Shown: piece after piece, positions 1 to 64,000 of the stretch
How the letters are laid out: the number at the start of each line of letters is the position of its first letter
How positions within the stretch are numbered: position 1 is the first letter of the stretch
Origin: Bacteroidales bacterium
GTDB taxonomy: Bacteria > Bacteroidota > Bacteroidia > Bacteroidales > VadinHA17
Direction: 5' to 3'
NCBI GenBank assembly: GCA_035360515.1
Contig: DAOSAY010000009.1
Span: 7,674 to 71,673 of the forward strand
DNA length: 64,000 nt
The notes under the pieces: model-generated
What the model saw: only the letters and a program-made list of their open reading frames with translations
Told to the model about the DNA's origin: nothing
Database searches by the model: none
Program-made: the position numbers and the translations under genes

Positions 1-1
1 G

Positions 2-478
2 AATCCGGTTTTTGAAAATGAATCTATTGAAGAATTACGTATAAAAGCACCAGCAGTGCTTGGCGGTTATTTGAATGACAGGAATGTATCCGGTATTTCA
101 ATTACCTCACTGGCAGTTGCTAATTCAGGCATAATTAATTCGCTGTGCTTTTCCATTCTTCAATGCACAGGTACAAGAATTACACGAAACATATATATTT
201 CCTGTCCCACCTGCGGGAGGACAAAGTTCAACCTGCAGGAGGTTCTTAGAAAAGTTAAAGAAAAGACTTCTCATCTCCGGGGGCTGAAAATTGCTGTGAT
301 GGGTTGTGTGGTAAACGGTCCAGGTGAGATGGCTGGTGCCGATTGGGGATATGTGGGAGCCTCGGAAGGGAAAGTTCACATATATAAAGGTACAGAGCCG
401 GTTTTGAAAAATGTCAGTGAAGACAAAGCTATTAATGAACTTTTAAGGCTAATTGAAGAAGATCAGGCAAGCCGGTAA
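2..478 (+). CDS. ispG: 4-hydroxy-3-methylbut-2-enyl diphosphate synthase IspG/GcpE, C-terminal part (5' end lies outside the window)
   Basis: The frame is open from the window edge. The translation contains ISCPTCGRT and IAVMGCVVNGPGE, the Fe-S cluster Cys motifs of the IspG C-terminal domain. Confidence 0.8.
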   Translation, partial: NPVFENESIEELRIKAPAVLGGYLNDRNVSGISITSLAVANSGIINSLCFSILQCTGTRITRNIYISCPTCGRTKFNLQEVLRKVKEKTSHLRGLKIAVMGCVVNGPGEMAGADWGYVGASEGKVHIYKGTEPVLKNVSEDKAINELLRLIEEDQASR

Positions 479-2592
479 TCAAGCTGTTTTTTCTGGATAT
501 CGGCCTTTACAACTTCAACCTTTACCCTGTCGCCAAGCCTGTATTCCTTTTTTGTATATCTGCCCCTTATACAATAATTGCTTTCGTCGTATTCGTAGTA
601 ATCATCATCGAGGTCGCGGATATGAATCATGCCTTCACATTGATTCTCAATAATTTCAACGTAGATGCCCCATTCCGTTACTCCAGAAATGACACCTTCG
701 AAGACTTTACCTATCTTATCCGCCATAAACTCTACCTGTTTGTATTTAATTGAGGCTCTTTCTGCTTCCATTGCGACACGTTCCATTTTAGAGGAATGTT
801 CACACAGTTTTTCGTATTTTTCTTTTCCTCCGGGATTTTCCTTATTGAGGTACATTGCAAGGAGGCGGTGAACCATAATATCAGGGTAGCGTCTTATAGG
901 GGAGGTGAAGTGGGTATAATACCTGAAAGATAGGCCGTAATGCCCTATATTATCGGTAGAATAGACAGCTTTGGCCATTGAACGTATTGCAAGGGTTTCA
1001 ATTATGTTCTGTTCGTTTGTTCCCTCTGCCTGATTGAGCAGTTTGTTCATGGCTTTCGGAAGGTTATTGATATTATTTACTTCGAGTTTATATCCGAATC
1101 GCTGGATGAAATGGACGAATGAATCGAGTTTTTCCGGATCAGGTTTGTCGTGAATACGGTAAACAAATGTTTTCCCTTTTAATTTTTTACCCACGAACTC
1201 AGCAACCCTTCTGTTGGCAAGGAGCATAAATTCTTCTATCAGCTGGTTGGCAGTTCCCATATCCCTGAACTTTATTGCAAGGGGTTTACCATGTTCATCG
1301 AGGTCGAACTGAACCTCAACGCGTTCAAAGAAGAATGAACCGGCGGCAAAACGGTTTTTTCTCAGGATCTGGGCAAGGCGGTTGAGTACCAGGAGCTGCT
1401 CTTTCATATCACCTTCTCCGGTGTCGATAATCTTCTGGGCTTCTCCGTATGAGAACCTCCGGTCGGATCTTATGACCGTCCTTCCAAACCATTCCGACAG
1501 AACTTCTGCATTATCGTTCATCTCCATTACAACTGAGAAAGTCAGTTTATCTTCATACGGATTAAGAGAACATACATGGTTTGATAATTTTTCAGGGAGC
1601 ATCGGAACGACTCTATCGACAAGGTATACCGATGTTGCTCTCTGCCGGGCTTCCTGGTCGAGGAGTGTTCCAGGTTTTACATAATATGTTACGTCGGCAA
1701 TATGTACACCCACTTCCCAGTTGCCGTTATCAAGCCTGCGCAGGGATATAGCATCATCAAAATCGCGTGCATCTGCAGGATCTATCGTAAAAGTTGGGAC
1801 GTCCCTGAAGTCGCGACGCCCTTTAAGATCTTCACCGGTAATGGCATCAGGAATTTTCTCTGCTTCTTTTTCAACTTCCGGCGGGAAATCATAAGGGAGT
1901 TCGAACTCGGCAAGTATTGCGTGTATTTCAGTTTCATGTTCACCAGGATAACCAAGCACTTCAACTATCTCGCCAACCGGATTTTTAGCCCTCGAATCCC
2001 ATTCTATAACCCTTGCAACCGCTTTCTGCCCCTGTTTGGCACCATTGATTTTTGATTTCGGGATGAAAATGTCAAAGGGCATATTCTTATTATCGGGAAT
2101 AAGGAAAGCCATGTTGGAAACTATCTCTACAGTTCCGACAAATGTTGATTTTGCCCTTTCAAGTATGGCAACTACCTCTCCTTCGGGTCTTGTTCCTTTT
2201 CTCCGTGCATATAGTCTAACTTTCACTTTGTCGCCATGAAGAGCTGTCTTCAGATTTCTGGATGAAACAAACACATCATCATCTATTTCGTCGGAAATAA
2301 CAAAGCCGTATCCCATTCTTGTAAGCTCTACAGTACCGGTAATATATCCTTTTCCGGCTTTCACCAGGTACCGGCCACGGCGTGTTTCTTTAATAAGTCC
2401 CTTTGAAGCCAGGGATGATAAAATGCCAATTATTTGTTTTCGTTGATGCTCATCGCTTATATTCAGCTTTTTAGCTATCTGCTTGTAATTAAATGATTGT
2501 CCTGCGTAATTGTTCAGAACACCTTTTACAAGTTCCTCAAGCTCAGCAGAGGAGAAAGATTTTTTCCCTTCGCCTTTTTTACGTTTAGCCAT
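463..2592 (-). CDS. rnr: Ribonuclease R (RNB-family 3'-5' exoribonuclease)
   Basis: RNB-domain motifs DPADARDFDDA and HYGL..YTHFTSPIRRYPD, plus a C-terminal S1 domain (GVISGVTEWGIYVE). I moved the start from 2625 to ATG 2592 (MAKRKKG) because a TACCTTTG -7 box lies inside the longer ORF. Confidence 0.9.
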   Translation of the reverse strand: MAKRKKGEGKKSFSSAELEELVKGVLNNYAGQSFNYKQIAKKLNISDEHQRKQIIGILSSLASKGLIKETRRGRYLVKAGKGYITGTVELTRMGYGFVISDEIDDDVFVSSRNLKTALHGDKVKVRLYARRKGTRPEGEVVAILERAKSTFVGTVEIVSNMAFLIPDNKNMPFDIFIPKSKINGAKQGQKAVARVIEWDSRAKNPVGEIVEVLGYPGEHETEIHAILAEFELPYDFPPEVEKEAEKIPDAITGEDLKGRRDFRDVPTFTIDPADARDFDDAISLRRLDNGNWEVGVHIADVTYYVKPGTLLDQEARQRATSVYLVDRVVPMLPEKLSNHVCSLNPYEDKLTFSVVMEMNDNAEVLSEWFGRTVIRSDRRFSYGEAQKIIDTGEGDMKEQLLVLNRLAQILRKNRFAAGSFFFERVEVQFDLDEHGKPLAIKFRDMGTANQLIEEFMLLANRRVAEFVGKKLKGKTFVYRIHDKPDPEKLDSFVHFIQRFGYKLEVNNINNLPKAMNKLLNQAEGTNEQNIIETLAIRSMAKAVYSTDNIGHYGLSFRYYTHFTSPIRRYPDIMVHRLLAMYLNKENPGGKEKYEKLCEHSSKMERVAMEAERASIKYKQVEFMADKIGKVFEGVISGVTEWGIYVEIIENQCEGMIHIRDLDDDYYEYDESNYCIRGRYTKKEYRLGDRVKVEVVKADIQKKQLDYRLA

Positions 2593-2606
2593 TTTTCTGG
2601 TTTTTG

Positions 2607-2614
2607 CAAAGGTA
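2607..2614 (-). promoter_or_regulatory. Bacteroidota-type -7 promoter box (TACCTTTG) for rnr
   Basis: Exact match to TAnnTTTG on the minus strand, 14 nt upstream of ATG 2592. Confidence 0.4.
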
Positions 2615-2638
2615 AGAATTACCAAAGGTTAAAATTCA

Positions 2639-2646
2639 TAAATTTG
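2639..2646 (+). promoter_or_regulatory. Bacteroidota-type -7 promoter box (TAAATTTG) for the PqqD cassette
   Basis: Exact match to TAnnTTTG, 17 nt upstream of ATG 2664. The whole intergenic space is only 38-70 nt. Confidence 0.4.
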
Positions 2647-2663
2647 ACATATATTGAAATTTT

Positions 2664-2951
2664 ATGGAATTACTTAATCAGATACCTTCCCGTTCTTCAT
2701 CGGTTGTGACACGCAAGACTGGAAATGAATATATTATTGTCCCGGTAACAGACAATATTGCAGATATGGACAGTATATTCACCCTTAATGAAACAGGGGC
2801 TTTCATATGGGAACAGATTGACGGCGAAAAAAGTGTTGAAGAGATTATCCGGCTTGTCGTGGACGAATTTGAAATCGACAGAGATACTGCAACTAAAGAT
2901 GTACTGGGTTTTTTGAGCACGATGAAAGAATATCTGATCATCAAAATGTGA
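2664..2951 (+). CDS. PqqD-family protein (RiPP recognition element / peptide chaperone)
   Basis: 95 aa. The pattern YIIVPV...IFTLNETGAFIWEQIDGEKSVEEII..VVDEFEID...A.KDVLGFL..M matches the PqqD family consensus along its full length. Confidence 0.8.
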   Translation: MELLNQIPSRSSSVVTRKTGNEYIIVPVTDNIADMDSIFTLNETGAFIWEQIDGEKSVEEIIRLVVDEFEIDRDTATKDVLGFLSTMKEYLIIKM

Positions 2952-2998
2952 GAATTTAGATTTCTTCCCGGATTCTTATGTGACACAATAAATTGTAA

Positions 2999-3910
2999 AT
3001 GAGAGAATACTGCCTGAATATTGCAGGATATAATATAAAGGTAAAATCTGCACCTGGCGGACCCCTCCTTGGGCCTTCGGCAAGATTTGAAGGAAGTCGG
3101 GTGCAGAGTAATAAACATGATATTTTGATAAGAGTTCACACCGGACAATTTATTCTGCCTGCTGGAGCAGAAAGGGTTTTTCATGCTCCTTTTGTTGGGG
3201 AGAGAGAGGGAAAAACCTTTATAAGGAGTGAGGAGTTCTGGGATGTTTACCGTGATAAAGAGGGGGGGCTCTACATCTGTACCATATTCCCTCTTGAAGA
3301 GTCACAGGATAGAGGTACTCTTATTTTTTCGCTGCAGTCGGATGTCTGGGAGCTCTGGATTGAAGGTAAGGGAGGGAAGATTGATCCGCTGGCTTATCCG
3401 CTCGACGGACTTCTGCTTTATTATCTTACTGTAATAAGCAACGATATCATGATTCATGCTTCAGGAGTCGGTTTTGAAGATAGAGGCTATATTTTCAGCG
3501 GGGTGTCGGGGAAAGGAAAATCAACAATTGCACGTTTGTGGCATGATGCCGGCGCCAGGGTGATCCACGACGACAGACTTATAATCAGAAAGATGAATGG
3601 TGAGTACCGTTTCTATAATACTCCTGTATATAATAATGACAAACCTCTTGAAGCACCGCTCAGCGCAATATTTCTAATTGAGCACGGTATGGAAAATAGA
3701 ATTGAGCCATTGAGCGGTGTACAGGCAGTGAGCCAGCTGCTTGCAAACTGTATTCAGCACAACTGGGACAAGAATATAACTGGTAATCTTGTTAACGCTA
3801 TAACAGATATGTGCGAAAAAATCAGGGTTTTCCGGTTTTATTTCAAACCTGAACCTTCAGCAATTAATTTTATACTGGACCATGAGCATTCACAGAAAAC
3901 ATATAGATGA
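2999..3910 (+). CDS. HprK-related kinase (HPr kinase C-terminal-like P-loop domain) with an uncharacterised N-terminal half
   Basis: IMIHASGVGFEDRGYIFSGVSGKGKSTIARLW...VIHDDR matches the HprK C-terminal core (H-A-S, G-x-S-G-x-GKS-T, DD). The first ~150 aa show no motif I recognise. Confidence 0.7.
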   Translation: MREYCLNIAGYNIKVKSAPGGPLLGPSARFEGSRVQSNKHDILIRVHTGQFILPAGAERVFHAPFVGEREGKTFIRSEEFWDVYRDKEGGLYICTIFPLEESQDRGTLIFSLQSDVWELWIEGKGGKIDPLAYPLDGLLLYYLTVISNDIMIHASGVGFEDRGYIFSGVSGKGKSTIARLWHDAGARVIHDDRLIIRKMNGEYRFYNTPVYNNDKPLEAPLSAIFLIEHGMENRIEPLSGVQAVSQLLANCIQHNWDKNITGNLVNAITDMCEKIRVFRFYFKPEPSAINFILDHEHSQKTYR

Positions 3911-4331
3911 ATTAAGGAACATAAGCGTTTCGCTCCTTTCGGAGGGGAAGACAATAAGGATCAAAGCTCACGGATACAGCATGTATCCCACCATAAAACC
4001 TGGAATGGTAATCATGATTGAACCTATCAGATTAAAAGGTCTGCCTCAGAAAGGCGAAATTGTTGCAATAAATAAGGACAAGGGAATAGTGGTGCACCGG
4101 ATTGTTGAAATTATTGACGAGGGAGGAAAAAAGAAATATATTGCACGTGGCGACAGCAATCCTTTCCCTGATGCACCTGTAACAATCGATATGATACCCG
4201 GCAGAGTCACCGGGTTGGAAGGTTTTGCCCGGTTGCCTGCTGAATTTTCAAAGAAGCCAAATTATTTCTTTAACCGTTGGAGAGTGATTATGATACATAT
4301 TGCCGGCAGATTCAAGAATCTGAAAAAATAA
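3882..4331 (+). CDS. S24/S26-family peptidase, ER/archaeal (SipW-like, Ser/His) signal-peptidase type
   Basis: AHGYSMYPTIKPG gives the nucleophile Ser box. VVHRIV has His where bacterial LepB has Lys. ARGDSNPFPD resembles the SipW/Sec11 GDNN..D box. The ORF overlaps the upstream kinase gene by 29 nt. Confidence 0.65.
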   Translation: MSIHRKHIDELRNISVSLLSEGKTIRIKAHGYSMYPTIKPGMVIMIEPIRLKGLPQKGEIVAINKDKGIVVHRIVEIIDEGGKKKYIARGDSNPFPDAPVTIDMIPGRVTGLEGFARLPAEFSKKPNYFFNRWRVIMIHIAGRFKNLKK

Positions 4332-4355
4332 AATAATAAACTGACATCTGGCCTG

Positions 4356-6155
4356 ATGAAAAATTTAAGACTTCTTTTTGAGTCAGTAAAGCTTGTAAGA
4401 GAGAGTGCTCCGGGGTGGACTGCTGCAAATGTTGCAGTCTCTTTGCTCAGAAGTTTTATTCCACTTGTACTGCTGTTCCTCATAAGAAGCCTGATTGATA
4501 CGATAACCCAGGGTGTTTCATCAGGCGGAGAGGTATCTACTGCCCGAATTGTCTATTCAATTACAGCTGTTATAGTTGTATTTTTGATTGATGAGATGTC
4601 GTCAGAAATAGGGAATTATATAAGGAAAAAGCAGTCGTACCGTCTTGAGGAATACATGTATAAGCTTTTGCATTCAAAAGCCACAGCTCTGGATCTGATT
4701 AATTTCGAAAATCCTTCTTATTTTGATAAATTGTCGAGGGCAGTCAGAGAAGCTACATGGCGACCGAATAACATACTCAACAACTTCGTTGCTCTGTTCA
4801 GGGGGATTATTTCACTTATTCTAATGGCCAGCCTTCTCTTTACTTTGAACTGGTGGATAGCCCTGCTGCTTGTAGTAGTAAATATTCCAGGCATATGGAT
4901 GAGGCTACATTATGCTTCAGTTCTTTATTACTTTAGAAAGGAACTAACGCCCGAGGAGAGGAAAGCAGGATATTTCAACTGGTTGCTAACAGGAGACCGG
5001 CCATCGAGGGAAATAAGGCTATTTGGACTCGGTGATTATTTTATCTCTCATTTCAAAGAGTCGTTCAGACAATATAAAGAAAAAGAAATAGACATTTTAC
5101 GCAAGAGAACTGCTATCGAAACAGTTTCAGGCGTAATTAAGGCATCAGCACTTTTTATCGTGCTTTATGTTATTGCACGTCAGACGATAAGCGGGGAAAT
5201 TACGCTCGGAAATATGGCAATGCTCATACTGGCTTTCAGACAGGGGTTGATATATATAAGAGATATCCTGAGTTCGGTAGCGGGTCTTTATGAAGATTCA
5301 TTGTTTACCGGTGACATCTTTGAATTTTTGATGCTGAAAGAAAAAATAAAAGAAGATGAGCCGGTTTCTGAAGTAACTCCGCTTAAAAAGGAAATAAGAT
5401 TTGAAAATGTAACTTTTACATATCCCGGTAATAATTCTCCGGCGCTGAAAGATGTCAATCTGACACTAAAGAAGGGGGAGATTGTTGCGCTTGTTGGTTC
5501 GAATGGCTCCGGTAAAAGTACTCTGGTGCGAATACTTTGCAGACTCTACGACCCTGATAGTGGGGCTGTATTTTTTGACGGAAAAAATATAAGGAATTTT
5601 AAGCCGGAGGAATACAGAAAACAGTTTTCGGTACTTTTTCAGGATTTCATGCTGTACAATTTGAGCGCGGGGGAGAACATTTTACTTGGAAACATAGAAG
5701 CAGGGAGGCAGGAGGAAAGGATGAAGCTTGCTGCAATGTCGGCAGGTATACACTCATTGATTGAATCACTGCCCGGAGGTTATGATACACAGATTGGACC
5801 TCTGTTTGACGAGAGCCGTGAATTGAGCTGGGGTGAATGGCAGAAGATTGCTCTGGCCCGGACCATTTATCGTGATGCATCAGTGATGATACTCGATGAG
5901 CCTTCGAGTGCTATTGATTCGGAATCGGAATATGAAATTTTCAGCCGTTTCAGAGAAATAGTCAAAGGGCAGACCGTGCTGCTTATAAGCCACCGCTTCA
6001 CCAGTGTCAGACTAGCCGACAGGGTAGTTGTCCTGGAAGGCGGCAGAATAGCAGAAAATGGAACACACACTGAATTGATGATGAAAAAGGGATTGTATTA
6101 TAATATGTATACAAGGCAGAAAAATATGCTAGGGGATGGGGAACAGACTTCTTGA
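4356..6155 (+). CDS. ABC exporter, fused permease and ATPase half-transporter (MsbA/McjD-like architecture)
   Basis: N-terminal multi-TM region followed by an NBD with Walker A GSNGSGKST, a variant signature LSWGEWQ and Walker B VMILDEPSS. Confidence 0.9.
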   Translation: MKNLRLLFESVKLVRESAPGWTAANVAVSLLRSFIPLVLLFLIRSLIDTITQGVSSGGEVSTARIVYSITAVIVVFLIDEMSSEIGNYIRKKQSYRLEEYMYKLLHSKATALDLINFENPSYFDKLSRAVREATWRPNNILNNFVALFRGIISLILMASLLFTLNWWIALLLVVVNIPGIWMRLHYASVLYYFRKELTPEERKAGYFNWLLTGDRPSREIRLFGLGDYFISHFKESFRQYKEKEIDILRKRTAIETVSGVIKASALFIVLYVIARQTISGEITLGNMAMLILAFRQGLIYIRDILSSVAGLYEDSLFTGDIFEFLMLKEKIKEDEPVSEVTPLKKEIRFENVTFTYPGNNSPALKDVNLTLKKGEIVALVGSNGSGKSTLVRILCRLYDPDSGAVFFDGKNIRNFKPEEYRKQFSVLFQDFMLYNLSAGENILLGNIEAGRQEERMKLAAMSAGIHSLIESLPGGYDTQIGPLFDESRELSWGEWQKIALARTIYRDASVMILDEPSSAIDSESEYEIFSRFREIVKGQTVLLISHRFTSVRLADRVVVLEGGRIAENGTHTELMMKKGLYYNMYTRQKNMLGDGEQTS

Positions 6156-7311
6156 AATAAGGGATGAGGAAATATTGCTCATAGGTCTTTGCCGCCTTTC
6201 ATTTGATGAGAAACTTCGTGGCAGAATTAGTGAACTTGTTAGATTAACGAGTGACTGGGATTATTTCACGAATCTTGCTATGGAGCATGGAATAGCTGCA
6301 CTTGTGTGGCACAATCTTGAAAAGCTTGAACTGTTGAACTATCTTCCTGAAAAGAATGCCTCTGTGCTCCATTCTTCACTTCTGTTAAGCGTTACCAGAA
6401 ATGCCTTTCATCTGACTGGAGCTGAAGAAGTAATATCTTTGCTTAACAGGGCAGGTATAAAAGTTGTTCTTCTTAAAGGTCTTGCCCTTGAACTGACTTT
6501 ATACGGAAACTCAGGCCTGCGCCAGATGACTGATATAGACCTGCTGATAAGCAGGCGCGATTTCCTGAAAGCAAGAGATATTCTTCTGCATAACGGCTAT
6601 GATTCGTTGCCTGTAAAATCGGGTTTTCATAAACCTATAATGGAATGGACGGGAAAACATCTCCCTACACTTATGAAAAATGGCCTCTCGGTTGATATCC
6701 ACCTTGAGCTTTTCCCGGGTAAGAAGAATAATTTGACCTCAAAAGTAATTGAGACGGCAAGGGAGATAAGACTCGAACGGGAAACAGCTTATGTCCCGGA
6801 CCCTGAGCTTTTCTTCCTTTATCTCGTAAGGCATCTTTATTTTCACGAGCTGAACGACGAATCACAACTCAGGCTTTATGCGGATCTTGTTTTGATGGCG
6901 GAAAAATATGGGAGTGAGATATTCAGGTATAAGCTTCTTGAGGATGCAAAAGAAGCAGGTTTGACAAAAATTCTTGCATGGAAGCTTGAGCCTTTAAGAG
7001 ATTTATGGGGTCTTGAATTTCCCGATTGGCTGAATGAATTTACAAGCAGGAGGTTCAATCCTGATTCTATAAACAGATTTATTTTCTTTTTAAAAAGTCC
7101 GAAAGGAAATAAACCTGTTAATCCCGGGAAGGTATACCGGAGGATGATACGTGACATTCCGGGTATACACCGCAAGATTCTGTTTGTTTTAGGTGACATC
7201 TTTCCTTCTCTGACTTTCATGAAGGTCAGATATGGTGTAAATAATACACTTAAAGCATTGCTTTATTATCCCCTTCGTGTTGGTAAGTTATTCAGGCTTA
7301 TAAGTAAGTAG
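6136..7311 (+). CDS. Uncharacterised nucleotidyltransferase-family protein (NTP_transf_5 / PF14907-like)
   Basis: LLKGLAL...YGNSGLRQMTDIDLLISRRDFLKARDILLHNGY fits the family pattern as I recall it. The ORF overlaps the ABC gene by 20 nt. Confidence 0.6.
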   Translation: MGNRLLEIRDEEILLIGLCRLSFDEKLRGRISELVRLTSDWDYFTNLAMEHGIAALVWHNLEKLELLNYLPEKNASVLHSSLLLSVTRNAFHLTGAEEVISLLNRAGIKVVLLKGLALELTLYGNSGLRQMTDIDLLISRRDFLKARDILLHNGYDSLPVKSGFHKPIMEWTGKHLPTLMKNGLSVDIHLELFPGKKNNLTSKVIETAREIRLERETAYVPDPELFFLYLVRHLYFHELNDESQLRLYADLVLMAEKYGSEIFRYKLLEDAKEAGLTKILAWKLEPLRDLWGLEFPDWLNEFTSRRFNPDSINRFIFFLKSPKGNKPVNPGKVYRRMIRDIPGIHRKILFVLGDIFPSLTFMKVRYGVNNTLKALLYYPLRVGKLFRLISK

Positions 7312-7315
7312 ATGT

Positions 7316-8191
7316 TTACCTGCCCAGTTTTCTGGCTATTGCTTTAATATGTTCGGGTGTTGTGCCGCAGCAGCCACCGATTATGTTAACTCCAATGCTT
7401 ACCAATTCTGGTACGAATGATGACATAATTTCGGGTGATTCGGGAAAGATTGTCTTGCCATCAATAAGTTGTGGCACACCCGCATTAGGCTGGATGATGA
7501 GAGGGACTTCGCGGTCGGCTTCCCTTATAGCACGTGCCACACCTGTAAGCACTTCCGTGCCATTTCCGCAGTTTGAGCCGATTATATCTGCACCTGCCTC
7601 TCGGAGTATTCTTATCATATCGGCAGGGGTAACGCCCATGATTGTATAATATGTTCCATCTGGTGCCGGGTTGAAGGTCATGGTAGCTATTACTGTGCAG
7701 TGGGTATTTTCTTTTGCGGCCTTTACAGCGATAGCAGCTTCTTCGGCATCGCTCATCGTTTCGATTATTATGATATCGGCTCCCCCTTTTTCGAGTGCGG
7801 TTGCCTGTTCGCTGAAGGCTTCATACAGTTCATCGGCAGTGATATCACCTGTCATAAGTATTTTTCCTGTAGGTCCTATTGAACCGGCAACGTGCCGATC
7901 TGGTCCGGCTGCTTCGCGCGAAATTGATGCAGCAGTTTCATTTATTAAAGATGCTTTATCGTCCAACCCGTACTGTGAGAGTTTTATTCTGCTTCCTCCA
8001 AAACTGTTTGTTTCAATTATGTCTGCTCCTGCCTCGATATAACTGCGGGCAATGTCTAACACATCATCCCGTCTCGTAAGATTCCATAATTCCGGGCATT
8101 CCCCGGGCTGGAGCCCCTTCTGTTGGAGCAATGTGCCCCATGCACCGTCGCACAACAGAACGCGGGTTTTTATTTCATCAAGAATATTCAT
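7316..8191 (-). CDS. Homocysteine S-methyltransferase family protein (stand-alone Hcy-binding domain)
   Basis: LLCDGAWGT at the N-terminus, IGSNCG, and a C-terminal IIGGCCGTTPEHI zinc/homocysteine-binding Cys pair. Confidence 0.8.
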   Translation of the reverse strand: MNILDEIKTRVLLCDGAWGTLLQQKGLQPGECPELWNLTRRDDVLDIARSYIEAGADIIETNSFGGSRIKLSQYGLDDKASLINETAASISREAAGPDRHVAGSIGPTGKILMTGDITADELYEAFSEQATALEKGGADIIIIETMSDAEEAAIAVKAAKENTHCTVIATMTFNPAPDGTYYTIMGVTPADMIRILREAGADIIGSNCGNGTEVLTGVARAIREADREVPLIIQPNAGVPQLIDGKTIFPESPEIMSSFVPELVSIGVNIIGGCCGTTPEHIKAIARKLGR

Positions 8192-8225
8192 TAATAAGTT
8201 TAACCTGTGATTTTTATGATTCCTG

Positions 8226-9572
8226 TTACCTGATCTTAAATTCTTCCTTGATTTTATCTACGTAGTCAAGTTTTTCCCATGCAAAGAACTTGACAGTTTT
8301 GCGATAAATTTTTTTGCCATTGTTATTTACAATAGCCGGTTTACATCCGGGCACCTTGTAATAAACTTCAACTTCTGCAGTATATGGTTCCCGCCCGAAA
8401 TGTCCATATGCTGCTGTGGGGAAAAAGACAGGATCTTTCAAACCGAACCTTTCGACAATGGCGTAGGGACGAAGGTCGAAGAGTTTTTGTATTCTCCTGG
8501 CAATCTCACCGTCGGTGAGTATGTTACCCTTTGCATTTTTCACTTTTGCTGTACCATAGGTGTTGACGTAAAGTCCAACAGGCTCAGCAATGCCTATTGC
8601 ATAGGCAACCTGGATCAATACTTTGTCGCACACACCTGCGGCAACCATATTTTTTGCGATGTGTCTTGCTGCGTAAGCTGCTGAACGGTCGACCTTCGAT
8701 GAATCTTTACCTGAGAATGCACCGCCGCCATGCGCTCCATGCCCTCCGTATGTGTCGACAATAATTTTACGTCCTGTGAGGCCTGTATCGCCGTGAGGTC
8801 CACCTATAATGAATTTTCCTGTGGGGTTTACATAAAGTTTGAAGTCGTCCCTGAAAAGCTTGCTTACCCTGTCAGGCAACTGCTTTTTAACCCTCGGGAT
8901 TAATATATTAAGAATATCATTTTTGATTTGAGTCTGCATTGCCTTTTCAGCTTCTTTCACAGCCTCTTTTGATTTATTCTTTGGCAGAACAAATTCATCG
9001 TGCTGGGTGCTTAATATTATTGTATCAATTCTGAGGGGTTCCCCGTTATCTTCATATTCAATTGTAACCTGCGATTTACTGTCGGGTCTCAGATAGGTCA
9101 TCACTTTACCCTCTTTTCTTATGGCTGCCAGTTCCTTCAGAAGCATGTGTGCCAGCTGGATACTCATTGGCATGAAATTATCCATTTCGCGGCATGCATA
9201 GCCGAACATCATACCCTGGTCGCCGGCACCCTGTTCTTCAGGCTTTTCTTTTACCACGCCCTGTCTGATATCGGGCGACTGTTCGTGTATGGTGGAGATT
9301 ACTCCGCAGGAATCACAATCGAACCGGTATTCGGCTTTGGTATAGCCTATTTCCCTTAAAACTCTTCTGACAGTTTCCTGAACATCAACCCATCCTTCAG
9401 TTCGTACTTCACCGCCACAAACAACCAGACCGGTAGTTACAAATGTTTCGCAGGCAACCTTTGAATCCGGGTCCCATTTTAAAAACTCATCAAGAAGGGC
9501 ATCGGATATCTGATCGGCTATTTTATCGGGATGACCCTCTGAAACTGATTCTGAAGTGAATAAATAACTCAT
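8226..9572 (-). CDS. metK: S-adenosylmethionine synthetase
   Basis: [31 protein letters not shown] and GGGAFSGKD motifs. Confidence 0.95.
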
Positions 9573-9744
9573 TTAGTATTTTACTTATTAAAGGTTAAAA
9601 CAAACAAGGGGAAGTTTTTGTTGACTGAAAAGCAAGGAATATTCGCATTTTAGCATTTTTTTCCGTGGTTGCAATCAGCACAAATCTTTCCACCATTTTT
9701 TGAAAGCACAAAGCAAATAAAAATATTTATGATTAGCAAAAAAA
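9573..9744 (-). promoter_or_regulatory. 172-nt metK leader; possible SAM-responsive RNA element (unverified)
   Basis: The leader is long for this compact genome. The minus-strand RNA contains GUGCUGAUUGCAACCACGGAAAAAAAUGCUAAAAUGC, loosely reminiscent of SAM-II/SAM-V A-rich ..GCUAAAA tails. I could not build a convincing fold by hand. Confidence 0.2.
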
Positions 9745-10656
9745 TTATGCAGTAAGCTTACGGAAAACTTCTTCAAGATTGCTCTCCTGCCTTATAAGAG
9801 AGAGTACGGTGAGGTTGTTATTTACTGCATATGAAAAGATATGAGGACGTATATCGGCTTTTGATTCAGCCTCAATTATAAACATATTGCTCCCTGTTCT
9901 GCTTACTGAAATTACACCGGGTATGCTGGCAAGTTCTTTTTCATCGGGTTGTCTGTCGAATTCAACTTTCACAGTCTGTATTGCCTGCATAATTCTTGAA
10001 TAAATCTTTTCTTTCGGGTCATCAGCTACTATTGTTCCCCTATCGATGATAATGATTCTGCTGCAGATAGCTTCAACTTCCTGCATTATATGTGTTGAAA
10101 TGAGCACTGTTTTTTCTTTTCCAGCTTCTTTAATGAGTGAGCGTATTTCTACTATCTGGTTGGGATCCAGTCCTGAAGTCGCTTCGTCGAGGATAAGTAT
10201 TTCAGGATTGTGGATAAGTGCATGGGCAAGTCCGACCCTTTGCCGGTAACCTTTCGACAATGAGCCTATCTTCTTGTTTTGTTCGGGAACAAGTCCGGTA
10301 AGTTCAATTATTTCATCGACGGCTTTCTGCCTCTCTTTGCCCGAAAGGTAGAATGAAGCAACAAAACCAAGATACTCTCTTACATACATCTCAGGATAAA
10401 GAGGGTTATTTTCGGGAAGATATCCGATTTTACGCCTGATTTCAGGATCGTCGCAGCCTGTTTCAATGCCGTTGAGCAGAACTCTGCCCGATGATGGTGG
10501 GATAAAGCCGGTGATAATTTTCATCATTGTTGACTTACCGGCTCCGTTAGGCCCCAGAAAACCTACTATCTCCCCTGTCTTTACCTCAAACGATAAGTTA
10601 TCAAGAGCTTTCTGGGTGCCGTAATATTTTGTAACCCTTTCAACTGTAATTGACAT
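9745..10656 (-). CDS. gldA: ABC transporter ATP-binding protein, GldA-like (gliding-associated ABC ATPase)
   Basis: Walker A GPNGAGKST, signature LSKGYRQRV, Walker B ILILDEATSGLD, and a ~300 aa ABC-2-type ATPase with a C-terminal accessory domain. The GldA assignment is from recollection of the family N-terminus and is not verified. Confidence 0.55.
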   Translation of the reverse strand: MSITVERVTKYYGTQKALDNLSFEVKTGEIVGFLGPNGAGKSTMMKIITGFIPPSSGRVLLNGIETGCDDPEIRRKIGYLPENNPLYPEMYVREYLGFVASFYLSGKERQKAVDEIIELTGLVPEQNKKIGSLSKGYRQRVGLAHALIHNPEILILDEATSGLDPNQIVEIRSLIKEAGKEKTVLISTHIMQEVEAICSRIIIIDRGTIVADDPKEKIYSRIMQAIQTVKVEFDRQPDEKELASIPGVISVSRTGSNMFIIEAESKADIRPHIFSYAVNNNLTVLSLIRQESNLEEVFRKLTA

Positions 10657-10745
10657 AAGACCCGATGGTTTTATCCTGAGCAGGGCTCTAAGATAGTTTT
10701 TAAGTATGTGTTATCAAAATGGTTTTTTATCATAGTTTTACTGAT

Positions 10746-10753
10746 TATTTTTG
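10746..10753 (+). promoter_or_regulatory. -7 promoter box (TATTTTTG) for the symporter gene
   Basis: Exact TAnnTTTG, 24 nt upstream of ATG 10778. Confidence 0.4.
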
Positions 10754-10777
10754 GATGTGTAAAAATTTTCAGAGGTT

Positions 10778-12433
10778 ATGGAAAATCAGCTTCAGATAGT
10801 AATTGTTCTCATTGCATATCTTTCCCTGCTGATTTTATGGGGTATTTATCAGGGTCGTAAGGTAAAGACGGGCAGTGATTATTCTATTGCCGGTCGCAAA
10901 CTTCCGGGCTGGGTGGCAGCTCTGTCGGAAAGGGCGACAGGTGAGTCATCGTGGGCACTTCTCGGGCTGCCTGGTGCTGCATATGCAACAGGACTGACGG
11001 AAATATGGACTGCAATTGGTTGTGTTGCTGGTATAATTACTGCCTGGGCGCTGCTGGCATGGAGACTTAGAGATGAAGCTGAGAAATATAATGTCACGAC
11101 TTTCAGCGATTATCTTGCAGCCAAACATGGTGACACTGGCCAACTGTTGAGGGTGATCAGCAGTTTAACGATAATTTTCTTTTTCTTTTTTTATGTGGGC
11201 GCCCAGTTTCTTGGAGGAGGAAAGACACTGCATACTCTTTTCGGAATAGAACCAGGATTGGGGATGCTTATTACGGCTTTGATTATCATCCCCTACACAA
11301 TATATGGTGGTTTCAGAAGTGTGGTCTATACTGATGTTATCCAGGCACTTCTGATGATTACAGCACTGGTTATAGCTCCGGTGGCTGGAATAATTTATAT
11401 TTCGAACCATCCGGAACTTTATGCCTCAGGGATAGGTGAAGCTCTAAGAAAATCGGGTGAATCATATACTTCTCTGACAGGTGTTGCAAAAGGATTTGGT
11501 GCTGGATTGCTTATTACAGGCGGCTTCAGCTGGTTTTTCGGATACCTCGGAGGATTGCCGCAACTGACAATGAGGTTTATGGCAATCCGCAACAGGGAAC
11601 AGGCAAAAAAGGGAAGAAATGTTGGTATTGTCTGGACTATTGTAGCTTACACGGGAGCATTAATGATAGGATGGATTGGTATTGCTATTTTCGGTCCCGC
11701 TGGCCTTGGTGATCCTGAATATGTGATGCCCAGCGTTATTCTTAAATTGTTCCCTCCTGTAATAGCAGCTATTCTTATTACAGGTGCCATAGCTGCAATG
11801 ATTTCAACTGCCGATTCACTACTTATTCTTTCGGCAACTGAACTTTCCGGAAGCCTTCTGAAAAAAGGAGAAAAACACCAGGACACATCACCAGCGGTGC
11901 TGAGAAAGCACCGGCTGATAACAGGAATAATAGCAGTTATTGCGCTTTTGCTCTCATATGTTTCTCCTTCAAAAATTATCTTTACTCTGGTAAGTTATGT
12001 GTGGGCAGGAATCGGATGCACTTTTTCGGTAGTTATTCTGCTTACGCTTTTCTGGAAAAGATTCCATGGGAAGGCAGCTGTTGCTACAATTGTTACCGGA
12101 ATACTTTTTACAATATTCTGGGTTAGTGGTGGGTTTGAACAGCATTACAGGGTTACGTCAGAGAAAGCTGATTTTCTTGCCAGTCAGAATATAATAAGTA
12201 ACCATGAGAAAGAGCAATTGCTTGTTCTGGAAGGCAGGAAGTTCGTCAATTCTGCCCGCCTGGCAGATAAAATAAGAGAACAAACAGGCTGGAGCAGCGA
12301 AGAAAAGAAAATTGCTGTTGTTAGTTCGGCTTTTGCGATAAAAAGTGTTCCTGCACGGCTAACGACATTTATTGCATGCCTGGTTGCTGCAGTAATTTCT
12401 GTTCTGCTGATGCCTCAACGTAAGGATAAGTAA
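10778..12433 (+). CDS. Sodium:solute symporter family (SSF) transporter
   Basis: Multi-TM protein. GRKLPGWVAALSERATGESSWALLGLPG is typical of the SSF N-terminal region. An unusual hydrophilic stretch precedes the last TM. Confidence 0.85.
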   Translation: MENQLQIVIVLIAYLSLLILWGIYQGRKVKTGSDYSIAGRKLPGWVAALSERATGESSWALLGLPGAAYATGLTEIWTAIGCVAGIITAWALLAWRLRDEAEKYNVTTFSDYLAAKHGDTGQLLRVISSLTIIFFFFFYVGAQFLGGGKTLHTLFGIEPGLGMLITALIIIPYTIYGGFRSVVYTDVIQALLMITALVIAPVAGIIYISNHPELYASGIGEALRKSGESYTSLTGVAKGFGAGLLITGGFSWFFGYLGGLPQLTMRFMAIRNREQAKKGRNVGIVWTIVAYTGALMIGWIGIAIFGPAGLGDPEYVMPSVILKLFPPVIAAILITGAIAAMISTADSLLILSATELSGSLLKKGEKHQDTSPAVLRKHRLITGIIAVIALLLSYVSPSKIIFTLVSYVWAGIGCTFSVVILLTLFWKRFHGKAAVATIVTGILFTIFWVSGGFEQHYRVTSEKADFLASQNIISNHEKEQLLVLEGRKFVNSARLADKIREQTGWSSEEKKIAVVSSAFAIKSVPARLTTFIACLVAAVISVLLMPQRKDK

Positions 12434-12434
12434 C

Positions 12435-13304
12435 TCAGTCTGACCAGCCTCCCATAAACTGGGAGCTCTTTGCATATGATGCCCTCGGGTTAACGCAAAT
12501 TACCGGTATCTTTGAACTATTTGCAATAATATACTGCTCTGAGGCCCCAAGCATGTAATCGGTAAAGGTGATATTTTTAGTCGTTACTATCAATATCAGG
12601 TCGGCATTTATTTTCTGCGCAAAATCAATCGTCTGCTGAGCAAAATCACCTTTCGGCAGGTCGTGAATTTCATATTCTATATTGTTCTGAATCAAGAATT
12701 TTATAGCAAAGTTGAGATTGATATTTGTCTTCTTTATCAGCATCTTATCGGTAGGGGTGGTTTTGATTATATGGATTTTTGAATCGAAGTATTTCCCCAT
12801 GAAGATTGCCATTTTAATCTTTTCCTTATTCTCCGACCTGAAATCCATCGGACAAACAATATTATGGTATCTTTCCCAGTCGCGCGGGGGATCCTGAACA
12901 ACAATAAAAGGCACTTTTGATTTGACAATAACTTTCAAAGCCCAGCTTCCGGTAAGTTTTTGCATCCCTTTAATCCCATGGGTGCCCATAACCACAAGGC
13001 TTACATCGCGTTTTTCTGTATCATTTACGAAAGCGCCAATGGATTTGAAAATGGTTCCCTTCTCAATATGAGAGGTAATGGGCACATTGTATTTTTTGCT
13101 GTTTTCTTCAGCTATATGCTTGAGACTTTCACTTTTAGCCTTCTCTTCGGCTGGCTTGATTTTGGGATCCACAATGTGAAGAAGACATATCTGGTTTGAA
13201 ACCATCCGGCTGATCTTCACAGCATGAGCCAGTGCATGTTCAGCAACATGCGTAAAATCCCATGGCACAACAATAAGCTTCTGATTTTGTTCCATAGTGT
13301 TCAT
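12435..13304 (-). CDS. Universal stress protein, tandem Usp domains
   Basis: Two Usp-like halves, with VVMGTHG...GS in the first and a second alpha/beta half ending PVICV. Confidence 0.75.
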   Translation of the reverse strand: MNTMEQNQKLIVVPWDFTHVAEHALAHAVKISRMVSNQICLLHIVDPKIKPAEEKAKSESLKHIAEENSKKYNVPITSHIEKGTIFKSIGAFVNDTEKRDVSLVVMGTHGIKGMQKLTGSWALKVIVKSKVPFIVVQDPPRDWERYHNIVCPMDFRSENKEKIKMAIFMGKYFDSKIHIIKTTPTDKMLIKKTNINLNFAIKFLIQNNIEYEIHDLPKGDFAQQTIDFAQKINADLILIVTTKNITFTDYMLGASEQYIIANSSKIPVICVNPRASYAKSSQFMGGWSD

Positions 13305-13512
13305 AATTAATTTTCTATCGTAAAATTACGCAGAAATCAGCAATTAATCAAACTTTACTGCAAGGGAGCTGAAAATAAATAATTCTGATTAATAAACAGA
13401 AGTAGTTTAAAAATATTTTGTAAACGCTGGAGAAAAAATATAAAATGCGGGTATTTGAGCAAAAATAATGCCAGTTTTGTTTCAAAAAGTGCAATTGTAT
13501 TTTCTGAATTGC

Positions 13513-13520
13513 TATTTTTG
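13513..13520 (+). promoter_or_regulatory. -7 promoter box (TATTTTTG) for asnS-rpoN
   Basis: Exact TAnnTTTG, 31 nt upstream of ATG 13552 and inside the over-long ORF call 13468. Confidence 0.4.
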
Positions 13521-13551
13521 GAGTCTGAATTTTAAGAGTTATATAAAACTG

Positions 13552-14940
13552 ATGAAAAGGACTAAGGTAAAAGAACTTCTTACAGGATTCCCGGTAGGTG
13601 AGGAAGTGCTTGTAAAAGGATGGGTAAGAACAAAAAGGAGCATTAAAGAAATAGTGTTTATTGCACTTAATGACGGCTCGACGATAAAAAATATTCAAAT
13701 TGTTGCCGAAGGAGTAAAATTCGGTGAGCAACTACTTAAGGATATTAATACCGGGGCTGCAATAGCTGTTAAGGGGAAGCTGGCAGAATCGAAAGGGAAA
13801 GAACAGCCTGTTGAAATTATAGCAGAAGAAATAGAGCTTTATGGTAAAGCTGACCCTGAAATATACCCTCTTCAGAAGAAGGGTCATTCTCTTGAGTTTC
13901 TCAGGGAAATAGCACACCTGCGTTTCAGAACAAATACTTTTGGTGCAATCTTCAGAATAAGGCATGCAATTGCGTTTGCAATTCATAAATATTTCAACGA
14001 CAAGGGTTTTTATTACCTGCATACACCAATAATTACAGGCAGTGACTGTGAAGGAGCCGGCGAGATGTTTCGTGTTACGACGTTAGATTTTGACAATATT
14101 CCAAGGAATCAGGAAGGTAAAGTCGATTTCAGCAAGGACTTTTTCGGGAAAGAAACAAATCTTACTGTATCCGGTCAGCTCGAAGGTGAACTTGGTGCAC
14201 TTGCACTGGGTGAAATATATACGTTTGGTCCAACGTTCAGAGCTGAAAATTCCAACACTCCGAGGCACCTTGCCGAGTTCTGGATGATTGAACCGGAAAT
14301 GGCTTTCTATGATATAAACGACAACATGGACCTGGCCGAGGATTTTCTTAAATACCTGACCAGGTATGCTCTTGAAAACTGCAGGGACGACCTCGAGTTT
14401 CTAAACAATATGTTTGATAAAGGCCTGATTGAACGCCTTGAATTTATTCTTAAAAACCCCTTTGAACGAATCACTTATACCAATGCTATCGAAATATTGA
14501 AAGCATCAGGACGTAAATGGGAGTTTCCGGTTGAGTGGGGTCGCGACCTTCAGGCAGAACATGAGAGATATCTGGTTGAAGAATACTTCAAAAGGCCTGT
14601 TATTATTACAGACTACCCAAAAGAAATCAAAGCCTTCTATATGAAACTGAATGACGACGGTAAAACCGTGAAGGCTATGGATGTTCTCTTCCCCGGTATA
14701 GGGGAGGTAATAGGAGGTTCACAGCGAGAGGAAGACTACAATAAATTACTCAATCGCATCAGAGAACTGAATATGAATGAGAAGGATCTGTGGTGGTATA
14801 TCGACACCAGAAGGTTTGGCTCAGCTCCACATAGCGGATTTGGTCTGGGGCTTGAGAGATTTCTTATTTTCCTTACTGGCATGACGAATATAAGAGATGT
14901 AATACCTTTCCCGAGAACACCAAGGAATGCTGAATTTTAA
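13552..14940 (+). CDS. asnS: Asparaginyl-tRNA synthetase
   Basis: Class II aaRS motifs [27 protein letters not shown] and GFGLGLERF. The start is set at [10 protein letters not shown]. Confidence 0.95.
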
Positions 14941-14969
14941 TCATCCGGGCAAGTAAATTTCACAGTAAG

Positions 14970-16436
14970 ATGCTAAAACAAAGGTTAGAGCAGAAACTTC
15001 TCCAGAAACTTTCACCCCAGCAGATACAGATGATAAAACTGCTGGAGATACCTACTGTTCAGATGGAGCAGAGGATAAAGAAAGAGCTTGAGGAGAACCC
15101 TGCACTGGAGGAGGGCCCTGAGGAAGATGATGAGGAAACAATAATGAAAGAACTGGAAGGGGATGATTTTGAAGACAATGAACAGGAACAGGAAGAATTT
15201 ACCCTCGATGATTATATCGACGACGACGAAGATATTCCGGAATACAGGCTGCAGGCAAAGAACTACAGCAGGGATGATGAAAAACGTCCGGAAATTCCTT
15301 TCTCAATAGGTACAACCCTGCATGAAAACCTGGCTACACAGCTCGGACTGAGGGAATTGACAGAAAAGCAAAAAACAATAGGGGAATTTATAATCGGGAA
15401 CATTGATGAAGATGGCTACCTGAGAAGAGATATTTCTAATATTGTTGATGATCTGGCATTTCTTCAGAATGTTAATGCGACGGAAAATGAAGTAAAAGAG
15501 GTTCTTGAAGTGGTGCAGGACCTTGACCCCCCGGGTGTGGGCGCCAGAAACCTCCAGGAATGCCTCATTCTTCAGATAAAAAGAAAAGACCAGTCAAATC
15601 CTTCGGTAAGACTCGCAAAGAAAATTCTTGAAGACCATTTTGAGGAGTTTACCAGAAAACACTACGACAAAATTGAGTCGAAACTTGGCGTCGGAGAAGA
15701 TGAACTTAAAAAAGCCATCGAGGAAATCATGAAGCTTAGCCCGAAACCGGGTAGTCTTATGAGTGAGTCATCTTCAGAAACCGCACAACAGATTATACCT
15801 GATTTCATACTTGAAGTTACTGACAACGGTTTTGAACTTCACCTTAATTCACGCAACCTGCCCGAATTGAGGCTTAATAAAGCCTACACTGAAATGCTCA
15901 GAAATTATACACGCGATTCGGGAAAGAAAAAAGAAATGAAGGATGCAATTATGTTTGTAAAGCAGAAAATAGATTCAGCAAAATGGTTTATAGATGCTAT
16001 AAAACAACGCCAGAACACGCTGCTGCTTACAATGAATGCAATTCTTAAATATCAGGAAGAATATTTTAAAGAAGGTGATGAAACGAAACTTAAACCCATG
16101 ATTCTTAAAGACATAGCTGAAATGACCGGACTCGATATTTCTACAGTTTCAAGGGTTGCCAGCAGCAAATATATTCAGACTCATTTTGGCATATTCCCTC
16201 TGAAATATTTCTTTTCTGAAGGTCTTCAGACCGATTCGGGCGAGGAGGTGTCAACGCGCGAGATAAAGAAAATACTTCAGGAATGTATTGAAAATGAAGA
16301 TAAAAGAAGACCTCTTACTGACGAAAAATTAACCGAGATACTTCAGCAGAAAGGTTATCAAATCGCACGTCGCACCGTTGCCAAATACAGGGAACAGTTA
16401 AATATTCCGGTTGCACGATTACGAAAGGAAATATAA
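14970..16436 (+). CDS. rpoN: RNA polymerase sigma-54 factor
   Basis: Acidic region after a Gln/Leu-rich N-terminus, an HTH, and a C-terminal RpoN box ARRTVAKYRE. Confidence 0.95.
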   Translation: MLKQRLEQKLLQKLSPQQIQMIKLLEIPTVQMEQRIKKELEENPALEEGPEEDDEETIMKELEGDDFEDNEQEQEEFTLDDYIDDDEDIPEYRLQAKNYSRDDEKRPEIPFSIGTTLHENLATQLGLRELTEKQKTIGEFIIGNIDEDGYLRRDISNIVDDLAFLQNVNATENEVKEVLEVVQDLDPPGVGARNLQECLILQIKRKDQSNPSVRLAKKILEDHFEEFTRKHYDKIESKLGVGEDELKKAIEEIMKLSPKPGSLMSESSSETAQQIIPDFILEVTDNGFELHLNSRNLPELRLNKAYTEMLRNYTRDSGKKKEMKDAIMFVKQKIDSAKWFIDAIKQRQNTLLLTMNAILKYQEEYFKEGDETKLKPMILKDIAEMTGLDISTVSRVASSKYIQTHFGIFPLKYFFSEGLQTDSGEEVSTREIKKILQECIENEDKRRPLTDEKLTEILQQKGYQIARRTVAKYREQLNIPVARLRKEI

Positions 16437-17071
16437 TGAGAGATATTTTTTCAGAAAAATTTCAACTTTACACTGCCAAAGCCATCACAATTCTTTTCCA
16501 TCCTCTTTTTATGCCAGCGTATGGCCTTCTGATAATTTTTACTGCACCTACACTGCTATTTTATCTTCCAGGTGGTATAAAAAAAATTATTCTGCTTATT
16601 TTATTGATAAACAATGTATTGCTACCGCTAGGAATGATTCTGGTTTTCAGGTACAGAAACTATATTAGTTCATGGACAATGGAAAAAAATTCCGAAAGGA
16701 TTTTTCCCCTGTTGACGGTATCAATTTTATATTTTATCACTTCATTCGTTATTATTGGACTCAGTATTCCATTGTTTATAAAAGCATATTTTGAGTCAGT
16801 ATCCATATTGTCATTGATAATCTTTTTGATCAATTTCAGATATAGAATTTCAGTTCATTCAGCTGGTGCAGGCGCACTTACTGCACTTGTAACTGTACTG
16901 TGGATAGTAATGAAAGAAAACCTTGTATGGTTTCTGGTTCCGGTTCTGCTAATTTCAGGTATGATTCTGGCGGCAAGGCTAAAGCTCAATGCTCATAACC
17001 CTCAGGAGGTCTATTCAGGGTTCCTTGTAGGATTTTCAGTTGTGTCAGCAGCAATGTTATTCCTTCAGTAA
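16436..17071 (+). CDS. Hypothetical polytopic membrane protein
   Basis: 211 aa with ~6 hydrophobic segments. The start ATG overlaps the rpoN stop (TAATG). No diagnostic motif recognised. Confidence 0.5.
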   Translation: MRDIFSEKFQLYTAKAITILFHPLFMPAYGLLIIFTAPTLLFYLPGGIKKIILLILLINNVLLPLGMILVFRYRNYISSWTMEKNSERIFPLLTVSILYFITSFVIIGLSIPLFIKAYFESVSILSLIIFLINFRYRISVHSAGAGALTALVTVLWIVMKENLVWFLVPVLLISGMILAARLKLNAHNPQEVYSGFLVGFSVVSAAMLFLQ

Positions 17072-18193
17072 TTCCTCCAGGGCAGCATTTAATAATTTCT
17101 CATTTTCCGATGCATTAAATTTCGGGAGAGTAAGATCAGGAAGTTCAAACATTGTATTAGTGCTTAAGTTTCTCTGGTTTAAGTGTATAAACCACCTTTT
17201 GCCGGAGAGGTATTCTGCCAGGTACTCCTGTTCAGGCTGACCGGGGGTGGGAATCAGTATAGCACTCCGGCCCAGGCTGAAAAGCTCCATCACTGTTGTA
17301 TATCCCGAACGGGAAATAATAATTTCACTTCTACCAACAATCTCTGCAAATTCATCTTCTGGCAGATGATTTATAATTTGAATATTGTCTTCTTTCTGTA
17401 TGATGCTTTCGGATGAGATGTTCCCCGATAGTATTACAGAGTTCTTGCCGGTTTTCAGGAGTATATCTTTAATTTTTGATGCCAGCAGCTCTTTCTGGGG
17501 TGATGGGCCCGACATTATAGCTGTGCAGTAAATATATGATATATCCTCTTCTCTTCTTGAAATATCGGTGGGTGCAAGTTTTTCAGAGGGAGAAAGAGGC
17601 TTCGGAAACCCTTGAAAACGGGAAAGGATGCCTATATACCTTGTATTTTCAGGTAGGCGGCACCAGTGGGAGAGGCGTCCCGAGAGATTTATTTCGCCCG
17701 GAAAATCGGGAATGAAACAATATGTAAACCTATTTATTACAGCACGACTCAGAGGAAGCGTAAGATTTTCAAGAAACCTGAACGGGCGGGGAAAAGGTAC
17801 TCTGATAATATGTGTAACCAGTACACTTATTATTTTCTTGTTCCATAAACCTATTCTGCTGTCGCTGATAACAATATCTGGATTATGCTTCTCAATTATT
17901 CTTTTCAGAATAAAATGTTCCCTGATGGTGTGGTAGACAAACAGCGGATAATTCAGAAGAATAATGACAAACTGGGGGAAGAAAGAAGAGTACCTGATAG
18001 TGAAACCCGGGAAATAAATGCATTCAATTCCTTTTATCTCGTTTTTAATAAGTTCATTCTGCCAGCTGTTTCCGGCAAAGACTACATGATGGTTTGTCAT
18101 TATCAGTTTTCTGATAAGTGGAATCATTCTTGTAGTATGGCCGATTCCCCATGGAAGAGGGCAGACCAGAATCTTTTTTTCTGATTTTTTCAA
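17057..18193 (-). CDS. GT-B glycosyltransferase (GT28/MurG-like C-terminal domain)
   Basis: N-terminal PLPWGIGHTTRM and C-terminal SRSGYTTVME..G..A.LIPTPGQ.EQ pattern. TTG start at 18193, with no in-frame ATG before the GxGH motif. Confidence 0.6.
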   Translation of the reverse strand: MKKSEKKILVCPLPWGIGHTTRMIPLIRKLIMTNHHVVFAGNSWQNELIKNEIKGIECIYFPGFTIRYSSFFPQFVIILLNYPLFVYHTIREHFILKRIIEKHNPDIVISDSRIGLWNKKIISVLVTHIIRVPFPRPFRFLENLTLPLSRAVINRFTYCFIPDFPGEINLSGRLSHWCRLPENTRYIGILSRFQGFPKPLSPSEKLAPTDISRREEDISYIYCTAIMSGPSPQKELLASKIKDILLKTGKNSVILSGNISSESIIQKEDNIQIINHLPEDEFAEIVGRSEIIISRSGYTTVMELFSLGRSAILIPTPGQPEQEYLAEYLSGKRWFIHLNQRNLSTNTMFELPDLTLPKFNASENEKLLNAALEELLKE

Positions 18194-18201
18194 TTTTGAT
18201 T

Positions 18202-18984
18202 CTATTCTGAAACCTGTGTTTTTATCCCAAGTTTTTCGACCATGGCAGCTATTCTGTAAAGTTCCTTTGCTGGAACTTTCATTAGCATTCCTCCTTCAGG
18301 GGTGTCTCTTGCGATAGTGTAAATCATAACTTCTTCTGGCTTAATCCTTGCAATAGCCTTTAGCCATGCGTCGATTTCTTCAGGAGTGGTATTGTCAATC
18401 ACCCTGCCGTTGTATCTGCCTCTTAGAAAAAGTGTCTGTATAATTACATGTCCTTCAAACGAAGAAAGGTTTTCAATAAGTTCTTCTACCGAAATTTTTG
18501 CCCTGGGCTGGTTATGAATTCTTATTGTCTCGTCAATGGCTGAGTCGAGTTTCAGAATATTCATATCTACCTTGAGCAGTGCAGCCTTGATTGAGGGGTT
18601 GTTTATGGTTGAGGAGTTTGAAAGAACGGCGATTTTTGCTGATGGTGCGAGACTGTTTCTTAACTCAATAGTATCATCAATTATCAAAGGAAAATCGGGG
18701 TGTAGTGTTGGTTCACCGTTGCCTGCAAAGGTTATTACATCGGCCGACTCACCTTTTTCTTTCATTTCCAGAAGTCTGGATGAGAGAGCATGGTAGACAT
18801 CTGTGCGGGCAGGAAAGGAACTGCCGCCAGGTACAGGGTGCAATGTCCATCCGCACTCACAGTATATACAGTTAAATGAGCATATTTTCCTGTTGCAAGG
18901 AAGCAGATTTATTCCAAGCGATACGCCCAGACGTCGGCTTTTAACAGGCCCGAAGACTATCTTATCGAAAAGAAACGTGGCCAT
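18202..18984 (-). CDS. Radical SAM protein
   Basis: CSFNCIYCECG is a CxxxCxxC motif, preceded by GPVKSRRLGVSLGINL. The start is set at ATG 18984 (MATFLFDK) rather than TTG 19005. Confidence 0.75.
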   Translation of the reverse strand: MATFLFDKIVFGPVKSRRLGVSLGINLLPCNRKICSFNCIYCECGWTLHPVPGGSSFPARTDVYHALSSRLLEMKEKGESADVITFAGNGEPTLHPDFPLIIDDTIELRNSLAPSAKIAVLSNSSTINNPSIKAALLKVDMNILKLDSAIDETIRIHNQPRAKISVEELIENLSSFEGHVIIQTLFLRGRYNGRVIDNTTPEEIDAWLKAIARIKPEEVMIYTIARDTPEGGMLMKVPAKELYRIAAMVEKLGIKTQVSE

Positions 18985-19036
18985 TAACAGTGAGTTTCGG
19001 CGCAAAATTAATAATTATTGGTAACAGAAGCGTTTC

Positions 19037-20212
19037 TCAAAGAAGTCTTCTTGCCCTGCTTTCTGGAAGAAGTCTCATATTGTGTAAGTCAACATTTTCA
19101 ATCAGAACAAGCCCCGGCTTTTTACCAGGTTCGATTGAACCTGCCCACTTCGATTCGGATAGAGCAAGAGCACCGTTAAGTGTTGCCCATTTTGTAATAG
19201 TCTCTAAACTGAGGGAAGGAAAATTCATGCTCAGGGTTTTAAGCTCCGATAAAATACTAAGTTCATAGTTTGACGAAAGACTGTCGGTGCCAATAACAAC
19301 ATTGCAATTCTCTTCTGCCAGAAGTTCAACTGGAGGGAGCTTCCCCTCTATAAAAAGATTGGAGTTGGGGCAGATACAGTAATAAAGGTTTTCTCTTTTT
19401 CTCAATGCCTGAATATGTTGTCTTCTGATGAACGTGTTGTGAACAAGAATAAGACAACCTGATGCTGTTACTTCATCGAGCACAGCACTGATGGGATCTT
19501 TTACTGTAAGAGGCGTCATGCCGGCAGGAAGAAAATTTCTATATACATCCATAAGGGGACCCGAATGGCTTTCGAGAAATGAAATCTCACCTTCTGATTC
19601 AAGAAAATGTATTGAAGTAAGAGTGTTGCTCAGAGAATATTTTTTTATAAGTCTGAAGAGAGGAACTGGCACCGAATAAACAGAATGTGGAGTAAGATTC
19701 CATTTCAAACCGTATTTCTCTGCCATATCAGCAAGAAGCAGTGCCTCTTCAATTCTTTGCTGTGCTTTATTGTGGTCTATTCCAAATACTTCTATAAGAT
19801 TTGTGTATCTGATTGGGCTTTCTTTTTTCAATGGGAAAGTCAATGAAGAATTACATATATCGGCACACAGAACCACACCTTCATCGAACATGGCTTTATC
19901 TGCATTTAGCGCCATTTTTTCTTCCTCTCCGGCAATATTATACCTTATCCGGTCAAGTTCACGAAGGAAACCGTGCAAACCTGTTGATGGTGAAATTTTA
20001 TTATGCAGATAGGATAATTCGAGATGGCAGTGGCAATTGACAAAACCGGGAATTATTATTCCGTTGTAAAATTCGGTTAATTCACTTTCCCTCAGGTCTC
20101 CGCCTGTATCTTTAATACTTATAATTGTTCCGTCATCTTCTGTGCATATAACAGGACGTTTAAGGACTGGTCCGGAACATGTTATGACATATTGTGCCGA
20201 TATAAATCTCAT
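19037..20212 (-). CDS. Amidohydrolase-superfamily protein (chlorohydrolase/deaminase-like)
   Basis: PGFVNCHCHLELS contains the HxH metal motif, followed later by LVHNTF and IGTDS motifs. Confidence 0.7.
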   Translation of the reverse strand: MRFISAQYVITCSGPVLKRPVICTEDDGTIISIKDTGGDLRESELTEFYNGIIIPGFVNCHCHLELSYLHNKISPSTGLHGFLRELDRIRYNIAGEEEKMALNADKAMFDEGVVLCADICNSSLTFPLKKESPIRYTNLIEVFGIDHNKAQQRIEEALLLADMAEKYGLKWNLTPHSVYSVPVPLFRLIKKYSLSNTLTSIHFLESEGEISFLESHSGPLMDVYRNFLPAGMTPLTVKDPISAVLDEVTASGCLILVHNTFIRRQHIQALRKRENLYYCICPNSNLFIEGKLPPVELLAEENCNVVIGTDSLSSNYELSILSELKTLSMNFPSLSLETITKWATLNGALALSESKWAGSIEPGKKPGLVLIENVDLHNMRLLPESRARRLL

Positions 20213-22215
20213 TCGACTCCACCTTTAAAGACCCTTATGTTGGTAATTTTCACATGTTTTATCCACCTACCTGGCTGGGAATCGTGCTCAAGGAGCCAGC
20301 CGTTTATATGTGTGAAAGTAGAATCAGTTAGAGTGTTTTTTATTGTGTATGAATGTTTTTCACCGTCGCGTATATAGTAGGAAGGAGACCAGTAATTAAT
20401 TACCCCCTGCTTTGTGGAATCGGGCTTCCAGAAAAAAATTTTTGTTCTCAGATTAGTACTCTGATCATCAGGATAAACCTGTGCATCGAACATAAAGTAG
20501 TATGTCCCTGTATCTTTGACAGGTATGCTGAACCATAATTTATTGTGAACCCCGTCGGAAGGAACTGAGTATGAGGGACGCATATTCCACAGGTTGAAAG
20601 TGGGGGTCACACTGACTTCACTTTCAAGCCTTGACTGGAGCTCGCTCAGCCGGGCTATTACCTGATCGTAAATTTTTTCCAGTTTTTTGGGGTTATTCAT
20701 GAAATAGTACTTAAAAGTAAGGTCAACTTTCTCCTTTGTGTAACCGTGCGACCGGATTACATCAATATAATTTAGTGTTGAGTCTTTCATCTGATAAATT
20801 TCCTTAATAAGTGGAATCGACAGCAAACCATCAGAAATATAAAGGTCTGTAAGAAGGTTGACAAATTCTTTCTGAGGAATTATTTCACTCTTTTTGATTT
20901 TGTTTTCCTCAGATTTTGAGCAGGATACGGTCAATACTGAAGTAATTGCTACGATGAAAATAATTATACTTCTGAATGAAAGGTTAGATGCCTGTATTTT
21001 TTCTTTAAGGTATTTTTTTGAAAGATACCTTACCGGGTACCATGCTGCGAAGAAACCAATAGTAAGCACTGTGGCAGGTACAGCAATAAAATCTTTCAGT
21101 TTCAGCACTACAGGATATGCGTTAACGATAAGTGTTTCACTCTGAAGCTTTATCAGTCCGTACCTCTGCTGTGTCCAGCAAATTATAAATCCGAGTATTA
21201 AACCGGCCACGGTTCCGATTATTGAAATCAGCCATCCCTCCATAAGAAAAATTCTTTTAATAAGAAGATCGTCAGCTCCGAGGCTCCTGAGAATAATAAT
21301 ATCTTTTTCTTTTTCAATAATAAGCATTGTCAGTGAGCCGATAATATTAAATGAGGCAATGATAAGTATGAGAGTCAGGATAATGAAAATAGCCAGTCTT
21401 TCTGATCGCATTACCTTATAAAATATTTCTTTCTGCTCATATCTGTTTTTTATGTCAAAAGCATCTCCGAAGATCTCTTTCACTGCTTTCTGGACAGGTC
21501 CGATACCAACCTGTTTATTTACCCGGATATCTATAGAGCTTATTTCGGTTTCGTACTCAAGAATTTCACGGGCAAAATCGAGAGGTACAAAATAATATTT
21601 TGAGTCAAATTCATGTTCAATCTGGTAGATGCCCGAAGGGAATAAATATTTTTCGATGAAGGCATTTTCGGGGTTAAGGTTAACACTACCTGTGCGTTTA
21701 GGGACATAGACATGAAGAGGGGTAATAAAATTGACATTAATTCCCAGATAGCTGGCAACTCCTGCTCCCACAACGGCTTCAGGCCGACCACCAACACTTT
21801 GCAGCCGGTATTCACCCTCAACAATTATACTGTCGATACCTGTAACTTTTGAGTAGTTGTCATCTACTCCTCTTAATGATGCAATATACTGACGGTCACC
21901 ATATTTCAGAAGTGAGTTTTCCTCAAGGGTAAATGAATAGGCTTCAATGCCCGGTACTTTTGAAAGATTTAGGAGTTTTGAAGAGTCAGGTGTAAACACT
22001 TTGCCTTCTGCTGCGGTGATTCTCAAATCGGGATCGAAAACTGTAAAAATGCGGTTTATCAAATCCTCAAGGCCGTTGAATACTGAAAGAACAATTATAA
22101 GTGCCATTGTTCCAACGGTTACACCTGCAACTGAAACAGCTGATATGACATTGATGGCATTTCTCGATTTTTTTGCCAGCAAATATCTTGATGCTATGTA
22201 AATAGAAAACTTCAC
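20209..22215 (-). CDS. LolC/E-type FtsX-family permease fused in frame to a DUF4296-like former lipoprotein
   Basis: The first ~400 aa form a LolC/E-like protein (IASRYLLAKKSRNAINVIS, 4 TM, ends AAWYPVRYL). A signal-peptide-like helix with lipobox LTVSC (Cys codon 20920-20922) and a ~235-aa extra domain follow with no stop. GTG start overlaps the upstream stop (GTGA). Confidence 0.8.
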   Translation of the reverse strand: MKFSIYIASRYLLAKKSRNAINVISAVSVAGVTVGTMALIIVLSVFNGLEDLINRIFTVFDPDLRITAAEGKVFTPDSSKLLNLSKVPGIEAYSFTLEENSLLKYGDRQYIASLRGVDDNYSKVTGIDSIIVEGEYRLQSVGGRPEAVVGAGVASYLGINVNFITPLHVYVPKRTGSVNLNPENAFIEKYLFPSGIYQIEHEFDSKYYFVPLDFAREILEYETEISSIDIRVNKQVGIGPVQKAVKEIFGDAFDIKNRYEQKEIFYKVMRSERLAIFIILTLILIIASFNIIGSLTMLIIEKEKDIIILRSLGADDLLIKRIFLMEGWLISIIGTVAGLILGFIICWTQQRYGLIKLQSETLIVNAYPVVLKLKDFIAVPATVLTIGFFAAWYPVRYLSKKYLKEKIQASNLSFRSIIIFIVAITSVLTVSCSKSEENKIKKSEIIPQKEFVNLLTDLYISDGLLSIPLIKEIYQMKDSTLNYIDVIRSHGYTKEKVDLTFKYYFMNNPKKLEKIYDQVIARLSELQSRLESEVSVTPTFNLWNMRPSYSVPSDGVHNKLWFSIPVKDTGTYYFMFDAQVYPDDQSTNLRTKIFFWKPDSTKQGVINYWSPSYYIRDGEKHSYTIKNTLTDSTFTHINGWLLEHDSQPGRWIKHVKITNIRVFKGGVE

Positions 22216-23030
22216 TTTTCAGTTTTTATGGCCTTTATAAGTAAACCCGTTCCGGTTTTATGTACTGAATTCAGGTCAATTGTATTAAGAATTAAAGCTA
22301 GAGGCAGAACTATCACGAAATAAAAAGGTAACATAATGGCAAAAATAAGGGATTTGCCAAGTAACATAGCAGGGTACTTTACTGATATCAGCCACGATAC
22401 ATGTCCGGGTTTTCCGTATGTATAAGTTGTTTCAATGTTACTGAAACCTGCCGATTTAAGTTTATCTGTTATTTCTTCTGTGCTATAGCCGTTTCTTACA
22501 TGCTCGTCTATAAAAGACGGGTTTCCGGCTGAAGTTATTCCGGAGCCGCCTCTGTCGGAAGGTGTTGTAATAAGCAATACTCCTCCATTTTTGAGCGAGC
22601 TCCAGAAATTTTTGAAGACCTGAATATCATTTTCGATATGCTCAATCACATCAACCGATATAATCAGGTCGTACTGGTTTTCTTCCGAGTAATTTACAAG
22701 GTCAGCAACTTCAAAACTGATTCTGTTCCCCATTCCTGAGCGCCTGAAAAATTCATTACAGTCATTAACCTGTTCACTGATTATGTCAATTCCTTTTATT
22801 TTCCATCCCCTGAAATTTCTTGCCATCCACCATGTATGCTGGCCCATTCCCGAACCTGCATCGAGCACTGAAGCATCTGGAGGAAAGTTTTGTCCTAATT
22901 TCTTTAATGCCCTGCGAAAATGCCACGACCGGAGAAAAATAACACCAAGAGTGAAGTAAAACACCTTTCTGAGCAACGGCGATTTTTTAACTATTTTACC
23001 AGCCAGGTGTTTAAAGGGTTCAAAATGCAT
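22212..23030 (-). CDS. Class I SAM-dependent methyltransferase with C-terminal membrane segments
   Basis: Motif I VLDAGSGMGQ, then DLIISVDVIEH, and a hydrophobic C-terminal tail. Confidence 0.8.
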   Translation of the reverse strand: MHFEPFKHLAGKIVKKSPLLRKVFYFTLGVIFLRSWHFRRALKKLGQNFPPDASVLDAGSGMGQHTWWMARNFRGWKIKGIDIISEQVNDCNEFFRRSGMGNRISFEVADLVNYSEENQYDLIISVDVIEHIENDIQVFKNFWSSLKNGGVLLITTPSDRGGSGITSAGNPSFIDEHVRNGYSTEEITDKLKSAGFSNIETTYTYGKPGHVSWLISVKYPAMLLGKSLIFAIMLPFYFVIVLPLALILNTIDLNSVHKTGTGLLIKAIKTEK

Positions 23031-23034
23031 GCTA

Positions 23035-23373
23035 TCAGTGTTTCAGTAACTTTTCAATGTTATCGATGTAGTCGAGGCTGTCATCAATAAAATAAGCAAT
23101 TTCCGGTACTATTCTGAGCTGGGTTCTAATTTTTTGTCCCAGTTCGAAACGTATCCGTGATGAATGATCTTTAAGGGTGTTCAGTACTTCCTGCTTTTCG
23201 GCAGAAGGAAATATGCTAAGATACACTTTTGCCAGAGAAAGATCCGGGCTCATTCTTACAACTGTTACCGATATAAGTTTGCCCGGTGCCAGTTCATTTG
23301 TTTTTCTCTGCAAAATAGTGGCTATTTCTTTCTGAATCAGCCTTGAAACCTTTTTTTGCCTGGTCGATTCCAT
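23035..23373 (-). CDS. rbfA: Ribosome-binding factor A
   Basis: 112 aa. VSRLIQKEIATIL....VTVVRMSPDLSLAKVY...VPEIAYFIDDS fits RbfA. Confidence 0.9.
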   Translation of the reverse strand: MESTRQKKVSRLIQKEIATILQRKTNELAPGKLISVTVVRMSPDLSLAKVYLSIFPSAEKQEVLNTLKDHSSRIRFELGQKIRTQLRIVPEIAYFIDDSLDYIDNIEKLLKH

Positions 23374-23394
23374 ATCGGGCGTAATTTAAACGTT

Positions 23395-23402
23395 CAAAGG
23401 TA
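23395..23402 (-). promoter_or_regulatory. -7 promoter box (TACCTTTG) for the rbfA operon
   Basis: Exact TAnnTTTG on the minus strand, 21 nt upstream of ATG 23373. Confidence 0.4.
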
Positions 23403-23446
23403 CAAATACTTATTCAATAGATATTCGATGTGACCAGAAATGTAAG

Positions 23447-23454
23447 TAAATTTG
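23447..23454 (+). promoter_or_regulatory. -7 promoter box (TAAATTTG) for trpS
   Basis: Exact TAnnTTTG, 55 nt upstream of ATG 23510. Confidence 0.35.
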
Positions 23455-23509
23455 CACCATTGGAAATAAGAAAAAAAAGAATAGGTTTGCGAGATATTTT
23501 AAAAGTGAT

Positions 23510-24502
23510 ATGGATATAGTTGTTAGTGGAATAAGATCAACAGGGAAACTGCACCTTGGAAATTATTTCGGTGCAATCAGAAATTTTGTCAGGATGCAGA
23601 GGGAAAACAAGTGTTTCTTCTTTATTGCTGATTATCACTCTCTTACAACACACCCTAAACCTGATGATCTTCATGGGAATATTAAACAGGTTCTGGCAGA
23701 ATTTCTTGCCTGCGGAATAGATCCTGAGGTGGCTACAGTCTTTATTCAGAGCGATATTCCTGAGGTTCCGGAACTTTACCTTTTGCTCAACATGAATGCT
23801 TATGTTGGGGAGCTGCAGCGAACCACTTCTTTTAAGGAAAAGGTAAGAAAACAGCCAGATAATGTTAATGCAGGCCTGCTTACTTATCCTGTACTTATGG
23901 CAGCTGATATTATTATACACAAAGCCACAAAAGTCCCGGTTGGGAAAGATCAGGAACAGCACCTTGAAATGACGCGCAGGTTTGCCCGCCGTTTCAATAC
24001 AATGTACGGAGTAAACTATTTCCCTGAACCCGATGCTTATAATTTTGGAGAGAAACTTATTAAGATACCCGGGCTGGATGGCTCAGGCAAGATGGGTAAA
24101 AGCGATGACAATGGAATATATCTTTCAGATTCCCCGGAAGAAATAAGAAAAAAGGTGATGAAAGCCGTTACCGATGCAGGACCAACTGTTCCTAACCAGA
24201 AAATGTCGGTTCCGATTAAGAACCTCTTTACAATTATGAGCGTTGTATCTGACCCTGCTACAGTAAAATATTATAAGGAAAAATATGCTACATGTGAGAT
24301 CAGGTATGGGGAAATGAAAAAGCAGCTGGCTGAAGACATAATTAAATTCGTAACTCCAATAAGGGAAAGGATAATTCAGATATCATCCGACACGAAGTAT
24401 CTTGCAAAGGTTGTAGCAGAGGGTGCTGAAAAAGCAAGAGCAAGTGCTTCTGCAACTTTGAGGGATGTAAAGGAAATTATTGGTTACCGCAAATGGATAT
24501 AA
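23510..24502 (+). CDS. trpS: Tryptophanyl-tRNA synthetase
   Basis: Class I motifs TGKLHLGNYFGA (HIGH region) and KMGKS (KMSKS). Confidence 0.95.
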   Translation: MDIVVSGIRSTGKLHLGNYFGAIRNFVRMQRENKCFFFIADYHSLTTHPKPDDLHGNIKQVLAEFLACGIDPEVATVFIQSDIPEVPELYLLLNMNAYVGELQRTTSFKEKVRKQPDNVNAGLLTYPVLMAADIIIHKATKVPVGKDQEQHLEMTRRFARRFNTMYGVNYFPEPDAYNFGEKLIKIPGLDGSGKMGKSDDNGIYLSDSPEEIRKKVMKAVTDAGPTVPNQKMSVPIKNLFTIMSVVSDPATVKYYKEKYATCEIRYGEMKKQLAEDIIKFVTPIRERIIQISSDTKYLAKVVAEGAEKARASASATLRDVKEIIGYRKWI

Positions 24503-24510
24503 AATATTAA

Positions 24511-24531
24511 AGCCAGGTATCTGACCTGGCT
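24511..24531. terminator. Hairpin between convergent trpS and the TonB-dependent receptor gene
   Basis: AGCCAGGT-atctg-ACCTGGCT gives an 8-bp stem. A T-rich tract follows only on the minus-strand reading (TTTAATATTTT). Confidence 0.4.
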
Positions 24532-24646
24532 GCCCTGAAGAATCAAGTATATGATGGAGATTGCCTGCAACAATTTATGAACAAAATATGTGCCAAAGTA
24601 ATTAATATCTCTAATGAAACGTTGTGGCACAAAGAAGCTTGATTTA

Positions 24647-27058
24647 TTATAAAGTCACTCTGAGAGACAGAATGAAATTTCTCCCCGGGGCAACTATACC
24701 CCATGAATATGGCCGGTAACGGTAATCGAGAATATTTTCACATCCGGCGCTAAGTAAAACAATGCCAGGGATTGTATAACTGATTTTAAAGTTTATTGTA
24801 AACCAACCAGGCGACCATGGATTTCCGTTTATATCGGTCGCATAAATATAGGGTTTCTCTCTTTCTGAGGGCGGCATGTCAGAAAACTTTTTTGGACCAT
24901 TGTACACCGAGTACAAGTCTGCCTTTAATGACTGATTCTCAAATATAAGATGCGTTGAACCAAATAATGGGGCAGAGTGTCTCAAGGGGATATTCCCTTT
25001 TTCTCTTCCTTCTGTAACATTCAGCACTGACTTGAGATAAAAATGTCTCATAATATTTAAATAGACGTTTGCCGAAAAACCATAAACTCTGGCATAACTG
25101 GCATTTACAATTGCTTCTACCTTGCTTAATTGCCCCTGATACATAATTGAGTCTTCACCGTTGAAAAGAAAATCGTGCCTGACCATTGCATTATTCAGCC
25201 ATGTGAAAAAGCCCGAGAATTCGAAATGCAAAAATTTTCCGAAGTCTTTTTCAATTTCTGCGTCAATATTGTAAGCATATTCTGGTTTTAAATCCGGATT
25301 AGGTACAACCACTATTCCGGGTGCAGAATCAAATACTTTTCCAGCGTCATCAAGATTAGGTGCTCTGAATCCTGTTGAAGCATTAATGCTAAGGCAGGTT
25401 TTTTGACCCGGTCTGATCACAACACCGGCTGAGCCTGTAAGTGCACCGTTTGAAATATCAATTCTGGTAAATGGAAAATTATAGAATGAATTATCAGCGA
25501 TAGTTGAATTCAGTGTAACATAATTATACCTCAATCCTGAGCTGAATATTGTGCGGTCTGATAAATTTATTCTGTATCCTGCATATGCAGAATAACTGTT
25601 GTATCTGTTCTTTCCATTCGGATACCTGGACCCTGCCGGGGTCGTTTCAACAGTTAAAATATTTCTTAACCATGCCTCAGATTTTATGTTGTTGGTAACA
25701 AGCTCCAACCCGTAATATAACAAGCTTTTTCCTGAGGAACTCTTTCTGTCAAAATCGAGGTTGAGAGAAAATATCTTAACCTTTTCGAACTGCTCATTTA
25801 TGTTATATTTCCCGAATGCTCTGTCGTGGCGACTTTCGCGGTAGTTCTGATAAGCTGCTGTAAGTTTCAGATGGTTAAATAAAATATTTGGACTGGAATA
25901 ACTTACCTGAAGATTATTCATCATCCATACCTGGGGTCCATAATACCACTCCCCATACCTGAGAGTGCCCGATTTGTACTGAATAAGTCTGTCATATCGG
26001 GGCACATTAGAAAGGGCTGAAAAATGATTTGAGAAAACAACATCAAGGTTGTTGGAAAATCTGTATCTGAATTTGCCGGTTGTATTCAGCTGGCTGTAAC
26101 CCGAAGGAATCTGAACATCGGGATTAGAGTTTTTAATGATAGTATCCTTTTTGTTAATGTACATGGCATATTCAGGCCTTATATATTCAGGGTGTTTATG
26201 CGAACCCATCCTGAGGTCATCAAAACTTGAGTATGATATGGCGCCATAAAAACCAGCCTTTTTGAATCCCCCATTAATTTTTATTTGTGAACTTTTCTCA
26301 TTATTGGCTGAAGAGTACCTTATCATTGCACCAGCTTTAAAAAGAGGCTTATTAAAAGATGAGAGCATAACCTTATCGGTGTGGAAATCCATTACTCCAC
26401 CTATCGCGTCACTTCCATATACAATGGAACCGGGCCCAAATATAATCTCTGCTGATTCAATTACATTGGGATCGAGCGAAATGACATTCTGAATATTGCC
26501 TTCCCTGTAGATAGCATTATTCATTCTGACCCCGTCAACCACTATGAGAACACGGTTTGTTGCAAAGCCCCTGATCATCGGGCTGCCTCCGCCCAGCTGG
26601 CTTTTCTGAACAAAAACTTCATCTGATGAAGCTATCAGATCTGCAGCTGTCTGAGGATTATGAAACTTTATCAACCGGTCGGTTACAACAGCTATCCTGC
26701 CCGGTGTTTCACTCTTTCTTTGCTCCCTCCGACTTGCTGAAACAACAAATTCTTCTATTTCAAAAACTCTTTTCTTCAATTCTATAATATTCCCTGAGTT
26801 TCTAATTTCACCGGCAGTAACACATAATCTTTCAAATGAAACGAGATGAAAACAAATTGTCTGATTATCATTAAATTCCGAAATGTCAACAATTCCTGAC
26901 TGGCTGGTGTATGTTAGAAATTTCCCATCTTCAAGCATTATTGCAACATCAGGCAGAGGCTTTCCGTCATCAGCGTCAACAATTGTAATTTCCTGTGCTC
27001 CTGCAATTGCAACGGTGAATGATCCTGTTATAAATAAAGCTTTTAAGATCTTTATCAT
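24647..27058 (-). CDS. TonB-dependent receptor with N-terminal carboxypeptidase-regulatory-like domain
   Basis: Signal peptide, a CarboxypepD_reg-like segment (ITIVDADDGKPLPDVAIM), a plug region, and a long beta-barrel with alternating strands. The start is set at ATG 27058. Confidence 0.9.
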   Translation of the reverse strand: MIKILKALFITGSFTVAIAGAQEITIVDADDGKPLPDVAIMLEDGKFLTYTSQSGIVDISEFNDNQTICFHLVSFERLCVTAGEIRNSGNIIELKKRVFEIEEFVVSASRREQRKSETPGRIAVVTDRLIKFHNPQTAADLIASSDEVFVQKSQLGGGSPMIRGFATNRVLIVVDGVRMNNAIYREGNIQNVISLDPNVIESAEIIFGPGSIVYGSDAIGGVMDFHTDKVMLSSFNKPLFKAGAMIRYSSANNEKSSQIKINGGFKKAGFYGAISYSSFDDLRMGSHKHPEYIRPEYAMYINKKDTIIKNSNPDVQIPSGYSQLNTTGKFRYRFSNNLDVVFSNHFSALSNVPRYDRLIQYKSGTLRYGEWYYGPQVWMMNNLQVSYSSPNILFNHLKLTAAYQNYRESRHDRAFGKYNINEQFEKVKIFSLNLDFDRKSSSGKSLLYYGLELVTNNIKSEAWLRNILTVETTPAGSRYPNGKNRYNSYSAYAGYRINLSDRTIFSSGLRYNYVTLNSTIADNSFYNFPFTRIDISNGALTGSAGVVIRPGQKTCLSINASTGFRAPNLDDAGKVFDSAPGIVVVPNPDLKPEYAYNIDAEIEKDFGKFLHFEFSGFFTWLNNAMVRHDFLFNGEDSIMYQGQLSKVEAIVNASYARVYGFSANVYLNIMRHFYLKSVLNVTEGREKGNIPLRHSAPLFGSTHLIFENQSLKADLYSVYNGPKKFSDMPPSEREKPYIYATDINGNPWSPGWFTINFKISYTIPGIVLLSAGCENILDYRYRPYSWGIVAPGRNFILSLRVTL

Positions 27059-27077
27059 CAATGAAATTAAGGTTAAT

Positions 27078-27085
27078 CAAAAGTA
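27078..27085 (-). promoter_or_regulatory. -7 promoter box (TACTTTTG) for the TonB-dependent receptor gene
   Basis: Exact TAnnTTTG on the minus strand, 19 nt upstream of ATG 27058. A second match (TATCTTTG) lies at 27090-27097. Confidence 0.4.
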
Positions 27086-27170
27086 CCTGCAAAGATATTA
27101 ATAGTTTTAAGCCATTTCGTAACGGATGTTTGTTATAAGTTGAATGTCAGTTTTTTTATTATAAACTAAA

Positions 27171-27187
27171 TATATTTGATATTTTTG
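27171..27187 (+). promoter_or_regulatory. Tandem -7 promoter boxes (TATATTTG, TATTTTTG) for the 27217-33510 operon
   Basis: Two exact TAnnTTTG matches at 27171-27178 and 27180-27187, about 30 nt upstream of GTG 27217. Confidence 0.4.
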
Positions 27188-27216
27188 AGATTGTAAATTA
27201 AAGAAGGGTAAAAATT

Positions 27217-29910
27217 GTGGCTAAAAGATTAATTCTGCTGCTGATTATTCTTTTTTCAGGCCTGGCTGCTTTATTCTTGTCCATACAGCGCGGAAGCCGT
27301 AATATACTCACAGATCCCTACAAGGCTATACCGGCTGATGTTTCAGTTTTAATTGAAACTGTAAATTTTCCCGGCTTATTAAATTCAGTCTCTGAGAATA
27401 ACAGTCTGTTTAAGGAAATAACAGGAATAAAAGAGTTTGAGAAGTTCGGAGAAAAATTCAATTTTCTACGGGCTATAATTAATAACAGTGAGATTACAAA
27501 AACCATAGAAAACCATAAAACCTTAGTCTCTTTTCATAAAGTTGACAGTCAGAATCTGGTTCCCCTGATGGTAATTACTGTTCCGAAATTTGTAAGGTTC
27601 TCTCATATCAGGGAATATCTGACACCCTTCAAGGATTTACACATTAATGTATTAAGAAAGGGGAAAGACAGATTTCTGGAAATTGTCAGAGAAAATCCTG
27701 AAAGAGAAAAATTTTATTTGAGTTTCGTTTCAGGTCTTGTACTTTGCAGTAAATCGGTTGCACTGATAGAGGAGGCTATCCTGCGAAGTAAATCCGGGTC
27801 AGATTTAAGAGATGACACGGGTCTTTCCAGGCTGCTTGCATCGGTCGGAAAAAATGAGGACAGAATATTCTTTATATTTAACAATCTGAAAGATGCCATT
27901 AAAGAGATAATTAAATCACCCGGTATAGCCGGGAAAATAACCAACCTGGCACAAGGAGCTGAAGGGGTGATAATTATTAATGACAATGGATACCTGTTCT
28001 CAGGTTATGCTGACACTAATGACAGTTCTGACATTCTCTTCAGTTATAAGTTACTTGAACCAGCGCAACTAAACATATTCAGGCAACTTCCTGCCAATAC
28101 AGTTTTATTTGAGACAAAAGTGATTTCAGGAAAAAGTGCCGGAATGAGAGGAGAAATGGGTAAGAGCAATCAACTATTGGACGAACTTCAACCTTATCTT
28201 AACGGAGAAACAACACGGGCCATAGTCGATTTAAGAAGGACAGGAATCACCACAAAAGCAACATTACTGGTTTACAGTCTGAAAAACAGAGACATAGCAG
28301 AAAGGATTATAAGTGACAGATTTACAATATGGTGTAATGAGAATAATCTGGATGAGAATAAATATATAAGGTATTTTCAGCCGGATGAACAGACCAGGAT
28401 TCCGGTTCTCTCCACCCCTTTTAAAGGCATTGGTGCATCCTTTTTTGGAGAATGCATGGTAAAAGTGGCTGATTCTCTGATGGCATTTTATGATAATTAC
28501 CTTGTGATGTCTGACAGAAAGGAAGCCATTGAAATGTTTATTTATGATAATCTTCTGCATAAGACAATTTCAACGAATCCCGATTTCATTGAACTCGAAT
28601 CAACCCTTCCGAGTAAAGCCTGCTACTTTTTTTACTGCGTTCCAGGTGCTGTTATAGAAAATCTTTCAGAATTTTTCAATGACAGGGTAAATAAGATTCT
28701 GAGTGAGAATAGCACACTTCTGAAGAAAATAAGATGTGTTGGTTATCAGTTTGTGCCGAGTAACGATATGATTTTCAATACCCTGTCTGTCAGATATGTT
28801 GAAAGTGTTGAGAGTGAACCAGGTGGAACAGAATGGGAGAGCAAGCTTGACGGAGCAGTAGTAACAAAACCTTTGTTCTTTACAAATCATAACACAGGTG
28901 CGAAGGAAATAGTGTTGCAGGACGACATGAACAACCTTTACCTTATAAATGCTGCAGGGAGAATATTGTGGAAAATACAACCAGGGGAACGTGTCAACGG
29001 AAACATTTACATAATTGATTTTTACAGGAATGGCAAGTTTCAGATTCTCTTTGCCGGAGTAAATAATCTTTATATTTTCGACAGAAACGGGAATCGTGTT
29101 GAAAGGTTTCCGGTCAAGCTGCGTGCTCCGGCATCAGGTCCCCCTGCACTTTTTGATTATGACAATAACCGTGATTACAGAATATTTATACCGGGAGAAG
29201 ACAAAATTATTTATGCATATGATAAATACGGAAATACCGTAAAAGGATGGAAACTATTCAAAACAAACGGTTTTGTTAGGTCAGAAATAAAGTTTTTCAG
29301 ACTTTCGGGAAAGGATTTTATTGTTGCAGCTGATGAGAACACAGTATATTTCCTTGATAGAACAGGAAATATCAGACTTAAACCTTCCCAGCCTGTGATA
29401 TGTGCCAGAGGTTCACAGATCAGATCAGATAGTTCAGGTGAACCATCATTCGTATTTTCAGCTCCCGATGGAACAGTACAGTTTATTTACCTCGACGGAA
29501 GAGTGAAAAAAGTTATACTGAACAAATTCAGTTCCGAACATTTCTTTGACTTTTTTGATATAGATGGTGACGGATTTGGTGAATTCATTTTCATTGACGG
29601 AAGTAAATTATTTCTATATGATCATGATATGACGGAAATATTTATTCGTGATTTCGGAACAATAAACATTAAAGGTCCGTATAATTTTGTGTTTTCTTCA
29701 GCTGACAGGAAAATAGGTATTTTTGATCCGGTTAAGAAAGAGGTTTTTCTGATAGATAAAAAAGGAAATGATGTTAAGGGTTTTCCTGTAAAAGGATGCT
29801 CGGAGTTTTCAATCGGTAGTTTGTCAAGAGGTGGTGATTATAATCTTATTGTAGGCGGGAACGACAATTTTCTTTATAATTATAAGTTAAATACATTGGG
29901 AAACTATTGA
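27217..29910 (+). CDS. Uncharacterised 897-aa protein: N-terminal membrane anchor plus C-terminal beta-propeller-like repeat region
   Basis: Hydrophobic N-terminus (LILLLIILFSGLAALFL). The C-terminal ~350 aa carry 7-8 repeats of the type LYIFDRNGNRVERFPVKL / IYAYDKYGNTVKGWKLF / VFLIDKKGNDVKGFPVKG. GTG start. Confidence 0.6.
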   Translation: MAKRLILLLIILFSGLAALFLSIQRGSRNILTDPYKAIPADVSVLIETVNFPGLLNSVSENNSLFKEITGIKEFEKFGEKFNFLRAIINNSEITKTIENHKTLVSFHKVDSQNLVPLMVITVPKFVRFSHIREYLTPFKDLHINVLRKGKDRFLEIVRENPEREKFYLSFVSGLVLCSKSVALIEEAILRSKSGSDLRDDTGLSRLLASVGKNEDRIFFIFNNLKDAIKEIIKSPGIAGKITNLAQGAEGVIIINDNGYLFSGYADTNDSSDILFSYKLLEPAQLNIFRQLPANTVLFETKVISGKSAGMRGEMGKSNQLLDELQPYLNGETTRAIVDLRRTGITTKATLLVYSLKNRDIAERIISDRFTIWCNENNLDENKYIRYFQPDEQTRIPVLSTPFKGIGASFFGECMVKVADSLMAFYDNYLVMSDRKEAIEMFIYDNLLHKTISTNPDFIELESTLPSKACYFFYCVPGAVIENLSEFFNDRVNKILSENSTLLKKIRCVGYQFVPSNDMIFNTLSVRYVESVESEPGGTEWESKLDGAVVTKPLFFTNHNTGAKEIVLQDDMNNLYLINAAGRILWKIQPGERVNGNIYIIDFYRNGKFQILFAGVNNLYIFDRNGNRVERFPVKLRAPASGPPALFDYDNNRDYRIFIPGEDKIIYAYDKYGNTVKGWKLFKTNGFVRSEIKFFRLSGKDFIVAADENTVYFLDRTGNIRLKPSQPVICARGSQIRSDSSGEPSFVFSAPDGTVQFIYLDGRVKKVILNKFSSEHFFDFFDIDGDGFGEFIFIDGSKLFLYDHDMTEIFIRDFGTINIKGPYNFVFSSADRKIGIFDPVKKEVFLIDKKGNDVKGFPVKGCSEFSIGSLSRGGDYNLIVGGNDNFLYNYKLNTLGNY

Positions 29911-29922
29911 TGATTATGATTT

Positions 29923-32046
29923 ATGAAAGGGAAAATATTTAATACGATTATTATCCTGACGGTCTTATACTTATCAGGATGTATAAAGGAGACATACGAC
30001 CTGAACAAATTGTCGGAAGAAGTGCAGATTTCTCCAGTATTTGCATTTCCGGTAGCAACTGGTGACCTGACATTTGCAGACATATTAAAACCAAATGATA
30101 CAGTCAGATATGAGAGTGATAATTTTGTAAAGATTGTGGTTAGGAAGGATTCGGTGGTTTTCCTGAAGCTGGAAGACTATTATGATTTTTCAAATCTGGT
30201 TTCATATAAGAAGGGATTTGAACTGGGTGAGGTTGAGATAAATGATTTCCAGACCTCAACTACATTAAAACTTAATGATATTATTCAGTATTTCAGTCCA
30301 ACCCTAAGGCAGCAGTTTATTAATCTTGACGATGGGCAGCCTCATGACTTTCCGTCTTTTCCCGTTACAGATTTAGGGGAGCATTCTTTCCCTGTCATAG
30401 TCAGTTTTGAGAACGTTCTATTTGGTTCAGGTATACTTCAGATTGGTGTTACAAATAATCTTACAGCACCTCTAAAAGATATTAAAATCCGCTTGTACAC
30501 CAATCCGGGGCATATCCAGGTGGGTACGGAAAAAACCATTACAGGTCCGATATATCCGGGAGCAACAAAAACCGCTGAAATTGACCTTAGCGGTGCAGCA
30601 GTTAAAAATTCATTTATTGCAGCAATTATTTTAACAGGGAGCGATGGTGCTTCAAATGTAATTATTGATCTCGACCATACAGTCGTTTTTTCTGTAAATG
30701 GTTACAACCTGAAAATTAAAGCAGGCAGGGCAATCATCAAGGATCAAATTCTTGATTTAGATGATGATGCAGATACTGTTGATGTTGACCTTGGTGAAGA
30801 TATTGAAATAGAACGGGCAAAAATCAAGAAAGGGACTCTGCAATACAAAATAACTTCAAAGAGTAATGTGACCGGATCAGTTTCTTTTGCTCTGCCAACT
30901 TCATCGCGTAATAATAACGGGCAGCTCACTGAAATGATTTCTGTTCCTCCACAGCAAACAACAACAGGGTCTGTTGACCTGAGCAATATTTCAATAGATC
31001 TTAGCACTGATCCCGGGCAGCCCTACAACAGATTGCCGGTCACAAATCAGGTTAAAATCGGCTCCAATAATATAATTATTGATTACAGTATGTACGACAG
31101 CATATATGTTACCCTGGATGTATCGGATGCTGAAGTAGATTTTGTGAAAGGATATTTCGGGCAGCGTGAGGAACAGATTAAGCCTGATACAATAGATACA
31201 GAACTGGAAGATATACTTGAAAAAATAAGTGGAGAATTTCATATTTCGAAGCCATCTGTTAAGGTTAACTATTCAAATTCATTTGGCATTCCTGTAGAAG
31301 TTACACTGAATGCAAAAGGGAAAAGGGATAATAAAATACAGAATCTGAATCTGGCTCCATTTGTAATTATTAATCCGGTTGATACAGTAGTCAGGGATGT
31401 TTCTTCTGTCTTTACCATCGACGGAACAAATTCCAGTTTGCCCGATCTGATATCATTGCCACCTGTGGAGGCGGTATTTACTGGTTCTGCAAAAATGAAC
31501 CCTGCGGGATCGGCTGGCGGGCGAAATAATTATGTATTTGGTAACAGCAGGCTGCTTGCTTCACTTGAAATTGAAGTTCCTCTTGAATTATGGATTAACA
31601 ATCTGCAGTTTGCAGATACAGTTGATAATTTTCTGAAATCAGAAGAAAACGAAGAAGAGAAGGATAGTCCTTTCCGGCCGGAAAATATGGAATACTTCAG
31701 AATCAAAATAACCACTTCAAATGGATTTCCGCTTGGGGTATCAATTGAGCTGATGCTTTATGATACGGTCACAGGGAGGGTGCTCGACACAATCAGTGCC
31801 CCCGGACTGATAAAGCCAGCTCTTGTTGATGCTTCAGGGAAAGTTGTTTCACCTGTTGAAACAGTTACTGAAATTGAATTTGACAAGCGTTTTTTCGAGG
31901 CTTCAAAAGATGCAGACAAAATTATTTTTATCTTTAAACTTGTCACCTCCGGGGGCGGTACAAAAGATGTAAAGTTTTATTCTGATTATAAGATTTCATA
32001 TAAAGCAACCATTAATGCCAAACCGAAGTTTATCTTTAATAAATAA
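29923..32046 (+). CDS. Uncharacterised 707-aa lipoprotein
   Basis: Signal peptide with lipobox LYLSGC. No recognisable catalytic motif. Starts 12 nt after the upstream gene. Confidence 0.6.
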   Translation: MKGKIFNTIIILTVLYLSGCIKETYDLNKLSEEVQISPVFAFPVATGDLTFADILKPNDTVRYESDNFVKIVVRKDSVVFLKLEDYYDFSNLVSYKKGFELGEVEINDFQTSTTLKLNDIIQYFSPTLRQQFINLDDGQPHDFPSFPVTDLGEHSFPVIVSFENVLFGSGILQIGVTNNLTAPLKDIKIRLYTNPGHIQVGTEKTITGPIYPGATKTAEIDLSGAAVKNSFIAAIILTGSDGASNVIIDLDHTVVFSVNGYNLKIKAGRAIIKDQILDLDDDADTVDVDLGEDIEIERAKIKKGTLQYKITSKSNVTGSVSFALPTSSRNNNGQLTEMISVPPQQTTTGSVDLSNISIDLSTDPGQPYNRLPVTNQVKIGSNNIIIDYSMYDSIYVTLDVSDAEVDFVKGYFGQREEQIKPDTIDTELEDILEKISGEFHISKPSVKVNYSNSFGIPVEVTLNAKGKRDNKIQNLNLAPFVIINPVDTVVRDVSSVFTIDGTNSSLPDLISLPPVEAVFTGSAKMNPAGSAGGRNNYVFGNSRLLASLEIEVPLELWINNLQFADTVDNFLKSEENEEEKDSPFRPENMEYFRIKITTSNGFPLGVSIELMLYDTVTGRVLDTISAPGLIKPALVDASGKVVSPVETVTEIEFDKRFFEASKDADKIIFIFKLVTSGGGTKDVKFYSDYKISYKATINAKPKFIFNK

Positions 32047-32058
32047 AAATATTCAAAC

Positions 32059-33510
32059 ATGTCCTCAAAAGCTGTCAGAATACTGGTTGTAATGCTCCTT
32101 TTCACGACATTTGCCAGGTCGCAGAATAGCAATGTAATGTATTATATGAACATTCCACAGAATCATTTGCTGAATCCTGCACTCAGACCTTCAAACACAT
32201 TTTATCTCGGACTCGGAATAACTGGCATAGGAATAGGCATAAACAATAATTACTTTAATTTTTCTGACGTTATCATGCAAGGACGTTCCGATTCACTGAT
32301 AACTTTTCTTCATCCCGATTATGATGTTGACAAATTCCTTGGTAAAGTTAAGGCAGGTAATTTTTTAACCCCGCAGGCAGATGTTCAGTTGTTTGGTCTT
32401 GGCTTCAATACAGGGAAAGATACATATATCTTTCTGGATCTGATTGAGAGAGTAAAGGGAAATATCACTCTTCCAGGAGACCTAATAAGAATTATGCTTA
32501 AAGGGAATGAAGAATTTGTAGGCAAAACAATGGATCTGGGAGCTCTCGATGCAAGTCTGATGTATTTCAGGGAAGCAGGGATTGGTTTTTCAGCACCAGC
32601 TGGGAAGAGAGCCAGATTTGGAATAAGGGCTAAAGCACTTTTCGGTATTGCAGGAATCTCGCTCGACAACAAATTTCTTTCGATTACTGTAAATGACGAC
32701 TATACCCATATTTTCAATGCTGATCTGACAGCAAATATTAGCGGACCGGTGACCGTATATTTCGATGCTGACAACAAACCTGACAGTCTTTCTGTTGACG
32801 AGGATAAACTGAAGTCGAAAGATTTTTATCTCAACACAAGGAATGCAGGACTGGGACTTGATATTGGAGCAGTTGTCAACATTACAGACCGTTTGAGTGT
32901 ATCAGCCGCTGTCACAGACCTTGGGTTTCTGAGGTGGAATGACATGATAACAAATATTAAGGCAGAAAGCCAGTTCACTTTTAGCGGATTCAATATCACA
33001 GATGTAGTTAACGGCACAAAAACATTTGATGAGCTAGCTGATGAAATGCTAGACTCTCTGAAAAATTCAGTGATAGTAACTGATGAAAAAAGCTCTTTCT
33101 CAAACTGGCTGGCTCCTTCTGTAAGTGTTGGAGCAAGCTATAATATCACAAAAAGTTTGGGAGTAGGTGTACTCTCCCGCACTTTTTTCGAGAAAAGCGG
33201 GCTTAGAGAAATGGTAACTTTATCAGCCAACCTGAATGTTGGAAGTGCATTTTCCACAAGTATAAGTTACACTGCCACAGGTTACAGTTACGACAATTTT
33301 GGAGCAGGAATGGCATTTAAAGCTGGATTCCTCCAGTTTTATGTTCTTGCCGACAGAATTCCGGTTATATGGAATAAAATAATCAAGGATGATGTGAAAA
33401 TCCCACTCCCTGAAAACTGGAATGTTATTGGATTAAGGTTCGGTGTGAATATGGCTATTGGAAATAATGTTAAAAAGAAAAGTGACAGGCCGATGCTGAA
33501 AGTCGAATAA
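32059..33510 (+). CDS. Uncharacterised 483-aa secreted protein, probable outer-membrane beta-barrel
   Basis: Signal peptide (LLFTTFARSQ). Many amphipathic beta-strand-like segments (GLGLDIGAVVNITDRLSVSAAVTDLGF, SISYTATGYSYDNFGAGMAFKAGF). Starts 12 nt after the upstream gene. Confidence 0.55.
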   Translation: MSSKAVRILVVMLLFTTFARSQNSNVMYYMNIPQNHLLNPALRPSNTFYLGLGITGIGIGINNNYFNFSDVIMQGRSDSLITFLHPDYDVDKFLGKVKAGNFLTPQADVQLFGLGFNTGKDTYIFLDLIERVKGNITLPGDLIRIMLKGNEEFVGKTMDLGALDASLMYFREAGIGFSAPAGKRARFGIRAKALFGIAGISLDNKFLSITVNDDYTHIFNADLTANISGPVTVYFDADNKPDSLSVDEDKLKSKDFYLNTRNAGLGLDIGAVVNITDRLSVSAAVTDLGFLRWNDMITNIKAESQFTFSGFNITDVVNGTKTFDELADEMLDSLKNSVIVTDEKSSFSNWLAPSVSVGASYNITKSLGVGVLSRTFFEKSGLREMVTLSANLNVGSAFSTSISYTATGYSYDNFGAGMAFKAGFLQFYVLADRIPVIWNKIIKDDVKIPLPENWNVIGLRFGVNMAIGNNVKKKSDRPMLKVE

Positions 33511-33524
33511 TGAAATAAGTATTT

Positions 33525-33740
33525 ATGATAAGAATAGTTCTTTTTGTAATAATTATAATTCTGATTTTGAGAATACTATTGCTTTCGAGAATGGAAAACA
33601 AAAGGCGTATCTCAAACAGATGGTATTCCGAGACTGATTTTAAAAAAGTATTTGGAGAAAAAAATTTCCGGAAAAGTCTACAGGGAGATACTGTTAATAA
33701 AAAAGCCAGGAAAAGCAAGAAGAAAATTATTTCCGAATAA
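33525..33740 (+). CDS. Possible small membrane protein (71 aa), questionable
   Basis: ATG lies 14 nt after the upstream stop on the same strand. One TM helix (IVLFVIIIILILRILLL) plus a Lys-rich tail. The AT-rich context makes a chance ORF plausible. It overlaps the 3' end of the convergent ABC ATPase gene by 14 nt. Confidence 0.25.
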   Translation: MIRIVLFVIIIILILRILLLSRMENKRRISNRWYSETDFKKVFGEKNFRKSLQGDTVNKKARKSKKKIISE

Positions 33741-34476
33741 GCTGTTTTGCCAGTGAGTTGGCAAATACAAAATCATTCAGTTTTTCGCAGGTGGAATTGA
33801 GTATTTCGTATTTGCTTCCTTCCCAGTATTTTATCCCCTCGCTGATAAAGATAATCTTTTCTCCTATTTCCATCACCGAATTCATGTCGTGAGTATTTAT
33901 TATTGTTGTCATAGAATATTCTTCGGTGATTTCTTTTATCAGGGCGTCTATTAAGTTGGCAGTTATGGGGTCGAGGCCTGAATTTGGTTCATCGCACATA
34001 AGGTATTTTGGATTAAGAGCTATTGCTCTTGCAATTGCAACACGTTTTCTCATCCCGCCTGAAAGTTCTGAGGGGTAAAGGTGGTTTGCATTGTGGATGT
34101 TGACTCTATCGAGACAAAAATTTACTCTTTTTATTTTTTCTTTCATCGTCATGTTTGTAAACATGTCGAGGGGAAATCTTACGTTCTGTTCCACAGTCAT
34201 TGAGTCGAAAAGCGCACTTCCCTGAAAAAGCATTCCCATCTGTTTTCTTATTTCCTTTTTCTCTCTGAAGCCCAGCTTATTAAAAGGAACATCGCCGAAC
34301 CAGATTTCACCTCTGTCTATTTCGTGCAATCCGACGATTGACTTAAGAAGTACGGTTTTCCCCGAGCCGCTCTGGCCTATTATCAGATTGGTTTTGCCCG
34401 GTTCGAAAGTAACTGAGATGTCGGTCAGTACTTCTTTACCGTTAAATGACTTATAAAGGTTTTTTACTGTAATCAT
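33727..34476 (-). CDS. ABC transporter ATP-binding protein, MlaF-like
   Basis: Walker A GQSGSGKTV, signature LSGGMRKRVAIARA, Walker B LMCDEPNSGLDP. ATGA overlap with the upstream permease gene. Confidence 0.85.
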   Translation of the reverse strand: MITVKNLYKSFNGKEVLTDISVTFEPGKTNLIIGQSGSGKTVLLKSIVGLHEIDRGEIWFGDVPFNKLGFREKKEIRKQMGMLFQGSALFDSMTVEQNVRFPLDMFTNMTMKEKIKRVNFCLDRVNIHNANHLYPSELSGGMRKRVAIARAIALNPKYLMCDEPNSGLDPITANLIDALIKEITEEYSMTTIINTHDMNSVMEIGEKIIFISEGIKYWEGSKYEILNSTCEKLNDFVFANSLAKQLIRK

Positions 34477-35225
34477 GTCAGAAGCATCTGAGTAAGAATA
34501 ACATTAAACATCAGAATATATACGCTGCTGTAAACCACAGCTTTAGTTGACGCCTGTCCTACTTCCAGAGATCCTCCTTTTACAAAATAACCCTGGTATG
34601 CCGAGATACTTGTAATAAGAAAAGCAAAGACAACGGTTTTAATAAGTGAGTATGTTATATAATAAGGTATAAAGGCATACTGAATTCCGTAAATGAATTG
34701 TTCCGAAGTGATTACTCCCACTATCTGGGTTCCAACAAACCATCCTCCGAATATGCCTATTATTATACTCAGCAATGTAAGAAAAGGATTGAACAGAAGT
34801 GTCGCAATCATCTTGGGCAGTATCAGGTAAGAAGCCGAGTTTACACCCATAATCTCAAGAGCATCAATTTGTTCTGTAACACGCATAGTGCCTATTTCTG
34901 ATGCTATGTTTGAACCCACTTTCCCCGCCAGAATAAGTGCAACTATTGTTGAGGAGAATTCAAGTATAATAGAATCGCGGCATCCAAGGCCAATCAGGTA
35001 AGCCGGGTAAATAGGGTTTTCGGTGTTATATGCTGTCTGCAGTGTGATGGCAGCTCCCATAAAAAAAGAGATAATAGCTGTTATACCTATGGAATTGACG
35101 CCTAAATAAACCAGTTCACGCATGGTTTGCTTGTAATAGACTGATGTTTTTTCAGGCTTTGAAAAGACTTTTCCAAGCAGTATAAAATACCTACCTATAG
35201 TTTCAAGGCCTCTGTCAATTAACAT
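34473..35225 (-). CDS. ABC transporter permease, MlaE-like
   Basis: Polytopic ~250-aa permease coupled to the MlaF-like ATPase. The start is set at ATG 35225 because TTG 35252 lies within a TAACTTTG -7 box. Confidence 0.8.
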   Translation of the reverse strand: MLIDRGLETIGRYFILLGKVFSKPEKTSVYYKQTMRELVYLGVNSIGITAIISFFMGAAITLQTAYNTENPIYPAYLIGLGCRDSIILEFSSTIVALILAGKVGSNIASEIGTMRVTEQIDALEIMGVNSASYLILPKMIATLLFNPFLTLLSIIIGIFGGWFVGTQIVGVITSEQFIYGIQYAFIPYYITYSLIKTVVFAFLITSISAYQGYFVKGGSLEVGQASTKAVVYSSVYILMFNVILTQMLLT

Positions 35226-35249
35226 AGTGCCATTCCTGTTATGAAACTT

Positions 35250-35257
35250 CAAAGTTA
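35250..35257 (-). promoter_or_regulatory. -7 promoter box (TAACTTTG) for the mlaEF-like operon
   Basis: Exact TAnnTTTG on the minus strand, 24 nt upstream of ATG 35225. Confidence 0.4.
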
Positions 35258-35318
35258 AAAATTATTGTCAATTAATTCCGGGTGTTCTGGTTCTTTAGAC
35301 TGAATGTGCAAATAGTTT

Positions 35319-35326
35319 TATCTTTG
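35319..35326 (+). promoter_or_regulatory. -7 promoter box (TATCTTTG) for the mannose-1-phosphate guanylyltransferase gene
   Basis: Exact TAnnTTTG, 24 nt upstream of ATG 35351. Confidence 0.4.
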
Positions 35327-35350
35327 CATTAAAACATAAACCGGTCAGAG

Positions 35351-36436
35351 ATGAATAACAGATATGTTATAATAATGGCTGGCGGCATCGGGAGCAGGTT
35401 CTGGCCTCTGAGCCGCAAAGAGAAGCCGAAACAGTTTCTTGACATTCTTGGGAGGGGGGAAACACTAATTCAGCAGACATTCAGGCGGTTCAAGAAGGTA
35501 TGTCCGGAAGAAAATATTTTTGTGGTAACAAATGTTGAGCACAGGCAGATTGCTATTGATCAGCTTGGAATTAAACCCGGCAGGGTTCTCTGCGAGCCGT
35601 TAAGGCGCAATACTGCACCATGTATAGCATATGGGGTTTTCAGAATAAAAAAGGAGAATCCCGATGCAGTAATAGCTGTAACTCCTGCTGACCATCTTAT
35701 TGAAAAAGAAGAAGAATTTTACAACATTGTGAATATTGCATATAGTTTTTCAGAAAAACATAATGCGTTGTTGACTTTAGGAATAAAACCCAGCAGGCCA
35801 GAAACAGGATATGGATATATTCAGGCAAATGAAAAAAAGCCTGTTGAAGGTTTTGAAAAGTTGCATAAGGTTAAAACGTTTACTGAGAAGCCGAATCTGG
35901 AACTTGCAAAGGTCTTTCTTGAAAGCGGAGATTTTTACTGGAATTCCGGAATTTTTTTCTGGAGCGTAAATTCAATTCTGAAAGCCTTTTCAAAATATCT
36001 TCCCGACATTTACATGGCTTTTGAGGAAGGGCAGCATTTTCTGGGAACAGAAAAGGAGGAATCATTTATATCCCGTACTTATATTTCGCTCCCAAGTATA
36101 TCAATTGATTACGGGATTATGGAGAAAGCCGATAACGTTTATGTTTTAAGTACTGATATAGGCTGGTCTGACCTCGGCGCCTGGAGTTCCCTTTATGAAC
36201 ATTCTGTAACTGACGAGAATGGAAATGTGAATGTCAACGGACATCTGTTTATTTATAGCAGCAAAAGGAACATTTTTAATATCAAGCCAGGAAAGGTTGC
36301 TGTAATTCAGGGTTTGGAAGATTATATCGTTGTCGATTCAGGGGATGTACTATTGATAGTAAAAAAGGAAGATGAGCAAAATATTAAATACTATCTTGAT
36401 GATGTAAAGAAAAAGACAGGAGATAAGTTTCTATAG
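35351..36436 (+). CDS. Mannose-1-phosphate guanylyltransferase (nucleotidyltransferase domain only)
   Basis: IMAGGIGSRFWPLSRKEKPKQFL N-terminal signature, and a size and pattern typical of ManC-like enzymes lacking the isomerase domain. Confidence 0.8.
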   Translation: MNNRYVIIMAGGIGSRFWPLSRKEKPKQFLDILGRGETLIQQTFRRFKKVCPEENIFVVTNVEHRQIAIDQLGIKPGRVLCEPLRRNTAPCIAYGVFRIKKENPDAVIAVTPADHLIEKEEEFYNIVNIAYSFSEKHNALLTLGIKPSRPETGYGYIQANEKKPVEGFEKLHKVKTFTEKPNLELAKVFLESGDFYWNSGIFFWSVNSILKAFSKYLPDIYMAFEEGQHFLGTEKEESFISRTYISLPSISIDYGIMEKADNVYVLSTDIGWSDLGAWSSLYEHSVTDENGNVNVNGHLFIYSSKRNIFNIKPGKVAVIQGLEDYIVVDSGDVLLIVKKEDEQNIKYYLDDVKKKTGDKFL

Positions 36437-36441
36437 AAAAT

Positions 36442-36470
36442 AAAAAGGGGGCATTTGCCCCTTTTTTTGT
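36442..36470. terminator. Bidirectional rho-independent terminator between manC-like and gldN
   Basis: AAAAAGGGGGC-attt-GCCCCTTTTTT gives an 11-bp stem with a 4-nt loop. It is flanked by an A-run and a T-run, so it reads as a terminator on both strands. Confidence 0.75.
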
Positions 36471-36503
36471 TTATACAGTTATATGGTTTATAAAGTTCTC
36501 TGA

Positions 36504-37349
36504 TTAATATTCCCAAAGGTCATGTTCAAAATTGAAAATCTCCATTTTAATTCTTTCAGCTTCGAACATTGCATCTTTGCCGGTAGTATATGATGTTATT
36601 GTACGGTCGTTGAACACATTGGACTCGGCATAGATATAGCTTCCGAATCTTCTGTACATGAAGAGGTCGTCATATGATAACCTTTGTGAGTCGTTAAACG
36701 GATTGAAAACCTCTTTTTTGGCAAGTATATCCCTTAGTTCATCGTATCGCAGCCAGCAGACAGGCGTTCTAACGGTTCTTCCGGTTGCTTCGTCAAGCCT
36801 TATATGTATTGGGCATATACCAATAATTCTTACGTCGAGTTTTGAATGTTTTTTATCGAAGAACCACTGTTCATAGATAAGAAGTTGTTTAACGTCAGCA
36901 GGATTTGCTTTTTGCTGGATTACAGTATCTTTCAGCATCTGTGTGTTGATGTCCTGAATCTGGGTATTTATTAGCCTGGCACCCATTTTTTCTTCAATAT
37001 CGGCATAAGTAAGGCTCACCGGCGTGGAGTCAGGCACAATTGTCCAGTCATAGGCATTAATCCTGCCAGCCTTTATTTCATCAAGAATTATATTAATAAA
37101 ACTTTTCCTTCCGTCAGGAGTTGTTTCAGTAGGGAAATAGAGCGGATGGTTGATTCTTTCCCTGAGGTCTATGACCCTGTAAATGTATTTCGACCAGAAC
37201 ACATCAGCTTCCCTTAGGAAAGGGTAGTTTATTTTCGGATTGTCAGGAATAGATTTCTGATAAATGTCTTTGAAGGTCTGGGCATTTACCAGTGAGCTGA
37301 ATATTACAGCCAGAAATCCGCAAATAATCATTCGCTTCATTGCACTCAT
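36504..37349 (-). CDS. gldN: T9SS/gliding protein GldN (PorN)
   Basis: Signal peptide, ~280 aa, last gene of the conserved K-L-M-N order. [14 protein letters not shown] and WLRYDELR segments fit GldN as recalled. Confidence 0.85.
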
Positions 37350-37369
37350 ATGTTAAGTCTGTTAGGTTT

Positions 37370-39028
37370 CTAATTTACAGTAATAATTATAGGTGAAAGG
37401 TCTTGTGGCCTGTTATCAGGTCCAACTGCTTTTATATTTTCTATATATAATTTTTTGCCGCGCGTAAGTGAGTTAAGGATCTGTCTCTGTTCGGGAGTTA
37501 TACGGTTGCTTTTGCTATCCCTGTAAATATCAAATCCCTTTTCATTATAAGTCATTCTGAACTCGGTAACATTATATCTGAGGTCGAAATCGAACCCTTC
37601 AAGATCTGCAAACACTGCCTGTTGTGCCAGTATAATATCCTTGCTAAGTGATGCGTTACCGGTAACATTGGCGAATTTTGCCACAGGTTTCGGTATAGCC
37701 TTAACTCTGAATTCCATAGGAGCAAAAGACTGGATTTTCCCGCTTATTTCGGCTGATACAATGATTTGGGCATTCTGGCCTACGACTTCGGGGCGAGCGA
37801 TCCATTCACCCGGGAAGAATTCACCTCTTGAATTTTTGGTACGGCCTCTTGCAATGGTTCCGTTTTTCATTGTTGCCCTGATTTTGTCAGAACCGACCCC
37901 TGGTACAGAGATATCAATAGGGTTGTCAATATTTGCATACAGCACATTCATTGCGGTTGGAGAGATAACAACGTTAGGAGCGCCAACTGAATAAGATTCT
38001 TTAAACGGATATGAAACAAGAGTACCATCAGGGGCTTTTATTGTTATCAAACCTCCCCATGTTTTCTGACCAATGCTTGTTGCTCTTACTCTGTAAATTC
38101 CTTTGCCCGATTGATCGATAGGGAGGGTTACGTAATTTCCTACCATCTCATATTTTACTGAACCGTCTGCGGCTGTTGTAGTTCTGTATTCGCCAACGGT
38201 TATACTGGGAGTCTGTGTTGTATCAACAGCGGTGAGAAATACTTCTGCAGTATAATCATTTCCCTGCATTACATATGTTGAAGAAGGTTTAACAGTGGCT
38301 ACCAGTTTATTGAATTTGTACGAACGTGCCTCAATCTGTTCATAGAGGTAATTGAGCAGGTCGGTTTCAGCATTTCTGACATCCACCTGCATTTTTGACA
38401 GGATACAGATTACTGCTACAACAGGGAGGGTCTGGAAGTTATCATTTACCCAGGGTACTTTTTCACCTTCCTTTGTCGTAACGTCGTCGGTATTAAAAAT
38501 GTTTCTTAATGATTCTTCCAGGTTTGGATTTTTACCTTCAAGCACGTCTCTGATCATGTCTTCCCTGTAGGAATCGATAAGTGCTTTAAGGTCGTTTCCT
38601 TTTCCTGCCTCATGGGCTCCGATTAGAACTTCAGAAGGGACATCTCTCTGGTCGATTTTTTTAACTTCGTCGATTATTATTTCTCTTCCGACGACTGCAG
38701 GCGTATCATCTCCTTCGGTTTTCTTAATGATTTCTATTTTGAGATCCTGTATATAATCGAAGAGTTCGTCGGATCTCTGTTTTACCATATATGCCTTATC
38801 TCGTGCAGGTCCTGCTTTGACAGGATTTTGTGCAGCGGCCCTGTCGAATGCTTCGTAAATGGTGCTGTTCTTTGCGGCATAGTTTTGGATTGTCTTTGAC
38901 AGACCTTTGTCAACATTTTTAAATGCTTCCACGGCCTCTTTTGATACGTTCAGAGCCAGCATAGCAGTTAGAACCAGGTACATCATCCCGATCATTTTTT
39001 GCCGTGGAGACAGCTTCTCATGAGCCAT
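37370..39028 (-). CDS. gldM: T9SS/gliding motor-associated protein GldM (PorM)
   Basis: N-terminal KMIGMMYLVLTAMLALNVS single TM typical of GldM, 552 aa, positioned between gldL and gldN. Confidence 0.9.
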   Translation of the reverse strand: MAHEKLSPRQKMIGMMYLVLTAMLALNVSKEAVEAFKNVDKGLSKTIQNYAAKNSTIYEAFDRAAAQNPVKAGPARDKAYMVKQRSDELFDYIQDLKIEIIKKTEGDDTPAVVGREIIIDEVKKIDQRDVPSEVLIGAHEAGKGNDLKALIDSYREDMIRDVLEGKNPNLEESLRNIFNTDDVTTKEGEKVPWVNDNFQTLPVVAVICILSKMQVDVRNAETDLLNYLYEQIEARSYKFNKLVATVKPSSTYVMQGNDYTAEVFLTAVDTTQTPSITVGEYRTTTAADGSVKYEMVGNYVTLPIDQSGKGIYRVRATSIGQKTWGGLITIKAPDGTLVSYPFKESYSVGAPNVVISPTAMNVLYANIDNPIDISVPGVGSDKIRATMKNGTIARGRTKNSRGEFFPGEWIARPEVVGQNAQIIVSAEISGKIQSFAPMEFRVKAIPKPVAKFANVTGNASLSKDIILAQQAVFADLEGFDFDLRYNVTEFRMTYNEKGFDIYRDSKSNRITPEQRQILNSLTRGKKLYIENIKAVGPDNRPQDLSPIIITVN

Positions 39029-39070
39029 TTTTCTGCAGTTTTAATTTGTTGAATAAAAAACTATGTCACG

Positions 39071-39955
39071 TTATTTCACATTCATGGTAGCAAGCATATT
39101 CCCATAAACGTTATTCAGGGCTGATAGATTTTCGTTCAGTTTAGAAATCTGTTCGCGGTATTTTTTAGTGTCATCAGCTGTATCAGCTAGATTTTTAAGA
39201 AGATTCTGAATTCCCTTATAAATGTTCTCGGATTCTTTTACATGCTCGGTTGCGCCTTTGAGCTGAAGTTCATATGCGGCGTTAAGAGCAGAAAGATTCT
39301 TGTTAAGGGTTTCAAGCTGCTGCTGGTATGATTTTCCTCCCATTTCGATAACCGACAATGATTCGGCTATGTTTTTATAGTTCAGGCCAGTCTCATTGAT
39401 AATTTTAGCCGTATTCTCGTAGGATTCATGAAGCTTGCCGAGTGATTCATCTGCGGCTTTAATAGTTTGAACATATTTTTCAGATGCTGCTGAAACATCC
39501 AGCATGGCATTCATATTGGCAGTTGCTTCTCCGATTTTTTTGAGTCCCAGACCGAGGTTCTGGAACAGTTCAGGAGTAATTTCTGCCTTTTCGAGCATTT
39601 CGTCGAATTTTGCCAGTGCTGCAGATCCGGCTCCGCCGCCTCCAACAAGGCCTTTTCTCTGGAAGTATGGATCATGCATTTTTCCACCAACAGGAACTTC
39701 TTCTCCTTCTTCAGGAATTCCGGCCAGTTCAGGGTAAACAAGTGACCAGTCAACCTCTTCACGTAGAGGCTCGAAAGCCGAGAAGAAGAAGATAATAGCC
39801 TCGGTACAAAGCCCTACGGTAAGCATTGTACCTGCAAATGGCCAGTGCTGGATTTTAAAAAGAGCACCAATGATTACTACGGAAGCACCCAAACCATAAA
39901 GTTTAGCAATGAAGTTCTTCCATCCGCTGCTTTGAACTAATTCTGCTAGGCTCAT
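39071..39955 (-). CDS. gldL: T9SS/gliding motor protein GldL (PorL)
   Basis: Two N-terminal TM helices followed by FSAFEPLREEVDWSLVYPEL, then a coiled-coil-like C-terminal region. Confidence 0.9.
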   Translation of the reverse strand: MSLAELVQSSGWKNFIAKLYGLGASVVIIGALFKIQHWPFAGTMLTVGLCTEAIIFFFSAFEPLREEVDWSLVYPELAGIPEEGEEVPVGGKMHDPYFQRKGLVGGGGAGSAALAKFDEMLEKAEITPELFQNLGLGLKKIGEATANMNAMLDVSAASEKYVQTIKAADESLGKLHESYENTAKIINETGLNYKNIAESLSVIEMGGKSYQQQLETLNKNLSALNAAYELQLKGATEHVKESENIYKGIQNLLKNLADTADDTKKYREQISKLNENLSALNNVYGNMLATMNVK

Positions 39956-39991
39956 ATACCTGATTTTTATTTGTTAATAAAGATAATTATT

Positions 39992-41335
39992 TTATTTTAC
40001 TCCAATATATGATCTTACATTTCTGAAACCTATATATGGTTTTGTTGAATCCTGATATTCATAATCTCTTGAGCTTGTCTGCAGGAAGTATGCAATATCC
40101 TTCCATGAACCACCTCTTATAACCTTGCGTTTCATAACCGGTGGATCCTGTGGTCTTGCATTGTATTCATAGTTAGGATTGAGGTCGTGGGTGAAGACAT
40201 ATGATACAGGATGATATGCAGTGGATGTCCATTCGGAGACATTTCCTGCCATATCGTAAAGGCCATATTCGTTGGGTTCATATGATCCAACCTTTGCCGG
40301 GTATACTGAACCATCGTCGATGTAGTTTCCTCTAAGTGGTTTAAAGTTTGCAAGGAAGCATCCCTGATAGTTACGTGTATAGGGTCCACCCCATGGGTAC
40401 ATGGAAAGATCGAGTCCGCCTCTTGCTGCATATTCCCATTCTCCTTCAGTGGGAAGCCTGTATGCCTGGACATCGGGTATACCTCTTTTCCTGAGGAATG
40501 AATTCATATAGTCTGTTCTCCAGATGCTAAATGCTCTTGCCTGAACCCACGATACCCCTACAACAGGATAGTCGTCGAATGACCGATGCCAGAAATAAAT
40601 AGAAGCCTGGGGATCATTGAATGAGTAGGTGAAGTCCCTTATCCAGCACAGAGTGTCGGGATAAACATTTATAATGTCGTGAATGATAAAAGCTGAACGG
40701 TCGTTTACAGGAGTGCGTACTCCTTCAAGATTGTATGCTTCACCTACATATTTTCCGGTTCCGGCTTTATAATCCTGAATATAAGGTACCTGGGCAGCCT
40801 GTTTATAGTCAACAAAATAGTATGAATAATTAAGTTTTCTTGTATCTATTTCTTTTCTGCCATTGAATCTTTCCTGTGGCGGATAATACATCTCTTCGCG
40901 TATTGCAAGAGTCTGTTCGTCGCGTAAGTCTATTTTTTCATCCCAGTTGAGAGTTTTGGGCTCAAGTACGTTCCCTTCCTTGTCTGTCATGTAATACTCA
41001 CGTCCCTCTATACCTGCCTCGGCCAGTTTGGTTCTGAAAATAGAATCACGGACGTAATAAACAAACTGGCGGTACTTATTATTGGTAATTTCTGTCTGGT
41101 CCATCCAGAAAGCTTCCACTGTAATAGTTTTTGACATGGTGTTCATTACATGGAAAGCATCCTCATCACTCGGGCCCATAACAAAACTTCCCGCAGGGAT
41201 GAATGCCATCTGGTAAGGTTCCGGCTCAAAGAATTTTTTCCTTCCGGGAACACCTGTAAGCTCTCCGGTCATTGACGGACCACAGCTATTTAGCAGAATA
41301 ATCAGGATCAGAGCAAAGAAAATCACCTTTTTCAT
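39992..41335 (-). CDS. gldK: T9SS/gliding lipoprotein GldK (PorK), FGE-sulfatase fold
   Basis: Lipobox LLNSC, and SUMF1/FGE-like motifs (EGEWEYAARGG, RVIRGGSW, GFR). Confidence 0.9.
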   Translation of the reverse strand: MKKVIFFALILIILLNSCGPSMTGELTGVPGRKKFFEPEPYQMAFIPAGSFVMGPSDEDAFHVMNTMSKTITVEAFWMDQTEITNNKYRQFVYYVRDSIFRTKLAEAGIEGREYYMTDKEGNVLEPKTLNWDEKIDLRDEQTLAIREEMYYPPQERFNGRKEIDTRKLNYSYYFVDYKQAAQVPYIQDYKAGTGKYVGEAYNLEGVRTPVNDRSAFIIHDIINVYPDTLCWIRDFTYSFNDPQASIYFWHRSFDDYPVVGVSWVQARAFSIWRTDYMNSFLRKRGIPDVQAYRLPTEGEWEYAARGGLDLSMYPWGGPYTRNYQGCFLANFKPLRGNYIDDGSVYPAKVGSYEPNEYGLYDMAGNVSEWTSTAYHPVSYVFTHDLNPNYEYNARPQDPPVMKRKVIRGGSWKDIAYFLQTSSRDYEYQDSTKPYIGFRNVRSYIGVK

Positions 41336-41381
41336 AATTCAATATGATTTTAGATGCAAGTAAGTAATTTTTTATTAATAA

Positions 41382-42326
41382 TCATAAAAATCTTACACTT
41401 TTATATTTCATGGGACTTTTGCCCAGGCTTATATCAAAGCAGTAATTAACCATAAATTCATGAGAACCACTTGAACTTTTGCGGATGTCAGACAGGATAA
41501 AATCATATGAATATCCTATCCGAATTCCGTTGTAAAGTTCAATTCCGACAATACCTGTCAGTGCATCACCGGCTCTGTAAGAAACGCCGCCCCATACTTT
41601 TTTATTGTATCTGAGCATGGAGTTTATTGTAAATTGTACCAGATGTCCATCACTAAATACAAATACCGATGGGATAAGTTCATATGACGGATTGCCGAGA
41701 TTCAGACTGTATCCAGCCGTAGCATAGTAATGCCTGCTAAGGTATGGTTCGCCCTTTGAAAATTTTATTTTAGGTTCATTTATGTGAGTTATGGATATTC
41801 CGGCATAATATTTTTCTGTCGAATAATATGCTCCCACTCCTGCATCGAAAGCAATATGGCTCTCCTTATTTTCAGGAATAAGAGGATCTCCCGAAACTGG
41901 CGTATGTGCATCACTTTCAGGTATTTGCCATGAAGGATTCAGAGTCTTGTTCATCATTCCCAGTGATATCCCCACTCCAAGCTTACCATTTCCTAATTCA
42001 AAGTGATATGAATATGAGCCTGAAAGTTTAATATCTGAATCAAAACCAGTTTTGTCGTTCATTATTACCATTCCGATGCCACTTTCTGAACCGAAAAGTC
42101 TGACCGGTGCATTTACGCTAAATCCTGTTGTTGATGGGGCACCTTTGAAACCAAGCCATTGCTGCCTTGAGGTGGCAGTCATGCAAACCATCCCCGAAAT
42201 ACCAGCCGAACCAGGATTAAAAAAATGAAAATTATACATATATTGACTGTATACAGGATCCTGCTGGGAAAATGACCTGCCCGCCAGTATAAGAGCAAAA
42301 ATAAACAATATCCCGTACTTTTTCAT
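41382..42326 (-). CDS. porP: PorP/SprF-family T9SS outer-membrane protein
   Basis: Signal peptide then SQQDPVYSQYMYNFHFFNPGSAG, the family N-terminal motif. Beta-barrel-like remainder, lying directly upstream of gldK. The start is set at ATG 42326 (MKKYGILF). Confidence 0.85.
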   Translation of the reverse strand: MKKYGILFIFALILAGRSFSQQDPVYSQYMYNFHFFNPGSAGISGMVCMTATSRQQWLGFKGAPSTTGFSVNAPVRLFGSESGIGMVIMNDKTGFDSDIKLSGSYSYHFELGNGKLGVGISLGMMNKTLNPSWQIPESDAHTPVSGDPLIPENKESHIAFDAGVGAYYSTEKYYAGISITHINEPKIKFSKGEPYLSRHYYATAGYSLNLGNPSYELIPSVFVFSDGHLVQFTINSMLRYNKKVWGGVSYRAGDALTGIVGIELYNGIRIGYSYDFILSDIRKSSSGSHEFMVNYCFDISLGKSPMKYKSVRFL

Positions 42327-42388
42327 TCTTTTAACCTGATGCCTCAAAATCTAAATCAGTAAAATTAAATAAAAATATGAATAGCTGA

Positions 42389-42396
42389 CAAATATA
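42389..42396 (-). promoter_or_regulatory. -7 promoter box (TATATTTG) for the porP-gldKLMN operon
   Basis: Exact TAnnTTTG on the minus strand, 62 nt upstream of ATG 42326. Confidence 0.35.
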
Positions 42397-42500
42397 AAAA
42401 TATTTATTTTTTGTTGTAATGCGATTATTTTGATAAGAGTAATAATAATTAGTGATGAACGTCAAAAAATTATGGATGAACGGATAAAATTAACATTTTT

Positions 42501-43673
42501 TTATTTAGATAATCTTTCAATTGCTTTGATCCATCTTTGAGGTATCTCGTTATGATTTGCCTGTACATAATCTTCGTAAGAGCATGCGACATATTTTGTC
42601 TCTCCCTTATCCGTATTTATTTCTATCCACCAGCGCTCTGTAAGGTTGCTTTTAATGAAAATTAGTTCTTCTTCAGTTCCACTGATGTGTACATGGTATC
42701 TTGTGAATTGTCCTGTATTGTGCTTTGCAAGGGATGGGGTTTCAATTTGTTTCTGGCAAAAGCCCTCAAGAAAGAACCACAGGATCTGGGCGGCAAGGCC
42801 AGAGGTCTGAGAACCTTTATCAAGATCGGGATTGACTTCAAAAACCCCAAAAACCTTAATTTTGTCGGAAATACCTGCATACCTTGCAATAAGACATATT
42901 TCTTCACCATAGAATCCATTGGGTGAAGGTAAGATTGTACCAGGAGCGTCTGATTGACGCACTGATGAAATATCAATTACTATAGCATCTGAATCTCTAA
43001 GAAATGGTTCTGTAAGATGAATGGCATCTCTTACATCTCCAAGTCTCATCAGGTCAGCTTTTCTTCTTATTAATCTGTTTATTACCTGCTGATCGTTTAG
43101 ATAAGTCTGATAGCCAATGTTTATCAGATTTATTAATGTACTTTTACTATTATATAAAATATTGTTCAGATAGCTGAATGAGTCTGTTTCTTTTTTTTCA
43201 GGTTGAAAATCGATTCGGGAATCAATTGAGGTGAGAGTATAAGGATGCCTGAGCTTTGAAAAAGAGCTGTCGATTGCCGTAATCAGTGAACTGTTGCCTC
43301 CGATAATAACCGGGAGAATTTTTAATTCAATAAGGGAACTAATTATTTCTGAAAGACCGGAAACAGTGTCGGAAAAATTTGTGCCTCTTTTCATGTTTCC
43401 GAGGTCTATAATTTTCAGTTTGCCTGGAATCCTGGCCAGCATGTAAAGAGATCGCCTTATTGCTTCAGGACCCTTCTGGCATCCGTTATTTACAGAACTA
43501 CGCTCCTCAGGAACACCGATAAAAGCGATCCTGTATTTTTCAATACCGGTGATAGGATTATTATCGGTATGAATTGTAATATTGTGGGAAAAACTGGAAG
43601 CCCCTGATATAAATTCATAATCAGGTTTTTCAATGCATACAGGATCAAAATAGTCATTAAGATTGATTATCAT
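42501..43673 (-). CDS. Arginase/formiminoglutamase-fold protein with degenerate metal-binding motifs
   Basis: Collinear with the ureohydrolase motifs, but IIGGNSS replaces GGDHS, IDSRID replaces DAHxD, and IDISSVRQSDAPGT replaces SxDxDxxDP..APGT. ATGA overlap with topA. Confidence 0.7.
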   Translation of the reverse strand: MIINLNDYFDPVCIEKPDYEFISGASSFSHNITIHTDNNPITGIEKYRIAFIGVPEERSSVNNGCQKGPEAIRRSLYMLARIPGKLKIIDLGNMKRGTNFSDTVSGLSEIISSLIELKILPVIIGGNSSLITAIDSSFSKLRHPYTLTSIDSRIDFQPEKKETDSFSYLNNILYNSKSTLINLINIGYQTYLNDQQVINRLIRRKADLMRLGDVRDAIHLTEPFLRDSDAIVIDISSVRQSDAPGTILPSPNGFYGEEICLIARYAGISDKIKVFGVFEVNPDLDKGSQTSGLAAQILWFFLEGFCQKQIETPSLAKHNTGQFTRYHVHISGTEEELIFIKSNLTERWWIEINTDKGETKYVACSYEDYVQANHNEIPQRWIKAIERLSK

Positions 43674-45976
43674 TTTCCCGACTTTTGTTTTTTCTCAATA
43701 ATGTTCATGCATTCTTCCTGTGTAAGGTCCTCAGCATTTGTTCCTTTTGGAATTCTGTAATTTTCGCCCCTGTAATTAATATATGCTCCATATCTACCGT
43801 TGATTATTTTTATTTCTCCAAACTCCTTTATTACTTTTTGTTTATCAGCTTCATCTTTTTCTTTTATTATTTCAATTGCCCGTTCAAGTGTAATAAGGTA
43901 GGGGTCGTCAATATTCTTCAGAGAATAAAATTTATTTCTGTACCTAATATAAGGTCCAAACCTGCCTGTTCCTACAACCACCTCATCGCCTTCCCAGTTT
44001 CCCAGGGATCTTGGCAGGGAGAAAAGCTTCATTGCTTCTTCGAGTGTTATGGTTTCCATAAGCTGGTTTTTCTGAAGGCTTGCAAATCGGGGTTTATCGC
44101 CTTTTTCAGGATGTACTGCCTGAACAACAGGCCCGTATTTTCCCATTTTCACGGAAATAGTTTCACCTGTTTCGGGGTGAGTTCCGAGTATTCTGGTTCC
44201 GGTGGTTTTGTTCTTTTTCTCAAGAGTATTCTCCACGGTTTTATGGAAAGGGCCGTAAAAATTCTCGAGCATTTTATTCCATGCAAGTTTTCCCGCTGCA
44301 ATTTTGTCGAACTGTTCTTCAACTTCAGCAGTGAAATTATAATCTACGATTTCGGAAAAATTTTCCATTAGAAAATCATTGACAATCATCCCTATGTCTT
44401 TAGGGAAAAGTTTTGATTTTTCTTTTCCGAAGATTTCGGTTTTTGTTGATTTGGTGATATTTCCTGCAGAGAGCTCCAGAACTGTTATTTTTCTTTTTTC
44501 TCCCGGCCTGTTTTCACGTGCAACATATCCTCTCTGCTGAATAGTTGAGATGATAGGAGCATATGTTGAAGGGCGTCCTATTCCCAGCTCTTCGAGTTTT
44601 TTTACAAGGCTTGCTTCGGTATACCGGGGCGGCGGAGTAGTATATTTTTCGATTGCGGTAATTCTGTCATAGAAAAGTAACATACCTGGTTTAACTGATG
44701 GCAGTATTGCCTTTTCGTCTTCACCACCCTCGGTGTCCTGTGATTCGGAATAAACTTTCAGGAATCCGTCGAAAAGTATTACTTCTCCCGTTGCATTGAA
44801 AAGAACCGGTGAATTGTTCATTTCAATGGCAATGTTTGTTTTTTCTGTCTGGGCATCAGCCATCTGGGAGGCGATAGTTCGTTTCCAGATGAGTTCATAC
44901 AATCGTTTTTCAGCCTGAGTTCCTGATATTGTGGATTTTTCCGGGTAGGTTGGCCTTATTGCTTCGTGTGCTTCCTGGGCTCCTTTCGATGTTGTTTTGT
45001 ACTGTCTTACTTTTGAATATTTTTCACCGTATTCATTTACAATTACCTCACGGATTTTTGCAAGTGCCATTCGTGAAAGGTTTGTTGAATCGGTTCGCAT
45101 GTATGTGATCTTTCCTTCCTCATAAAGTTTCTGTGCTATTGCCATGGTCTGGGAAACGGAGAAGCCGAGCTTACGGTAGGCCTCCTGCTGGAGGGTGGAA
45201 GTAATAAACGGAGGCGCAGGAGAACGGGTACCGGGTTTTACGATTACATTTTTAACAGTAAATACAGCTTCCCTGCAAAGCTCAAGAAATTTTACAGCTT
45301 CATCTTCATCATGAAATTTTGTGATGGCTTCAGCCTTCAGAGGAGGTTCTTCAACTAATAAATTGTCAGAAGATTTATCTTTATTGAAAATGCCTGTTAT
45401 TCTGAATGAAGATTCAGGCTTGAAGTTAATTATTTCCCTTTCTCTTTCAACTATCAGACGTACAGCCACCGATTGAACACGGCCTGCAGAGAGAGCAGGC
45501 TGAACTTTCCTCCAGAGAACCGGTGAGATTTCAAAACCCACAAGACGGTCAAGAATTCTTCTCGCCTGCTGGGCATTTACAAGGTTCATATCAACAGTTC
45601 GGGGAGACTTTATCGCCTCTTCAATGGCACTTTTGGTGATTTCATGAAAAACTATCCTTCTGGTTTTCTGTGGGTCGAGATTTAGCACTTCAACAAGATG
45701 CCAGGCTATAGCTTCACCTTCACGGTCTTCATCGGAGGCGATCCAGATAGTTTTGGCTTCTGAAGCTGCTTTGCGGAGCTCGTTAACTACCTTAATTTTA
45801 TCTTTTGGTATTTCGTAATCAGGTATAAACCCTCCCTTTATATCAATTCCGAGGTTCTTTTTTGTCAGATCTCTGATATGTCCGAAACTTGAAACAACCC
45901 TGAAATCCTTTCCAAGGAACTTCTCAATTGTTTTTGCCTTTGCCGGAGATTCAACGATTACAAGGTTTTCAATCAT
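43670..45976 (-). CDS. topA: DNA topoisomerase I
   Basis: Toprim VIVESPAKAKTI and SDEDREGE, an active-site Tyr region KITYMRTDST, and a C-terminal repeat region. The start is set at ATG 45976. Confidence 0.95.
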   Translation of the reverse strand: MIENLVIVESPAKAKTIEKFLGKDFRVVSSFGHIRDLTKKNLGIDIKGGFIPDYEIPKDKIKVVNELRKAASEAKTIWIASDEDREGEAIAWHLVEVLNLDPQKTRRIVFHEITKSAIEEAIKSPRTVDMNLVNAQQARRILDRLVGFEISPVLWRKVQPALSAGRVQSVAVRLIVEREREIINFKPESSFRITGIFNKDKSSDNLLVEEPPLKAEAITKFHDEDEAVKFLELCREAVFTVKNVIVKPGTRSPAPPFITSTLQQEAYRKLGFSVSQTMAIAQKLYEEGKITYMRTDSTNLSRMALAKIREVIVNEYGEKYSKVRQYKTTSKGAQEAHEAIRPTYPEKSTISGTQAEKRLYELIWKRTIASQMADAQTEKTNIAIEMNNSPVLFNATGEVILFDGFLKVYSESQDTEGGEDEKAILPSVKPGMLLFYDRITAIEKYTTPPPRYTEASLVKKLEELGIGRPSTYAPIISTIQQRGYVARENRPGEKRKITVLELSAGNITKSTKTEIFGKEKSKLFPKDIGMIVNDFLMENFSEIVDYNFTAEVEEQFDKIAAGKLAWNKMLENFYGPFHKTVENTLEKKNKTTGTRILGTHPETGETISVKMGKYGPVVQAVHPEKGDKPRFASLQKNQLMETITLEEAMKLFSLPRSLGNWEGDEVVVGTGRFGPYIRYRNKFYSLKNIDDPYLITLERAIEIIKEKDEADKQKVIKEFGEIKIINGRYGAYINYRGENYRIPKGTNAEDLTQEECMNIIEKKQKSGK

Positions 45977-46082
45977 GGATGACACGGTTTGACTCTATTT
46001 AAAATCTGACAAAGTAAATCATTTCAAAATCAATCTTCAAATCACTCGGCTATATTATTATTAATTTTTATATTATAATTAC

Positions 46083-46090
46083 TATTTTTG
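46083..46090 (+). promoter_or_regulatory. -7 promoter box (TATTTTTG) for the PBP1A gene
   Basis: Exact TAnnTTTG, 23 nt upstream of ATG 46114. Confidence 0.4.
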
Positions 46091-46113
46091 GCAACGATTT
46101 TCAGGGTCAGGTG

Positions 46114-48465
46114 ATGAAGGAGGAAAATAAAAAATATAGGAAATATCTAATATGGTTCTGGGGAATTATTGCTCTGCCATACATTTTTATTATAGTAATG
46201 TTTTTACTTATTTCGGCAGAGAAGCTCGGTCCGATGCCAACATTTGAGGAGCTTGAGAACCCGGAAAATAATCTGGCAGCGGAAGTTTACTCAGAAGACG
46301 GAGTTCTCCTCGGGAAGTTTTACATAGAGAACCGTACCTGGACCGATTATAAGGATATATCGAAAAATGTAATAAATGCACTTCTTGCAACGGAGGATAT
46401 CAGGTTTTACAGGCATTCAGGTATTGATATAAGAGGGCTGGGAAGGGTTTTTATCAGGTCGATTCTTTTACAGCAGGAAGCAGGCGGAGGTAGCACAATT
46501 TCTCAGCAGCTTGCAAAAAATCTTTTTAAAACCAGGGGTGGAGTTGACTCCATAAGGTACTCAAGGGTAAAGCGAAAGGTAAATCTTGTAATATCCAAGT
46601 TCAAGGAGTGGTATACAGCTGTTAAGCTGGAGAAGAATTATACCAAAGAAGAAATTATTGCCATGTATCTCAACGTTTTTGATTTCGTTAACAATGCCGT
46701 TGGGATAAGGTCAGCCGCAAGAATTTATTTTAACACCACTCCGGATTCTCTAACCATTGAACAATCAGCAATGTTGATAGGTATGCTGAAAAACTCATCC
46801 AGATACAATCCGTTGAAAAGACCTGAGCTGACACTGGCAAGAAGAAATGTTGTTCTTGACCAGATGGCAAAGTATCAATATATCACCTATGCCGAGGCCG
46901 ATTCCCTCAAGAAACTTCCTCTTGGCCTCAATTACACTGAAGAGAGTCACAATACTGGTCTTGCTACATATCTGCGGGAATATATACGGACTACAATGAT
47001 CAAGTTTGAACCTGACAGGCGATTTTTTTCTTATGAGGAACAATATAATGATGCTGTATGGCAATGGGAGAATAATCCGCTTTATGGATGGTGCAGGAAG
47101 AATAAAAAACCAGATGGTTCAAACTACAACCTTTATAAAGACGGACTGAAGATATATACTACTATAAATTCCAGGATGCAGAAATATGCGGAGGAGGCAC
47201 TGACGGAACATCTTAAGGAGATACAGCCTGCGTTTGACAGGCTGGCAAAAACTTTTAAAAATCCACCTTTTTCCAATGATTTAACAAAAAAGCAGGTAGA
47301 AGAAATACTTATGTCGGCTATCAGGAGAACCGACAGGTACAGGGAAATGGTAAGAAGGAAAGTTCCGGAAGATTCTATAATGCTGGCATTCAACACTCCT
47401 GTTAAGATGAGGGTCTTCTCCTGGAAAGGAGAACGGGATACTGTTATGACCCCTCTTGATTCAATAAGGTATTATAAACATTTCATGCGTTCGTCATTTA
47501 TGATTATGGACCCACATACCGGGCACATTAAGGCTTATGTGGGAGGTCCGGACTTCAGATATTTCAAGTACGATGCTGTTACAGAACAAAAAAGACAGGT
47601 TGGCAGTACAATAAAACCGTTTCTTTATACTCTTGCCATGCAGAATGGTTTTTCACCCTGTTATGAGGTGGAAAACATACCCAGGACATTCTATGTGGGA
47701 GACTCCACATGGACTCCAAGAAGTTCTGGCCCTAGAGAATATCACGGCAAACTTGTGACGCTTAAATGGGGTCTGGCACAGTCGGAGAACTACATTTCGG
47801 CATGGCTTATGACACAGTTTACACCTCAGGCAGTAGTTGACCTGATGCATAAGATGGGAATAAGGAGTTATATAGACCCTGTCTATTCTATATTTCTCGG
47901 GACTTCCGATATTACCCTTGAAGAGATGGTAGGAGCTTACAGTACATTTGCAAATAAAGGAGTCTATACCCGTCCTTTGTATGTAACACGAATTGAGGAT
48001 AAGAACGGGAATGTTATTTCGAGGTTTACTACAAAAGTGGAAGAAGTAATAACCGAGGACCAGGCTTATCTTATGCTTGATCTTTTACAGGGTGTGGTCA
48101 ATCAGGGTACTGCCATCAGGATGAGGTCGGTTTATGGCTTCAAAAACCAGATGGGGGGCAAGACAGGAACAACACAGAACCATGGTAACGGGTGGTATAT
48201 AGGGGTATTACCGAATCTGGTAGGGGGAGTCTGGAGTGGATGGGAGGATCAGAGTATTCACTTTGAGACTCTTGGTGAAGGGCAGGGTGCACGGATTGCT
48301 TTACCAGTAATGGGTTTATTTCTTAAGAAATTATATGCCGATACGGAGTTTGGAATAATGGAAGCCGATGTTTTCGAGAAACCTGCAGGATTCAATATTG
48401 AACTCGACTGTAACAAGGTAAAAAGGGGCACAGGGAGACGGTCGAATTATGTAGAACGCTATTAA
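46114..48465 (+). CDS. mrcA: Penicillin-binding protein 1A (bifunctional glycosyltransferase/transpeptidase)
   Basis: N-terminal TM. GT51 motifs EDIRFYRHSGID and GGSTISQQLAKN. Transpeptidase motifs GSTIKPF (SxxK) and KTGTTQ. Confidence 0.9.
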   Translation: MKEENKKYRKYLIWFWGIIALPYIFIIVMFLLISAEKLGPMPTFEELENPENNLAAEVYSEDGVLLGKFYIENRTWTDYKDISKNVINALLATEDIRFYRHSGIDIRGLGRVFIRSILLQQEAGGGSTISQQLAKNLFKTRGGVDSIRYSRVKRKVNLVISKFKEWYTAVKLEKNYTKEEIIAMYLNVFDFVNNAVGIRSAARIYFNTTPDSLTIEQSAMLIGMLKNSSRYNPLKRPELTLARRNVVLDQMAKYQYITYAEADSLKKLPLGLNYTEESHNTGLATYLREYIRTTMIKFEPDRRFFSYEEQYNDAVWQWENNPLYGWCRKNKKPDGSNYNLYKDGLKIYTTINSRMQKYAEEALTEHLKEIQPAFDRLAKTFKNPPFSNDLTKKQVEEILMSAIRRTDRYREMVRRKVPEDSIMLAFNTPVKMRVFSWKGERDTVMTPLDSIRYYKHFMRSSFMIMDPHTGHIKAYVGGPDFRYFKYDAVTEQKRQVGSTIKPFLYTLAMQNGFSPCYEVENIPRTFYVGDSTWTPRSSGPREYHGKLVTLKWGLAQSENYISAWLMTQFTPQAVVDLMHKMGIRSYIDPVYSIFLGTSDITLEEMVGAYSTFANKGVYTRPLYVTRIEDKNGNVISRFTTKVEEVITEDQAYLMLDLLQGVVNQGTAIRMRSVYGFKNQMGGKTGTTQNHGNGWYIGVLPNLVGGVWSGWEDQSIHFETLGEGQGARIALPVMGLFLKKLYADTEFGIMEADVFEKPAGFNIELDCNKVKRGTGRRSNYVERY

Positions 48466-48479
48466 TCGGCTGACCTGAT

Positions 48480-49844
48480 TCAGCTGAAGAGAAATTTTAC
48501 AAGGTGTTCAATTTTCCCCAGCTGTATAATTTTTAAAGGTGCATTTTTAATAAACGGATCTTTCTGGTATTTTGAGATTACAACACCTGTGAATCCAGTT
48601 TTTGCTGCTTCCCTTATGCGTTGTTCTATCCTCGAAACTGGCCGTATTTCGCCTGTAAGTCCGGCTTCACCTGCAAAACACAATTGTCTGTCGACAGGAA
48701 CATCAAGGTTAGACGAGAGGATAGCACTTATTACAGCCAGGTCTATTGCCGGGTCTGATACTTTAAGGCCACCAGCAATATTCAGGAATACATCCTTCAT
48801 CCCCAATTTAAATCCCGCTCTTTTTTCCAGAATAGCCAGCAACATATTCATTCGTCGTGTATCGAATCCTGTTGAGCTTCTCTGGGGAGTGCCGTAAACC
48901 GCACTGCTTACAAGTGCTTGAGTTTCAATAAGAAATGGCCTGAGGCCGTCAATTGTTGCAGCTATTGTAATTCCGCTCAGTGGTTCATCGTGTTGATTAA
49001 TGAAGAGTTCTGAAGGATTGGATATTTCCCGTAGCCCGCTTTCTGTCATTTCGAATATGCCTATCTCAGAGGTTGAACCGAATCGGTTTTTGACAGATCG
49101 AAGTACCCGGTATGCGTAGTTATTTTCACCTTCGAAATAAAGAACAACGTCCACAATATGTTCAAGAACTTTTGGCCCTGCCAGCGAACCGTCTTTGGTT
49201 ATGTGCCCTATCAGGATAACAGGGATACCCGACAATTTGGAATATTTCAGCAGCTGGGCTGCACATTCCCGCACCTGTGTTACAGAACCTGCAACATTTT
49301 CGAGAACCGGGGTGCTAATTGTCTGGATTGAATCTACGATTATTATTTCAGGTTTTAGATTTTCTGAATGGGTAATTATACTCTCAAGATCTGTTTCACA
49401 GAGTATGAAACACTCTGAATTCTTTTTGCGGATTCTTCTTGCTCTTAGGCTTATCTGCTCGCCGCTCTCTTCGCCCGACACATATAGCACTCTTCTGTCA
49501 GCCTTTTCAAGAGCAATCTGGAGGGCGAGGGTTGATTTACCTACTCCCGGTTCCCCTCCGAGAAGGACTAGAGAGCCAGCTACTAATCCGCCACCCAGTA
49601 TTCTGTCGAGCTCGGACATTCCTGTTTTATATCTCTCTTTTTCTTTTCCGGTGATTTCTGACAGCAGTTCGGGTTTGCGTTTACCAGTATCACCAGCAAG
49701 TTTAAGTTCCCTGGAGGTTGTTGAAGGCGTAATGGTTTCTTCCTGGTATGTATTCCATTCGCCGCAGGAAGGGCATCGCCCTATCCATTTAACCGATTCA
49801 GATCCACAGTTACGGCAAATCCACACTGTTCTGGTTCTGGCCAT
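48480..49844 (-). CDS. radA: DNA repair protein RadA/Sms
   Basis: Zinc finger CRNCGSE..CPSCGEW, Walker A GGEPGVGKST, KNRFG motif, and a Lon-protease-like C-terminal domain. Confidence 0.95.
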   Translation of the reverse strand: MARTRTVWICRNCGSESVKWIGRCPSCGEWNTYQEETITPSTTSRELKLAGDTGKRKPELLSEITGKEKERYKTGMSELDRILGGGLVAGSLVLLGGEPGVGKSTLALQIALEKADRRVLYVSGEESGEQISLRARRIRKKNSECFILCETDLESIITHSENLKPEIIIVDSIQTISTPVLENVAGSVTQVRECAAQLLKYSKLSGIPVILIGHITKDGSLAGPKVLEHIVDVVLYFEGENNYAYRVLRSVKNRFGSTSEIGIFEMTESGLREISNPSELFINQHDEPLSGITIAATIDGLRPFLIETQALVSSAVYGTPQRSSTGFDTRRMNMLLAILEKRAGFKLGMKDVFLNIAGGLKVSDPAIDLAVISAILSSNLDVPVDRQLCFAGEAGLTGEIRPVSRIEQRIREAAKTGFTGVVISKYQKDPFIKNAPLKIIQLGKIEHLVKFLFS

Positions 49845-50862
49845 TAATAGTCAGTTTTATTCTGTCTTTTTTTACAAGAAGATAAAATGCAATAAAGCCA
49901 AGTATTGCACCGTAGATAAGCTGGGATTCATGTGAGATGAGTGCATATGCAAGTCCGTCTTCAAGGCTGACTCCATAGAGTCCGTTGAGTCCGCGGGAGA
50001 TAATAAAATGAAAAGCACCAAGTCCGCTCTGAACAGGTGCTGACATTGCCAGACTACCAATTACAAGCAAGAGAAAACCGTCACTGAAAGTTAAATGAGA
50101 AGTACTTTCAAGGGTAAAAACGACTATCCATGACATCAAGGCATAATTTAACCAGATAAAACCAGTGTGAAAAAGGAATTCTCCTTTTTCCCTTAATGAG
50201 GTAATGGTTTTCAGTCCGGTAACCACGCCCTTTGATATATCAAACATTTTGGCAAAAAATCGGATCTTTCTGAGATTTTTTCTGTAAACAAAAATCAAAT
50301 ACGAAATTAATAAAATTGATGCCAGGATAATTATCCACAATATCAATGCAGAACCGGATGCTGCTTTTATTTTACCAGTGAAAGGTTCCAGTGCATTTTT
50401 TACAAGAAATGAACCGAGTAAATGACCTTTTATTAAAAGCATTATAAAAGTTATGATTAGCAGTGACAGCATATCAACCGTACGTTCTATTATTACAGTG
50501 CCGAAAAGCTGACCGGTTGGTATTTTTTCCTTTTTACCCAGGGCAATACATCTGGTTATCTCTCCTATACGTGGCAATGCCATGTTTGCCAGATAGCCGG
50601 TCATCATGGCATTGAAGGTGTTCTTAAAAGAAGGATTATAACCGAGTGGCCTTATAAGCAATACCCATCTTCTTGCTCGGCTAATATATGCTAAAGTGGC
50701 AAAAATAATTGATAGTACGAGCCATTTGTAATCGGCATGAATAATCTTTTGTCCCAGTCCGGAAAAGTTTATATTCCTGAAAGCCAGCCAAAGCAGGGAG
50801 ATGCCTGCAATCAGAAATGCAAAAAATTTTATTAGCTGGATGATACTTTTTTTAAGGCTCAA
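49810..50862 (-). CDS. Polytopic membrane protein, LPG-synthase-TM / UPF0104-like (flippase-like domain)
   Basis: ~8 TM segments. PRIGEITRC and RARRW patterns are typical of the family as recalled. TTG start (no usable in-frame ATG). Overlaps radA by 35 nt. Confidence 0.6.
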   Translation of the reverse strand: MSLKKSIIQLIKFFAFLIAGISLLWLAFRNINFSGLGQKIIHADYKWLVLSIIFATLAYISRARRWVLLIRPLGYNPSFKNTFNAMMTGYLANMALPRIGEITRCIALGKKEKIPTGQLFGTVIIERTVDMLSLLIITFIMLLIKGHLLGSFLVKNALEPFTGKIKAASGSALILWIIILASILLISYLIFVYRKNLRKIRFFAKMFDISKGVVTGLKTITSLREKGEFLFHTGFIWLNYALMSWIVVFTLESTSHLTFSDGFLLLVIGSLAMSAPVQSGLGAFHFIISRGLNGLYGVSLEDGLAYALISHESQLIYGAILGFIAFYLLVKKDRIKLTINGQNQNSVDLP

Positions 50863-50864
50863 GT

Positions 50865-51215
50865 TCAGACAAGTTTATTTGTACGGGTGTCGGGGAAGAG
50901 AATACGGGGTTTGAAATTTTTTGCCTCTTCAGGGGTCATGGAAGCATAGGAGATAATTATTAATATATCGCCTATAGCCACTTTGCGGGCAGCTGCACCG
51001 TTGAGACATATCTGACCTGAACCTCGTGTGCCTTTAATAACGTAAGTATCAAAGCGCTCTCCGTTGTTTATATTGACTACCTGTACTTTTTCGTTTTCAA
51101 TAATTCCCGCCGCATCCATCAGATCCTCATCGATGGTAATGCTTCCAATATAGTTAAGATTTGCATCCGTAACAGATACATTGTGGATTTTCGATTTTAC
51201 TACCTCAATAAGCAT
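50865..51215 (-). CDS. panD: Aspartate 1-decarboxylase
   Basis: [32 protein letters not shown] includes the Gly-Ser self-processing site. The start is set at ATG 51215. Confidence 0.9.
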
Positions 51216-51253
51216 ATCAATCCCGGTTTTAACATTAAAAATCAGGCACAAAG

Positions 51254-52132
51254 TTAATGAACCTTTTTGGAATACGGATGCCTGAATTCTATATTATCTA
51301 TCAGTCTTATTTTTCCTGCCCATACTGCAATACAGCCAAAGTATTTCTTATCTTCCAGCATAGAATTTTTCCGGGAAACAGGCTGAAGTTCATTTTCATC
51401 AACTATTTCGAAATATTCGAGTTTGAAACCTGGGGTTGAATTTATTGTGCTGGCTACGAACTCTTTTATTTCTGGTATATCTGAGTCTTTAAGCATTTCA
51501 GAGGCATCGGAAAGTGTTTTAAAAATAATTCCTGCTTTTTCTCTTAAAGATGGTTCGAGCAGGATATTCCTGCTGCTCATTGCCAATCCGTCGGGTTCGC
51601 GCACAATGGGGCATCCTATTATTTTTACAGGAAGCCCTTTTTTCCTCACAAGTTCTCTAACTATAACAAGTTGCTGAAAATCTTTCTGTCCAAAATATGC
51701 TCTATCAGGTTTGACTATATCAAATAATCTGCTAACTACCTGGGCTACTCCGTTAAAATGACCGGGCCGGTAAATTCCTTCCATGACTTTATCAAGTTTA
51801 CCGAAATCGTAGTTTTCGATTTTAAGTCCAGCAGGATAAACTTCTTCCACTGGAGGAATAAAAACAGCATCATCTGTTCTGAGTATTTCTGAAAGCAATG
51901 AAAGGTCTTTCTGAGGTGTGCGGGGGTATCTTTCAAGATCGTTTTTATCGTTGAACTGGGTTGGATTTACGAATATGCTCACAGTAGTCAGGGGACATTC
52001 CAGAAGGGATTTTTCAATTAAGGAAAAATGGCCTTTGTGAAGGGCACCCATTGTAGGAACAAATCCTTTCGGGGAGGCCTTTATGGATCCAAGATGATGT
52101 TGCAGATCTTTAACTGTATTGAATACTTTCAT
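51254..52132 (-). CDS. panC: Pantoate--beta-alanine ligase
   Basis: [16 protein letters not shown] (HIGH-like) and YFGQKDFQQ motifs. Confidence 0.95.
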
Positions 52133-52173
52133 TTTACTGGCAAATAAGTTCTTCTATGTGATGAATTTACATG

Positions 52174-52181
52174 CAAACCTA
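52174..52181 (-). promoter_or_regulatory. -7 promoter box (TAGGTTTG) for the panC-panD-membrane protein-radA operon
   Basis: Exact TAnnTTTG on the minus strand, 41 nt upstream of ATG 52132. Confidence 0.35.
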
Positions 52182-52239
52182 AGAAAAAACAGGGAAGGTG
52201 CGAAAGTTAATAAAAATACTTAATATCAATTATTTTTAC

Positions 52240-52247
52240 TAAATTTG
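52240..52247 (+). promoter_or_regulatory. -7 promoter box (TAAATTTG) for the glgA-like/DUF4270 pair
   Basis: Exact TAnnTTTG, 40 nt upstream of ATG 52288. Confidence 0.35.
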
Positions 52248-52287
52248 CAGCCTGAAACGATTGATGGTTTTTATAGTGGCAGAATAG

Positions 52288-53094
52288 ATGGAAAGTAAGA
52301 AGGTTTTATTTGTTTCCCAGGAGATAACTCCTTATCTGGCAGAGACCAGGATGTCGAAGATAAGCAGGTATCTTCCGCAGGGTATTCAGGAGAGGGGAAA
52401 GGAAATAAGAATTTTTATGCCCCGTTACGGATGCATAAATGAAAGGAGAAACCAGCTGCATGAGGTAATCAGGTTATCAGGAATGAACCTGATTATAGAC
52501 GATACTGATCATCCGCTGATTATTAAGGTGGCATCTATACAGTCGGCGCGGATGCAGGTATATTTTATTGATAATGAAGATTATTTCCACAGGAAATTTG
52601 TTGTGACCGACAGTACAGGTAAAGAGTTTGAAGATAATGATGAAAGAGCTCTTTTCTTTGCCAGGGGGGTACTTGAGACGGTGAAAAAGTTAAGGTGGGC
52701 CCCCGATATTGTTCATTGCCACGGATGGATGTCGGCTCTTGTACCTGTATACCTAAAAGACATTTATCATGACGATCCGATTTTTGCAAATCATAAAATT
52801 ATTTATTCAGTATATAATAATGAGTTTAAAACTCCGTTTAGATCTACGTTTGCAGATAAACTCAGATATGATGGTATAGATGGGGATAATCTGAAACTGG
52901 CTCAGAAGCCTGATTTTATTAACATATCAAAGCTTGCCATCAGGAACTCGGATGCGGTTATTATAGGAAGTGAAGATGTTAATCCCGAACTGTTGAAATA
53001 TATTAAATCGACAGGCAAGCCCGTTCTTGAATATCAGGATGAGTCAAATTACATTGATGCCTATAATGAATTTTATGACAAACTTCTATCGTAA
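52288..53094 (+). CDS. Half-size glycogen/starch-synthase homologue (N-terminal Glyco_transf_5-like domain only)
   Basis: 268 aa. VLFVSQEITPY...HCHGWMSALVP resembles the GlgA N-terminal domain, but the KTGGL motif and the entire C-terminal GT domain are absent. Confidence 0.65.
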   Translation: MESKKVLFVSQEITPYLAETRMSKISRYLPQGIQERGKEIRIFMPRYGCINERRNQLHEVIRLSGMNLIIDDTDHPLIIKVASIQSARMQVYFIDNEDYFHRKFVVTDSTGKEFEDNDERALFFARGVLETVKKLRWAPDIVHCHGWMSALVPVYLKDIYHDDPIFANHKIIYSVYNNEFKTPFRSTFADKLRYDGIDGDNLKLAQKPDFINISKLAIRNSDAVIIGSEDVNPELLKYIKSTGKPVLEYQDESNYIDAYNEFYDKLLS

Positions 53095-54439
53095 AGTAAA
53101 AGATACAGGTAATCCGGCTTGTAATATTTCTTTTTCAAACCATTTGCTTTTTTCCGGAATAGTATTGTTTACAGCACTTTTTTTGTTTTCCTGCACTGAG
53201 AAATTTACTGATATAGGAATTAATTTATTGCCTTCAAAGGATTTTGTAAATATCCGTTCAAATGATACGATAACGGTAGAGTCTTTTACGGAATACCGCG
53301 ACAGTGTTCCCACAAGGAACAAAACCTATTCCTATCTGGGCGGACTTTACGATCCGTATTTTGGCAGTGTTTCATCCGATTTTGTTGCCCAGCTCCGTTT
53401 AACGCAGCGATGGCCTTCAGGTGGCGACAATGTTATTATTGACTCCGTAAAACTTTACTTATATATAAGTGGTGCAAAAGGTGAACTTGGGGTAGACCAG
53501 ATAATAAGTCTTTGGGAGATAACTGAGAAACTGAGTTCCGATTCGGTTTATTATTCAACCCGGGATCCACATGCAGGTTATTATATCGGTTCATTTGCTC
53601 TTCCAAGGGTTGAGAAAGACTCAGCACAAACGCTTCAGGTAAGTTTGCCACTTTCGTTTGGTGAATATCTTTTAAGGGACACTACAAAACTTTTTCAGAG
53701 TGGTTCAGGTGAAGATTTCCGTGACTTTTTCAAAGGTGTTTATGTAACTGTAAAAGAAGCTGGAGAAAGCCAGGGGAAGGGAGTTATCGAAGGAGGGCGT
53801 CAACTTCTGATTCTTCCATTTGAATCGGGAAGTTCAGCGGTTCCTTTTTATATAACAATATATTACCATACTTACAAGGCATCAAATCTTAATTTCAATT
53901 TTATAATAAACAACAACAGTGTCAGGTATAACAGGTATTATCATGATTTCAGCTCGGCAGAACCTGAAAAGAGAATAGTTCACATCAATGATGGGCAGAA
54001 GGATACGCTGAGCTATTTACAGGCATTTTACGGTGTATATACCAGAATAATAATGAAAGGCCTGAGTTCTTTCAGGGATTCACTGCCCATTGCGGTCAAC
54101 AGAGCAAGGCTGAGTGTGCCGGTATTTATCGATGGAGAAATATATGAAAAAACCAATATGCCTTCGCCGGTATATTTGATATATAAATCAAAAGAAGGTT
54201 ATAACTATATTGTACCGGATTATTATATGAGTTCCGATTTTTACAACGGAAAATTTAATTCAACAACTTTAAGTTACACATTTAATATAGCTGCTTTTGT
54301 CCAGAGTTATCTTGAAGGCAAAATTCCTGAACCTGAACTGATCATGTCACTTGGAGATAACGAATACCGAAATATAATTTTTAAAGCAAACACCAGCAAT
54401 TCGCCTGCAAAATTTGAATTAACCTATACCCACTATTAA
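53075..54439 (+). CDS. Uncharacterised lipoprotein (DUF4270-like by position and size)
   Basis: Signal peptide with lipobox LFLFSC. The start is set at ATG 53075, overlapping the glgA-like stop by 20 nt. Family name is from memory of the gene that follows glgA-like genes in Bacteroidota and is unverified. Confidence 0.55.
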   Translation: MTNFYRKVKDTGNPACNISFSNHLLFSGIVLFTALFLFSCTEKFTDIGINLLPSKDFVNIRSNDTITVESFTEYRDSVPTRNKTYSYLGGLYDPYFGSVSSDFVAQLRLTQRWPSGGDNVIIDSVKLYLYISGAKGELGVDQIISLWEITEKLSSDSVYYSTRDPHAGYYIGSFALPRVEKDSAQTLQVSLPLSFGEYLLRDTTKLFQSGSGEDFRDFFKGVYVTVKEAGESQGKGVIEGGRQLLILPFESGSSAVPFYITIYYHTYKASNLNFNFIINNNSVRYNRYYHDFSSAEPEKRIVHINDGQKDTLSYLQAFYGVYTRIIMKGLSSFRDSLPIAVNRARLSVPVFIDGEIYEKTNMPSPVYLIYKSKEGYNYIVPDYYMSSDFYNGKFNSTTLSYTFNIAAFVQSYLEGKIPEPELIMSLGDNEYRNIIFKANTSNSPAKFELTYTHY

Positions 54440-54459
54440 ATTTTTTAATTTTTTTCTAT

Positions 54460-54714
54460 GCCAGAATAAAAAGGCATCTGGAAGGCCGTGGAGAAGCATT
54501 TTCCAGCCAGACCGACACGGAAGCAGTGGCTAATCTGATTGAGCACCTCTATCTTGAAGGAAATCTTACAGCTGAACAGGCAATAATTTCAGCATTAAGC
54601 AACGTTGAAGGAGCTTACGGTCTGGTAATTGTGTGCAGATATGAGCAGGATAAAATATTTGCAGCAAGAAAAGACAGCCCTCTAGTTATTGGTGTTGGTG
54701 ATGGAGAAAATCAT
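54460..54714 (+). pseudogene. glmS: Internal fragment of glmS (glutamine--fructose-6-phosphate aminotransferase), truncated at both ends
   Basis: Translation RHLEGRGEAFSSQTDTEAVANLIEHL...VEGAYGLVIV...IFAARKDSPLVIGVGDGEN is collinear with E. coli GlmS residues ~118-185 (LKARGYTFVSETDTEVIAHLV...LRGAYGTVIM...LLAARSGSPLVIGLGMGEN). The N-terminal Cys1 region and the ~420-aa C-terminal part, including both SIS domains, are absent. Confidence 0.8.
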
Positions 54715-54733
54715 AATTTCGGCATAAATAGGA

Positions 54734-55798
54734 TCAACCTCTTTTCAGGTACATCTTTTCATAATATTTTTCATATTCACCTGAGACAACGTTCTCCAGC
54801 CATCTTGTATTTTCAAGATACCAGTCAACTGTCTTTTCGAGCCCTTCCTCGAAACTTACGGAAGGCTGCCAGCCAAGTTCATTTCTGAGTTTGGATGAAT
54901 CGATAGAATAACGGAAATCGTGCCCCGGACGATCCTTTACGAATGTTATCAGTTTTTCTGAAGAACCCTCCTTTCGTCCAAGTTTACGGTCCATTATTCT
55001 GCACAGTAGCCTCACAAGGTCAATATTCTTCCATTCGTTATTACCACCTATGTTATAAGTTTCACCAATTCCCCCTTTATGATATATTAAATCTATTGCC
55101 GCAGCGTGATCTTCAACATAAAGCCAGTCTCTGATGTTTTCACCTTTTCCGTATACAGGCAGTGGTTTATTGTTCTTTATGTTGTTTATCATCAAAGGGA
55201 TGAGTTTTTCAGGAAACTGGTTTGGGCCATAATTATTTGAACAGTTTGAAATAATTATCGGCAGTTTGTAAGTATTGAAATATGCCCTTACGAAGTGATC
55301 AGAACTGGCTTTTGAAGCAGAGTAAGGACTTTTGGGATCGTATGGGGTTTTTTCAGTAAATGAACCTTTCTTCCCAAGTGTTCCATAAACTTCGTCGGTT
55401 GAGACGTGATAAAAAAGTTTTCCAGCAAAGTGTGAATTCCATGATGCAAGGGCTGCATTCAGCAGGTTTACGGTACCTACAACATTTGTCATTACAAAAT
55501 CGTCGGGACTATCTATTGACCTGTCAACATGCGACTCTGCTGCAAGGTGAATCACTCCATCGAATTGGTATTTATTAAATAGGTCTACAACAGCCTTTTT
55601 ATCAACAATATCTGTTTTTTCGAATATGTAATTTGGAAATTTTTCGATATCAGCAAGATTTTCAAGATTACCGGCATATGTCAGCTTGTCGGCATTAACT
55701 ATTAAATAATCAGGATGTTTAATTACAAACCGCCTCACTACATGAGATCCTATGAATCCTGCACCTCCAGTAACAAGAATGGTTTTTTTCATATTCAT
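54734..55798 (-). CDS. rfbB: dTDP-glucose 4,6-dehydratase
   Basis: VTGGAGFIGSH, YSASKASSDH (YxxxK), and the C-terminal pattern DRPGHDFRYSID. Confidence 0.9.
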   Translation of the reverse strand: MNMKKTILVTGGAGFIGSHVVRRFVIKHPDYLIVNADKLTYAGNLENLADIEKFPNYIFEKTDIVDKKAVVDLFNKYQFDGVIHLAAESHVDRSIDSPDDFVMTNVVGTVNLLNAALASWNSHFAGKLFYHVSTDEVYGTLGKKGSFTEKTPYDPKSPYSASKASSDHFVRAYFNTYKLPIIISNCSNNYGPNQFPEKLIPLMINNIKNNKPLPVYGKGENIRDWLYVEDHAAAIDLIYHKGGIGETYNIGGNNEWKNIDLVRLLCRIMDRKLGRKEGSSEKLITFVKDRPGHDFRYSIDSSKLRNELGWQPSVSFEEGLEKTVDWYLENTRWLENVVSGEYEKYYEKMYLKRG

Positions 55799-56823
55799 TT
55801 CATTTTACGCAGGTTTTTTTCCCATTCCCATGCTGATTTAAGGGCATCACCAAGAGAATATTCAGTTTTCCAGCCGAGCTCTTTATTAGCCAGGGTGGCA
55901 TCGGCCCATATTTTCTCAATATCTCCCGCTCGGCGGCCGGTAATTCTGTATTTTAATTTTATCCCTGTTACTTTTTCAAAAGTGTTAATTATTTCAAGGA
56001 CTGAAACTCCTTTACCGGTGCCAAGATTGAAAATTTCGTAATCTTTCTTGTTGCTGCCTCCAATAAGGCGTTCAACAGCTTTTACATGAGCCTTTGCAAG
56101 GTCGGAAACATGGAGGTAATCTCTGATGCATGAACCGTCGGGTGTATTATAATCGTTTCCGAATACTTTGAGTTCGTCCCTCAGTCCAATAGCTGTTTGT
56201 GTAATGAATGGTACAAGGTTTTCGGGTACACCTCTGGGGAGTTCGCCTATGAGAGCAGAAGGATGTGCTCCTATTGGATTAAAGTATCTGAGTGAAATTG
56301 CCTTTATTTCATTGGAAGCCACAGTTGTATCTTTTATGATATCTTCACAAATTTTCTTAGTATTACCATAAGGTGAAGTTGCAGGTTGCAGGGGCGAATC
56401 TTCTGTAACAGGAAGCTTGTCGGGCTGTCCGTAAACTGTGCATGAAGATGAGAACACCATGTATTTTACCTGGTGTTTTTTCATCATTTCAAGGATATTT
56501 ATTGTGGAGAGGATGTTATTGCGGTAGTATACGAGGGGTTTTTCCACCGATTCACCAACAGCTTTGAATGCTGCGAAATGAATCACGGCTGATATACCGG
56601 GGTATTTTTTGAAAAGATTGTCGAGTCTGTCTATTTCGCAAAGGTCGAAAATTTCCAGAGGAGGTGTTTTCCCGGTTATCATACCAATACGGTCATTTAT
56701 CCAGGCTTCCGAATTATGCAGGCTATCAACGGATACAACCTCAAAGCCCTTCTCTATCAGTTCAACCACTGTATGAGAACCTATATATCCAGTTCCACCT
56801 GTTACCAGTATAAGATTTTTCAT
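55795..56823 (-). CDS. galE: UDP-glucose 4-epimerase
   Basis: VTGGTGYIGSH, YGNTKKICE (YxxxK), and DGSCIRDYLHVSDLA. Confidence 0.85.
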   Translation of the reverse strand: MKNLILVTGGTGYIGSHTVVELIEKGFEVVSVDSLHNSEAWINDRIGMITGKTPPLEIFDLCEIDRLDNLFKKYPGISAVIHFAAFKAVGESVEKPLVYYRNNILSTINILEMMKKHQVKYMVFSSSCTVYGQPDKLPVTEDSPLQPATSPYGNTKKICEDIIKDTTVASNEIKAISLRYFNPIGAHPSALIGELPRGVPENLVPFITQTAIGLRDELKVFGNDYNTPDGSCIRDYLHVSDLAKAHVKAVERLIGGSNKKDYEIFNLGTGKGVSVLEIINTFEKVTGIKLKYRITGRRAGDIEKIWADATLANKELGWKTEYSLGDALKSAWEWEKNLRKMK

Positions 56824-56824
56824 T

Positions 56825-58117
56825 TTAAAGACTCCAGTATCTGATATTTTTTATTTTTCCCCTGTAGATGCCTTTCACATCTACTAAAACTCCATCGGAA
56901 TTCAGCAATGATGTGAAGTAGTTTTCATCCAGGTCGAGATACTCTTTATGACTAACTGCGACAACCACAGCATCGTAGATGCCCGAAGGAGCTGTGGCGA
57001 GTTCAATACCGTATTCTTTTTTCACTTCCTCCGGCGATGCACCAGGGTCAACCACCTCCACTGTTGCACCAAAATCCTTCATCTCATTGATAACATCCAC
57101 TACTCTTGAATTCCGAATGTCAGTCACATTTTCCTTGAAGGTAATACCCATTACAAGTATGCGTGCATCTCTTGGGTTTTTTTCGTTCGCAATGATCTTT
57201 TTTATAGTTTGTTTGCCTACATAACGGCCCATGCTGTCGTTCACAAACCTGCCTGAGTCGATAATCTGCGGATGGTATCCCAGCTCTTTTGCCTTATATG
57301 AAAGATAGTAAGGGTCGACACCGATACAGTGGCCTCCCACAAGGCCTGGATAAAATTTAAGGAAGTTCCATTTTGTTGAAGCAGCTTCAATTACTTCATA
57401 AGTATTGATGCCCATCCTGTTAAATATGATAGAGAGTTCATTCATGAAGGCGATGTTGATGTCGCGTTGTGTGTTTTCGATGATTTTTGCCGCTTCAGCT
57501 ACCTTAATAGAACTTGCCCTGTAAACTCCAGCTTCGATGATCAGCTCATAAACCCTTGCAATTTCTTCAGCCGATTCAGCATCACAGCCGCTGGTGATCT
57601 TAACAATTTTCGTAAGGGTATGATTTTTATCTCCTGGATTAATTCTTTCGGGGGAGAAACCAACTTTAAAATCTTCTTTATACTTTAATCCGGAAAATTT
57701 CTCAAGAACAGGTACACAGTCTTCTTCGGTACAGCCCGGATAAACAGTGGATTCATACACCACATAGTCTCCTTTTTTCAATATGGTGCCCACTGTTTCC
57801 GAAGCGCTGAGTACTGGTTTAAGGTCGGGGAGGTTATGTTTATCGATAGGGGTTGGGACCGCTATAATATGGAAAGAGGCTTCCCGTAAATCATCCGGAT
57901 TGGATGAAAAATATATATCGGTGCCTTCAAATTCTTCTGGGGGCAGTTCATTACTGGGATCAATTCCCTTTTTCATCATTTGAATACGGTCTTCTTTTAT
58001 GTCAAAGCCTATTACACTAAGCTTTTTTGCAAATGCCAGTGCAATTGGCAGCCCGACATAACCTAGACCAATTACTGAAAGTTTGGTTTCTTTATTTATA
58101 AGTCTGTCAAATATCAT
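56825..58117 (-). CDS. wbpA: UDP-N-acetyl-D-glucosamine 6-dehydrogenase-like nucleotide-sugar dehydrogenase (WbpA/TviB type)
   Basis: VIGLGYVGLP Rossmann motif, GGHCIGVDP catalytic Cys region, ~430 aa, and context with wbpB/D/E-like genes. Confidence 0.75.
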   Translation of the reverse strand: MIFDRLINKETKLSVIGLGYVGLPIALAFAKKLSVIGFDIKEDRIQMMKKGIDPSNELPPEEFEGTDIYFSSNPDDLREASFHIIAVPTPIDKHNLPDLKPVLSASETVGTILKKGDYVVYESTVYPGCTEEDCVPVLEKFSGLKYKEDFKVGFSPERINPGDKNHTLTKIVKITSGCDAESAEEIARVYELIIEAGVYRASSIKVAEAAKIIENTQRDINIAFMNELSIIFNRMGINTYEVIEAASTKWNFLKFYPGLVGGHCIGVDPYYLSYKAKELGYHPQIIDSGRFVNDSMGRYVGKQTIKKIIANEKNPRDARILVMGITFKENVTDIRNSRVVDVINEMKDFGATVEVVDPGASPEEVKKEYGIELATAPSGIYDAVVVAVSHKEYLDLDENYFTSLLNSDGVLVDVKGIYRGKIKNIRYWSL

Positions 58118-58118
58118 C

Positions 58119-59078
<960 letters not shown>

Positions 59079-59101
59079 CTATTAAAAATCAGGCAGTAAA
59101 A

Positions 59102-59680
59102 CTAACAAATTTTAGAAACGTTTCCATTTTCAAGCTTATACTTTTCACCGCTTTCCGGGCATACTGCAATGCCATTTTCATCAAAGTTAAGACGGTGACC
59201 GTATTCGCTCATCCATCCTATTTGCCTGGCCGGATTGCCTACCACAAGAGCATAAGGCTTTACGTCTTTTGTTACAACAGCTCCGGCTCCAACAAAAGCA
59301 TAACGGCCGATGCGGTTACCACAGATGATAGTGGCATTGGCTCCTATTGTGGCACCTTTCTCAACAATTGTGGTTACATATTTATCCCTCCTTACAATGG
59401 CGCTTCTCGGATTGATGATATTGGTAAAGACCATTGAGGGCCCAAGGAAAACATCATCCTCACAAATAACACCCGTATAAATTGATACGTTATTCTGGAC
59501 CTTTACATTTTTTCCAAGTTTTACTCCCGGTGAAACGACCACATTCTGACCAAGGTTACATCCTTCTCCAATTTCACATCCTGTCATAATATGGCTGAAA
59601 TGCCATATTTTCGTTCCTTTTCCGATTTTACAACCTTCGTCAATTACTGCTGTTTCATGGGCAAAATATTCTTTTTCCAT
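59102..59680 (-). CDS. wbpD: Left-handed beta-helix N-acetyltransferase, WbpD-like
   Basis: Hexapeptide repeats throughout, with a C-terminal [17 protein letters not shown] tail typical of WbpD-like enzymes. The start is set at ATG 59680 (MEKEYFAHE) rather than TTG 59704. Confidence 0.7.
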
Positions 59681-59707
59681 ATTATTGTTTTTATTTACAA
59701 TCAAAAA

Positions 59708-60832
59708 CTAAAAGAATTCAAGAACAGATTTTGCAATGTATTCAAGCTGTTCCCTTTCAATTTCTGGACATATAGGCAGGGAGAGCACTTCTTTGCAAAG
59801 CTGTTCGGTTACAGGCAGATCTCCCTCATTCCATCCCAGGTATCTGTAGGCTTTCTGCATATGTATAGGAAGGGGGTAATATATCATTGTCGGGATATTC
59901 CTCGACTGCAGATGTTTTTTCAGAAGATCTCTTTTTCCGTTGAGAACTCGTATGGTATACTGATGGAATATATGTGTTGAGTTTTCTGTTCTGCCGGGTA
60001 TAATTATTTCCGGGCAGCTGGCAAAAGCTTCATCATAAAATAAAGCGGCCTTTTGCCGTGCTTCATTGAAACTATCGAGGTATTTAAGCTTTACGCGGAG
60101 TATGACGGCCTGAATGGTATCAAGTCGTGAGTTGACTCCAATGCATTCGTAATGATATCTTTCCTGCATCCCATGATTTGCAATACTTCTCATTTTACGG
60201 GCAAGCTCATCATCATCAGTAAAAATTGCACCGCCATCGCCATAGCATGCAAGGTTTTTTGAAGGAAAAAAAGAAGTTGTACCTGCTATGCCCATCGTTC
60301 CTGCTTTTTTTCTTTTTCCGTCGCTGAAGATGAATTCAGCGCCTGTAGCCTGAGCTGTATCCTCAATAACGTAAAGACTATTTTCTTCTGCAATTCTTAA
60401 AATTTCTTCCATATCGGCACATTGCCCGAAAAGATGCACCGGAACTATAGCACGAGTTGAGGGGGTGAGTCTTTTTCTGATTTCAGCAGGTGAAATATTA
60501 AAGGTCTTTTCGTCAACATCGGCAAATACAGGCTTCAGTCCTAGAAGCGCCATTGTTTCTACTGTGGCAATAAAGGTGAAGCTTGTAGTTATGATTTCAT
60601 CACCCGGTTTGAGGCCAAGTGCCATGTAAGCGATCTGCAGTGCATCTGTTCCGTTGCCGCATGATATTACATGCTTTGCACCAAGGTATTGAGCCAGTTC
60701 ATCTTCAAACTTTTTTATTTCCGGCCCTTTGACAAAATTCGTTGAAAGTAGCACTTCATTTATGGCTTTATCTATCTCCGGTTTGAGTCTCTCATACTGT
60801 GCCCGTAAATCGGCCATCTGTATCGCTTTCAT
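59708..60832 (-). CDS. wbpE: DegT/DnrJ/EryC1 PLP-dependent aminotransferase, WbpE-like
   Basis: Sugar aminotransferase pattern (NGTDALQIA, FFPSKNL with the PLP Lys), 374 aa, first gene of the cassette. Confidence 0.75.
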   Translation of the reverse strand: MKAIQMADLRAQYERLKPEIDKAINEVLLSTNFVKGPEIKKFEDELAQYLGAKHVISCGNGTDALQIAYMALGLKPGDEIITTSFTFIATVETMALLGLKPVFADVDEKTFNISPAEIRKRLTPSTRAIVPVHLFGQCADMEEILRIAEENSLYVIEDTAQATGAEFIFSDGKRKKAGTMGIAGTTSFFPSKNLACYGDGGAIFTDDDELARKMRSIANHGMQERYHYECIGVNSRLDTIQAVILRVKLKYLDSFNEARQKAALFYDEAFASCPEIIIPGRTENSTHIFHQYTIRVLNGKRDLLKKHLQSRNIPTMIYYPLPIHMQKAYRYLGWNEGDLPVTEQLCKEVLSLPICPEIEREQLEYIAKSVLEFF

Positions 60833-60914
60833 AGAATATCAATGGTTTTGAAACACGAAGTTAGCACAATTCTGCTTATTGAAACATAAAGCTGAAATAT
60901 TGATTTATTTTTCT

Positions 60915-60922
60915 TAATTTTG
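60915..60922 (+). promoter_or_regulatory. -7 promoter box (TAATTTTG) for the SPOR-domain gene
   Basis: Exact TAnnTTTG, 20 nt upstream of GTG 60943. Confidence 0.4.
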
Positions 60923-60942
60923 CTTTAACAATATCTACTTCT

Positions 60943-61926
60943 GTGGACATAGTTGCAATTATAAGGGAACTGCTTTTCAGTCACGACTGTGTAATAATTC
61001 CGGGCTTTGGGGGATTTATAGGTAATTATTCACCTGCCCGCACAGATAAGGAGAGCTGCACATTTTACCCGCCAGCCAAGCGCATTTCATTCAATCGCAA
61101 TCTGAACCAGAACGACGGACTTCTTATTAGCAGAATATCAGTTGCAGCAAATTTAAATTATAATGAAGCAAAAGAGCTTGTAGAGGATTTTGTGGCTGAT
61201 ATCAAAAGAAGGCTTACCAGAGGAGAAAAAGTGACATTTGAGCGGATAGGAACATTTGTAAACAACAGTGAAGGGAATGTGCAGTTTGAGCCTGACAGGG
61301 ATGTGAATTACAACCTTAACTCATATGGCCTTGCTCCATTTCAGTTCCCGATGCTTGAAGGCTACGACGTGCGTAAAAGGTTGATGGGAGACTCTTATGA
61401 AGATACTGTCAGAAGTGTAAGTATAAGAAGATATCTCTGGAGGGCTGCAATCTTAGTCCCTCTTATAGGAGCATTGATTGCAGTGCCACTTACTACAGAT
61501 ATTTTCAAAACAAAGGTTCAGGTTACCAGTCTCAATCCTCTGATAACAGCCATATCTGACAGCGGAGTAAAAGAGAAACCCGCCGTAGATGAAACAAGAG
61601 GTTTGCTGTCGGACAGTATAAGTGAGAAGATTGTTGATCAGGTTCAGAGTGAACAAAGTACTCCTGCAGTCAATATTTCAGAACCTGTTCAGCAAATGCC
61701 CCATGAAGAATACGGAATAATAACCGGCAGTTTCAAATCGGAGTCAAATGCTTTGTTGCTGGTAAAAAAACTGGCAGGGGAGGGCTATTCTGCAGAGATA
61801 ATTCAGGGAGCCAATGGATTTTACAGGGTGAGTGCTCTCCGGTGCAAATCTCTTTCAGAAGCAGAGTCTGTAAAGAATAGTATGGAGGCCCGCTACCCGG
61901 GTGCCTGGATAGTAAAGTTAAAATAG
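60943..61926 (+). CDS. SPOR-domain protein with N-terminal HU-like (HU-CCDC81) domains
   Basis: The N-terminus IIRELLFSHDCVIIPGFGGFIGNY is typical of HU-CCDC81 bacterial proteins. One TM segment, and a C-terminal SPOR domain (YGIITGSFKSESNALLLVKKLAGEGYSAEII..NGFYRVS). GTG start. Confidence 0.75.
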   Translation: MDIVAIIRELLFSHDCVIIPGFGGFIGNYSPARTDKESCTFYPPAKRISFNRNLNQNDGLLISRISVAANLNYNEAKELVEDFVADIKRRLTRGEKVTFERIGTFVNNSEGNVQFEPDRDVNYNLNSYGLAPFQFPMLEGYDVRKRLMGDSYEDTVRSVSIRRYLWRAAILVPLIGALIAVPLTTDIFKTKVQVTSLNPLITAISDSGVKEKPAVDETRGLLSDSISEKIVDQVQSEQSTPAVNISEPVQQMPHEEYGIITGSFKSESNALLLVKKLAGEGYSAEIIQGANGFYRVSALRCKSLSEAESVKNSMEARYPGAWIVKLK

Positions 61927-63960
61927 TTATTTAACCACGCTTCCGTTATCGGTTTTTTCAACAGGAGAAACAAGTACAAGTTTACCGCCAGGTTCTTCAG
62001 CCATAAGGATCATCCCTCTCGATTCTATTCCTTTTATTTTTCGAGGTTCAAGATTGGCTATTATAAGAATCTGTTTCCCAACCAGTGTTTCAGGCTCATA
62101 GTATTCTGCAATGCCCGATACTATTGTGCGTATATCGGTGCCACAGTCAATCTTCAATTTAAGCAGTTTGTTTGTTTTAGGCACTCTTTCAGCTTCCAGT
62201 ACCGTAGCTGTGCGGATATCCATCCTTGAAAAATCTTCGTAAGAAACAGGTTCTTTAAGGGGAGATGCTGCTGCTGACACAGTCTCATTCTCCCTGCGGG
62301 TCTTCATTAATTTTTCAATCTGCCTGTTTATAGTTTCGTCATCGATTTTTTCGAACAGGAGTCCTCCCTTGCTGACCTGATGGCCCGGTGGCAGGAGTTC
62401 AGTTTTTCCGGCATCATTCCATGTGAAATTGCTGAGGTTGATCCATTCCCGGAGTCTCTTCATTGAAAAAGGAAGGAAGGGCTCAAGAATGATGCTCAGA
62501 TTGGCAGTAATCTGTAGTGAGATATTAATAATTGTTTTGACTCTATCCGGATCGGTTTTGATTAGTTTCCAGGGTTCAGTGTCGGCAAGATATTTGTTTC
62601 CTAGCCGTGCGAGGTTCATGGCCTCTTTCAGGCCTTCCCTGAATCTGAAGTTTTCAATTGCTTCACCAGTGGCTTTTGTAAGCCGTGATATTTCATCAAG
62701 TACTTCTTTGTCAGGATTGTTTAATATACCAGGTTCAGGTACCCTGCCAGAGAAGTAGTTGTTTGTAAGAACGAGTGTCCGGTTAATGAAATTACCGAGT
62801 ATAGCAACGAGCTCATTGTTATTGCGTGCCTGAAAATCTTTCCATGTAAAGTCATTATCTTTTGTTTCGGGAGCGTTGGCGCAGAGTGTATATCGAAGGA
62901 CGTCCTGTTTTCCCGGGAATTCTTCTAGGTATTCATGCAGCCACACTGCCCAGTTGCGTGATGTGGATATTTTGTCATTCTCAAGGTTCAGAAACTCGTT
63001 TGCCGGCACATTGTCGGGCAATATGAATGATCCTTCGGCTTTGAGCATCACCGGAAATATGATGCAATGGAACACAATGTTGTCTTTGCCGATGAAATGA
63101 ATTAGCCTTGTTTCGGGATCTTTCCAGTATTTTTCCCATTCTGGTGTAAGTTCCTTAGTGGCGGAGATATAGCCTATAGGTGCATCGAACCATACGTATA
63201 GCACTTTTCCGCTGGCATTTTTCAGAGGAACTGGCACACCCCAGTCGAGGTCGCGGCTTACTGCACGTGGCTGAAGACCCTGGTCGAGCCATGATTTGCA
63301 CTGGCCGTAAACGTTGGGTTTCCATTCGGTATGTTCTTCAAGAATCCATTTTTTCAGCCATGGCTCATACTTATCGAGTGGCAGGTACCAGTGAAGGGTT
63401 TCTTTAAGCACAGGCTGACTTCCGCTGATTGCAGAACGCGGATTGATAAGGTCGGACGGACTCAGAGAGCTGCCACACTTCTCACATTGATCTCCATAGG
63501 CATTTTCGTTATGGCAATGTGGGCATTCTCCTATGATATACCTGTCGGCAAGAAAGCAACCGGCTTCGGTATCGTAGTACTGAAGTGATGTCTTTTCAAT
63601 GAATTCTCCTTTGTTATAGAGTTTCAGGAAGAATTCCGAAGCAGTTTCGTAGTGTATTTTGTTGGTTGTACGTGAATAAATGTCAAAAGCGATTCCGAAA
63701 TCCTCGAATGCTTTTTTGTTCATTTCATGGTACCTGTCCACTACCTGCTGTGGGGTAATTCCTTCTTTGCGTGCCTTGAGGGTTATTGGCACACCGTGCT
63801 CATCAGATCCACAGATGGAGATGACATCTTCTCCTTTAAGACGAAGGTAGCGGGTATAGATATCGGATGGCACGTACACACCTGCCAGATGGCCGATATG
63901 TATTGGCCCATTTGCATATGGCAATGCTGAAGTAATCAGGTACCTTTTGAATTTCTTCAT
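61927..63960 (-). CDS. metG: Methionyl-tRNA synthetase
   Basis: [12 protein letters not shown] (HIGH), zinc knuckle [24 protein letters not shown] (KMSKS), and a C-terminal EMAP-like tRNA-binding domain. Confidence 0.95.
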
Positions 63961-64000
63961 AACACGAAAACGTTCAGATTATTAAAAACTCCGCAAATAT

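Follow-up and report, generated by a model that had tools for sequence, protein, structure and literature searches.

A rnr-linked Bacteroidales cassette that probably represents an LPP-type system for RiPP maturation and export

Closest described systems

Linear polyphosphorylated peptides (LPPs) are a RiPP family, encoded by lppA-K-B-S-D-N clusters, that Popov et al. (Nat Commun 2026, PMC13381572) described in Bacillota, Paenibacillus alginolyticus among them. In their logic the RiPP recognition element (RRE) LppB presents the YxxP leader, LppK polyphosphorylates core Ser3, and the SipW-like peptidase LppS needs LppB in order to cleave off the leader; precursors reach 200 aa (PMC13381572). 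The clusters are described as Bacillota-restricted and patchy, driven by horizontal gene transfer (HGT) in Bacilli. The supplement has a column for a ‘precursor elsewhere in the genome’, and it files two Bacteroidales peptidase and RRE pairs (SSN cluster 8) under ‘RRE others’, without assigning them a precursor (PMC13381572).

Related components accompany the paeninodin and pseudomycoidin lasso clusters of Firmicutes, in which an HprK-like kinase (poly)phosphorylates a precursor Ser and, in the case of pseudomycoidin, a PF14907 nucleotidyltransferase attaches a hexose to the phosphate. Here we describe a five-gene cassette that is probably the Bacteroidales counterpart of the LPP-type machinery for maturing and exporting RiPPs, a reading drawn from gene content, catalytic motifs, homology, co-conservation and a structural model of the kinase.

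Locus layout and conservation

The cassette lies in a window of 64 kb (the whole stretch of DNA analysed), in which five intact, tightly packed ORFs occupy positions 2664-7311 of the + strand. The gaps of 47 and 24 nt and overlaps of 29 and 20 nt listed in an earlier note on this DNA were reproduced exactly, as was the bracketing by housekeeping genes: rnr is divergent, and a convergent homocysteine S-methyltransferase gene (7316-8191, - strand) begins 4 nt past the last stop. The Bacteroidetes-type -7 promoter box that the note had placed upstream of the cassette, TAAATTTG (TAnnTTTG; 2639-2646, + strand), can be read in the sequence and is kept in relatives: of 83 related loci, 77 have TAnnTTTG 25-28 nt 5′ of the ATG of pqqD. 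This promoter stands back to back, divergently, with a probable -7 box of rnr, TACCTTTG (2614-2607, - strand), also read in the sequence and with a presumed function; a TTTTTGC(A/G)AAG element around it is kept in related loci. As the start of rnr is most likely the ATG at 2592 (MAKRKK...), rather than the TTG at 2625, the rnr-pqqD gap is approximately 71 nt, and not the 38 nt previously given.

The cassette adjoins rnr, in synteny, in about 80 Bacteroidales species examined, which answers the question of gene-neighbourhood conservation in favour of co-occurring core genes, and a genome scan returned 302 related loci. With denominators of 69-76 drawn from the loci of 80 GTDB species, pqqD is present in 76 of 76, the peptidase in 74 of 76 and the ABC exporter in 67 of 69. 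The core four genes are kept at 40-70% identity in 67-76 of 69-76 species, and this retention points to long-term purifying selection. On sequence evidence, the cassette is anciently and vertically inherited in Bacteroidales.

Compared with a 98%-identical strain, dN/dS of the five ORFs is below 1 or based on too few changes to estimate. It amounts to 0.37 for the kinase and 0.63 for the peptidase, on small counts of 11 and 7 non-synonymous changes, respectively, and to 0.04-0.06 for neighbouring genes; the raised values could reflect relaxed constraint. These values, and the stable housekeeping placement, which is unlike that of LPPs in Bacilli, are among the points that we counted against the LPP reading.

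The raised dN/dS would also suit an orphaned or decaying LPP-like cassette that has lost its substrate and regulator, the genes of which are drifting or co-opted and yield no peptide product. So would the lack of a precursor in the window and syntenic loci, a 69-aa HTH gene that 36 of 60 relatives have 3′ of the cassette and the window lacks, a nucleotidyltransferase that 24 of 60 relatives lack or carry in truncated form, mobile insertions in relatives (a GxxExxY gene that separates pqqD from the kinase gene, and an RM system that separates the kinase gene from that of the peptidase), and a 1-nt indel that changes the peptidase C terminus between strains. However, all five ORFs are intact, retention of the core four genes across species requires purifying selection, catalytic residues are invariant, the promoter box is conserved, and trans-encoded precursors have precedent in Paludibacter-type genomes and in the LPP supplement (PMC13381572). 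We therefore consider decay unlikely.

Recognition element, kinase and peptidase

The first gene (2664-2951, + strand) encodes a 95-aa protein for which the proposed PqqD assignment is supported by a profile search (PF05402, E=2.8e-19). Searched against solved structures, the profile of its orthologues matches PbaB1 (9x90_B, 1.4e-7), TfuB1 and TbiB1, and also LppB (9x8z_B) at 5e-4; the lasso B1 protein PbaB1 is thus nearer to it than LppB is. That proximity, and the label ‘RRE others’ in the LPP paper, were likewise counted against the LPP reading. Residues N42, D79 and F83, invariant or near-invariant among orthologues, align with N33, D70 and F74 of LppB, which in the crystal structure grip the leader Tyr and Pro of YxxP (PMC13381572). 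The window RRE also matches an LppB-type RRE pairwise and is 39% identical to a Paludibacter RRE in the supplement of the LPP paper (PMC13381572). To judge from its sequence, the protein is a discrete RRE that resembles LppB and lasso B1.

An RRE closest to lasso B1 among solved structures, together with an HprK-like kinase, a PF14907 transferase and an ABC pump, all accessory genes of paeninodin and pseudomycoidin clusters, could be what is left of a lasso cluster after loss of the cyclase (C), the B2 protease and the precursor. We regard such an origin as very improbable. As the earlier note had stated, the window ORFs up to about 59.7 kb (all but the last three, at 59708-63960) include neither an Asn-synthetase-like cyclase nor a transglutaminase-like protease, and orthologous loci with a lasso cyclase and precursor, which it had named as evidence that would overturn its reading, are not seen: none of approximately 90 related loci read has a lasso cyclase or B2 protease. 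Moreover, the S26 peptidase, in relatives even fused to the kinase, holds the role of leader protease, and the cyclase-less architecture is functional in Bacillota (PMC13381572).

The 303-aa product of the second gene (2999-3910, + strand) had been called HprK-like, which held for fold and motifs and failed in part of the profile searches. A local Pfam search returned no match, PF07475 included, and scores against the NCBIfam models HprK_rel_A, HprK_rel_B and ScmC were 23-30 bits, with cutoffs of 125-200. In favour of the call, precomputed Pfam annotation places the kinase in PF27840 (ScmC family), the motifs H153, G168-x-S-G-x-G-K174-S and D191-D192-R193 are invariant among orthologues, and Foldseek searches with its AlphaFold model (pLDDT 95.5) recover PEPCK and the catalytic domain of HPr kinase/phosphorylase (E 3e-6 to 1e-4). 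With HprK/P and PEP carboxykinase it shares the P-loop kinase fold and the order His ... GxSGxGKS ... DD(R), whereas residues 1-125 form a beta-rich N-terminal domain that bears no relation to the N-domain of HprK, TM-scores are modest (0.5-0.56) and span the HprK catalytic domain only, and its context is peptide maturation and not the PTS. A Butyrivibrio lpp-type cluster encodes a kinase that matches it pairwise at E=4e-13.

Membership of the TIGRFAMs HPr-rel-A system, suggested in the earlier note, did not survive: TIGR04352 has a cutoff of 200 bits and the kinase reaches 23.5, which places the cassette outside that system. More broadly, the weak matches to ScmC, ScmD, HprK_rel_A and HprK_rel_B, and the name of the Pfam family, might be read as those of a SynChlorMet or HPr-rel-A member, that is, a PqqD and HprK-like pair working with radical SAM or other partners. 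With the kinase scores so far under the NCBIfam cutoffs, ScmD at 28.7 bits against 100 and a radical SAM/SPASM gene adjacent at none of the loci examined, there is scarcely any likelihood of this; the sole radical SAM gene in the surveyed part of the window (18202-19005, - strand) is unlinked, 11 kb away.

The third gene (3882-4331, + strand) encodes a 149-aa S26 peptidase, and its earlier description as SipW/ER-type is borne out by a match of 62.5 bits (cutoff 51.85) to TIGR02228, the model for archaeal-type signal peptidase I. Among its residues S33 (GYSM), H72 (VVHR), D91 and D97, the spacing of S33, H72 and D97 is identical to that of catalytic S29, H68 and D93 of LppS, mutation of which abolishes cleavage (PMC13381572); the peptidase of a Paenibacillus LPP cluster matches pairwise at E=7e-9. 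It has the family, the motifs GYSM, HR and GDxN and the Ser-His(-Asp) arrangement of the SipW, Sec11 and archaeal signal peptidases (S26B) but, in contrast to these, has no membrane anchor, and it scores only 40.8 bits against the cutoff of 190 for the SipW equivalog model. A hydrophobicity scan found no transmembrane segment (maximum KD19 1.01), and in many Bacteroidales the peptidase is naturally fused to the kinase. Being anchor-less and, in relatives, joined to a cytoplasmic kinase, it is predicted to act in the cytoplasm as an RRE-dependent leader peptidase, and not as a signal peptidase of the Sec pathway. One possible PqqD-kinase-peptidase fusion was also seen, and a peptidase-ABC fusion in Paludibacter is recorded in the LPP supplement (PMC13381572).

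Exporter and nucleotidyltransferase

The fourth gene (4356-6155, + strand; 599 aa) is a fused half-ABC exporter, as had been proposed, with a TMD (ABC_membrane, PF00664) and an NBD (ABC_tran, PF00005) in one ORF. It has hydrophobic segments at 22-52, 59-83, 139-184 and 252-278, a Walker A motif at 381-388, LSWGE at 490 and ILDE at 512, and no C39 peptidase domain; its best NCBIfam resemblance, under cutoff, is to MsbA. The NTP_transf_5 assignment of the 391-aa fifth product (6136-7311, + strand) is upheld by PF14907 (E=4.7e-50), and the motif G115...D133-x-D135 is present. Because the gene is full-length in only 36 of the 60 related loci long enough to judge, the enzyme appears to be an optional accessory. 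All four specific parts of the window cassette match, pairwise, the Butyrivibrio pNP243 lpp-type cluster (Bacillota), which has its precursor in cis (MKKAYVKPEL...).

Precursor candidates

ORF clustering, motif searches and tblastn found no plausible precursor in the 64-kb window, as the earlier note had reported, or in cis at 80 rnr-linked syntenic loci; we counted this, too, against the LPP reading. The consensus of Bacillota leaders, YxxPxVLxHQxIxFETxxS, is missing here. In a distant member of the Bacteroidota (L098), three tandem YxxP peptides (KKTYTAPA(I/V)EEV.MDSDISLVMTS) lie directly 5′ of a variant cassette with the order PqqD-kinase-peptidase-exporter-PF14907. Paludibacter/Microbacter-type genomes contain 88 homologous small proteins, mostly 50-80 aa, with the pattern ..YxxPxIExIxLDNEISLALES-TPP..PEYFNNDPFK. 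In the loci read, each of these Paludibacter-type peptides has a stand-alone gene distant from any cassette, and their link to the cassette is drawn from the one cis example and the shared motif. The missing Bacillota consensus and the single cis example were counted against the LPP reading as well. From the lack of a cis precursor and the stand-alone YxxP peptides of relatives we infer, in agreement with the earlier proposal, that the precursor of the window cassette is encoded in trans, elsewhere in the genome.

The substrate could instead be a full-size protein, its N terminus matured by the RRE, kinase and S26 peptidase, much as Ni-SOD is by the cytoplasmic S26 protease SodX, and the protein or a fragment exported by the ABC transporter. 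LPP precursors of up to 200 aa (PMC13381572), a weak match of the peptidase to TIGR02754 (1.2e-4), which models the maturation protease of Ni-SOD, vertical inheritance amid housekeeping genes, and the very large T9SS cargo genes that adjoin candidate precursors in relatives would accord with this. Yet no plausible window gene, among ORFs of any size, starts with [YW]xxPx[LVIFA], and the cis substrates of relatives are solely peptides of 30-57 aa. We know of no MsbA-type half transporter that exports folded proteins, and we give a protein substrate only a slim chance.

Proposed maturation pathway

The leader-guided phosphorylation, cleavage and export first proposed for this cassette gains from the LPP systems, in which a homologous set has been characterised experimentally and the parts of which match one by one. 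Under the LPP reading, with steps ordered as in LPP biochemistry, the PqqD protein (95 aa) would bind the leader of the precursor, presumably a small stand-alone gene elsewhere in this genome, at YxxPx(I/V/L) and present the peptide to the kinase and peptidase. The kinase would place one or more phosphates on Ser/Thr near the leader-core junction, the presumed acceptor, and the soluble Ser33-His72-Asp97 S26 peptidase would cleave the leader in the cytoplasm. The MsbA-like ABC half-transporter would export the linear phosphopeptide. Where present, the PF14907 enzyme may further decorate the phosphate, probably with a glycosyl- or nucleotidyl-type group as in pseudomycoidin.

Comparison with known systems

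SynChlorMet (ScmC/ScmD/ScmE/ScmF; TIGR04248-04251) resembles the window cassette in its pair of a PqqD-like and a ScmC-family HprK-like protein and in having no identified precursor. It differs in its radical SAM/SPASM partners, instead of which the cassette carries an S26 peptidase, an ABC exporter and a PF14907 transferase, and TIGRFAM scores are far below cutoff. The paeninodin and pseudomycoidin clusters share the PqqD-type B1 RRE, HprK-like kinase, PF14907 transferase and ABC exporter, whereas the Asn-synthetase-like cyclase and transglutaminase-like B2 are absent from the window and from the loci of relatives. Without cyclase and B2, and with an S26 peptidase as leader protease, the product should be linear.

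LPP systems have the RRE, HprK-like kinase, S26 Ser-His-Asp peptidase, MsbA-like exporter and PF14907-type transferase in common with the cassette, which keeps the peptidase triad spacing and YxxP-binding RRE residues, and neither system has a macrolactam cyclase. In contrast to LPP clusters, stated to be restricted to Bacillota, patchy and HGT-driven, the cassette is found in Bacteroidota, fixed beside rnr and vertically inherited, with the gene order B-K-S-D-N and no precursor gene in the operon. Leaders of the Bacteroidota candidates read YxxPxIExIxLDNEISLALES and lack the Bacillota ..VLxHQxIxFETxxS; relatives show kinase-peptidase and peptidase-ABC fusions, and about 40% of them dispense with the nucleotidyltransferase. 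If the LPP reading is true, a gene set described in 2026 for Bacillota only extends to Bacteroidota.

A probable LPP-type cassette next to rnr

The five-gene cassette probably encodes a pathway of the kind that makes linear polyphosphorylated peptides (LPPs), a RiPP family defined by Popov et al. (Nat Commun 2026; PMC13381572), with one or more precursor genes in trans; we infer both the substrate in the host's own genome and all of the chemistry. The RiPP recognition element (RRE) would present the leader of a precursor, the kinase would phosphorylate or polyphosphorylate Ser or Thr, the S26 peptidase would remove the leader in the cytoplasm, and the ABC protein would export the product, optionally decorated by the PF14907 enzyme. 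LPP clusters have as core genes those for LppS, a SipW-like signal peptidase; LppB, a discrete RRE; LppK, an HprK-like kinase; LppD, an MsbA-like pump; and LppN, an ‘uncharacterized NTP transferase’ that was inactive in the heterologous host (PMC13381572). Their precursors are 35–200 aa in length with the leader YxxPxVLxHQxIxFETxxS, and LppK places up to four phosphates on core Ser3 (PMC13381572).

All five genes lie on the + strand: the PqqD-type RRE gene (2664–2951, 95 aa), the kinase gene (2999–3910, 303 aa), the peptidase gene (3882–4331, 149 aa), the ABC exporter gene (4356–6155, 599 aa) and the PF14907 nucleotidyltransferase gene (6136–7311, 391 aa). Successive open reading frames (ORFs) are spaced by +47, −29, +24 and −20 nt, as described in an earlier note on this DNA, and the bracketing genes that it named are both present: a divergent rnr, which matches the RNase R model TIGR02063 at 806 bits, and a convergent homocysteine S-methyltransferase gene (7316–8191, − strand) that lies 4 nt past the last cassette stop. 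The 38 nt that it allowed upstream of pqqD fits the longest rnr ORF (TTG at 2625); the likely start is the ATG at 2592 (MAKRKK...), which widens the gap to 71 nt. The −7 box that it reported is TAAATTTG (2639–2646), and 77 of 83 related loci have a TAnnTTTG box 25–28 nt 5′ of the pqqD start codon (ATG). An opposite-strand box in the same gap, TACCTTTG (2614–2607), is probably the rnr promoter. Scanning for sigma-70 promoters and terminators is uninformative for Bacteroidetes.

Several other features of the window were recorded. A SAM-II (long-loop) riboswitch (RF01726; 9640–9699, − strand; 56.2 bits, gathering score 44) lies directly upstream of metK, the S-adenosylmethionine synthetase gene (8226–9572, − strand). 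Three consecutive large + strand genes at 27217–33510, for proteins of 897 aa and 707 aa (both with no Pfam family on record) and 483 aa (DUF5723), adjoin a TonB-dependent receptor gene, and the gliding/T9SS core gldK-L-M-N occupies 36504–41335 on the − strand. A nucleotide-sugar and polysaccharide gene block spans 54734–63960; in Bacilli, capsule loci are where LPP clusters are located, and this block is ~47 kb from the cassette with no sign of linkage.

Predicted functions of the five proteins

The PqqD and NTP_transf_5 families proposed in the earlier note were recovered by profile search: the first protein is a discrete RRE that matches PF05402 (E = 2.8e-19), and the last matches PF14907 (E = 4.7e-50). 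Among solved structures, a profile of RRE orthologues matched the paeninodin-like lasso RRE PbaB1 (9x90_B, E = 1.4e-7), the lasso RREs TfuB1 (6jx3, E = 4.2e-5) and TbiB1 (5v1u, E = 5.4e-5), the LPP-family RRE LppB (9x8z_B, E = 5e-4) and PqqD proper (3g2b, E = 8e-3), so that by profile E-values alone it is nearer to PbaB1 than to LppB. AlphaRep proteins returned for PqqD by the PDB sequence search were discarded as spurious repeat matches. In pairwise comparisons the window RRE matched an LppB-type RRE (E = 3e-8), the RRE of the Butyrivibrio pNP243 cluster (E = 1e-10) and that of Paludibacter propionicigenes (39% identity, E = 2e-20). Its residues N42 and D79 (both invariant) and F83 (near-invariant) align with N33, D70 and F74 of LppB, which fix the leader Pro kink, hydrogen-bond the leader Tyr and sandwich the Pro (PMC13381572). 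Because Trp-specific PbaB1 has, as read from the alignment, Gln where the window RRE has Asp, we predict that the cassette recognizes a Tyr-type YxxP leader.

A lasso cluster that has decayed, the alternative named in the earlier note, is highly improbable. A survey of the window's ORFs to ~59.7 kb turned up no Asn-synthetase-like lasso cyclase and no transglutaminase-like B/B2 protease, and the related loci that we read carry neither, so the standard lasso machinery that would mark such a history in orthologues is absent at every locus read.

The kinase had no match in a local Pfam search, PF07475 (Hpr_kinase_C) included, and neither it nor the PF14907 transferase matched the PDB by sequence. 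Across 30 aligned homologues, the most distant at 24% identity, H153, S170, G171, G173, K174 and D192 do not vary, and S155, D191 and R193 are nearly invariant; these motifs follow the order known from HPr kinase/phosphorylase. The AlphaFold model (pLDDT 95.5, pTM 0.91) resembles PEP carboxykinases as well as the catalytic domain of HprK/P (E 3e-6 to 1e-4), with TM-scores of 0.5–0.56 normalized on the HprK chains. These motifs and model matches identify the protein as a kinase of the HprK/PEPCK fold whose beta-rich N-terminal domain (residues 1–125) is its own. Pairwise comparison with the kinase of an lpp-type cluster from Bacillota (Butyrivibrio pNP243) gave E = 4e-13, and the kinase gene adjoins RRE and peptidase genes, as in LPP clusters.

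The HprK-like assignment made in the earlier note thus stands on fold, motifs and the precomputed placement of the kinase in PF27840 (‘ScmC’), and fails on PF07475. The HPr-rel-A system that it named does not hold up, with a score of 23.5 bits against a TIGR04352 cutoff of 200, from the P-loop region only. Matches to HprK_rel_B, ScmC and HprK_rel_A in NCBIfam were likewise sub-threshold and confined to the P-loop. Against the SynChlorMet models (TIGR04248–04251), the cassette scores 24.5 versus 125 bits for ScmC and 28.7 versus 100 bits for ScmD; only the broader Pfam family PF27840 is matched. SynChlorMet includes two radical SAM/SPASM proteins (ScmE/ScmF), and the cassette lacks an adjacent radical SAM gene, the sole such gene among the surveyed window ORFs being 11 kb away. 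With cutoffs failed and partner genes absent, despite the shared ScmC family, it is very unlikely that the cassette belongs to SynChlorMet or HPr-rel-A.

The peptidase passes TIGR02228 (archaeal-type signal peptidase I; 62.5 bits against a cutoff of 51.85) and reaches 40.8 bits against the cutoff of 190 for the SipW equivalog model. It carries the motifs GYS33M, VVH72R, GD91SN and D97, and the spacing of S33/H72/D97 (39 and 25 residues) is identical to that of S29/H68/D93 in LppS, which cuts after T−1 and requires LppB (PMC13381572). No segment of it is hydrophobic (maximum KD19 1.01), so the enzyme is soluble; unlike the type I signal peptidases of the Sec pathway (SipW/Sec11), which act on exported preproteins, it lacks a membrane anchor, and its relatives include fusions to the cytoplasmic kinase. 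Pairwise, it matches the peptidase of a Paenibacillus LPP cluster (SSN cluster 1; E = 7e-9) and that of the Butyrivibrio pNP243 cluster (E = 4e-10). The exporter is a TMD–NBD half-ABC protein, most like MsbA and without a C39 peptidase domain. The nucleotidyltransferase has the motif G115...D133-x-D135 and matches the Butyrivibrio enzyme (E = 3e-6, pairwise).

Conservation, fusions and insertions

Identical or near-identical copies occur on Bacteroidales MAG contigs from digester-type metagenomes (for example, GCA_035418245.1). Relatives of the kinase number 1171 among 90%-identity clusters and 8061 among 50%-identity clusters at E ≤ 1e-3, 117 of the latter at E ≤ 1e-30. Scanning a single genome for each GTDB species gave 302 kinase-related loci, and the best 80 of these come almost entirely from MAGs named Bacteroidales or Rikenellaceae, at 46–97% identity. 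Counting, among those best 80, only loci long enough to judge, we found rnr in the flank at 68 of 68 (directly divergent at 59 loci), pqqD at 76 of 76, the peptidase gene at 74 of 76 and the ABC gene at 67 of 69; a full-length PF14907 gene and a 69-aa HTH gene after the cassette were each present at 36 of 60. The five-gene neighbourhood set out in the earlier note is therefore conserved as regards pqqD, peptidase and exporter, and only in part for the transferase. Synteny is kept across ~50% protein identity, which we take to mean that the cassette has been inherited vertically over a long time.

A second large clade of Bacteroidales has kinase and peptidase joined in one polypeptide of 430–560 aa (one such fusion was modelled at pLDDT 84.5). 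There the cassette is split, with ABC–PF14907 upstream of cysS–ispG–rnr and pqqD–kinase/peptidase on the other side of these housekeeping genes, before metH–metF–metK. Enzyme fusions of this sort argue that kinase, peptidase and pump may form one complex. In a conserved non-coding stretch upstream of cysS (~4380–4520 in locus L091, ~4100–4250 in L092 and ~4370–4500 in L093), a hairpin rich in G+C (CCCCGGG...CCCGGGG) precedes GTTTTATGG. The stretch may be an RNA element; small-ORF clustering picked out a similar region, also conserved and non-coding, at L001 3610–3962.

Reduced versions of the cassette were also seen. Locus L097 (7717–9764) has PqqD and the kinase only, followed by a convergent gene for an Rce1-like (CPBP) intramembrane protease in place of the S26 peptidase. 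The cultured oral Prevotella sp. oral taxon 299 F0039 (L096, 8569–10213) has kinase, S26 peptidase and PqqD in that order; ABC and PF14907 genes are not adjacent, and translation of the record, which is unannotated there, gives a TonB-dependent receptor-like ORF downstream.

The operon tolerates insertions. A gene for a 129-aa GxxExxY-type (PD-(D/E)XK-like) protein lies between pqqD and the kinase gene in L019 (9543–9932), L024 (9301–9690), L026, L039, L044, L051 and L084, decayed remnants of it in L007, L014, L016, L022, L037 and L073, and a DUF559-like ORF in L086; the pqqD–kinase gap is 150–980 nt in relatives with an insertion versus 47 nt in the window. At L018 (11125–14183), and at the same position in L072, a 3.7 kb block splits the kinase from the peptidase in an otherwise intact cassette. 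Judged from ORF translations, it encodes an HTH protein, a protein of 525 aa that resembles DNA methyltransferases and a putative restriction enzyme of 355 aa; we rejected it as an extra maturase, as it looks like a restriction-modification system. The 69-aa HTH protein (..LKSTGTPAELGLRFEISERSIKRL..) encoded after the cassette in relatives (for example, L007 14569–14778 and L009 14417–14626) may regulate it there; its gene is absent from the window, where the homocysteine methyltransferase gene abuts the operon instead.

Compared with one 98%-identical strain, dN/dS is 0.04 for rnr, 0.06 for the ABC exporter, 0.16 for the PF14907 transferase, 0.37 for the kinase (only 11 non-synonymous changes) and 0.63 for the peptidase (only 7). 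The raised kinase and peptidase values, the insertions, the optional transferase and the missing HTH gene would fit an orphaned or decaying cassette; we consider that unlikely, as the ORFs are intact, the catalytic residues do not vary and the conservation is deep.

Search for precursors and candidate substrates

The LPP leader consensus, in full or graded versions, had no match in the window or in 94 loci, and ORFs with an N-terminal [YW]xxPx[LVIFA] in the window and the rnr-linked loci were shadow ORFs only, with no plausible gene among them. The peptidase–ABC gap of related loci holds no conserved ORF. We rejected a precursor in the pqqD–kinase gap, where relatives hold the GxxExxY gene, its remnants or the DUF559-like ORF, and we rejected the 69-aa downstream ORF, which is HTH-like by its sequence and not in the window. 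Small-ORF clustering of related loci returned pqqD and the HTH gene as the only real conserved small genes, the other clusters being shadow frames or the non-coding region upstream of cysS. Two small ORFs with double-glycine leaders, L022 10487–10651 (− strand; ..ITINGG/YYWW..) and L078 17867–18046 (− strand; ..GTNGG/WVWP..), resemble class II bacteriocin precursors; both are 7–9 kb from the cassette and probably unrelated to it. A full-size protein as substrate, which the earlier note had kept open beside a peptide encoded in trans, seems to us quite improbable.

Candidates for a peptide in trans were reached through a more distant kinase homologue (32% identity) in GCA_037189345.1 (locus L098). 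Its variant cassette (9360–14185) runs PqqD, kinase, S26 peptidase, MatE-like exporter, PF14907, YggS-like, LicD and cytidylyltransferase: a MatE/flippase-like exporter replaces the ABC protein, and a YggS-like PLP protein, a LicD phosphotransferase and a cytidylyltransferase follow PF14907, gene content that may point to decoration of the phosphopeptide with a CDP-alcohol-derived group. Three ORFs stand in tandem immediately upstream of this cassette, each with YxxPx(I/V): MNNESVKKTYTAPAIEEVVMDSDISLVMTS, MNNESQKKTYTAPAVEEVIMDSDISLVMTSI and MESINTKKAYTAPAVEEVIMDSDISLVMTSVG. A metagenome scan with these peptides led to 56-aa relatives (MQTTKKTYTAPAIEKILIDNEISLALESTPPDGPGEFGSSKVPEYFNNDPFKNNIG) in two copies 8.7 kb apart, with the cassette absent within 10 kb. 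A profile search gathered 88 small proteins, most of 50–80 aa, those with a named source being from Paludibacter and Microbacter; the family has no Pfam or NCBIfam match and the consensus ..(K/R)xYxxPxIExIxLDNEISLALES-TPPxGPxE...PEYFNNDPFK. If F(−3)E(−2)T(−1) of LppA is a guide, L-E-S before TPP is a plausible cleavage site, and the short L098 peptides end at that point.

Family genes were read at L100 (78–248 and 8817–8987), L101 (10001–10183) and L103 (10001–10183) in Paludibacter-type genomes, each beside genes for very large proteins that carry a T9SS C-terminal sorting domain and with glycoside hydrolase genes close by. In three contexts other than that of the two 56-aa copies, the peptide genes stand alone between genes for such proteins (Por_Secre_tail), again with glycoside hydrolase genes close by and with no RRE, kinase or peptidase gene in the vicinity. 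Searching with the L098 and Paludibacter-type peptides by tblastn gave no match in the window or in 80 rnr-linked loci.

A bolder proposal, possible though doubtful, is that Bacteroidales have, in the rnr-linked cassette, a phosphopeptide factory that is inherited vertically and lineage-wide and matures a conserved family of trans-encoded YxxP-leader peptides with this consensus into a physiological signal or cell-surface factor, and not a bacteriocin. The peptide genes would then be scattered beside very large T9SS-secreted proteins and glycoside hydrolases, with a core that is conserved and not hypervariable, and LPP-type RiPPs would gain their first functional context, in a phylum said to lack them. 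The conserved core and vertical inheritance together suggest a physiological role rather than warfare, which, if true, would change the view of this RiPP class.

Comparison with known systems

The cassette is not categorically new, because its parts and general mechanism have been known since May 2026. Read as an LPP-type pathway, it would extend a just-described RiPP class to a major phylum, as a stable, ancient chromosomal part of hundreds of Bacteroidales species that come from digesters, sediments, peat and guts, with unlinked substrate genes; it also offers candidate substrates, a conserved family of 50–80-aa peptides with a YxxP leader, and cultivable relatives in Paludibacter propionicigenes and Prevotella sp. 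oral taxon 299. The architecture goes unmentioned in RRE-Finder, a 2025 RRE paper and a Bacteroidales RiPP-mining paper, and literature searches on SynChlorMet, ScmC and PF14907 gave nothing useful. Supplementary Data 1 of the LPP study lists two Bacteroidales peptidases in SSN cluster 8, one of them a 747-aa peptidase–ABC fusion of P. propionicigenes with a neighbouring ‘RRE others’ and precursor ‘ND’ (PMC13381572); the Bacteroidales architecture was thus glimpsed, yet neither analysed nor counted as LPP.

The kinase resembles HPr kinase/phosphorylase at the level of fold, and differs in lacking a PF07475 match and a ptsH context. Resemblance to the LPP cluster is closer: the window has the same five enzymes, including the MsbA-like exporter and the PF14907-type NTP transferase, although no precursor with the LPP leader. 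A 57-aa ORF (MKKAYVKPEL...) lies between the kinase and RRE genes of the Butyrivibrio pNP243 cluster; in some Bacillota lpp clusters the precursor is elsewhere in the genome (PMC13381572 supplement). LPPs were described as Bacillota-restricted, with a role unknown, and as spread by horizontal transfer: of 9173 genomes of Bacilli 80 have them, and gains and losses number at least 61 (PMC13381572). The Bacteroidota cassettes, by contrast, are inherited vertically, would have unlinked precursors, and show gene fusions and a dispensable nucleotidyltransferase; their candidate substrates have a different leader consensus, and variant loci have a MatE-like exporter, LicD and a cytidylyltransferase.
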